Virus genome (UHGV): UHGV-1998140
Origin: a virus
Length of the DNA: 50,335 nt
Strand: one strand, 5' to 3'
Shown: positions 1 through 50,335 of the stretch, one piece after another
Layout: each line of letters opens with the position of its first letter
How positions within the stretch are numbered: position 1 is the first letter of the stretch
Translations under genes and position numbers: made by a program
Notes under the pieces: generated by a model
The model's input: only the letters and a program-made list of their open reading frames with translations
Databases searched by the model: none
Told to the model about the DNA's origin: nothing

Positions 1-3000
1 CCCGTTTTCCAGCGCCGTCGTCCGGTTCCCGATGCTGGACAACGTATCGCCCTGCTGAGTGACTTTCGTGGTCAGGGAGTCAACCGCAGAGGCCGCCGCG
101 TCTGCTGTGCCCTGCGCATTGTAAGCATCGGTGACATCTGTAATAACCAGGTCGTCGATATACAGGTTATAGCCTGGCGTATTGCTGCCGTTCGCCCCGC
201 GCGTGGAGATCCAGACCACAGCGCGCGTCGCGCCTTTCGCTGTGGCTTTTGCATAGCCGGAAAATTTAACCCATTTGTCACGACCGGCCAGCGCTGATTC
301 GCTGACATTCGCTGCCCCCAGCCATGAGTTCGCGCCCGCATCATTTTGTACGTTGAGACCGACGACAGTGACCCAGCCGCTGGACGGGTTTTCTCCGGCA
401 GGCATCATCGCCCAGAATTCAACCCTGAATACTGCCGTATCGCGAATGGCAAGGCGTGAGCCGATTAAATCATCGCTGTTGCCTGTCGTGTTCTGCGCGC
501 GCGAAACGCGCATACATTTGCCGCCCGAGTAACTGACCCCGGTGACCACTCGCGCTGACCCACCCAGGTTGTGGTTTGCGTCATAGGTTTCAAACGTTCC
601 GTCCAGCCACGGGTTTGAGCCTTTACGGGCATTAATATTCAGCGAGCTGTTCAGGCTGGTAATGCTGTCAGCCTGGCTGCTGATATCCTTTTCCGTCTGC
701 GTTACCCGATTAGATAACGCGTTTAAGGCAGTGGCGTCGGCTTTCTTCGTCACGTTAGCATTGGTGTCCGACAGGTCATTCCGCAGTTTTGTGATCGCCG
801 CCCCCTGGGAAGTTATGCTCCCCTCGGCACTGGTCACGCGTGTGGTCAGGTCACTGATTGCGGACGCGTTCGCTGAACCCGCAGTTTCATCAGTCACGTC
901 ATAAACGGCAATGCTGTCGACGACCACAACGGTTGCGGACGGATAGACATAAAAAGCAATCCTTGCGTCTGTGGTGGTGGCCGGCAACGCGGGTATATCT
1001 ACCGTCAGCGTTTCAAAACCATCTTTTCTGGTTACAACAGCCTGCGTCTGGGTGTAAGTGCCTGCGGTTTTCGAATTAAATATGCGGCATAAAATCCCGC
1101 CTGAGCCTGAAATTAGCCTGGCGCGGACCTTAAAACGGAACCGGCGGGATGAACTGACCGGGAACCATTTTGCGTTATTCGACATTAACCCCGGATTACT
1201 TGCGTCGCCAGTATGCGTGATGGTCACCCCGGCAGAACCATCCCCGCTTGAGGCACCCCACACAATGCGCCCGGCATTCTGCAGATTCCACGCATTTAAC
1301 TGGTTTCTGAAATCGTAGTTTTCAACCAGATTCTCACCGGTATCGCGGGCACTATCGAGCGAAGCTTCAAGCTGAGTGATGCTGTTGCTCTGGCTGGTCA
1401 GTTTCCCTTCGGCTTCGGTAACCCGGTTACTTAATGAGGTGACGGCTGACGCGTCGGCCTTCTTCGCGATGTTCTGGTTCGCGGTCGTCAGCCCGTTCTG
1501 CAGGCTGGTGATGCTGCTGCTCTGGCTGCTCAGGGTTTTGCCCTGTTCTGTCACGGTGTTCTGCAGCGACTGCAGCGCACTCGCATCCGCCTTTTTGTTA
1601 ACTGTGGCATTCGTCGTGGCCAGATCGTTCGTGAGTTTCGTGATGCTGCTGCTCTGACTCTCCAGCTTCCCTTCCGCGCTCGTTACCCGGTTGGTCAGAT
1701 TACTGATGGCAGTGGCGCTGGCAGCAATACTGGTCTCATCAGTCACGTCAATAAGATAGAAATCATCAAAATACTGCTCACCCGTCGCCAGCAGTACCAT
1801 AATGGAGACGTCAAGGACTGCCGTTTTCGTGGCTTTCCATGTGCCAGAAATTTCCTGCCAGACAGAGCCTGTCGGCAGCGTCGCGGGATTGAACTGCACC
1901 TCTTTCAGTGGTCCGCCGGATTCACCGATGCGCAGCTTGTTATTTCCGGCAGCGCCTGACGGCATTGTCGTGCCACCTGAAACACGCGTGAACACACCTA
2001 TTTTGTAGGTGCGATCCTTTATGAACGAAATCTTCTGAAGCAGCGAGACCACGTTACTGCCCGGCACCACCTTGAGGATTCGGGTGCCGTTGTACGGTGA
2101 CAATGCCGTTATGACTGACGTCGCTGACTGCCAGCCAGTAAACGCAGCCTGGCCGCGCTCGAATGACCCGTTGGAAATCAGGTTGCCGGGTATCGCCCGG
2201 GAGGCATCCGCATCAGCAACAGCTTCATTGAGGCTGTTGCTCAGCTGCGTCAGGCTGCTGCCCTGGCTTGTCAGCGTTTTGCCCTGCTCCGCCACGGTGT
2301 TTTGCAGCGTCTGCAGCGCACTCGCATCCGCCTTTTTGCTGACATTGGCATTCGTCGTCGACAGGTCGCTGGTCAGCTTCGTTATCGCGCTGTTCGCCGC
2401 CGTAATGTCTTTGCCCTGCTGCGTCACCGTGTTCTGCAGGGTCTGAACGGCACTCGCGTCCGCCTTCTGGCTGACGGTGCTGTTTGTCGTCTTCAGCCCG
2501 TTTTCCAGCGCCGTCGTCCGGTTCCCGATGCTGGACAACGTATCGCCCTGCTGAGTGACTTTCGTGGTCAGGGTATCCACTGCTGACGCGGTGGCATCGG
2601 CGATTTTCTGTGCGCGGTTCGCTGCGGTGACGTTGCGCAGATGCCAGTCTGCTGCATACCAGACCGTACCAAAGGGTGAACTCTGGTTAACCTGCAGGAA
2701 GGGGCGCAGGAAATTCGTGTCAGACGGCACCGTAAAGCGCCATGTTGCGCGCTTCCAGGCCGCCGTGGTTTTCGTGTTACCGCCAGAAAGTCTCGCTTTA
2801 ACCCCTTCCGTCGCTGAGGTGCCGCTGGCGATATAGAGATTAAAATCGGCCTGACCGGCGCCGCAGGCTACCAGGGCCGACATCTCGAAGACATCACCCG
2901 GAGTGACAGCAATGTTGTTTATTTTTGGGACATGATCGCGGCCTGCCAGACGAACCACGTACGCAAACGGGCAATCCCCGGGCACGCCAGCAGCGCCGGA

Positions 3001-6000
3001 TGATACGACGTCATACCCCATGCGGTCGTAAGAAGGATCAAATGCCGGGTTAGGTATATAGTCATCCCCGGCTGCTTTTGCGGCGCTAATTGAGCTGTTG
3101 AGGGAAGTGATATTACTGTTCGCTGCAGTCAGGCCACTTTCCGTCTTCTCCACTCGCCCGGTCAGTGACGTCAGCGCGCTCTGATCCGCCTTTTTACTCA
3201 CATTCGAGTTCGTCGTGGTCAGGTCATTCTGCAGCTTTGTGATTGCCTGGCTGTGGCTGGCCAGTTTCCCTTCCGCTGAGTCAACGCGACTGGTCAGGTC
3301 AGTCACGGCAGAGGCATTTGCCTTCTTCGACACCCCGGTCGACGAAAAAACGTCGACTTTACGGATATACAGACGCGCACTGTTTGACGGTACCCAGCCC
3401 CCGGCGGCAAACCGCAGATAGACATAATTCCCGGTAAAGTTTTCCGGAATGGTCAGCTCCACGGTTTTCGTCTGCCAGCTGGTCGTCACGCCACTCAGCC
3501 ACGGGGATTCTGAGGATAGCCAGGCGACAGGATTGCCCAAATCAGTTATCACACCAACGGTATCAGACGATACGCTGTTCATCGTTTCCGATGTTTTGTA
3601 CTCAAATGAGACGGTAAGCGTCAGCCCGGCCTCAGCAGGGATACGCGTGACGTTGGCAACCCGAACAGAGCCGGTTGTCGTTCTCAGCGCTTTTTCACCT
3701 GCATCATACGTGAATGCCGAGCCGGTACCGGAGTTCTCCCAGAACGACAGATCCACATCCATGCCGCCGTTACTAATCAGGCTCCCTTCAGCCAGGGTGT
3801 TTTTCAGCATCGTCAGCTGGCCAGACTGTGTGGTCAGGTTGCCTTCCGTCGCGGATACCCGGTTGGTTAACGCCGTGACCGCGCTCGCATCGGCCTTTTT
3901 ACTGACGTTTGAATTGGTTGTCGTCAGGTCGTTCTGCAGTTTAGCGATCGCGCTGCCCTGGCTGGTCAGCGTTTTATCCTGCTGGCTGACGCTGGACTGC
4001 AGGCCCGTGATGGCGTTGCTGTTTGCGGCCACGCCCGACTCTGCTTTACCGACGCGGTTAGACAGCGAGGTCAGCGAATTCCCCTGGCTGGTTAACGTAG
4101 TGCCCTGCTGTTCAACCTTTTGCGTGAGGGACTGCAGCGCGGTTGCATCGGCTTTTTTACCCAGACTGGTTTCCAGCCCGCTGATTTTGCTGGCCTGTGC
4201 GCTTTGTGCGGTCGACAGGGAACTCAGCTCCTCCGCCACCGAGGATTTATTCTCGTTGAACTGCGTCTGCAGCGATTCCCGGGCTGTCACCTCTGCTTTA
4301 TCAGCAGTGATACGGGCATTCATCTCCTGAAACAACAGGCCAGAGCGCAGGTCTGCCAGATTATTGCTTTCACTCGTCCCCCGCATCTGCGTGGCCAGCG
4401 TGGCTCGCTTATTCGCTTCTGCCGTATCGGCATTCGCACGGGCTGTCGATTCTTCGCGCAATGCTGCAGTGCTGGCTCCCGGCGTCGGTCGACCCACGGC
4501 AATCCAGTCAATGATGATGAAATTATCATCAGACTGATCCACCGTTAAATCGAGGCGAAACTGGACAACCGGCTTGCTGTCATCGCTTCCCCAGGGAATG
4601 TCCTGAATACTGAGAACAGCCCTGCCACTGCTGTCATAATCCGGCTCTGCGACGGTCAGCATGCGACTGTCGTTGAACGACTGACCTTCATAGCGCCAGC
4701 GGATTTGACCACTCCACGCGGGCGTCCCCGTTTTCTTAAGACGCAGTTTCAGAAAGCGGTACGCTGAGCCACTGATACTGATTCCAGGAGATGTAATGTA
4801 AGCATCTGTCGCATGGTTTGCCGGTCTCAGCCAGCCGTTTTCAACAACCGAAGGCGTGCCGCCGTTAGATGTCCAGCCTTCCCGGTCGTTATCAAAGTAC
4901 CAGATAGCCTGGCTGTCAAACTGCTCCCCGGTTCCCGCCGAAATCTGAGCCATCTGTGTGGCCAGAGAATCATTCACATTCTGGATGATTTGCTGTGTCG
5001 ACTCGATAGCTGCAACACGCTCGTTTTTTTCATTCAGCAGCTGGTCTGCCGCCTGCGCCGCTTTCGCGTTGACGTCCGCAATGCGGTCGGCAGTCTCCTG
5101 TTTTACCGCTTTGTCCCAGCCTGTATTCGCCTGGGCGATGGACTGTTTCAGACTGTTTTCAACCGTCTGCAGCTGGGATTTTAACGCAGCATCCCCTTCG
5201 GCCAGGGTTTTGTTAACGTCAGCGATCTGCTGGTCAACGGAGGCATTAATATCGCTCACGGCATCGGTGATGCTCTTGTTGACTGCCGTGATATTGTCAC
5301 TGAGCGTCTGATTTACGCTGTTGATATTCTCCGTTATCGACTTGTTGACCGCCTCTATCTGCCCGTCAACCTGCTGGCGGATCTCAGACGCGGAATCATC
5401 AATACTCTGGTTAATATCGGTGACCTGCTGCGCGACTTCTTCACGAATAGCATCGGCGGTTTTTGTCAGCTCCTTGTGGGTCTCCTCAATATCCCGCTGG
5501 GCTTCCTGCCAGGCTTCCGTATCCTTAATCGCATCGGTCAGCTTGTCGTAATACTCACCGATATCGTCGCTGGCCATCCCCTGCACCCAGGCGGTCCACG
5601 GGCTTTCATTGCCGATACGATCAACGATCCGCGCGCGGTACCAGAATATCGCCGCAATCTGCAGGCCCATCTGCTGATACGTTTTACCCGGATACGCCAC
5701 ATCAGACAGCGCCATCGCCCCGTTGCCGTTGGGATTAGGACTGTACTGCAGCTCGGTTTTCTGCGTATCGCCGCTCCCCTCCGGGAACTCCCAGTTCAGC
5801 TGCACGCCATGCAGCAGGGAAGTGGTGGTCAGCGCCAGCGGTGCCGACGGCAAACCGATTTTTCCGGTCAGCGTTTTCTCTTCTGAGTATGCCCAGCCGC
5901 TGGAGACCTCTGCAGCGTTGATCGCCCGGACACGGGCCAGATAACGACCGGCGTAAATGCCGCTGACCTCGAACGAGGTGGTCGAGCTGCGCGGCACGTT

Positions 6001-8004
6001 AATCCAGTTACCGTCATTACGTCGCCACTGCGCTTCATACGAAATCGCATCTTTCACCGCATTCCAGTGCACCTGCATCGTTTCAACGCTGATGCCCTGA
6101 TTCACCACAGAATACGAGCTGATGACGATATTTTCCGGCGGTGACTGGTTCCCCGGAGGAATAACGCTTATCGGGCGCTGGTCGATGATCGCGCCGGTAT
6201 CGATACGCGGAAATTTATCCGGGTCGTGGGCCACGCCGGTGATTGTATACGTGGCATTGTTGTTGTCCTTTACCCCAATCACGCGGTACTGCTGTGTATA
6301 CAGATCGTCGGACTCAATAACCCATACGCACTCTGTTTCCGGCGTCTCACTGTAGGCCGTAGTGACTGTTATCTGCCGTCGACCGTTGACTGACTGGATC
6401 GTCCGGGCCTGAGATATGCCTGACGGTAGGTTCAGCTGCAGCCGGTCACCGGCTTTTGCATCAGTATCCCGGTCAAGGGTAATCACCCGGCCATTAACCG
6501 CACTGATACGCCCGCCGTTCACGCGTCCGGCCAGCAGTTCATCAGCCAGGCCAATGATGTAGCCCGGCTGCGGAATTTTGCCATCGAGACCGACATCGAT
6601 TTCAACCATGCGGTCTTTGTTGTTGGTCAGAATGCCCCACAGCCCTTTCCTGTGGGCTTCGCTCTGCCGGGTACACCCAATGGCCGTCACTTCGAGCTGG
6701 TTAAAGCTGTAGCGGGAAACCAGCTCCGGGACGAACGCCGGTTCCATCGCATCAGCATACGCATTCGCCGGGTCGGACCAGGAGACCAGCGCGTTGGTGT
6801 AGCGGGCCTTGCTTGTGCTGCTCGAATAACGCGGTTTGCCAATAATGTTCGCCCGCGTGTAGTTGAAATCAACATCGCGCGGCATATCCGCCTGCACAAC
6901 AATCTGCTCACCGCTCCAGCAGGTCATTCCCCGGAAAATAGCCGCAAAGTCACGCAGCACGGTGTAGGCATCATTGCGTTCCTGCACGTAAACGTTACAG
7001 AGATAGCGAGGCTCCATGCCATCGCCGCCCCTGCCATCGGGGACCATCTGATCGCAATACTGCGCAATCTGGTACAGCGTCCATTTAGAGATATTCGCGC
7101 TGGTCAGACGGTTGCCGAGGCCAAACCGGTCTGAAACAACGATATCGTAATAAATCCATGCCGGGTTATCCGTCCAGGCCCATTTAAACCCGCCGGTCCA
7201 GGTGCCGGTATACTCGCGGCTCTCCGGGTTGTAGTTATCAGGAACGCGGATCACGCGCCCGCGTGGCTCACAGGAAATTTGCGGGATGGAACCATTAAAC
7301 TGGCTGGAGTCGAACTCGATATAGAGCAGCGCGGTATGCGGATAGCGCAGCTTCGCGTCGATTACTTCTGTGTAGCTCTGTAACGTCATCACATCGCCGA
7401 TTTTGACGCTGTTGGCGTCCGGCGATACTTTCCGCAGGCGGAGCGTCCATGTGCTCCCCGCTTGCGGCAGGTCGATGCGGTGGCTGCGCTCATAGCCGGA
7501 AGTGGTTTTCCCGGTAACCGCCGTTTCCAGCACGGTCTGCCATGCACCGCCATCTGTCTGCAAATCGATGGCGTATTTAACCGTGTTGCCCACCACGTCA
7601 CCATCATCTTCCTGCTTCATCAGGGACGGCCACTTCAGACGGACGCGGACGGCAGATAGCTGAGTATTTGTAAACGTATGGCTCCAGGCGGTTTCGCTGG
7701 ATATTTCTGTTCCGACGCTGATTTCATTTTCAGTGCCGGGAATGCCTTGAATATATTTTTGTGCCTGTGTTCCGGGACGAAATTCCCAGGCCACGCCGGA
7801 AAAGTTCTCTGACCCGTCGGCATTTAATAGCGGGGTACCATCGAGATAAATATCCTTGCCCGTTAATTCACCTGCAAATTCTCCCTCGCCCAGCGCGATG
7901 AGAATTTTGGCTTTTGCTACGGACTGTAAATCATCCGGCTGCTCCGTCGGCGTGCGCTGGCTTGAGCTGCCACCTTTGCGCCCTTTGATTATGTTATTTG
8001 CCAT
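1..8004 (-). CDS. Host specificity / central tail fibre protein J-like, giant form (partial; 3' end beyond window start; >2667 codons in window)
   Basis: ATG at 8004; minus-strand frame 0 has no closed ORF anywhere in 1-8004 while the other frames do; by-eye translation starts MANNIIKGRKGG, includes an FN3-like segment, then repeated KKADxSAxxxLTxRV coiled-coil units; sits downstream of I/K/L/M. Confidence 0.8.
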   Translation of the reverse strand, partial: MANNIIKGRKGGSSSQRTPTEQPDDLQSVAKAKILIALGEGEFAGELTGKDIYLDGTPLLNADGSENFSGVAWEFRPGTQAQKYIQGIPGTENEISVGTEISSETAWSHTFTNTQLSAVRVRLKWPSLMKQEDDGDVVGNTVKYAIDLQTDGGAWQTVLETAVTGKTTSGYERSHRIDLPQAGSTWTLRLRKVSPDANSVKIGDVMTLQSYTEVIDAKLRYPHTALLYIEFDSSQFNGSIPQISCEPRGRVIRVPDNYNPESREYTGTWTGGFKWAWTDNPAWIYYDIVVSDRFGLGNRLTSANISKWTLYQIAQYCDQMVPDGRGGDGMEPRYLCNVYVQERNDAYTVLRDFAAIFRGMTCWSGEQIVVQADMPRDVDFNYTRANIIGKPRYSSSTSKARYTNALVSWSDPANAYADAMEPAFVPELVSRYSFNQLEVTAIGCTRQSEAHRKGLWGILTNNKDRMVEIDVGLDGKIPQPGYIIGLADELLAGRVNGGRISAVNGRVITLDRDTDAKAGDRLQLNLPSGISQARTIQSVNGRRQITVTTAYSETPETECVWVIESDDLYTQQYRVIGVKDNNNATYTITGVAHDPDKFPRIDTGAIIDQRPISVIPPGNQSPPENIVISSYSVVNQGISVETMQVHWNAVKDAISYEAQWRRNDGNWINVPRSSTTSFEVSGIYAGRYLARVRAINAAEVSSGWAYSEEKTLTGKIGLPSAPLALTTTSLLHGVQLNWEFPEGSGDTQKTELQYSPNPNGNGAMALSDVAYPGKTYQQMGLQIAAIFWYRARIVDRIGNESPWTAWVQGMASDDIGEYYDKLTDAIKDTEAWQEAQRDIEETHKELTKTADAIREEVAQQVTDINQSIDDSASEIRQQVDGQIEAVNKSITENINSVNQTLSDNITAVNKSITDAVSDINASVDQQIADVNKTLAEGDAALKSQLQTVENSLKQSIAQANTGWDKAVKQETADRIADVNAKAAQAADQLLNEKNERVAAIESTQQIIQNVNDSLATQMAQISAGTGEQFDSQAIWYFDNDREGWTSNGGTPSVVENGWLRPANHATDAYITSPGISISGSAYRFLKLRLKKTGTPAWSGQIRWRYEGQSFNDSRMLTVAEPDYDSSGRAVLSIQDIPWGSDDSKPVVQFRLDLTVDQSDDNFIIIDWIAVGRPTPGASTAALREESTARANADTAEANKRATLATQMRGTSESNNLADLRSGLLFQEMNARITADKAEVTARESLQTQFNENKSSVAEELSSLSTAQSAQASKISGLETSLGKKADATALQSLTQKVEQQGTTLTSQGNSLTSLSNRVGKAESGVAANSNAITGLQSSVSQQDKTLTSQGSAIAKLQNDLTTTNSNVSKKADASAVTALTNRVSATEGNLTTQSGQLTMLKNTLAEGSLISNGGMDVDLSFWENSGTGSAFTYDAGEKALRTTTGSVRVANVTRIPAEAGLTLTVSFEYKTSETMNSVSSDTVGVITDLGNPVAWLSSESPWLSGVTTSWQTKTVELTIPENFTGNYVYLRFAAGGWVPSNSARLYIRKVDVFSSTGVSKKANASAVTDLTSRVDSAEGKLASHSQAITKLQNDLTTTNSNVSKKADQSALTSLTGRVEKTESGLTAANSNITSLNSSISAAKAAGDDYIPNPAFDPSYDRMGYDVVSSGAAGVPGDCPFAYVVRLAGRDHVPKINNIAVTPGDVFEMSALVACGAGQADFNLYIASGTSATEGVKARLSGGNTKTTAAWKRATWRFTVPSDTNFLRPFLQVNQSSPFGTVWYAADWHLRNVTAANRAQKIADATASAVDTLTTKVTQQGDTLSSIGNRTTALENGLKTTNSTVSQKADASAVQTLQNTVTQQGKDITAANSAITKLTSDLSTTNANVSKKADASALQTLQNTVAEQGKTLTSQGSSLTQLSNSLNEAVADADASRAIPGNLISNGSFERGQAAFTGWQSATSVITALSPYNGTRILKVVPGSNVVSLLQKISFIKDRTYKIGVFTRVSGGTTMPSGAAGNNKLRIGESGGPLKEVQFNPATLPTGSVWQEISGTWKATKTAVLDVSIMVLLATGEQYFDDFYLIDVTDETSIAASATAISNLTNRVTSAEGKLESQSSSITKLTNDLATTNATVNKKADASALQSLQNTVTEQGKTLSSQSSSITSLQNGLTTANQNIAKKADASAVTSLSNRVTEAEGKLTSQSNSITQLEASLDSARDTGENLVENYDFRNQLNAWNLQNAGRIVWGASSGDGSAGVTITHTGDASNPGLMSNNAKWFPVSSSRRFRFKVRARLISGSGGILCRIFNSKTAGTYTQTQAVVTRKDGFETLTVDIPALPATTTDARIAFYVYPSATVVVVDSIAVYDVTDETAGSANASAISDLTTRVTSAEGSITSQGAAITKLRNDLSDTNANVTKKADATALNALSNRVTQTEKDISSQADSITSLNSSLNINARKGSNPWLDGTFETYDANHNLGGSARVVTGVSYSGGKCMRVSRAQNTTGNSDDLIGSRLAIRDTAVFRVEFWAMMPAGENPSSGWVTVVGLNVQNDAGANSWLGAANVSESALAGRDKWVKFSGYAKATAKGATRAVVWISTRGANGSNTPGYNLYIDDLVITDVTDAYNAQGTADAAASAVDSLTTKVTQQGDTLSSIGNRTTALENG

Positions 8005-8015
8005 ATCGCGTCCAT

Positions 8016-8038
8016 AAAAAAAGCCACCGCAAGGTGGC
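8016..8038 (-). terminator. Rho-independent terminator-like hairpin between tail gene I and J
   Basis: GCCACC-gcaa-GGTGGC stem followed on the minus strand by a 7-U tract, 12 nt upstream of the J start. Confidence 0.45.
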
Positions 8039-8067
8039 CTGTACTGGAGGAATTACTGACTGATTAT

Positions 8068-8667
8068 TTATTGCTGGTCTTCGACGTATATTCCTGCGGA
8101 AATAATCGCGCCGCCAATTCGCCGCTTACCATAAAGCAAACCAACGGGATAACCCTGTGAGGCGGTATTTGTTACACCGCCAAAGGCATAGCTGGCTTTA
8201 TTCTCGGGAGATTCTCTGCGGGCTAGACCTCCGGGCTGAGGGGAAAGCATCTGGACGACGCCGCCTAGCATCATGGCTGCGCCGCTGGTCATAAGGCTTG
8301 CAGCCAGTGGAGAAGCCGTCCCGCCCGAAACATACGTCATTACCGCGCCCACAACGACCAGCACTGCGCCAAGAATCGTTTGAAGAATTCCGGCCTTTTT
8401 ACTACCAATGACGACAGGAACGATGCGGACTACTTCTCCTGTAGCAGGAAATCCCAAATCATCCTTACCAATATTCTTCTTGCCCCGGAAAACAGCAAAG
8501 GTCAGTCCCTGTTCCTTGCTGTTAAGCATGAATTTTTCGAACCCAGGAATGGTCGCCGCTAATGCGGCCCCCGCTTCATGAATTGTGCTAATTAAACGAT
8601 AGTGGAACCTGCCAAAGGTTTTTCCCAAAACGCCAGAAAGCTCTATTCGTGTCATGGTTTCTTGCAT
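8068..8667 (-). CDS. Tail assembly protein I-like
   Basis: 199 aa, Gly/Ala-rich hydrophobic C-terminal half resembling lambda gpI; positioned between K and J. Confidence 0.75.
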   Translation of the reverse strand: MQETMTRIELSGVLGKTFGRFHYRLISTIHEAGAALAATIPGFEKFMLNSKEQGLTFAVFRGKKNIGKDDLGFPATGEVVRIVPVVIGSKKAGILQTILGAVLVVVGAVMTYVSGGTASPLAASLMTSGAAMMLGGVVQMLSPQPGGLARRESPENKASYAFGGVTNTASQGYPVGLLYGKRRIGGAIISAGIYVEDQQ

Positions 8668-8712
8668 ATATATTCCATTTAAAAACCCGGTTAAGCCTAG
8701 TTTTAGTGTTAT

Positions 8713-9096
8713 TTACTGTCCGCATAGCTTACGTATAGCCATGTACCTAATAGTATCGGCCTCATCACGAACGTATACTTTACTGGATAAATAATACTTT
8801 GGTGACATAAATGGCAATAATGTAGGCTCAGCAACCAGTGTTATAGCAAAGGGGGTCGGTCCGTTATAGGCACCAAAACTATTTCTCCCGTTAACTTTCC
8901 CGATTATGCAATATGCGCCATTTCCAATATCTCTATCATTTATTTCTCTTGTTACCAAATCAGTAAATTCGGCACTATCAGGATCTTTCATTATCCTTTT
9001 AATTTCTTTCTTCGCGATATCAGTAATCTGATCATTACCTGGCTTACAGCCTGCCAGGCAAATAGCGCATAAAAATACAGTTAAAAAATTCCTCAC
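8713..9096 (-). CDS. Lipoprotein (moron inserted between tail genes I and K)
   Basis: GTG start at 9096 with AAGGAG 6 nt upstream; N-terminus MRNFLTVFLCAICLAGC is a lipoprotein signal peptide with lipobox; ORF-track ATG at 9117 is probably too far upstream. Confidence 0.6.
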   Translation of the reverse strand: MRNFLTVFLCAICLAGCKPGNDQITDIAKKEIKRIMKDPDSAEFTDLVTREINDRDIGNGAYCIIGKVNGRNSFGAYNGPTPFAITLVAEPTLLPFMSPKYYLSSKVYVRDEADTIRYMAIRKLCGQ

Positions 9097-9162
9097 TTGC
9101 TTCTCCTTTTCAGTCAAAAACTTAAAGTCCCTTGTAGGATAAACCTGAATATGAAGAGAAGG

Positions 9163-9873
9163 CTAACACAGAGAGTGATGGCGAACGATTTTCATCGTTC
9201 GGTCTAACCAGTACCCGCCATACGGCACTCGCTGGCTGAGGTGGCCATAGAGATGGTGCAGCAGCATGTTCCCTTCCAGCAGAATCCCGGCATGGTTCCA
9301 CTTATCTGCCTGCACCTGCATGATGACCATATCGCCCGGCTGCGGCGGGCCATCAAATTCACGGAACCCGCATTCGTACCAGCAATCATGGTAGAAGTTA
9401 TCCGGATAATCGTTTTCCCACCAGTGATAGTCGACACGGTAGTCATGCAGCTCGATGCCGTGGGTCTGCCGAAAATAACTCATCACCAGCCCCCAACAGT
9501 CGTAATGGCCAAGCACGAACGGTCGCTCGATGAGCGGCAGCTCACCCCTTGGATGGATGGTGCGGAGATCGCCTTCCGGCCAACTGATGATATGCCAGGG
9601 GAGCAGCGTGGCATCACACTGCGCTTTATCCAGTTCGCTGGGCTGAGTGGTCGCATCCGGATGGCTGTGAACAATACCGATGACCACACCCCAATCTTCT
9701 ACCTCTGCGTAATCTTCTGGAGCCAGGACGAAATTATCATTCGACTCGCTGGCCAGGTTCCTGCAGGGGAAATAGCGCTCAACACGCCCCTTCTGAGCAA
9801 GCAGCCCGCAGGCCTCTCGCGGGTACTCAGACGCAGCATGCGTCTGAATGGCTTTAATCGTTTTCTGACGCAT
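9163..9873 (-). CDS. Tail assembly protein K-like (MPN/JAMM plus NlpC/P60-like)
   Basis: 236 aa; HSHP JAMM-type motif and Cys/His-rich C-terminal half as in lambda gpK. Confidence 0.8.
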   Translation of the reverse strand: MRQKTIKAIQTHAASEYPREACGLLAQKGRVERYFPCRNLASESNDNFVLAPEDYAEVEDWGVVIGIVHSHPDATTQPSELDKAQCDATLLPWHIISWPEGDLRTIHPRGELPLIERPFVLGHYDCWGLVMSYFRQTHGIELHDYRVDYHWWENDYPDNFYHDCWYECGFREFDGPPQPGDMVIMQVQADKWNHAGILLEGNMLLHHLYGHLSQRVPYGGYWLDRTMKIVRHHSLC

Positions 9874-9874
9874 A

Positions 9875-10630
9875 TCAGCTCCTTATCAACGACGTGCCAG
9901 GGAACCCCCCGAACGGCAGCTCGTTGTTTTCACCAAAGCGCAATTTGCACGCCGAGAGCGTCCCATTGCAGACGTCCTTCGAAGGGTCATCGACCGGTTT
10001 GTTGTTCTTATCGAAATATTTTGTCCCGGCATAATCACAACCATCGCCGCTGCGGTACTGGTTGCGAATACACCAGGTGCAAATCGAGTGGTATTGCCGG
10101 GTAGGAATCATTAGCCCCTGCAGGTCCAGCGGGCTTGATAGGGTGAACTCCACCGCTTCATCGGTTTCAAGATTTTTGGCATCGATAAAATACAGCTGAC
10201 GCTTTTCCTGCGTAGGGTCTGCGGACGCGTTTCCCTCCGTGAAATTTCGCGCATCGAGATACTGCTTTTGAGTCTCATGTATCGTGATCCGCGCCTGCGC
10301 CATGTCGTCGTAATACAGGCATAGCGCTGTAATTGATCCGTCGATATTGCCCACCCGCAGCGTTGGTTGCGCATCGCTCCCCGAGGTGCTGGATTCAATC
10401 CCTTCCAGCTCGCACGGCCAGGCTTTATATTCGATACCCTGCCACCAGATACTTTTCGCGGGTAATGCTGCTTCATCCCCACCGGCAGCGATGATTTCCT
10501 CTGCTGAATGTGGAACGTTATAACCGTGGAAATACAAGACCTCGCCCATATTAAAAGCGCGGCCGTCTATTTCGAACAACCGGATTTCATCACCCGGCTC
10601 CAGTTTCTGGTAATTTGCATTCAGACTCAT
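9875..10630 (-). CDS. Minor tail protein L-like
   Basis: 251 aa, Cys-rich C-terminus, synteny between M and K. Confidence 0.8.
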   Translation of the reverse strand: MSLNANYQKLEPGDEIRLFEIDGRAFNMGEVLYFHGYNVPHSAEEIIAAGGDEAALPAKSIWWQGIEYKAWPCELEGIESSTSGSDAQPTLRVGNIDGSITALCLYYDDMAQARITIHETQKQYLDARNFTEGNASADPTQEKRQLYFIDAKNLETDEAVEFTLSSPLDLQGLMIPTRQYHSICTWCIRNQYRSGDGCDYAGTKYFDKNNKPVDDPSKDVCNGTLSACKLRFGENNELPFGGFPGTSLIRS

Positions 10631-10965
10631 GGTTTAAATCCCTGAATAAAAGTGGCTGAAAGTGAATAATTCCCGCCGCCCATCGGCACGGGCTTATATT
10701 GTTCACAACGGAATAGCCCCGCATCTTCAAGCGGCGGAGTCCACTGAAACGACTTTGTACCTGCATGCCGGTCCAGGAACTGTTTTATTGGTCGGATATA
10801 CTCCTCAGTACCGACAAAACTCAACTCCCATTCCTGGGACCGGGTATTTAATCCGTCCCCTGAAACCTGCGTATACCCGTCACCAAATTCCGCCTTTCTG
10901 GTGCGAAACTTCACGGTTTGCGCAGGGTTTACCCGGGGACTCCAAGTGAATATCTCAATGGCCAT
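10627..10965 (-). CDS. Minor tail protein M-like
   Basis: 112 aa, immediately downstream of the tape measure gene, start overlaps its stop. Confidence 0.75.
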   Translation of the reverse strand: MAIEIFTWSPRVNPAQTVKFRTRKAEFGDGYTQVSGDGLNTRSQEWELSFVGTEEYIRPIKQFLDRHAGTKSFQWTPPLEDAGLFRCEQYKPVPMGGGNYSLSATFIQGFKP

Positions 10966-13900
10966 TAGCGTTGTCCTCTTACGGCGCTCCAGATAGCGCC
11001 ACCCGGGCGCATATCCTTCGCCTGCAGCTCACGATATTTTTTCTCGACGAACGACCCAATCTGCTGGCCAAACTCTTCAAACCCTGACGTGCTGTCAGTC
11101 GAGGTTTTGTCGCCAGAAATGGTGATCCAGACTTTTGGCCCTTCAACAGACGCTGAGGGCTGGCCGGATGCTGTCGCCCGGATGCCTGAAAACTCATCCG
11201 CGGCACGCGGCGCAGGTATCATCGGAGCCGCCCCCATTCCGGTGATCCCCTCTGCGCTTGTGCTGAAACCTGTTCCGACAAGACTTTGAATCGTGGTCAG
11301 AAGTGACTGTGTCGCCATATCAATCAGCCCCTTAATGACCGACAGGGCCGGGCCGGAGGACTGTTCACCAATGGCACGGACGCCCAGCGAACCATCAGTC
11401 CCTCGGGTCAGTGGCATAATGGCCTCTGGACCAGCCTCACCAAATACCCCCGCGCCTTTGGCAAAGGCGAAGAGCTGCGGGGTGTCGTGGATCTGGTTGC
11501 TGTAGGCACTTAATGAAGGGGAATCGTAGACGCCACCTTTTGCGTTGAATTCCACCGTGGCTGCAGCGGCTTCATACGAACCGGACGGCGTATTTCCACC
11601 TCCTGCCGCACCTGCACTTCCTCCGATCGCACCGCCAAAAGCAGAACCGACCATGCCAAAAATACTCTGCAGTGCACTGGAAAGCGCGATACGCGTGGCA
11701 ATTTGCGCCAAATCTGAAAGGATTGAAATAGTAAAGCTTTTGAAGCTTCCTTTACCGGTTATGGCAAAGGAAGCGAGGGAGCTTGCCATGCTGTCAAAGG
11801 CACTCGTGGTAAAGCTGGCTATCTGGCTGTTTGCATCCCGCGCATTATCTGTCCAGTTCTTCGCCCCACGCCTGAATCCCGCGCTGTAATCCTGTTCTGC
11901 TCTCAGACGATCCTGCACGCTTTGCTCGGTAATCTGCAGTTCCTGCTGCTTTATCCGCTCCAGATCGGCCAGACGGGCCTGATATTCAGCCGATGTGGTA
12001 TCGATAAAATCTTTCTCCAGCGCAATGCGCCGCTGATTAAAGCGGTTAATAATGGCGTTACGGGCTTCTGCGTCGCTAGCTTCCTGTTCGGAAAGGTTGT
12101 ACTTCTCCAGATTCAGAGCAGCTTCGCGCTGCATAGCCTGAGCCTCTTCAGCCCACTTACGGCTTTCAGCCTGATATTTCAGCGAGGTTTTTCGCAAGAC
12201 GGCTTCTTTTTCAAGCTGAATATTCGACTGCAGTTGCGCCCGGATCTGGTCCTGCATATTCACCAGGCTTTGCTGGCTTTTGGTCAGGTTTTCACCCTTC
12301 AGCCCGGAGAGTTTTTCATTAAAGGCGACCAGCTGTCGTTCGGATTCTGTCAACGTATCAGTGGTCTGCGCCTGTTCTTTCAGTACTGCGTTTCGTTGCA
12401 GTGCCTGCTCCAGCATTCGCTGCCCTTCAGTCTCGCCGCTACCAGACTTTTTGGGTTTATCTTTCTTCGTGGCCTTGTCGTATTCATCATTAATCCCTTT
12501 CAGGATCCGCTGATACTCCTGCGAGCCGGATGCGTAAATGCTGTTATTGAGTTTTTTTATCGCTGCAGCACGCTTTTCTGCTGCGGTACTCCCGGCATCC
12601 ATGTAGCTCTTCAGCCCGGCAGCGTTTTTTATACGGTCACTTTGTGCCTCGGCGTATCCTGCTTTGCTTGTAGCGATAAAGCGGCGTGTCTTTTCGTCAA
12701 ACTCTTTCTGGTCTTTAGTGAGGAGATCGGTCAAAGCAATGGTTTCACCAAGACTTCCGAGTATCCCCCACTCACGCCCAAGATTTTTTAACTTATCAAG
12801 ATAAGTTTCCGCGTGTGCCGCCAGCTCTTTCAGTTTAAAGCTTTCCGCATCAAGAGCTTGTTCCATGATGAGCTGCGTTGCTTTCGCTGTTTCCCCTTTA
12901 TTCGTCAGGCTGATAACCTGTGCGACAATGGATTCATTCAGCGAAATGCCCTGGGCTGTCAGCTGGGCCATCGCATTAAGCGGGTCTCCCTTCAGGGCAG
13001 ATATTTTGCTGACCAGATCCTCAGCGTTCCCACCGGCTTCAGCGTAGGCTGTCGCAATAAATGCAACTTCATGCAGCAATGCACCACTGAAACCACCGTT
13101 TGCCGCAGCGACCACAGCAGAAAGGGAATGTTCTGTACCACCAAGCTGAGCATTGAGGCTTCTCAGTTCAGTGAGAGATAACTGAGCTGACGTTCTCGTT
13201 CCGAGTAGCGCCGCATTCAGTTTTTTTGTTTGCTCCTCGGATTTTTTAAACTCGCTGTAAATCATTGAGCCACCGGCAGCAAGCACCGACAGGCCAATAC
13301 CAACAGGTCCACCCAGCAGACTCATCGCCGAACTAAGCGCCCGGCTGCTGGTCGCTGCAATACGCTGGGTCACAGTAAGCTGGGTATTTGCCGCAGCAGC
13401 AGCTTCTGTTGCTGCTGTTAGTGCCGCCTTTCCACCTGTTTCGGCGGCATCAGCGGTCACAACAACCGCTTTGGCGGCTTTTAATTTTTCAAGCCCGCTG
13501 GCCTCAAGACGGTTCGCTTCAATGATCGCCCGCTCATTCTTCAGGTGTTCATCCTGATAGCTGACATTCAGCCCGTACAGCTTATTAACTTCGGTTTGTT
13601 TCGCGTAATACTCGTCCAGCGCAATCGCCTGCTCACGCTGGGCCTGCGCTGCCGCTATCGTCTTTTCAGCGATAGCAGCTTTATTCAGCGCAGACTGCCT
13701 TTCGGCCTGTGCCGCCGCAATTTGTGCCTTTGCCGCCGACTCCAGTTCGGCAGCTGCCTGACGGGCTGCATCCTGCTGTGTCTTCCAGCCTCCTGCCGAA
13801 CTGTCAAGTCGCCCCTTTAAGGTATGAACGGCGGGGATAAGTGCATTAATTATGCTGCTGCTGGCGACATTACTCCCGGCTGCAACTTCATGAAGCACGA

Positions 13901-14147
13901 AGTTCAGTTGGCCAGCACCTCGGGTGGCACCGGCAAACTGATCATCATTAGCACCCTGCACGCCGATTTTTTTTGCGGCCTCGACGGTTTTGGCTATCGC
14001 TGTTGTCAGCTCGTTAGCCTGTGCTGTCGCCTGCTGATTAAATTTTTTACTGGCCTGCCCTGCGTTCTGATATGCCTCGGTAATTTGCGACCGGAATGCA
14101 GCTGAATTCAGATGCAGGGCAACCGATAAGCTGGCTACATCACTCAT
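10965..14147 (-). CDS. Tail tape measure protein
   Basis: 1060 aa, Ala/Gln-rich coiled-coil composition with Gly-rich central region; follows G/G-T chaperone pair. Confidence 0.9.
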   Translation of the reverse strand: MSDVASLSVALHLNSAAFRSQITEAYQNAGQASKKFNQQATAQANELTTAIAKTVEAAKKIGVQGANDDQFAGATRGAGQLNFVLHEVAAGSNVASSSIINALIPAVHTLKGRLDSSAGGWKTQQDAARQAAAELESAAKAQIAAAQAERQSALNKAAIAEKTIAAAQAQREQAIALDEYYAKQTEVNKLYGLNVSYQDEHLKNERAIIEANRLEASGLEKLKAAKAVVVTADAAETGGKAALTAATEAAAAANTQLTVTQRIAATSSRALSSAMSLLGGPVGIGLSVLAAGGSMIYSEFKKSEEQTKKLNAALLGTRTSAQLSLTELRSLNAQLGGTEHSLSAVVAAANGGFSGALLHEVAFIATAYAEAGGNAEDLVSKISALKGDPLNAMAQLTAQGISLNESIVAQVISLTNKGETAKATQLIMEQALDAESFKLKELAAHAETYLDKLKNLGREWGILGSLGETIALTDLLTKDQKEFDEKTRRFIATSKAGYAEAQSDRIKNAAGLKSYMDAGSTAAEKRAAAIKKLNNSIYASGSQEYQRILKGINDEYDKATKKDKPKKSGSGETEGQRMLEQALQRNAVLKEQAQTTDTLTESERQLVAFNEKLSGLKGENLTKSQQSLVNMQDQIRAQLQSNIQLEKEAVLRKTSLKYQAESRKWAEEAQAMQREAALNLEKYNLSEQEASDAEARNAIINRFNQRRIALEKDFIDTTSAEYQARLADLERIKQQELQITEQSVQDRLRAEQDYSAGFRRGAKNWTDNARDANSQIASFTTSAFDSMASSLASFAITGKGSFKSFTISILSDLAQIATRIALSSALQSIFGMVGSAFGGAIGGSAGAAGGGNTPSGSYEAAAATVEFNAKGGVYDSPSLSAYSNQIHDTPQLFAFAKGAGVFGEAGPEAIMPLTRGTDGSLGVRAIGEQSSGPALSVIKGLIDMATQSLLTTIQSLVGTGFSTSAEGITGMGAAPMIPAPRAADEFSGIRATASGQPSASVEGPKVWITISGDKTSTDSTSGFEEFGQQIGSFVEKKYRELQAKDMRPGGAIWSAVRGQR

Positions 14148-14374
14148 TGTCCTAGAATCCTCATAACATCAGCACACTGCTGGTCAGCAAGAGAAGGGGA
14201 ATGGCTGGCAGTGGTTTCTTGAGCGGACAGATGAACAGCTTCACCACCGCTCAGGGAGAACCAGGCCTGCCAGTAAAGAAGAATATCTGCAGGAAGACTG
14301 GCAATTTTTCGTGGGTCATACTCCCCCATGCGGGCGGCAAGCGAAAAAACCGCCATAAGCCAGGGGGAGTTCAT
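14144..14374 (-). CDS. Tail assembly chaperone T segment (expressed as G-T fusion by -1 frameshift)
   Basis: 76-aa ORF in -1 frame relative to G; its ATG overlaps the G stop (TAATG); slippery heptamer immediately upstream. Confidence 0.7.
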   Translation of the reverse strand: MNSPWLMAVFSLAARMGEYDPRKIASLPADILLYWQAWFSLSGGEAVHLSAQETTASHSPSLADQQCADVMRILGQ

Positions 14375-14718
14375 TAGTTTTTTTGTGCTTCCTCCAGCGT
14401 ACCGTAGCTAAAACGCTGGACCTTGCTCATCGCCTCGGTTATCGATGCATAGGAGCGTGATTTCATCAGTTCCAGCGGAGAAGGCAGGTTCTGCAGGGGA
14501 AGGCCATTTTCGTCGACCAGAGCGCTCAGTACCAGCCCTGCAGCTTCCAGCATCAGCCCTCGCGTATTATCGGGACCGGTCAGCTGTGATGCTTTATCTT
14601 CAAACTCTGACATTTCAAAGGCGGTAAGACGTCTGATATGGAATTCGCTGCCAAACAATTGGACAGGAACTGCATCACTGTCAGGGGCCAGAAGGCGGGA
14701 TTTAACGTCATCTTTCAT
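14374..14718 (-). CDS. Tail assembly chaperone G-like
   Basis: 114 aa, acidic, between major tail protein and tape measure gene, ends in frameshift site. Confidence 0.75.
   Translation of the reverse strand: MKDDVKSRLLAPDSDAVPVQLFGSEFHIRRLTAFEMSEFEDKASQLTGPDNTRGLMLEAAGLVLSALVDENGLPLQNLPSPLELMKSRSYASITEAMSKVQRFSYGTLEEAQKN
14377..14383 (-). promoter_or_regulatory. Programmed -1 ribosomal frameshift slippery site A_AAA_AAC
   Basis: Last codons of G read GCA CAA AAA AAC TAA; heptamer fits X_XXY_YYZ in the G frame; -1 slip reads through into the T ORF. Confidence 0.6.
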
Positions 14719-14730
14719 TGGTTACTCTCC

Positions 14731-14760
14731 ATAAAATAGCCACCCGGACCGGAGGTGGCT
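14731..14760 (-). terminator. Terminator-like hairpin downstream of major tail protein gene
   Basis: AGCCACC-9 nt loop-GGTGGCT stem followed by U-rich AUUUUAU on the minus strand. Confidence 0.4.
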
Positions 14761-14781
14761 GTCACTTCAATAATGATGTGG

Positions 14782-15240
14782 TTATGCCCCGCTGCTGTTG
14801 GCAGTGCCCCAGGTGATTTTGTTCTGCTTTCCCTGCACGGTGATCTGAATGACCTCACTCGCCGGAGCGGTGATTTCGTTCATCTGCCAGCCGGACAGCG
14901 CCAGCAACATCGTCGCCGTCCGCTTGTTCGGTAGTTCAACATACAGCTGGATAGTTTCTCGGGCTTCCGCTGCGTTAAGCAGAGCGGCAAAATCCGTATT
15001 GCTCGGATCATCAATAAAACCCAGCGACTTTTCAGGCCCGTCAGGCAGATCACTGATGGATTGTTTCTGCTTATCAAGCAGCGTAGTGCAGTCGACAAAA
15101 CCTCCCGTCTGCCCCATTGCGCCCAGCGCTTTACAGTTAACCAGCGGCTTCAGAGCCGATGCTGCAGCGCCGGGTTCCCCGTATTTTACGATGGTGCCAG
15201 CAGGCAACATCGCATATTCAGGCGAACTCTTATCAGCCAT
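14782..15240 (-). CDS. Major tail (tube) protein
   Basis: 152 aa, directly upstream of G/G-T, flanked by hairpins. Confidence 0.7.
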   Translation of the reverse strand: MADKSSPEYAMLPAGTIVKYGEPGAAASALKPLVNCKALGAMGQTGGFVDCTTLLDKQKQSISDLPDGPEKSLGFIDDPSNTDFAALLNAAEARETIQLYVELPNKRTATMLLALSGWQMNEITAPASEVIQITVQGKQNKITWGTANSSGA

Positions 15241-15275
15241 AATTTTCTCTCTTTTTTATGAATGGGTAGCTAACG

Positions 15276-15680
15276 CTACCTGTTTTGAATGCCGTTGCGG
15301 ATTTCGACCGCTAGGACGCGCAGAACCTTCTGGACATTGTGATCCAGCGCCGGTCGGATAAACGGTTGAGCCACTTGTTTAACGGTGCCAACCTCCTGCG
15401 CCAGTGCTTTCATATGATGCTTTTTACTCGGTCCAACCCGGAGGGTGACAACGGTACTTCGGTACTTCGCTGTTCCCTTCCTTGAGCTGATTTTTATACT
15501 GTCCCGCATATGAGGGCCGGGGCTTTCTTTGTCAAAGCCGGCATGCTGCTTCATATCCTCCTGGACAACCTTTAACGCCTCACGACCGGCATCCCGTAAC
15601 ACCTTCGTCGCGACCTTTTCCCCCAAAGCGGTTAACTGCCGTTCCAGCTCATCCAGCCCTTTCACCTCCATTCGGATCAT
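15276..15680 (-). CDS. Tail component, HK97 gp10-like
   Basis: 134 aa, N-terminus MIRMEVKGLDELERQL typical of HK97 gp10-family proteins; synteny. Confidence 0.65.
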   Translation of the reverse strand: MIRMEVKGLDELERQLTALGEKVATKVLRDAGREALKVVQEDMKQHAGFDKESPGPHMRDSIKISSRKGTAKYRSTVVTLRVGPSKKHHMKALAQEVGTVKQVAQPFIRPALDHNVQKVLRVLAVEIRNGIQNR

Positions 15681-16066
15681 GAAGAGTCCTCCACGTAGTG
15701 AATGATGAAATCACGAATCAGGCGGTACTGGATGCTGCGGTTCGTCAGCGTCGTTTTATCCTGTTGGATACCACCACGCTCCACATACTGAACCGGGATA
15801 CCCTCAAGCTGGCCGTGAACGATTGACTTCCATTCCGACCAGATTTTTTTATCAAGTAGCAGCAGTGAGGTGTAATCATCAACGCGGTACAGGTTCACCT
15901 GGATACGGGCAGATACGATCCCCGTCCGTAATGTTCCCGAGACCATTTCCGGGTCAGAGATACGCTGAAAGGTCACTCCTTCCTGGACCGTGTCCGGCAG
16001 TAAAAGCGGGTACGCATCCATGCCGGTGATGCGCTCCAGCGCGGTTTTAATCGCCAGTTCTATCAT
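15677..16066 (-). CDS. Head-tail joining / tail completion protein (hypothetical)
   Basis: ATG at 16066 (MIELAIKTALERITGM) chosen inside the 203-aa track ORF so that overlap with the upstream gene is 20 nt. Confidence 0.5.
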   Translation of the reverse strand: MIELAIKTALERITGMDAYPLLLPDTVQEGVTFQRISDPEMVSGTLRTGIVSARIQVNLYRVDDYTSLLLLDKKIWSEWKSIVHGQLEGIPVQYVERGGIQQDKTTLTNRSIQYRLIRDFIIHYVEDSS

Positions 16067-16385
16067 GGCGCCCGTCAGCCTCCCCCGTAATGATGATCCG
16101 GTCAGTTTTACGGTCGATATTCCGGACTGTATAAACCAAGTCTTTTGTCGTGATTTTCCAGTCGATATCGACCACCACGCCCGGATAGACGGTAAACAGG
16201 CAGGTTTCCACCACTTGCTGTTGGTCCATCGTGCGGACTTTTCTTCCCGATACCAGCTCCCGCTTTGCCCAGGCCTTTCCCGATTCAACTAACTTTTCCG
16301 GCAGCGGTTCACCCAACGGCCCACGACCGGATTGCATATAGCCAATCACAATGCGGCAGGTCATTTCTTCCGGTTTAAGACTCAT
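16047..16385 (-). CDS. Head-tail adaptor / head closure protein
   Basis: 112 aa, synteny between connector-like gene and tail genes. Confidence 0.55.
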   Translation of the reverse strand: MSLKPEEMTCRIVIGYMQSGRGPLGEPLPEKLVESGKAWAKRELVSGRKVRTMDQQQVVETCLFTVYPGVVVDIDWKITTKDLVYTVRNIDRKTDRIIITGEADGRHDRTGD

Positions 16386-16702
16386 AGCGTGTCCTTTAAA
16401 GGGAAAAGAAGACTACTTACCGACAACGTTTCCAGCCACTGGCCCCTGAATCCATTCAGATACGCATCGCCGACCAGATACTGCACGGCCAGCCTGATAT
16501 CCTCATCTGCCACGAATCCACGGACGGTATCAGGGAGCGCTTGCAGCTCCTCATCACTGGTGACCAGCTTGCAGTTGTAATCACGCTCGATGCTTCGCTG
16601 TGCGGCGTTAACCATTCTCGTGAGCATGGCGTCGTGCTCAGTGAAATCCAGCTCCAGGCGAAGCTGGGTTTTCACATCATCCAATGTCAGTATCAAAATC
16701 AC
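16382..16702 (-). CDS. Head-tail connector protein (gp6-like)
   Basis: Proposed GTG start at 16702 with GGGAG upstream; N-terminus then reads ILILTLDDVKTQLRL; track ATG at 16795 would overlap the upstream gene by 119 nt. Confidence 0.55.
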   Translation of the reverse strand: MILILTLDDVKTQLRLELDFTEHDAMLTRMVNAAQRSIERDYNCKLVTSDEELQALPDTVRGFVADEDIRLAVQYLVGDAYLNGFRGQWLETLSVSSLLFPLKDTL

Positions 16703-16961
16703 TTTCTCCCTTGCGGGGGGCCATCGCTTTCTTTGCGTCTTCCGGCCATACCGCAATATGACGTTCGACCAGCTCTTCAGCATGGACTGCATCAAAGCAG
16801 GCCGTATCGCCGCGCGAATATCGATGATGAGGGCCTAAGAAAACGACGGCCTTACGCCCCGAAGTGTTCGCTCCGACCACAATTTGGTCAGCAGTGTTTT
16901 CTGAACCTTCGACATCAGAACCGTCTTCGGTCGCCGCTGGTTTAGTCGCTTTACCTGCCAT
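16677..16961 (-). CDS. Hypothetical small head-module protein
   Basis: 94 aa, strong RBS AGGAG 8 nt upstream of ATG, immediately after the capsid-gene terminator. Confidence 0.55.
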   Translation of the reverse strand: MAGKATKPAATEDGSDVEGSENTADQIVVGANTSGRKAVVFLGPHHRYSRGDTACFDAVHAEELVERHIAVWPEDAKKAMAPRKGESDFDTDIG

Positions 16962-16977
16962 GTTATTTCTCCTGGAA

Positions 16978-17048
16978 TAGAAAAAGCCCGCTGTTGCGGG
17001 CCAGAGGTGGTTGAATGTTTTCTTCTGTGCGACCGTGGTCGCACAGAA
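16978..17048 (-). terminator. Tandem hairpins / rho-independent terminator downstream of major capsid gene
   Basis: 11-bp perfect stem TTCTGTGCGAC/GTCGCACAGAA (17023-17048) followed by GCCCGC-tgtt-GCGGGC (16986-17001) and a U-tract on the minus strand. Confidence 0.55.
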
Positions 17049-17059
17049 TACCGGGTCGG

Positions 17060-18352
17060 TTAAAACAGCACTTTAGTCCCGAGTACAAGCCCTTCAGGAT
17101 GGCGGAAGCCAATGTCGTGTTCAGTAATAACTCGGATCAGAGACTGGTTGCGGGAGAACGCTGACACCAGATTGCCATCGGCGTCGATATAAGAGGCCTC
17201 TTTCGAGAAATCGACCTTCATATTGCCGTCTTCACCAATAACCACGTCATTGAAGTCGGCAAAGTAGATCTCGGACTCCTTACCGCCGGTACCCAGATTG
17301 GCAGGAATAGCGCTGGTACGCTGAATCGGGTAGCCCTTCAGCATGCTCTGTGGCCCCTGGGACATTTCCGGATAGACTTTGTTACCGTTGCCATCACGCA
17401 GGCCGTACAGCTTCATGTAAGTACGGTTAGACATGCCCCAGCCGCAGCTGATCATGTTGCTGTTACCGTCCATTGCCATCAGGATGATCTTATCGAGATA
17501 CTCATCAATCGTGTTCAGATTGATTTCAGCAGCTTCCCACGGCAGCAGGCGGTTCCATTCGGTTGCCCGCGCCTTCATACCCGTCGGCGTATCGCCGGTA
17601 CCGTCATCACGCATGAACGCCTTATCTTCGCGAACAGAAATGGCGGTCAGAATATCTTGCAGGACCAGTTGCTCAACGTTAAACCCGGCACGCCCAATCA
17701 GCTGGTTAGAGATTGGCACCATCGCAATCATGGTTTTTGCCGTCAGTTTCACATCATCAAAGCGCGCTTCCGACACTTTGGCATCTTTGTTTTCGCCGGT
17801 ATAACTTGCCGTTGCACCACCGGCCAGGCGCGGCAGCGCCATATTGCCATTAGGCAACGGAATGGAGCGGGCACCCAGCTTACGGATGATGGTACGGTCA
17901 CGCAGTAGCTCAATCACTTCGCTGTGCAGGTTCTGCGGGATGAGAACTCCGCCAGATGATGCGGCAGTGGAGATGGCCATCGATACAGATGGGTCATTCA
18001 GTTCTTCTGCGGCAAACGTTGCCGCGTCCTGCAGATTGCCCGCCCCCGCTGCAACGGCCATGACAAGACGAGTCATCCCGGCACCGGTATATTGCTTCGG
18101 CTCCTGCTTCACAACAATGCCCGGAGCCTGCTGTGTAGCTTTAACCGGTTTCGCAACCACCGCTGCGGCACGTTCAGCAGCTTCCAGTCGTTCCATTTTG
18201 GCGCTGATATCGCTGAACTGCTGCTGCAGACCAGCAAACTCTGTCAGCTGCTCCGCTGTCAGCGTACCGCCATTCGCTTCAATCGTGGCCAGTGCCTGGA
18301 CTTGTTCGTTAATACCCGCACGCTGACGACGCAATTCTTCAATCTGTGGCAT
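17060..18352 (-). CDS. Major capsid protein, HK97 family
   Basis: 430 aa with N-terminal coiled-coil delta-like region; position after prohead protease. Confidence 0.9.
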   Translation of the reverse strand: MPQIEELRRQRAGINEQVQALATIEANGGTLTAEQLTEFAGLQQQFSDISAKMERLEAAERAAAVVAKPVKATQQAPGIVVKQEPKQYTGAGMTRLVMAVAAGAGNLQDAATFAAEELNDPSVSMAISTAASSGGVLIPQNLHSEVIELLRDRTIIRKLGARSIPLPNGNMALPRLAGGATASYTGENKDAKVSEARFDDVKLTAKTMIAMVPISNQLIGRAGFNVEQLVLQDILTAISVREDKAFMRDDGTGDTPTGMKARATEWNRLLPWEAAEINLNTIDEYLDKIILMAMDGNSNMISCGWGMSNRTYMKLYGLRDGNGNKVYPEMSQGPQSMLKGYPIQRTSAIPANLGTGGKESEIYFADFNDVVIGEDGNMKVDFSKEASYIDADGNLVSAFSRNQSLIRVITEHDIGFRHPEGLVLGTKVLF

Positions 18353-18374
18353 TTTATTTCTCTCTTTTTAGGTA

Positions 18375-18398
18375 TAAAAAAAGCAGCCCGGAGGCTGC
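18375..18398 (-). terminator. Terminator-like hairpin between protease and capsid genes
   Basis: GCAGCC-cgga-GGCTGC stem followed by 8-U tract on minus strand. Confidence 0.45.
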
Positions 18399-18426
18399 TT
18401 TCTGGTGGTGACGCGCTTGCGTCGGG

Positions 18427-19347
18427 TTACATTCTGGTTTGCAGGTCCATCGCTGCCGCCTGCAGCTTGATGGAACCGGCTTTTTGAGGCGTTTTGTACT
18501 TCGCCGCAATAGCATTGATCGCCGACTGAGGGTCTGAAACTTCATCGGCCAGACCGGCAGAAATAGCACTGGCACCGAAAAAAGTCCCTGCCTGTGTGCC
18601 AATAACGGCCTGTAAATCTAAATCTCGATATTCAGCAACCGAAGTCGTGAATGTCTGGTACATATCGTCAAGTATCTTGTCGTACATTGCGAGAGAGGCT
18701 TCACTCAGTGGCTCATGAGAAGTACCGTTATTTTTGTTATCTCCACGATACATGGAGGTAAATTTTACACCGATATTCTCTTCCATTTTCGATGTATCCA
18801 GGTGTTCCATTATCACCCCGATAGACCCCACGCCGCTGGTCTGGCTAATAACGATTTTATTGCAGGCAGAGGCAATAAAATAAGCCGCTGAAAACGCGTT
18901 GAAGTTAACAATCGCGGTAATGGATTTCGTCTCTCGCGACTGATAGATGTAATCTGCCAGTTCTTTACACCCGGAGGCGTAACCCCCACCGGAATTTATA
19001 TCCAGCACGATTTCGCTGATGGATGAATCGTTTAACGCCGCGTGCAACTGACTGCGAATACGCTCATAGCTGGTTAGCTCCGTACAGGCTTGCGTTATTT
19101 GTCCCCGACGCGGCACCAGTAATCCATGTACAGGAATAACAGCCACGCCACCGGCTGGCTGGACCTGCTCAGGAGTCGGGGTGCCATCCGGATTGAGTGC
19201 CATCGTGAAAACCGGGTCCGTCACTGTTCCCTGAATGCGCGGGAGCAACACGGCCTTTACGGCATCCATCGTTTGCTGCGTGACGTAATGCGGGACGCCA
19301 AACACTTGGGCGGTAAGATGCGGCAGATTTAGGTTTGTGATATTCAT
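18427..19347 (-). CDS. Prohead maturation protease (S49/ClpP-like)
   Basis: 306 aa between portal and capsid genes; serine-protease-like core. Confidence 0.8.
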   Translation of the reverse strand: MNITNLNLPHLTAQVFGVPHYVTQQTMDAVKAVLLPRIQGTVTDPVFTMALNPDGTPTPEQVQPAGGVAVIPVHGLLVPRRGQITQACTELTSYERIRSQLHAALNDSSISEIVLDINSGGGYASGCKELADYIYQSRETKSITAIVNFNAFSAAYFIASACNKIVISQTSGVGSIGVIMEHLDTSKMEENIGVKFTSMYRGDNKNNGTSHEPLSEASLAMYDKILDDMYQTFTTSVAEYRDLDLQAVIGTQAGTFFGASAISAGLADEVSDPQSAINAIAAKYKTPQKAGSIKLQAAAMDLQTRM

Positions 19348-19360
19348 GAGTTTTGCCTAT

Positions 19361-19384
19361 AAAAAAACCCGCTTTCGCGGGTTT
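19361..19384 (-). terminator. Rho-independent terminator after moron gene
   Basis: AAACCCGC-gaaa-GCGGGTTT stem followed by 7 U on minus strand, 24 nt after the stop at 19408. Confidence 0.6.
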
Positions 19385-19407
19385 AATAGATATCGGAGGT
19401 GAGGCGC

Positions 19408-19755
19408 TTATTCTATAGAGGTAGATTGTCGTCCTGTGAGAGTGAACTCTACATTCACATCGTCGAAGCCCCTCGAATCTTTCCTGGGATAGTCCATTTC
19501 TTTGCAAAACATTTTGAAGCCAAGCTGAGCAAAGTTTTTTTCCTGTTCTGCTGGAAAATATTCGGAGAAAGATACAGCAAGGCACTCGTGATTTTTGAAC
19601 TTCGTCCGCTCGACGGGCCATCCTACACTCTTGCAACGCCGGGTGAGATCTTCTTCATCGGCACCCAGCAGAAATACTCTAAATGCCACCTGGCTGTATG
19701 TTCTAATACTGCCAGTCGGCTTCATTGGCTGATTAGGATCATAATTTGAGAACAT
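19408..19755 (-). CDS. Hypothetical protein (moron between portal and protease)
   Basis: 115 aa, AT-richer than neighbours, own downstream terminator, no recognisable motif. Confidence 0.5.
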   Translation of the reverse strand: MFSNYDPNQPMKPTGSIRTYSQVAFRVFLLGADEEDLTRRCKSVGWPVERTKFKNHECLAVSFSEYFPAEQEKNFAQLGFKMFCKEMDYPRKDSRGFDDVNVEFTLTGRQSTSIE

Positions 19756-19847
19756 TTTTGCACCTGAAATGGCCTATGAATTATGCAGGTATATTATCAC
19801 TAAAATTGATGAAAGGGTGCCTGTAGCCAGCAAGACAACCACCTTAA

Positions 19848-21110
19848 TTAACGAGCCAGAATCGCTTCAATCTTAGCCAGTTGTTTTGCCGTCGGAATTT
19901 TATCGCCTGGCAGGATTTGATTGCTGTCGACCATGTTCAGTGGTGTCAGATATCTGTCCCCGCCCTCAATCGGCGGCAGGTTTTCCATGCGGCGAATATC
20001 GTTGGTCGATAACCAGCCCCACTGACGACCCAGCGCATATGACTCATAGCGCGATTTCTGGTCGCCACGCAGTAAGCCGGAAACGTTGAATTCGATATAC
20101 AAGTCGCGGCGTTCGCTGGCCAGCAATAAATCACGCTGCAGTGCCCCTTCATGGCGTTTCAGCCAGGCGAGGAGCGTATACATCACGAACTGCAGACCCT
20201 GATGCTCGATGTTGTTATTGGTCGCTTTCGCAAGCATTTGCACCATGTGTGGCGGGATTTTGTAGAGCCGACACACTTCCTCCACGCCCCACTGGCGCGA
20301 TTGCAGCAGCTGTGCTTTCTCGTTGTCCTGCGACATCTGCTTGTAGCTCATTCCTTCTTGCAGCAGCGCCACAGAAAAGGCATTACGCATACCAGAATAT
20401 CGGTCAGTCCATTTAGCCAGTAGCTGGTCTATCTTCTCCTGGCTCTTGATTGCCGGGGCGGCCTGTGGACGCTCGATAACGCCGCTCATCGTTGTTCCGC
20501 GCCGGAATGTGGCAGATGCATGCTCCTCCACTGCCAGATTCAGCCCGAGTACATCTGCGTTCGTCTGAATCGGTGAACTGCCGATATAGCCATCCAGAGA
20601 AAAGACTTTCACATGGTGCACCATGCGCATCGGTAACGTTTCACCGATGTCCGGGATTTCATAATAGGGCATCCCGTCCGGGCCTTTCAGAACAATGACC
20701 TTTTTCGGGTTAATTGGGATGAGTTCTTTTGGGTAGCCTCTACCGTCACGGTCGATGATCGAGTAGCAATTGCCCTCCAGCCCCAGCAACCCCTGCTGCT
20801 GCTCAAAGTACTCAAATGAAGTGTCTTTTTTGTTTGGCTGAGAATGAATCAGGTCATAAATCGGGTGGTCTGTCGCACGTTGCCGCCCACCATTTTTATC
20901 TCGTCGATAGAGTTCGACAGGCAGCTGCGCGACGGACTCCGCCAGGAGGGTTACGCACGCACGAACAGCAGAAAGTGCAAGCGCCGTTTCCGGCGTAATC
21001 ATGACACCGGCTTTACTGTGACTTGAACGGACACCACCCAGCATTGCTTCCCAGAATCCGCCACCTGATACCGACCGCTTTTTACCTTCAAACATCTGGG
21101 GAATAAACAT
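19848..21110 (-). CDS. Portal protein, HK97 family
   Basis: 420 aa directly downstream of terminase large subunit. Confidence 0.9.
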   Translation of the reverse strand: MFIPQMFEGKKRSVSGGGFWEAMLGGVRSSHSKAGVMITPETALALSAVRACVTLLAESVAQLPVELYRRDKNGGRQRATDHPIYDLIHSQPNKKDTSFEYFEQQQGLLGLEGNCYSIIDRDGRGYPKELIPINPKKVIVLKGPDGMPYYEIPDIGETLPMRMVHHVKVFSLDGYIGSSPIQTNADVLGLNLAVEEHASATFRRGTTMSGVIERPQAAPAIKSQEKIDQLLAKWTDRYSGMRNAFSVALLQEGMSYKQMSQDNEKAQLLQSRQWGVEEVCRLYKIPPHMVQMLAKATNNNIEHQGLQFVMYTLLAWLKRHEGALQRDLLLASERRDLYIEFNVSGLLRGDQKSRYESYALGRQWGWLSTNDIRRMENLPPIEGGDRYLTPLNMVDSNQILPGDKIPTAKQLAKIEAILAR

Positions 21111-21289
21111 TATTTCTCCCCGCTATTTTTTGCGCTGGCGGATACCGAGCGCGCGATTAAAAAAGACCAAAGCAGACAGAGTATTCCGCCTGTGATAAAC
21201 CCCGCTGCAGGTAATAAAAGCCAGGCTCCGGTAGAAACCAATAAAGCCCCGGCAAGGCCAATAATGAAACTCAGAATTGTGATTAGCAC
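21110..21289 (-). CDS. Small membrane protein (59 aa, 2 predicted TM helices)
   Basis: GTG start at 21289 with GAGGAAG upstream, overlaps terL stop; its TAA overlaps the portal ATG (TAATG); not in ORF track because <60 aa. Confidence 0.45.
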   Translation of the reverse strand: MLITILSFIIGLAGALLVSTGAWLLLPAAGFITGGILCLLWSFLIARSVSASAKNSGEK

Positions 21290-23004
21290 GCTACGTCTTC
21301 CTCATCATAGATAGATTTGATGACTGCGCTGTTCAACATGGCGCGCCCTATCCCCATCATTAAACCAACCGCACCATCAATCTTGTTTTGTTTCCCCTCC
21401 TTTGTCGGACGGACAATATCGTCGCTGCCCGGCAAATACCGACCTACAACGTTCTGGATGCACCAGTTCATGATGGGATTTCCGTCATGATGGAATCGCC
21501 CCGACGCCAGTGCAGCTTCAATCTCTCTCATGGGGTCGCTCATATGGGTGAAGTTCTGTCTGATTTCGACGGGTTCCAGTCCCTCTTCCTCAAGCAGATG
21601 GCGCAAGGAAGTGGCACCATAAGGATCGATAGGACACTGGGCGATTTTCACGTTCTGACGTAACTGCAGGATGGATTCGAAAATCAGCCGATAATCTACT
21701 TCTGCGCCCTCAGTTGGAATTAAAACGCCCTGTCCCACAAAGGACTGATAACGTTCAGAGGTATGCTTAAGCTTCGGGTCGACAGAATAGATGGTGTCTT
21801 CAGGCACCCAGAACATAGGGCCTACGCAGTAGAAATGGGTAATACCTTCTATATCGCGACGAAAAACAGGAATAACGGCGTTAAGATCGACCTTTGACGC
21901 TAGATCTATTCCCAGCCAGCATTCCTCATCGGCAAAATCAGACAATTTCAGACTCTTGTCAGCAGCAGCCATCCATTTCTGTAAATCGTAAAAGACTGTT
22001 TTTGCGCTAACCCAACGATTAAAATGCTTGGTCAGGATCTTGTTGGTCTGACTGGGGTTCGATATCGCCAGTAACTGTTTTGCGCGAAGAAAGTGCTCTT
22101 TTACCGATATCCCATAATTGGGATTGGCTTTAATGAGCGCTTCCGGCTGAGTCCAGTCATCATCATCATCCAGACCATAGATGATGCCGAAAATGCCCTC
22201 ATTCTCTTCCCCATTGCGGGTTTTGCGCAGGATCTCCACCACCTGTTCCCGCTTCTCATAGCACGGCGATGTAATGTCATAACCGGCTGTCGTGATGATG
22301 AGCGTAATGGGTTGCTCGCGAGCCCCCATCCCTGTCGTCATCGTGGTATACAGGGCATCGGTAATATGTTCGTGGTATTCGTCGATAATGGCGCATGACG
22401 GCGAATCACCGTCACCGGGATCGCCAATCACGGGTGCAAATATGGAGCCATCCGGGCGAGTCATTTTTTTTGCCCAGGGCTTTATAGAAAATTTCTGCCG
22501 CAATGCGGGCAGCTTTTTCACCATCAACAACGCCGGAGCAAACACTTTCCAGGCCTGCTTTTCGGTCGTGGCGCCGCAGTACACTTCCGCACCATGTTCA
22601 CCGTCAGCGCAGAACATATAATTGCCAACGGCAGCGGCAATTGCTGATTTGCCGTTCTTTCTAGGAACTTCGATATAGATCTCAGTGAACCGCCGCAGGC
22701 CACTTTTTTTATTTACCCAGCCAAACGGAACACCCAGGGCAAACTTTTGCCAGGGTTCAAATTCTATCCTGAGTTTTCGGCGGGCCCATTCCCCTGCGGT
22801 ATGTGGCATTTTTTGTGCAAAACGAAGAAATCGCTCTGCCTTATTTTTATCGAACCGGTAAGGCCAGTTCGGATCCTTCGCGCGTTCCAGGTCATCAAGA
22901 TGTCGCTTGCAGGCAAGAATAGTTAACTGACATGCCAGAATCTTCCCGCCAACGATATCCCGTGCATACTGGTTCGCCGCATTGACGTTCGGATATGTGG
23001 CCAT
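21283..23004 (-). CDS. Terminase large subunit
   Basis: 573 aa, Walker A-like PRKNGKS, start overlaps small-subunit stop. Confidence 0.9.
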   Translation of the reverse strand: MATYPNVNAANQYARDIVGGKILACQLTILACKRHLDDLERAKDPNWPYRFDKNKAERFLRFAQKMPHTAGEWARRKLRIEFEPWQKFALGVPFGWVNKKSGLRRFTEIYIEVPRKNGKSAIAAAVGNYMFCADGEHGAEVYCGATTEKQAWKVFAPALLMVKKLPALRQKFSIKPWAKKMTRPDGSIFAPVIGDPGDGDSPSCAIIDEYHEHITDALYTTMTTGMGAREQPITLIITTAGYDITSPCYEKREQVVEILRKTRNGEENEGIFGIIYGLDDDDDWTQPEALIKANPNYGISVKEHFLRAKQLLAISNPSQTNKILTKHFNRWVSAKTVFYDLQKWMAAADKSLKLSDFADEECWLGIDLASKVDLNAVIPVFRRDIEGITHFYCVGPMFWVPEDTIYSVDPKLKHTSERYQSFVGQGVLIPTEGAEVDYRLIFESILQLRQNVKIAQCPIDPYGATSLRHLLEEEGLEPVEIRQNFTHMSDPMREIEAALASGRFHHDGNPIMNWCIQNVVGRYLPGSDDIVRPTKEGKQNKIDGAVGLMMGIGRAMLNSAVIKSIYDEEDVAC

Positions 23005-23438
23005 CAGTCAAACTCATCAAATTCATTCCCGTCATCGTCCTGATCATTTTTGCCGCTGGTCATTCGGATACGGCTGAGCGGATCTAACCCCAGTAGCGAG
23101 CCCAGACGGGCTATCTGGGAAACAGAGTCATTTCTGACGTTTACGGCAGGATGTTTTTTTAACCCTCCCATTTCGCTTTCAGTTGTCAGCCCGTTAGCCA
23201 GTAATTTTTCGGCTTCGAGCATCAGATGGAAGGCGTTGCAGTAAGCCAGAAGTAAAGGGGCATCTTCAAGCTCAAAAACGCCTCTTTCGATCAGGATTTT
23301 ACTTTGAGTCTTCCATATTCTTATAGCCGCCTCCCCCATCAACTCAGCCGGGGGCGCGATTCGGGTCAGTTTACTTTTTTGCCCGGTGGGTAAAACGGGT
23401 TTTCTTCCCCCTCCAGACGATCTAATACCAGCAGCCAT
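23004..23438 (-). CDS. Terminase small subunit (P27-like)
   Basis: 144 aa with acidic C-terminal tail, strong RBS, immediately upstream of terL. Confidence 0.7.
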   Translation of the reverse strand: MAAGIRSSGGGRKPVLPTGQKSKLTRIAPPAELMGEAAIRIWKTQSKILIERGVFELEDAPLLLAYCNAFHLMLEAEKLLANGLTTESEMGGLKKHPAVNVRNDSVSQIARLGSLLGLDPLSRIRMTSGKNDQDDDGNEFDEFD

Positions 23439-23575
23439 AACTCCTCTTTTGATAGGTGAAACCTGCCGGAAAAAAGATCCTTATTTCTGGCGTGTAAAAA
23501 TGTCCTTCAAGCGGCAGTCCCAAAGCGCGAAAGGGGTCAGGGATTTGATCCCCCCTACCCCTGGCGGCAGCTGCC

Positions 23576-23776
23576 TCAGTCGAGGTGGAAGTCGTCATTC
23601 AGGTTGCGCCGACGACCGCTGCTCGCGTTGTGTGGGCAGGCACTCGAGTTATGCCCGGACTGACCGCAATAACTGCAGCGCAAATTGGCGCGACGTGAGG
23701 AACCACCCCACGTTTTCGGGCAGTTCGCGTATGTATGAAGCTGTGAACCGCAATAAGTACAGCGGGTATAACCCAT
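23576..23776 (-). CDS. Small protein with two CCHC zinc-knuckle motifs
   Basis: Two CX2CX4HX4C motifs (CTYCGSQLHTYANC and CSYCGQSGHNSSAC); start placed at third ATG, 4 nt after GGAGGG. Confidence 0.5.
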   Translation of the reverse strand: MGYTRCTYCGSQLHTYANCPKTWGGSSRRANLRCSYCGQSGHNSSACPHNASSGRRRNLNDDFHLD

Positions 23777-23806
23777 CATGCCCTCCATTCATTAAGAATG
23801 CCGTTA

Positions 23807-24247
23807 TCAGGTTTCAGTTGGTGCCGGTGCAACGCCACCATCAGCCTGCAGCACACTTTCCGGCAAACGCTCAATCAGCGGGGCATTCTCAAATACTTTG
23901 AGACCGTACTGGCCAACCCAAGTGCTTTCCTGCCCAACGCTGCCAGAGATGAAGTCCATCACTTCTGCCAACAGCTCTTTAACCAGAGCCTCCGTACGCG
24001 TCCGCCAGTGGCCTTCAATGGCGACCAGGAGAGGATCTGAACCGTTGGCAATACTTTGCTTGCCTACCGAGTAGGTTTTCTTTTTCGCCTTATCGGTCAC
24101 ACACTGCAGCTGTGTCATCAGGGCCAGAACAGCAATCGGAGTTGTATCGCGGACTTCGATAGTCATCGTGGCCAGCTTGTTACCCGATTCAGCATCAGTG
24201 GATGATGCGTAGTACATTGAAATGGTTAAATCATCACGACTGAACAT
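23807..24247 (-). CDS. Hypothetical protein
   Basis: 146-aa ORF in the HNH-terminase cluster, no recognisable motif. Confidence 0.45.
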   Translation of the reverse strand: MFSRDDLTISMYYASSTDAESGNKLATMTIEVRDTTPIAVLALMTQLQCVTDKAKKKTYSVGKQSIANGSDPLLVAIEGHWRTRTEALVKELLAEVMDFISGSVGQESTWVGQYGLKVFENAPLIERLPESVLQADGGVAPAPTET

Positions 24248-24249
24248 GA

Positions 24250-24546
24250 TTAATGGCTCCGGTTACGGTTGCGATTTTTATTGCGGTTACGCTGATGGCG
24301 CGGTGCGGTTTCGGCTGGCAGGTGCTCGCCTTCGAACGCTTGCGCTGGCTCTTGCGGTTGCGGTTGCGGTTGAGCGGGAACCAGTCCCTCGGGAATTTCA
24401 CCACCTACCTCAAACTTGAGATGCGGTTCTTTCCCCAAGAAATGGCTGAAGTTCAGGCCCGATAGTCCTGCATTGAGCATCGAGATCCCCTCGACATCAA
24501 CGGTAACGAGTTGGCCATCAACGTATTCAATTTTTAAATTCTTCAT
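24250..24546 (-). CDS. Hypothetical protein with PQ repeat and basic C-terminal tail
   Basis: ATG at 24546 overlaps HNH stop (ATGA); contains (GCGGTT)3 hexamer repeat encoding PQPQPQ and a C-terminal RNRNKNRNRNR tail. Confidence 0.5.
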   Translation of the reverse strand: MKNLKIEYVDGQLVTVDVEGISMLNAGLSGLNFSHFLGKEPHLKFEVGGEIPEGLVPAQPQPQPQEPAQAFEGEHLPAETAPRHQRNRNKNRNRNRSH

Positions 24547-24905
24547 CGTGTTCTCTCTGTTGCGGTTTTCGTTCTGTGGCACGGCCAGCACAACGATTCC
24601 AGATTGTAATTGTCATCAGTACCGCCGTGGGCTTTAGGAATGATGTGGTCGACGCTGGTAGCTTTTGTGGCGATACCGTGGCGTCGGCAGTTCTGGCAAA
24701 GGTATTTGTCGCGCACGAGTATCTGGGCACGAATGATTTCCCAGGAACGACCGTATCCGCGTTGCTGTCGGGTTTTTCCGGTCTGATAGTTACGCCAGCC
24801 ATCGCCAGTGTGTTGCTGCCGATGGATCTCGCAGTATCTAGTGGCGTCATTCGTCACTGCCGCGCATCCTCTGTGCCGGCAAGGTCGTTTAGCTCGTGGT
24901 GGCAT
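24543..24905 (-). CDS. HNH endonuclease (terminase-associated, HK97 gp74-like position)
   Basis: Cys/His HNH core (DHIIPKAHGG ... CWPCH); start placed at ATG 24905 (MPPRAKRPC) with GAGGA upstream. Confidence 0.8.
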   Translation of the reverse strand: MPPRAKRPCRHRGCAAVTNDATRYCEIHRQQHTGDGWRNYQTGKTRQQRGYGRSWEIIRAQILVRDKYLCQNCRRHGIATKATSVDHIIPKAHGGTDDNYNLESLCWPCHRTKTATERTR

Positions 24906-25053
24906 ACACATCCTCAAGCATGAATTTGGAGAGAGTAAAAGCGGCACTGTCGATGGGGAACTCTGAAACTGGCAACGATGCGAATGACAAATCGTCATAC
25001 GAAATCACCACCAGCTTCCCTCCTACGTATTCAATTTTTAAGCTCTTCATCAT
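24889..25053 (-). CDS. Small ORF, N-terminal paralog of 24250-24546 product
   Basis: 54 aa MMKSLKIEYVGGKLVV... shares its first ~22 residues with MKNLKIEYVDGQLVTV...; weak RBS. Confidence 0.35.
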   Translation of the reverse strand: MMKSLKIEYVGGKLVVISYDDLSFASLPVSEFPIDSAAFTLSKFMLEDVYATTS

Positions 25054-25224
25054 GTGGCATCACGAATACAAAAAGCCCCGCAGATGCGAGGCTACTGGTT
25101 ATACATCAGGGTGTTATTGATAGAGAGCAGCGTGTAAGGTTATCGCTCAGCCGCCTGTGGTGGGACACAGGTAGATATTGTAATTGCAGAGGGATAGCTG
25201 ATTAGCTCTGCTTAAGGAATAGAA

Positions 25225-25425
25225 ATGATTAAAAAGAATATGCACCTTCAAATGGAATCAAATGCCCAAACAATCGACGAATTGAACAAAGAAATTGGGC
25301 AACTGAAATGTGTCGTTGGTTTCTTAATGACTCAATTACCACCGCAATCTAGGCAGGCTGTCATCAATAATCTTGAGGAGTTTGGACTTGATGAGTCAGT
25401 TAAGGAATTTACTCAGTTCCTTTGA
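25225..25425 (+). CDS. Hypothetical small protein
   Basis: 66 aa, AAGGAA RBS 6 nt upstream of ATG, low-GC region. Confidence 0.45.
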   Translation: MIKKNMHLQMESNAQTIDELNKEIGQLKCVVGFLMTQLPPQSRQAVINNLEEFGLDESVKEFTQFL

Positions 25426-25809
25426 ACAAGGCTTGACCTAATAAATTAATGTACCAGCCTTGAGAATTTTTGGGTTGTGTCCCAGGCGAAGTAGTGGACT
25501 CGCTTCCTTCGCCTGAAACATTTTTTGGGTTTGAAGTTTTGACGTTCAACGTTTTCAAGTTATTCCTCCTTATTACGATCCCCGCTAAGTGATACAGACA
25601 GATTTATCCCTTGGTAGGGATAGATGTTCTCACCGATTCGTAAATCCGCTCACAGGTCATTCCTGCTTTGTAGCGTTCGTCTGCAATTGCAGCATACGCC
25701 ACGGGGATTAACTACTTATGTCTAACAATCGACAGTCTCATTGTTACAGCCATTAAAAAAACCACCCATGTGGAGTGCCCCCCGAAATGTGGCCTATCTG
25801 ATCGCTATG

Positions 25810-25941
25810 AAAAAGGCCGCAAAAGAGATGCGGCCTTTTGTCATGCACAGTTATCGATTAAATAAACTCTCAGGAGCCATCCGGGAGAGCATCACTTAAA
25901 CGGGTAACTGACCTCCGACAGACTGGTGTTGGGACGGAGGT
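25810..25941 (-). repeat. Structured element copy A (terminator hairpin + conserved box + second hairpin)
   Basis: GGCCGCA/TGCGGCC hairpin with flanking A/T tracts, box CTCTCAGGAGCCATCCGGGAGAG, hairpin ACCTCCG/CGGAGGT with GGTGTTG in loop. Confidence 0.45.
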
Positions 25942-26283
25942 GCAATGAGAGTAGTGTGTTTCATTTTTTTTCATACCAGCAAACACAAAATAATGGCAGT
26001 TCTTCCTGTTAATCGATAACTGCTATTCAATTAGTCTGGCCAGACGGATGATTATCCTGCCAGGAGTTATCACACTCACACAATGAAAATCTTTAAAAAA
26101 AATCCTTAGCCGGTTCACTCGCCTTCGAACAGGTGCAATGACCTTGCTCTGACGAAATTAGCTTTAATCGTTCGTTGCCATCTTCCGTACAAACAAAATA
26201 GTCACAAAAAAATAAAGGTTAAAAAGTGAGCTATTTACTGTCCTGTGGTGTATGGTTAGCAATCACTCACGAGGATAAAAACC

Positions 26284-26454
26284 ATGGCGATGCTCAAAGA
26301 CAAGATACGTACACTCAGACCTGTAAAAAGCACCTGTCCTCACTGCTCTCGCCAGTCAACACATAGCCTGTCGAGAATAAAAAACGATATAACATTGATC
26401 TGCCCATACTGCGGAAATATTTTCCTCCCCTCAGAAAGTAAACCTGTTAAGTAA
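26284..26454 (+). CDS. Small zinc-ribbon protein (56 aa)
   Basis: ATG with GAGGA 8 nt upstream; two CxxC pairs (CPHC ... CPYC); not in ORF track because <60 aa. Confidence 0.5.
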   Translation: MAMLKDKIRTLRPVKSTCPHCSRQSTHSLSRIKNDITLICPYCGNIFLPSESKPVK

Positions 26455-26697
26455 CTGATCGAATACTTTACTGAAGCTGAAGTCCACTCTCAGGCTTCAG
26501 TAAACGAAACGACTTAGCAATCAGCGTCAGGACGCGCTACAGCCTGTATCCAGCAGACCGCAAAAATAACGGCTCACTCCTTTCAGGCGATTCATTCGCT
26601 CAAAATCACCAGGAGTTAACATGCTTCTTCTCCTGCTTCTGATAATCAAAAAACCGCAAATGCGAGGTTTATTTGGTAAATATTGGTTTACCTGAAC

Positions 26698-26967
26698 CTA
26701 GGAATAATAGGCTGCGAAATGCTCCTCAACCTGCGCCCTTGTGTCTGCGCTCTCGTTTAATGTCAATGAGTCATAACCCTTAATGTGAAAAACAGGTTCA
26801 TATGCATAAACAGTAATCAATGCGTAAATTGCATTGTCAGTACCAGAAAAAATCTCATATTTCACACGCGACAGGCGCTTATGTTCATTAACTAACATGT
26901 ATGTTTCGATAAGCTTATGAGTAACCACGTTTTTTCCTTCATGACAAAAAAATCCCCTTTTAACCAT
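26698..26967 (-). CDS. Hypothetical protein
   Basis: 89-aa ORF in low-GC island; no convincing RBS. Confidence 0.35.
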   Translation of the reverse strand: MVKRGFFCHEGKNVVTHKLIETYMLVNEHKRLSRVKYEIFSGTDNAIYALITVYAYEPVFHIKGYDSLTLNESADTRAQVEEHFAAYYS

Positions 26968-27110
26968 ACGCGTTAGGAGCTAAGAATTGAAATTATTAGC
27001 ATTATCGAAGCCACTCGGCAGAATGGTCTCTGTGATGCATTTGCATTTGCATTTATCTTTGCCATGCGTACAAGCAAAATGGTGGCCTTACGGATGCCTG
27101 TTACGCACAA

Positions 27111-27241
27111 TAAAAAAGGCCGCAAAAAAATGCGACCTTTGGTTAGTACCAGTTAGAAAACTAAAATCTCTCAGGAGCCACCCGGGAGAGGCTTTTCTGT
27201 TTTTTAACTGACCACTGCCGTTTCGGTGTTGACTGGCAGTG
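27111..27241 (-). repeat. Structured element copy B (paralog of copy A)
   Basis: Same architecture as copy A; second hairpin stem changed to CACTGCC/GGCAGTG with GGTGTTG kept in loop; first hairpin has C-A mismatch on plus strand that is G-U on minus strand. Confidence 0.45.
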
Positions 27242-27412
27242 ATAACGTGATGATAGCTTCATTTAAGTTATCGATATCATTTAAATATCTAAAGAACTAT
27301 TTAAACCAATAATTCTCAACTCGCCGGAACATTCAACCATAGAAACAGGTTTCTATGCTGGTCTTTTGATGGTAAGCATCAATTCACCACAACCAGCTTA
27401 GTTGCTAATAAA

Positions 27413-27625
27413 TTATTCGGGGGTACCTTCAACGTTGAACCATAGATCTAAATGTTTAATGTAGCGCTGGATGGACACACAAATAACCACTCCATCTTTA
27501 AGGTTAACAGACTTAATAACACATCCTTTCGGTGCAAAATACTCCCCATCATAATGGGGGCGAATGGAATGCTCGTCTCCGTAACGATAACCGTGCGGAA
27601 GTTGAGGGAGTGAATTTCTTGTCAT
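27413..27625 (-). CDS. Hypothetical protein
   Basis: 70-aa ORF downstream of lysis cassette, weak RBS. Confidence 0.4.
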   Translation of the reverse strand: MTRNSLPQLPHGYRYGDEHSIRPHYDGEYFAPKGCVIKSVNLKDGVVICVSIQRYIKHLDLWFNVEGTPE

Positions 27626-27792
27626 GGGCAGCTTCTTAGATAAAAGGAATTTGAAAATCCATAGTGCATTAGCAACCTTGACTTAGATACCAACTTTTCA
27701 TTGTTTACTGCTCTAATATCTCGTTTTCAGATTTTTTGTTCATACGATGATTTAAATATCAATACCTTAAGCGTGCGACATTTATATCTGAT

Positions 27793-28023
27793 TTATCTTG
27801 CTCCCTTCTCTGTAAGCTGCGGGCAGTTGGCCTGCACGGATTTGTTGTACGCCAAGATGTCGCGCTTCGTCTGCTTATCCAGCACGTCAATATCGCGGTC
27901 AGTGAGATAGATAATTTTCGCCCACAGGCACCCTGTATCAACGACCACCGGGGCGGGTGAATTGCTCGCGCAGCTCACGATCAACATCGTCATCAGGCAT
28001 ATGGCTAACAGTCTGCTGTACAT
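27793..28023 (-). CDS. o-spanin (Rz1-like outer-membrane lipoprotein)
   Basis: Start at internal ATG (MYSRLLAICLMTMLIVSCAS) giving a lipoprotein signal with lipobox Cys; overlaps the i-spanin gene out of frame. Confidence 0.6.
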   Translation of the reverse strand: MYSRLLAICLMTMLIVSCASNSPAPVVVDTGCLWAKIIYLTDRDIDVLDKQTKRDILAYNKSVQANCPQLTEKGAR

Positions 28024-28216
28024 CACTGGCCTCCCTGGTGGCTTCCTCTTTCCGTTCTGCCGCAGCGACTCTGGCGGCGGCATCCTCTTCTGTACGTTTC
28101 TTCTCAGATTCCGCTACGGCTTTTTCACGACCGCTCATTCTGCCCAAACCAAATACACCCATGAGCAGAAGAACTGCCGCAGTGAGAAATGCCAGAATGG
28201 CTTTAATTTGCGTCAT
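27938..28216 (-). CDS. i-spanin (Rz-like)
   Basis: 92 aa, N-terminal TM helix then charged coiled-coil; directly downstream of endolysin. Confidence 0.6.
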   Translation of the reverse strand: MTQIKAILAFLTAAVLLLMGVFGLGRMSGREKAVAESEKKRTEEDAAARVAAAERKEEATREASDVQQTVSHMPDDDVDRELREQFTRPGGR

Positions 28217-28755
28217 AGCTTCACTCGCTCTTTCACCCAGCCATAAACGAACGACTCATTAGCCGAGCGCTGTTCAGCCAGTTCAAGATACCTTTGGCCC
28301 TGGCTGCAATTGAGAGCGCGCAGCAGCACTTCTTCACCTTCCTTACCCCGGGTATTCAGATAGGATTTCAAAGCATTGATGCTACGGGGTCCAATCTGCC
28401 CGTCAGCAATAAGATCTGGATAAAGTTTCTGTTGATTGTTGAAAACGTTCAGCCAGCGCTGGAACCATTTCACCTGAACAGATGGCCCCATATTTACGCC
28501 TGTATCGCACAACTCTGCCGCAATTGATGGAGAAACTGTCGCAACCAGGTCAAAGCGCGGCCCATACCAGTAATCGGCTGAAAGGATATCCAGAGCCTGC
28601 TGACGAGTCAGATCACGCATATCGCCTGAATAACCATGGGCACGGGCAACGGCCTGAGTAATCCCCCAGTTAGTTGGACCACCCTTGTCGTTTGGATTGT
28701 TAACATAGCCACCCTCTTTACCGAGGATGCTGTTGAAAATATCTTCTTTAGTCAT
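28213..28755 (-). CDS. Endolysin (GH108-like muramidase with peptidoglycan-binding region)
   Basis: 180 aa, N-terminus ILGKEGGYVNNPNDKGGPTNWGIT typical of GH108 lysozymes; flanked by holin and spanin genes. Confidence 0.75.
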   Translation of the reverse strand: MTKEDIFNSILGKEGGYVNNPNDKGGPTNWGITQAVARAHGYSGDMRDLTRQQALDILSADYWYGPRFDLVATVSPSIAAELCDTGVNMGPSVQVKWFQRWLNVFNNQQKLYPDLIADGQIGPRSINALKSYLNTRGKEGEEVLLRALNCSQGQRYLELAEQRSANESFVYGWVKERVKL

Positions 28756-38622: not shown

Positions 38623-39176
38623 GCGGATTTCTCCATACACATTGATTTATTCGCCACGACGCCCGGAGCTGCACACTCGCGGGCGTCACTCTTTTCTGCC
38701 ACACAAAACACCCGGTAAAGAAGCGTGATGTGTTCCTGAAATTTGGCGATTACCTGATAACTGTTTTCCTCAATCTGAGCACGCTCGGCATCATCAATAA
38801 CGCCGTCAGCTGTCGCTTTGCGTACAAAATTAGAATGCTTGCCGATCCACTCGATCGACTCCATTAAGCGCTGGTTAATATCGCCGTTATCGACATCTTC
38901 AATATCCGCCAACGGAACGAATACCCCACCTGATTGGCGCGCGATAGCGTCTGCGATATGATTTGCGCCACCAGCACGCTGGAGCACCATCACCCATCCA
39001 AGCGGGAAAATTTGATCGCCATCAACACGCAGGCGGTTAAACAAAGCATTTTCGGTTACACCGAGCCATTCAGCGGCTTCGCCATAACCCCCAGGCAATT
39101 CAGTGATCGTTTTCTTGATCGCGGCCACCAGCCAAGCAGGCTGACGCTCTACTTTCCAGATTGGCTCATTACCCAC
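38619..39176 (-). CDS. CII-like / early regulatory protein (uncertain)
   Basis: 185 aa immediately downstream of cro; HTH-like segment [18 protein letters not shown]. Confidence 0.4.
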
Positions 39177-39432
39177 GGTGACCTCTCTTTTTCTGTGGTG
39201 TAACTTCTTGTTTACTTTCCGTATGCTTCAAATACCGATGCGGATATAAAATCTGGAGTTCATCTATCTGGCCTGAAAAAAAATTGACCAGTTTCTCCGC
39301 AATGTCAGTTGACGCAACCTGTTGCCCTCGCTCGATTCGGCTCAAGTTTCCAGGATCAATATCTACTGCTGCAGCAACATGGGACAAAGTCATACCTTGC
39401 GACTTACGCAAGTATCTTAACGGTGATTGCAT
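39169..39432 (-). CDS. cro: Cro-like HTH repressor
   Basis: Start at ATG 39432 with AGGAGG 5 nt upstream; HTH LSHVAAAVDIDPGNLSRIERGQ; divergent from cI. Confidence 0.7.
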   Translation of the reverse strand: MQSPLRYLRKSQGMTLSHVAAAVDIDPGNLSRIERGQQVASTDIAEKLVNFFSGQIDELQILYPHRYLKHTESKQEVTPQKKRGHRG

Positions 39433-39447
39433 AAAACCTCCTTTAAA

Positions 39448-39510
39448 TTGCGCATTACGCATATTAAAGGGTACTTACGCCTTGCGCAAGTTGCTTTGCA
39501 TATAACGCAA
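39448..39510. promoter_or_regulatory. OR-like operator region with divergent PR / PRM promoters
   Basis: Three ~15-17 bp sites with TTGCG...CGCAA half-sites; PR -35 TTGCGC/-10 TAATAT (minus); PRM -35 TTGCAT/-10 TGTAAT ending 7 nt before cI ATG. Confidence 0.5.
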
Positions 39511-39530
39511 AAATGACTTGTAATTAACTT

Positions 39531-40226
39531 ATGAACATCGGAAAGCGAATCAGAGAACTACGCCTTGCAAAGGGCTTAAAAATAAACGACCTGGCTGATG
39601 CTTTGGGCATTGATGGCGCCAATATTTCTCGCATGGAAACAGGTAAACAGAAATCATTTACCGAACAATCCCTTAATCTTTATGCAAAGGCATTAGGCGT
39701 AGAAGTTGCTGAGCTCTTTACACCTCCCCAAAATGAAATTACTGTATATAATAACAGTATAAAACATCCAGTTCATGGAGAGGGTAGCTCGGTGTTTAGA
39801 GTGGAAATGCTTGATGTCAGTGCGAGCGCTGGTGGTGGATTTATTCAGGGCAGTGATGTTATTGATGTCATAAGGTCTATTGAATACAACAACGACCAAG
39901 CCATGACTTTATTCGGTGGCAGAACACCAGACTCAGTGAAGGTCATTAACGTTCGGGGCGACAGCATGGCTGACACTATTCAGCCTGGAGATTTGATTTT
40001 CGTCGATGTTTCAGTCAATAGCTTTGATGGCGATGGCATCTACGTCTTTGGTTTCGATGGCAAAATATATGTTAAGCGCCTGCAAATGATACCAGATAAA
40101 ATGCTCGTGATTTCTGATAATCCAAAATACAGAGAATGGGAAATCGATCGGGCTAATGAATACCGCTTTTGCGTTTATGGCAAAGTAATGATCAGCCAGT
40201 CACAAGCCTTCAAGCGCCACGGCTAA
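39531..40226 (+). CDS. cI: CI-type repressor (HTH plus S24 LexA-like peptidase domain)
   Basis: 231 aa; N-terminal HTH LKINDLADALGIDGANISRMETGK; C-terminal S24-like domain (RGDSMADTIQPGDLIFVD ... KIYVKRL). Confidence 0.9.
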   Translation: MNIGKRIRELRLAKGLKINDLADALGIDGANISRMETGKQKSFTEQSLNLYAKALGVEVAELFTPPQNEITVYNNSIKHPVHGEGSSVFRVEMLDVSASAGGGFIQGSDVIDVIRSIEYNNDQAMTLFGGRTPDSVKVINVRGDSMADTIQPGDLIFVDVSVNSFDGDGIYVFGFDGKIYVKRLQMIPDKMLVISDNPKYREWEIDRANEYRFCVYGKVMISQSQAFKRHG

Positions 40227-40244
40227 CCAGTTCCATTCATTTTT

Positions 40245-40267
40245 GCCGCCTTTATGGCGGCTTTTTT
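40245..40267 (+). terminator. Rho-independent terminator downstream of cI
   Basis: GCCGCC-tttat-GGCGGC stem followed by TTTTTT. Confidence 0.6.
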
Positions 40268-40280
40268 ACGCCCTCAAAAC

Positions 40281-40315
40281 TGCGAATTACGCAATTTTTA
40301 GTTGCGTAATTCGCA
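40281..40315. promoter_or_regulatory. OL-like operator palindrome
   Basis: Perfect 14-bp inverted repeat TGCGAATTACGCAA / TTGCGTAATTCGCA separated by 7 nt; same half-site family as the OR sites; TATTAT hexamer 7 nt downstream. Confidence 0.4.
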
Positions 40316-40434
40316 ACTTCATATTATCGTTGGTTGCATCGATAGCGAACAGGCAGGACGCCCACGAAGTAGCCGCCCGGGGCATATGAAGGCCGGGATG
40401 ATTCGCTAAGCAACCAGACAGCAGAGGCTTCAGG

Positions 40435-40647
40435 ATGAATTCAGCACAACGCCGTAAGGCATACCGCAAGCTACCAAAAGCTGGAGGAATTGTAGTTCTA
40501 CACGGTGTCCCTCGTTTAGTCCTAGGGTTATGCACATTTAACAGCTTTACGGGCGAAGAACGTAGCAAACCATCAGTAAACCGTATCAGAGTACAAATGT
40601 CAGGCGGCTCAACTGCGGCCCCCCTGGTGCGTAATTTGAAGTTTTGA
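40435..40647 (+). CDS. Candidate N-like antiterminator (very uncertain)
   Basis: 70-aa ORF with arginine-rich N-terminus MNSAQRRKAYRK in the position where lambda carries N; no RBS. Confidence 0.2.
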   Translation: MNSAQRRKAYRKLPKAGGIVVLHGVPRLVLGLCTFNSFTGEERSKPSVNRIRVQMSGGSTAAPLVRNLKF

Positions 40648-41378
40648 TTAAAAACAGGTGTCTTCGGGAGGGGTTGCGGAGCTGGATTGACCACCAGCAA
40701 CAGAAACTCACCCGACATACAGCAGCCGTTTAACCCACGGCGTCGGGGGTCCAGTAAACCTGGATTAATACTGTAGGGGTTGTGCCGGTTGGTCGCCGGC
40801 GCCCCGCCCGAAGACACCTGAGTTAACACAACATGAAAGCGCATTCCATCTTCATCCGTCGTGGGGACTGGTTTGTAACTGAAGGAGTGCGCTTCCAGTT
40901 GTGAACGGCAACATTCACACCGTTGTATGGCACATGCAACGTCAGCGGCCTGAGAGTTCCCTTTATCCATCAACTCTCAGAACACCGGAATGTGCAAGCC
41001 AGGTGTTTCAGGCACGACGTGCGCCCCACCAGCGCGGCGAAAAGGTGTGACGCCCGGGAAGAGTCCGGGACACAACAGGTAAGAGCATTCCCGCCACACG
41101 AGGCTGAAACCCAAGCGCCATGTGGATGCGCCGAAAAGCTACGACGGGGCGTTGGTAGAAGATCGGAGTGCTCTTTCCGTTGTGGTAATTGCGGCTATGC
41201 GCACGTGACGAGCCAAACCCGTTCAATGAATGCGTTTCCGGGAAGTGTACGTCGCCGGTTACTGGCTAAACCCGGCAGGTGGAGGCACCACCGCCACAAC
41301 CTAGTTAACTGTGCTGTGTGTGGTCTTGGCGGTTATCCAGTTTTCCACTATCCAAAGGAGGAAGAGGATAACGTTGTG

Positions 41379-41540
41379 ATGGATAACCGCCCTTTTTACA
41401 CAATACAAAAGAGCATCACCGGGCGACGGGCTCATTACCCAATCCACCCGGGCGGCATCCAAACCGCAGGTACTCTTCTGTGTTGTGTACGGAGAAATTC
41501 CCGGCGGTGGCAGCCGCCTTTCGAGAGGGTAAAACCATGA
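41379..41540 (+). CDS. Small basic ORF coupled to downstream gene (uncertain)
   Basis: AGGAGG/GAGG upstream of in-frame GTG 41376 and ATG 41379; TGA overlaps next ATG (ATGA); Arg-rich, may be non-coding. Confidence 0.25.
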   Translation: MDNRPFYTIQKSITGRRAHYPIHPGGIQTAGTLLCCVRRNSRRWQPPFERVKP

Positions 41541-41908
41541 GTAATGATCGCATGACAGTAGTGCCCGATTTCCTGGGTGAACTGGACGCCGGCGTGTTCA
41601 TGAACAAGATTGCGGCGGCTCTTAATACCACCGCGCTCGGCGTTCTGAACAACGGCAACAAAGGCAAGGTTGTCCTCACCTTTGATTTTGAGCGTATGGG
41701 CAACTCTGTTGAAGAGAAGCGCGTCAAGATTAAGCACAAGCTGAACTACAGCACCCCAACTCCCCGCGGCAAAGCGTCGGAAGAGGACACCACCGAAACA
41801 CCAATGTGGGTTAACAAAGGCGGCAAGCTCACTATCCTGCAGGAGGATCAGGGGCAACTCTTCGGTATCACCGGCACGGTGGACGGAAAGCTTAAAGCGG
41901 CTCAGTGA
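41537..41908 (+). CDS. Hypothetical early-left operon protein (YfdP-like position)
   Basis: Start at ATG 41537 (MSNDRMTVVPDF) inside the 142-aa track ORF; first clear gene after the non-coding region. Confidence 0.5.
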   Translation: MSNDRMTVVPDFLGELDAGVFMNKIAAALNTTALGVLNNGNKGKVVLTFDFERMGNSVEEKRVKIKHKLNYSTPTPRGKASEEDTTETPMWVNKGGKLTILQEDQGQLFGITGTVDGKLKAAQ

Positions 41909-41964
41909 TCCGCCCGCACAAATTCACTGATACCACTTCGCTAATCAGTTAATAAGGAATTTTT

Positions 41965-42792
41965 ATGTCTCAGTTAGACAGCGGTACTTTTCAGCAAGTT
42001 AAAGACCTAGTGCTTTCCGGTTATCACCTGAACGATATCCACGGCTTAGCCTGCCCGACCGCCCTACTACCACAAGACACCAACGTTGAAAGTCTGGAGC
42101 GTTTTGCTCTTGAGCGCTTCCGTTTCCGCGGTGCCATGGACACAACTAGCATTGACGATTTCGTTCGCTATTCCGTTGGTTATGCCCAGGAAGACGAAAA
42201 AGCCCGTTGCTTCATCGATGCCGATAGCATGCTGGCGCGCTCCATCTTCAATATCGGTACTCTGGATAACCCAGGCCACGCTGATAATGTCGCTTCGATC
42301 AAACTGAAGAAAACCGCACCGTTCCGCGCGCTGCTGTCGATCAACGGCGATCACCTCATTCAGAAGCAAATCGCCGAATGGCTGGAAGACTGGAGCGATT
42401 ACCTTATTGCGTTCGATGCCGACGGCAACACGATGAAAATCGCCCAGGCAGCACAGGCAGTTCGCCGCGTCACCATTCAGCAAACTAACGCCTCCGATCA
42501 TGAAGATGGTGATTTCAGTGGCAAAAAATCGCTAATGCAGAGTATCGAAGCCAGTAGTAAAGATGTGATGCCGGTAGCGTTCGAGTTCAAATGTGTGCCG
42601 TATGAAGGGCTCGGCGAACGTGCATTTAGCCTGCGCAACAGCCTGCTGAAAAGTAATGATCCGGTATTCGTCTTGCGTATTGTCCAGCTGGAAGCCCAGG
42701 AAGAAGCGATCGCCAATGAGTTCCGCGACCTGCTGACTAGTAAGTTCGACGGTAAGCCTGTGGAAACCTTTATCGGTAACTTCAAAGCCTGA
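41965..42792 (+). CDS. YfdQ-like prophage protein (DUF2303-like)
   Basis: 275 aa; size and synteny with a downstream HD-domain gene resemble the yfdPQR block of E. coli CPS-53; assignment from memory. Confidence 0.5.
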   Translation: MSQLDSGTFQQVKDLVLSGYHLNDIHGLACPTALLPQDTNVESLERFALERFRFRGAMDTTSIDDFVRYSVGYAQEDEKARCFIDADSMLARSIFNIGTLDNPGHADNVASIKLKKTAPFRALLSINGDHLIQKQIAEWLEDWSDYLIAFDADGNTMKIAQAAQAVRRVTIQQTNASDHEDGDFSGKKSLMQSIEASSKDVMPVAFEFKCVPYEGLGERAFSLRNSLLKSNDPVFVLRIVQLEAQEEAIANEFRDLLTSKFDGKPVETFIGNFKA

Positions 42793-42924
42793 TTGCTCTC
42801 CATTAAATCCCCGGCACCGCGGGGATTTATTAAAGCGTAATCCTGAAATTTATCGCCTTTTGGCGAGGGATTCTTACACCCAAAAACCAGCGCTGTGCAG
42901 AGCGCGATTAAATGGAGAAATACG

Positions 42925-43452
42925 ATGAGCTTTATTCAAACCTTTACTGGCAAACATTTTAACTATCTCGACATCCAGCTGGATGCCATTGAGATCGAAG
43001 ATATCGCTAACGCGCTCTCGAATATTTGCCGCTTTTCCGGCCATCTTCCAGAGTTCTACAGCGTAGGCCAGCACAGCGTATTAACCAGCCATCTGGTACC
43101 GCAGGAGTTCGCGCTTGAAGCACTGCTGCACGACGCCGCCGAAGCTTATTTGCAGGATATCCCAGCGCCGCTTAAACGCCTGCTCCCAGACTACCGAGCC
43201 ATCGAGGATCGGGTTGATGCTGCTATCCGTCAAAAATTTGGTCTGCCTTCTGAGCAGCACCCGACCGTCAAATATGCCGACCTGGTGATGCTGGCAAGCG
43301 AACGCCGTGATTTTGAAATCGACGACGGCACTCACTGGCCTATGCTCGACGGAATTATTCCCACCGACCAATTCGTTATCAATCCCGTTCGCCCGGGTCA
43401 GTGCTATGGGATGTTCATGAACCGCTTCAACCAGCTGATGGAGCGGCGCTAA
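42925..43452 (+). CDS. HD-domain phosphohydrolase (YfdR-like 5'-deoxynucleotidase)
   Basis: Start at ATG 42925 with GGAG RBS; HD-type motif region (LLHDAAEAYLQD). Confidence 0.65.
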   Translation: MSFIQTFTGKHFNYLDIQLDAIEIEDIANALSNICRFSGHLPEFYSVGQHSVLTSHLVPQEFALEALLHDAAEAYLQDIPAPLKRLLPDYRAIEDRVDAAIRQKFGLPSEQHPTVKYADLVMLASERRDFEIDDGTHWPMLDGIIPTDQFVINPVRPGQCYGMFMNRFNQLMERR

Positions 43453-43649
43453 TGGCACACGTAAAAGTAAAAGACCTCGTTGCGGCTGCACATGCCGCAT
43501 CACAAGATTTGCCACCAGCATCAGCGAAGTTAATGCGCGATACCGCTACTCGTCTGGACGTTACCTACGCCGCACTAACTGAAGCAATGGATCAAAACAC
43601 AGCGCTGGCGGCTATGTTAGCTGCAGCGCAGAAAAAGGAGAAAAATTAA
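43452..43649 (+). CDS. Hypothetical small protein
   Basis: 65 aa from ATG 43452 overlapping the upstream stop (TAATG). Confidence 0.4.
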   Translation: MAHVKVKDLVAAAHAASQDLPPASAKLMRDTATRLDVTYAALTEAMDQNTALAAMLAAAQKKEKN

Positions 43650-43650
43650 C

Positions 43651-44223
43651 GTGAACCATTTAATGATCGACCTCGAAACGATGGGCAATAAGCCTGCTGC
43701 ACCAATCGTTGCGATCGGCGCTGTATTCTTCGCCCCGAAAAGCAGTGAGTTGGGCGCAGAGTTCTATATGGCCGTTAACCTCGCCAGTGCTATGGATCAG
43801 GGTGCGACACCTGACGGTGATACTATCCTGTGGTGGCTCAAACAATCATCAGAGGCCCGAGCAGCTATTTGTACTGACGATACCAGAAGCATTACATTTG
43901 CTCTCTCCGAGTTGAGTTCATTTATCAGCCGTCACTCTGACAACCCACGATATCTGAAAGTCTGGGGTAATGGTTCTAACTTTGACAATGTGATTTTACG
44001 CTCAGCCTACGACCGCGCCGGCCAAACCTGCCCGTGGCAATTCTGGAACGACTGCGACGTGCGCACCATGGTGTTGCTCGGCAAACAACTTGGTTTCGAC
44101 CCTAAGCGCAAGATGCCATTTGATGGTGTAGCCCACAATGCACTGGCCGATGCTCGCCACCAGGCAAAATACGTGTCCGCAATCTGGCAAAAGCTAATTC
44201 CAGCCACCAGCACCGAAGAATAA
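43651..44223 (+). CDS. 3'-5' exonuclease (DnaQ-like DEDD fold)
   Basis: 190 aa; N-terminal MIDLETMG acidic motif and C-terminal H-x4-D (AHNALADA) typical of DEDDh exonucleases. Confidence 0.6.
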   Translation: MNHLMIDLETMGNKPAAPIVAIGAVFFAPKSSELGAEFYMAVNLASAMDQGATPDGDTILWWLKQSSEARAAICTDDTRSITFALSELSSFISRHSDNPRYLKVWGNGSNFDNVILRSAYDRAGQTCPWQFWNDCDVRTMVLLGKQLGFDPKRKMPFDGVAHNALADARHQAKYVSAIWQKLIPATSTEE

Positions 44224-44265
44224 ACCTCACGCCCGGGTGCAGCCGGGCTGTATGGAGATCCTGCC

Positions 44266-44475
44266 ATGGCAAAACTTATGAAAGCGAGTCAATGGGGAAA
44301 ACGCGAATTTACCAAAGACTCTATTCCGGATAATCGAACCATTAAACGTTGGGTCGAAAATGGCCTACTCACAGGTAAAATCGTCGACGGCTCTGTTTTC
44401 GTCTACGAATCTGAAAAATGGGGGGTCGACTCGATGGTTAATCATGCGGTTCGCCAGCTTATCAGTGAGGGTTAA
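44266..44475 (+). CDS. xis: Excisionase-like DNA-binding protein
   Basis: 69 aa immediately upstream of int; TIKRWVENGLL ... VDGSVFVY resembles Xis. Confidence 0.65.
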   Translation: MAKLMKASQWGKREFTKDSIPDNRTIKRWVENGLLTGKIVDGSVFVYESEKWGVDSMVNHAVRQLISEG

Positions 44476-44477
44476 CC

Positions 44478-45659
44478 ATGGCAGCAAGGCCAAGAAAAAG
44501 GGAATACCGCCATCTACCTGATTATCTAATATTTGATAAAGATCGCGGCGTTTATAAATTCACCTTAATTACAGGGAAGAAAAAGAACATTGGGAAAGAT
44601 CGGGCTATAGCCATCGCTATTGCGCGCGAATACAACCTCAGAATGCGGCAGGCAAATGCTCCGTCAGTTGAATTGCTTATCCGTGATTCTGGCGGCGTGT
44701 CGGGTGAAGCTAAACCTTTTGCCGAGCATGTTGATCACATCATGGCGCGTGCGATTGAAAATGAACGTCCGTCGCAAAATACGCTTGATGACTGGAACAA
44801 CGACGCACTAAGGGTGAAGGAATTCTTTAGCAACATACCAGCTTGCGATATTGAGCTGGAGCATGTGAACGCCTACATAAAGCATTACCACTCAGATTCA
44901 TCAGCGAACGTACAAAACCGGAAGGTCAGCTTCCTTAAAAAATTGTTCTCGTATGCGGTCGATGAATCATTGATGTTTGATAATCCTGCTACACGCAAAA
45001 AAATGCGAAGAACCGAAGAGAAGAAACGCCAGCGTCTTTCACTCGATAACTTTAAAGCCATTCGTCGGGCCGCCGAACCCTGGTTACGCACCGCGATGGA
45101 TTTAGCATTACAGACGACGCACGCTCGCCTTGAAGTGTCTAGGATTCGGTATTCAATTCGTGAACCTAAGAACGGTATTTGTGGTTGTGTATGGCTCGAA
45201 CAGCCAGAAGATGGCATATATGGAACGCTTTACATCCATCGTCAAAAGGTACAAAAGAAGGAAGCATCGCACGTTGCGATTCCAATTGGGGATGAGCTAA
45301 AGCGCATAATTGATGAAAGTAGGGATAACGTAGCTAGTCCGTTTGTTGTTCATCGGATTCCGGAGCGACAGGTTAAACGCAGTAAAGAAGTTTCACACCC
45401 AACTCAAGTTGCGCCTGACTATCTTAGTCGCTCGTTCTCCTCGTTACGCGATGAGCTAGGGCTTTGTGATCATCTTGCGATGGACGAACGCCCTACATTT
45501 CACGAGATCAGAGCCCTTGCAGCACATTTGTTTAATAGCCAAGGAATCGATCCTCAAGGCAGAATGGCTCACAGTGATGCAAAATCAACAAAGATTTATA
45601 CTCAAAACCACATTGATTGGATCGTCGTTCCACACGGGGAAATTAAATACAATGCATAA
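44478..45659 (+). CDS. int: Tyrosine integrase
   Basis: 393 aa, Arg-rich N-terminal arm-binding region, C-terminal catalytic region; 1.6 kb from the tRNA-derived att core. Confidence 0.9.
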   Translation: MAARPRKREYRHLPDYLIFDKDRGVYKFTLITGKKKNIGKDRAIAIAIAREYNLRMRQANAPSVELLIRDSGGVSGEAKPFAEHVDHIMARAIENERPSQNTLDDWNNDALRVKEFFSNIPACDIELEHVNAYIKHYHSDSSANVQNRKVSFLKKLFSYAVDESLMFDNPATRKKMRRTEEKKRQRLSLDNFKAIRRAAEPWLRTAMDLALQTTHARLEVSRIRYSIREPKNGICGCVWLEQPEDGIYGTLYIHRQKVQKKEASHVAIPIGDELKRIIDESRDNVASPFVVHRIPERQVKRSKEVSHPTQVAPDYLSRSFSSLRDELGLCDHLAMDERPTFHEIRALAAHLFNSQGIDPQGRMAHSDAKSTKIYTQNHIDWIVVPHGEIKYNA

Positions 45660-45693
45660 TGAAATTGGCCTCAAATGAGGCCAATTAGTGGGA

Positions 45694-46077
45694 TTAGGAA
45701 GCTTCTGACTTGGTCATATCAGCGCAACGCTGGATTAATTTCTCTGCAGTCTTAATTGCGGTGCTTGATTGGGTTGATGTAACAGTGTCGTTAAGTCTGT
45801 AATCACAAACTATTCTCTGATCCTTAAGCGATTGTAGAGCATACCCCAAACCAATTAAGTCTCTTTTATCAAAAGGTTCGTTGCCCTTCCAAGCATCGTT
45901 AACGAGATAGTCAATGAGGCCCTGGTGACTTTCCTTCGGCCCCATGGTCAAACACGGAAGTACGTGGTGATAGGCGCCATAATACGCACGAGCGACAGCA
46001 TTTCTGTAACCAATTTCGTCGTTACGTTTTTCACAATCTTTTGCGAAAGCGATAATCTCAGAACTATTAACTGGCAC
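45694..46077 (-). CDS. Hypothetical protein B of cargo operon (127 aa)
   Basis: GTG at 46077 with GGAGG 9 nt upstream, overlapping stop of gene A by 11 nt; contains RAYYGAYHH segment; no confident family. Confidence 0.5.
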   Translation of the reverse strand: MPVNSSEIIAFAKDCEKRNDEIGYRNAVARAYYGAYHHVLPCLTMGPKESHQGLIDYLVNDAWKGNEPFDKRDLIGLGYALQSLKDQRIVCDYRLNDTVTSTQSSTAIKTAEKLIQRCADMTKSEAS

Positions 46078-46882
46078 GCGCAGGTTCCTCCGAATGTCCT
46101 TCAAACCAGACGCTGAAAGGTTTTCCAATCAAACTTTCATTTTCTGCAAGAGAAAATGCTATATCTAGGTTCATATCAGAGAGAACATCAGAATCTTCAG
46201 TATTAACTGTCATGACATACGATGACGTCCGCTCTTCAGGGACAGAGCAGAAAGACATAGCAACAGGACCAACCTTATGGTAGCTCATGATATCCACAAT
46301 GCGATTTGCAATATCCTGGAATTCTTCATCAGTAATTCCAGTTGTACTTTTGAAAGTCGTGGATTGGGCCAGTGCTGTGGCTGCGAGGTGCTTAACCAAT
46401 TCAGCCTCCTTTTCATCTACCATACTTATCAACCTCTCAGCATAGTAGAGCGCTTTGTCAATACGCCCCAAGAACAAGTTGGCTTCCCATGCATGGGACA
46501 ACATTGTAGGCGAGTTATAACGTTCAACTAATCGATTTACCGCTTGTTCAACTTCACGAAAACTGCCGTAATCGTTAAGGTAAACTACATAATTTTGAGC
46601 AATGAGTAGGTTGTTATGCTTCAATGCTTCTTCAAAGAATGCAACAGCCGAATCCTTACGCCCAAAAGCACCATTAGCCAACGCTTTGAGATAGTCCTCA
46701 GATGCACTGTCGCGCAACTTTTCTATATCTCTTAGATATCGAAAATATTGCATTTCGGATATCGTACCCCGAGCCGCAAGTATATCGATTAATTCGCTGC
46801 TGATTTCGTTCGCTTTTAGCGCCAATTTTGGCATTAATTTTTCCTTAAGAAGCGTTAGCTCAGTTGCTTTTTCATGTAGCAA
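46067..46882 (-). CDS. Hypothetical protein A of cargo operon (helical, TPR-like)
   Basis: 271 aa, alpha-helical repeat-like composition; first gene of a two-gene operon between int and att core; AT-rich promoter region upstream. Confidence 0.5.
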   Translation of the reverse strand: MLHEKATELTLLKEKLMPKLALKANEISSELIDILAARGTISEMQYFRYLRDIEKLRDSASEDYLKALANGAFGRKDSAVAFFEEALKHNNLLIAQNYVVYLNDYGSFREVEQAVNRLVERYNSPTMLSHAWEANLFLGRIDKALYYAERLISMVDEKEAELVKHLAATALAQSTTFKSTTGITDEEFQDIANRIVDIMSYHKVGPVAMSFCSVPEERTSSYVMTVNTEDSDVLSDMNLDIAFSLAENESLIGKPFSVWFEGHSEEPARAS

Positions 46883-47272
46883 TCTTAGTAAGTCTGTGAA
46901 GAGTACACGAGGATGCTCTCGATTTCCAACGACCTGTATAACCCTAAAGGAATGTCAACTCTTGACAATTGAATAAATGCCACTTTCATCAACAAACGAA
47001 GATATCCACAGACACGCCTAATGCACAACTCTGTGGATAACTATTACTTACCCACAGAAATGTACTTTTCGCTCGGTTTGCAAAAAGTGCTATAGATGGG
47101 ACCTATTAATAACAGCAAGCAAAAACAAACTGTAAAAATTGTGGGGTAAAACTGACGTTAAGTATTTGATGTATATAGTGTGGATTTTGCATAAAGCGCA
47201 CTGTTTGTATATACAGTCGAATACACTCCAGAAGCAGTATTTACAAGGGCTCCAGCACCTTTACAGCAGTGA

Positions 47273-47318
47273 CATGGGGTGTCGGGGGTCGGAGGTTCAA
47301 ATCCTCTCGTGCCGACCA
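47273..47318 (+). other. Attachment-site core: 3' 46 nt of tRNA-Pro(GGG) (partial tRNA copy at prophage-host junction)
   Basis: CATGGGGTGTCGGGGGTCGGAGGTTCAAATCCTCTCGTGCCGACCA has the T-arm GGTTCAAATCC and acceptor 3' strand plus CCA; no matching 5' acceptor strand upstream. Confidence 0.7.
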
Positions 47319-47332
47319 AATAATCCCAGTAA

Positions 47333-47360
47333 AACCAGCCTTTTAAGGCTGGTTTTTTTA
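47333..47360 (+). terminator. Rho-independent terminator downstream of the tRNA-derived sequence
   Basis: AACCAGCC-ttttaa-GGCTGGTT stem followed by T7. Confidence 0.65.

Positions 47361-50335: not shown

What the first reader, a model, noticed from the sequence alone, without database searches (positions are those of the whole stretch)
47273..47360. Prophage-host junction: tRNA-Pro 3' fragment, terminator, then T6SS gene
Only the 3' 46 nt of tRNA-Pro(GGG), from the anticodon loop to CCA, is present, followed by the tRNA terminator and a GC-rich tssM-like gene. This defines the att core and places the prophage beside a type VI secretion locus. The intact tRNA should lie at the other prophage end outside the window.
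Basis: partly seen in the sequence, partly recalled or inferred. Interest (0 to 1): 0.5.

Follow-up and report, generated by a model that had tools for sequence, protein, structure and literature searches.

The report
Prophage right end in tRNA-Pro gene
This is the ordinary right-hand junction of a ~54-kb lambda-like prophage inserted into the tRNA-Pro(GGG) gene (proL) of Klebsiella oxytoca, next to a type VI secretion gene.

Summary
Confirmed. Window 47273-47318 (+) is an exact copy of the last 46 nt (position 31 to CCA) of K. oxytoca tRNA-Pro(GGG), proL. No complete tRNA exists anywhere in the window. From 47273 rightward the window is 100% identical to prophage-free K. oxytoca genomes, where yejM, an intact proL, a terminator and tssM are adjacent. 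Left of 47273 the DNA is phage: a lambda-type integrase at 44478-45659, two cargo genes, and a P arm shared with Escherichia phage Flotzy's attP.

The predicted second copy exists. A public contig that overlaps window 1-4494 at 100% identity carries yejM and an intact proL 6.4 kb left of the window edge.

One correction. The repeat flanking this prophage is 101 nt perfect (47273-47373) and 121 nt with 5 mismatches. It includes the terminator, because the K. oxytoca flank resembles a phage P' arm. In K. michiganensis and E. coli lysogens with 88-95% identical integrases, the host flank next to the displaced fragment differs from the phage P' arms within 3-11 nt after CCA. The working core is therefore the tRNA part.

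proL is already a published phage integration site in Shigella and STEC. This is an ordinary feature of low interest.

The parts
47273..47318 (+). Displaced 3' fragment of proL tRNA-Pro(GGG): standard position 31 (last base of the 5' anticodon-stem strand) through CCA, 46 nt
   Evidence: It is an exact match to the intact gene in empty-site K. oxytoca. No tRNA is called here.
47273..47373 (+). attR copy of the 101-nt perfect direct repeat that flanks the prophage; its attL partner is L119:9770-9870
   Evidence: the first mismatch is at 47374; 121 nt at 95.9% identity, 47273-47393.
47331..47360 (+). Intrinsic terminator of proL (stem-loop plus T run); it lies inside the duplicated block
   Evidence: dG -15.8, z -5.09. 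The same hairpin follows the tRNA in phage P' arms.
47081..47272 (+). Phage P arm of the att site
   Evidence: About 76-80% similar to the attP of Escherichia phage Flotzy and to E. coli proL prophage remnants. No similarity to the empty site.
47143..47153 (+). Candidate arm-type integrase site GGGGTAAAACT in the P arm (inferred)
   Evidence: The motif is conserved in Flotzy and E. coli T309 as TGGGGAAAAAC. The same motif occurs three times at 11-nt spacing in the P' arm (L119:9874, 9885, 9896).
47377..47398 (+). Two arm-type-like repeats (GGGGTGAAATT, GGGGTGTTTCG) in the 'host' flank. They are also present in empty sites and may be a relic of an older phage P' arm.
44478..45659 (+). Lambda-type tyrosine integrase, 393 aa, transcribed toward attR
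   Evidence: Arm-DNA-bind_1 scores 27.8 bits against a cutoff of 22. PHROG integrase, 8.7e-31; lambda Int structures 1z1g/5j0n align over residues 4-359. It is 76.7% identical to Flotzy Int, 87.7% to the E. coli L099 Int and 91-95% to K. michiganensis proL prophage Ints.
44266..44475 (+). Possible excisionase, 69 aa, immediately upstream of int (weak evidence)
   Evidence: phrog_629 excisionase, E 0.0013. It is called as a gene in L100/L101.
45694..46834 (-). Two overlapping cargo genes of unknown function (127 and 255 aa as called) between int and attR, in low-GC DNA
   Evidence: phrog_5176 and phrog_17809, both of unknown function; no PADLOC hit. They are 92-96% identical to genes in E. coli proL remnants.
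1..47272 (.). In-window part of the prophage. It runs off the left edge; about 6.3 kb more lies outside. It includes the giant tail-tip gene at 1-8052 (-).
47678..50335 (-). 3' part of host tssM (T6SS membrane-complex protein; 1121 aa in complete genomes)

Best explanation
The feature is attR, the right junction of a ~53.6-kb lambda-like prophage integrated by site-specific recombination into proL, the tRNA-Pro(GGG) gene of Klebsiella oxytoca. In this species proL lies between yejM and the tssM end of a T6SS cluster. The phage attP carries a copy of the 3' part of the tRNA, from the bottom of the anticodon stem to CCA, plus a terminator. Recombination with the chromosomal gene rebuilt a complete proL next to yejM at attL. 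The rebuilt gene consists of the host 5' part and the shared core, followed by the phage P' arm with its own terminator. The other copy of the core was left as a non-functional 46-nt fragment at attR. At attR the phage P arm ends at 47272 and host DNA continues to the right. The enzyme is the lambda-type integrase encoded 1.6 kb to the left (shown by homology). I infer that it binds arm-type repeats of the form GGGG(A/T)(A/G)AAA(C/T)T: one in the P arm and three in the P' arm. I also infer that it exchanges strands inside the tRNA part, most probably at the 7-nt anticodon loop, which is flanked by stem-derived dyad symmetry in both attP and attB. In K. oxytoca the duplication reaches 101 nt because the chromosomal flank downstream of proL resembles a phage P' arm.
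For: Fragment identity and absence of a cloverleaf. Empty sites in at least 9 K. oxytoca assemblies, with the break point exactly at 47273. attL: L119 is 100.000% identical to window 1-4494 and carries yejM, an intact tRNA-Pro(GGG) and the P' arm. The same left end occurs in CP130582.1 and other assemblies. Repeat length. Integrase. attP of a sequenced relative (phage Flotzy) lies directly after int and has the same 46 nt plus a terminator. A parallel complete case exists in the E. coli 51008369SK1 chromosome: yejM, intact proL, 47.2 kb of prophage, int, a second exact core copy, then yejO. The crossover is confined to the tRNA part. Host flanks next to attR (K. michiganensis, E. coli) and the phage P' arms seen at attL junctions in E. 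coli, IMG/VR contigs and K. oxytoca L106 part within 3-11 nt after CCA. The left limit of identity in relatives stays at tRNA positions 29-31.
Against: attL comes from an overlapping public contig, not from the molecule the window was cut from. Linkage rests on 4494/4494 identical bases plus the matching right end in scaffold L100. No attP of this exact phage and no excision product was seen, so activity of the prophage is not shown. The Pfam catalytic-domain hit of the integrase is below the curated cutoff (21.9 against 27.1 bits). The strand-exchange position and the arm-type sites are inferred from sequence patterns only. The perfect 101-nt identity gives no internal marker in this lysogen.
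Confidence: 0.93

Rival explanations
1. The fragment is an old scar of a decayed element at proL, unrelated to the large prophage on its left. Under this reading two elements would sit in tandem, as in some E. coli strains.
For: In E. coli T309.Ta3 and 51008369SK1 the homologous fragment and the same two cargo genes sit next to a recombinase pseudogene remnant, separate from an intact integrase.
Against: In the window the two cargo genes follow an intact integrase directly, with no second recombinase remnant. There is only one core copy in 50 kb. Relative to empty sites, the whole stretch from attL to 47272 is a single insertion bounded by one pair of repeats.
Confidence: 0.04
2. The tRNA fragment is an internal phage relic and the true phage-host boundary lies elsewhere. 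Such relics exist in some prophages.
For: L115 and L120 carry the same 46 nt plus P' arm inside prophages that sit next to ssrA (tmRNA). There the fragment is preceded by a TIR or DUF4236 gene, so it is not a junction.
Against: In the window everything from 47273 to the right end is 100% identical to prophage-free K. oxytoca, including tssM. Everything to the left is absent from those genomes. The boundary must therefore lie within 47273-47373.
Confidence: 0.02
3. The att core is just the 46-nt tRNA piece, and the terminator to its right is purely host DNA.
For: In K. michiganensis the host flank next to the attR fragment differs from the phage P' arms from 4 nt after CCA. In the E. coli lysogen L099 the two junction flanks part 8 nt after CCA. 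In those hosts the usable identity is therefore about the tRNA part.
Against: In this lysogen attL and attR are identical for 101 nt, including the terminator, and 96% identical for 121 nt. Phage attP regions carry their own copy of that terminator.
Confidence: 0.3

Closest known systems
int-attP module of Escherichia phages Flotzy (PP925827) and Eeyore (PP925821)
   Same: The integrase is 76.7% identical (Flotzy). The attP lies downstream of int and has the identical 46-nt proL segment, a homologous P arm, a terminator hairpin and GGGGAA repeats in the P' arm.
   Different: The host is E. coli, and there are no cargo genes between int and attP. The rest of the genome matches the searched part of the window (40000-47400) only in patches (31% covered). 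The P' arm differs from the K. oxytoca flank from the third base after CCA.
Published proL (yejM-tRNA-Pro-yejO) prophage site in Shigella flexneri 1c (gtrIC cryptic prophage) and STEC O121:H19
   Same: The same tRNA gene next to yejM is used as a phage attachment site, with an integrase and prophage genes beside it (PMC4924310; PMC8767318). The same layout is seen in E. coli chromosomes.
   Different: In the Shigella case the integrase lies 210 bp downstream of the intact tRNA, so the orientation or element differs. In E. coli and Shigella the downstream neighbour is yejO/narP. In K. oxytoca it is tssM.
Bacteriophage lambda Int/attP system
   Same: A heterobivalent tyrosine integrase with an N-terminal arm-binding domain. 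The int gene is transcribed toward the att site. There are repeated candidate arm sites on both sides of a core.
   Different: Lambda integrates between gal and bio with a 15-bp core, not in a tRNA gene. The arm sites and accessory factors here are only inferred.
Integration into the 3' part of tRNA genes with crossover at the anticodon loop (Williams, Nucleic Acids Res 2002; cited from my own knowledge, not found in the paper library)
   Same: The identity block starts at the anticodon stem and runs through the 3' end, so the tRNA is restored after integration.
   Different: The crossover position was not determined here. The identity block is extended by a further 55 nt in K. oxytoca.

Membership tests
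Prophage-host junction (attR) at a tRNA gene | Partial tRNA copy identical to the 3' part of an intact chromosomal tRNA gene | tested here: met
   46/46 nt match to K. oxytoca proL.
Prophage-host junction (attR) at a tRNA gene | Second copy, within an intact tRNA, at the other end of the element | tested here: met
   L119 is 100% identical to window 1-4494 and has tRNA-Pro(GGG) at 9739-9815 next to yejM.
Prophage-host junction (attR) at a tRNA gene | Related strains with an empty site that lack exactly the DNA between the repeats | tested here: met
   L058, L062, L063, L103-L105 and L108-L112.
Prophage-host junction (attR) at a tRNA gene | Phage structural, regulatory and integrase genes inside the element | tested here: met
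   The ORF map together with Pfam-annotated gene calls for the matching loci: tape measure, minor tail and tail-tip genes in L065/L066, and repressor, methylase and integrase genes in L100, which is 100% identical to window 34478-50335. Pfam hits for the window's own integrase and tail-tip protein. Similarity to phages.
Prophage-host junction (attR) at a tRNA gene | Demonstrated excision or circular attP form of this phage | not testable with these tools
   Only a relative's attP (Flotzy) was seen.
Intact tRNA gene | Complete cloverleaf recognised by tRNA finders | tested here: not met
   ARAGORN finds 0 genes in the window. Rfam gives no hit.
Lambda-type heterobivalent tyrosine integrase | N-terminal arm-type DNA-binding domain | tested here: met
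   PF09003 scores 27.8 bits against a cutoff of 22. Full-length alignment to lambda Int chains.
Lambda-type heterobivalent tyrosine integrase | Catalytic tyrosine-recombinase domain | tested here: inconclusive
   PF00589 scores 21.9 bits, below the cutoff of 27.1. PHROG integrase families (8.7e-31) and lambda Int structures (3.9e-12) do match. Catalytic residues were not checked residue by residue.
Lambda-type heterobivalent tyrosine integrase | Arm-type binding sites in the P and P' arms | tested here: inconclusive
   A repeated GGGG(A/T)(A/G)AAA motif occurs at 47143 and three times in the P' arm at 11-nt spacing, and is conserved across relatives. Binding was not tested.
Anticodon-loop crossover class of tRNA integration | Strand exchange within the anticodon loop | not testable with these tools
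   Only the left limit of identity (tRNA positions 29-31) and confinement to the tRNA part are shown.
T6SS TssM/IcmF | IcmF-related, helical and C-terminal domains, and T6SS neighbours | tested here: met
   Pfam E-values 1.7e-56, 2.2e-43 and 2.2e-19. PAAR, Tle/Tli and VgrG genes lie downstream in complete genomes.

The most novel reading that the evidence does not exclude
The DNA just right of the fragment (47319 to about 47398) comprises the terminator plus two arm-type-like repeats and is also present in prophage-free K. oxytoca. It may be a fossil P' arm left by an earlier proL-integrating element. If so, the adjacent T6SS cluster may have entered as, or behind, a proL-integrated island. 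That cluster sits here only in K. oxytoca: K. pneumoniae, K. michiganensis and Raoultella have AI-2E transporter, ecotin and mqo genes at this position. The fossil would now give incoming phages an unusually long (101-121 bp) att homology.
Probability: 0.35. Interest if true: 0.3.

Novelty: new member of a known kind. Interest (0 to 1): 0.12.

Why it matters
The finding fixes the right boundary of the prophage at 47273-47373. It shows that proL stays functional in the lysogen. It also shows that the T6SS gene is host DNA and not phage cargo. All of this is useful for annotation but not surprising. Integration of temperate phages into the 3' part of tRNA genes is textbook biology, and proL is already a reported site in Shigella and STEC. 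The only mildly unusual point is that the K. oxytoca flank looks like a phage P' arm, which doubles the length of the repeat.

Tried and rejected
1. An exact search of IMG/VR for the attR junction returned only one contig. It ends at the same host flank and is too short to reach attL.

2. I tried to reach the left end through homologues of the giant tail-tip protein. The closest full-length proteins (P0146, P0121) sit in related prophages integrated elsewhere, near thrS or a BLUF-EAL gene. The closest IMG/VR matches (L067, L068, L075) ended inside the giant gene, and none of the ten best (L067-L076) carried a tRNA.

3. The YejM cluster representative P0001 gave only empty sites and one contig broken inside the tRNA. 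The cluster member P0241 then gave both occupied and empty sites.

It worked after the protein received an id through the cluster look-up.

5. The tssM orthologues in other genera are not next to proL, yejM or AI-2E transporter genes, so they gave no comparable sites.

6. The Rfam scan at E<=10 gave only sub-threshold chance or terminator-like hits. The consensus terminator scan missed the proL terminator.

7. PADLOC gave nothing for the two cargo genes.

8. The Williams 2002 paper on integration sublocations could not be found in the paper library.

9. I tried to find the far boundary of the K. oxytoca T6SS cluster through the AI-2E transporter gene. This returned only K. michiganensis-type contexts.

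Full report
**Observation**

Window 47273-47318 (+) reads CATGGGGTGTCGGGGGTCGGAGGTTCAAATCCTCTCGTGCCGACCA. ARAGORN finds no tRNA or tmRNA in the 50,335-base window. Rfam finds nothing at gathering threshold, and no tRNA-model hit even at E<=10 in 47150-47450. A 32-nt part of the segment occurs once in the window, with none expected by chance. No other direct repeat of it exists in the window.

The RNA hairpin at 47331-47356 folds at -15.8 kcal/mol (z = -5.1) and is followed by a T run. The simple terminator scan missed it, probably because its stem extension consumed the T run.

The minus-strand ORF 47678-50335 carries the IcmF-related, IcmF_helical and IcmF_C domains. It lies in 65% GC DNA, against 41-54% for the preceding 10 kb.

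**Organism and empty site**

The TssM fragment is 99% identical to Klebsiella oxytoca NBRC 105695. In that strain the end of tssM is followed, 363 bases on, by an intact tRNA-Pro with anticodon GGG (L058:540-616) and then by yejM.

Aligned with that locus, the window is 100% identical from 47273 to the end of the compared stretch and unrelated to the left of it. The tRNA reads ...GCACCGT|CATGGGG and the window reads ...GCAGTGA|CATGGGG.

The same empty arrangement (yejM, proL, tssM of 1121 aa, PAAR, Tle/Tli, VgrG) is present in at least eight further K. oxytoca assemblies.

**The left side is a prophage**

From right to left the window holds:
- a P arm with no host counterpart
- two overlapping minus-strand genes of unknown function (127 and 255 aa)
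- a 393-aa integrase at 44478-45659, preceded by a 69-aa possible excisionase
- early and regulatory genes
- candidate head and tail ORFs, and a tail-tip gene that runs off the left edge of the window (open frame 8052 to 1, 2684 codons)

These come from the ORF maps. Function labels come from Pfam on the window's own proteins and from annotated calls for matching loci.

The integrase has the lambda Int arm-binding domain above Pfam's cutoff. It matches PHROG integrase families and aligns over its whole length to lambda Int structures. Its Pfam catalytic-domain score is below the cutoff, so that point rests on the other two searches.

The region 40000-47400 is patchily similar to temperate phages of Klebsiella, Citrobacter, Salmonella and Escherichia.

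**attP in a sequenced relative**

In Escherichia phage Flotzy the attP lies directly after an integrase that is 76.7% identical. It contains a homologous P arm, the same 46 nt, a terminator hairpin of the same type, and GGGGAA repeats.

**The other end**

I reached it in steps:
- Looking up the common K. oxytoca YejM sequence gave both empty and occupied proL sites.
- One occupied site, L107 (CP130582.1), overlapped window 1-3477 at 98.6% identity.
- Looking up the SRAP protein encoded next to that attL gave more assemblies.
- Among these, L119 (ENA ERZ1741929, a 67-kb contig) overlaps window 1-4494 at 100.000% identity.

L119 reads: yejM, tRNA-Pro(GGG) at 9739-9815, P' arm, SRAP, a 193-aa gene, umuC, umuD, and the tail-tip gene of 3571 aa. 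L119:16179 corresponds to window position 1. The intact tRNA therefore ends 6363 nt to the left of the window, and the inserted DNA is about 53.6 kb.

The right 15.9 kb of the window is 100% identical to another public scaffold, L100.

**Size of the repeat**

Placing attL (L119) and attR (window) in register, identity is perfect from 47273 to 47373, which is 101 nt. The first mismatch is at 47374, and the 121 nt to 47393 contain 5 mismatches. The duplicated block is thus the 46 nt of tRNA plus 55 nt that include the terminator.

This happens because the chromosomal flank in K. oxytoca resembles phage P' arms:
- K. oxytoca flank: ...GGCTGGTTTTTTTATGCCTGTTTTTCGAGCGGGGTGAAATTGGGGTG
- this phage: ...CGTGCGGGGAGTTAGTGGGGTGAAACTGGGGAGAAAT
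- phages in E. coli and other hosts have similar arms

In K. michiganensis and Raoultella the proL terminator is a different hairpin. In K. pneumoniae the flank matches only through the terminator.

**Where recombination takes place (inferred)**

In K. michiganensis, prophages with 91-95% identical integrases occupy proL. Their attR fragments begin at tRNA positions 29-31. The host flank differs from the P' arms found at other proL sites from the fourth base after CCA.

In the complete E. coli 51008369SK1 chromosome two exact core copies lie 47.2 kb apart. One is the intact proL beside yejM. The other is beside yejO, after an 87.7% identical integrase. Their flanks part 8 nt after CCA.

A different K. 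oxytoca prophage (L106) differs from the host flank at +11.

Exchange must therefore occur within the tRNA part or just beyond it. The anticodon loop ATGGGGT is flanked by stem-derived dyad symmetry in both attB (CCGTC/GTCGG) and attP (GTGAC/GTCGG). This fits the known class of integrases that cross over at the anticodon loop. That assignment rests on my knowledge of Williams 2002, which I could not retrieve, and it is not shown here.

The repeated motif GGGG(A/T)(A/G)AAA occurs once in the P arm at 47143 and three times at 11-nt spacing in the P' arm. It is conserved in relatives and is a reasonable candidate for arm-type sites of an integrase that has an arm-binding domain.

**Comparison with what is known**

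The tRNA-Pro gene between yejM and yejO has been reported as the attachment site of the cryptic gtrIC prophage of Shigella flexneri 1c (PMC4924310). It is also listed as a prophage site, proL, in STEC O121:H19 (PMC8767318). Every E. coli genome in the collection matches the tRNA part, and many carry the homologous P arm and cargo genes as remnants next to yejO.

The finding is thus a further instance of a well-known arrangement, here in K. oxytoca.

**Verdict**

One correction applies: in this lysogen the att repeat is 101 nt and includes the terminator. Interest is low.

The only reading with some novelty is that the K. oxytoca flank, and perhaps the neighbouring T6SS cluster, descend from an older proL-integrated element. 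I could not test the far boundary of that cluster.

Noticed in passing
window 47319-47398; L103, L058: The chromosomal flank downstream of proL in prophage-free K. oxytoca resembles phage P' arms. It has the same terminator and two GGGG(T)G repeats at 11-nt spacing. K. michiganensis and Raoultella have a different terminator, and K. pneumoniae matches only through the terminator. It may be the fossil of an earlier integration.
   Followed up: partly
window 47678-50335; L103-L110 versus L123-L130: A T6SS cluster (tssM, PAAR, Tle3/Tli3 or Tle1, VgrG) lies directly downstream of proL only in K. oxytoca. In K. pneumoniae, K. michiganensis and Raoultella, proL is followed by AI-2E transporter, ecotin and mqo genes. 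The T6SS cluster may itself be an island at this tRNA. Its far boundary was not reached.
   Followed up: partly
window 45694-46834 (-): Two overlapping genes (127 and 255 aa; phrog_5176 and phrog_17809, unknown function; weak TPR hits; about 41% GC) lie between int and attR. They are 92-96% identical to genes in E. coli proL remnants. In K. michiganensis prophages with 91-95% identical integrases, the same slot holds other single genes (426 aa with PIN_8/PIN_12, 444 aa, 366 aa). This looks like a variable accessory-gene slot. No PADLOC hit.
   Followed up: partly
window 1-8052 (-); L119:13467-20672: The tail-tip (GpJ-like) gene is giant, 3571 aa in full. It has FNIII-A_GpJ and Phage-tail_3 domains and internal repeats of 114-147 nt (families D1-D4). 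Short-read and IMG/VR contigs repeatedly break inside it.
   Followed up: partly
L115:8442-9890; L120:7901-9890: The same 46-nt proL fragment, P' arm and SRAP-umuDC module lie inside prophages located next to ssrA (tmRNA). There the fragment is preceded by a TIR-domain or DUF4236 gene. So in those cases the fragment is an internal relic and not a junction, which indicates mosaic exchange of integration modules.
   Followed up: partly
L106:12018-15570: A different prophage occupies proL in K. oxytoca CP011597.1. Next to attL it carries an S24 peptidase gene and a 494-aa reverse transcriptase (RVT_1).
   Followed up: no
L064 (Logan contig, SRR33880812), end of contig: The contig stops inside proL three bases before the repeated core. 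Contigs from empty-site strains run through. This is consistent with a duplicated core, and so a lysogen, in that sample.
   Followed up: no
L100:15901-15940 (about 40-80 nt beyond the window's right end): Relative to complete genomes, the scaffold that matches the window has a 10-nt length difference in tssM that changes the reading frame. The gene is called as 865 + 170 aa instead of 1121 aa. This could be a real frameshift or an assembly error.
   Followed up: partly
window 25807-25889 and 27110-27190: Two about 83-nt direct repeats lie 1.3 kb apart in the low-GC stretch 25-28 kb (families D9, D10 and D14). They were not examined.
   Followed up: no
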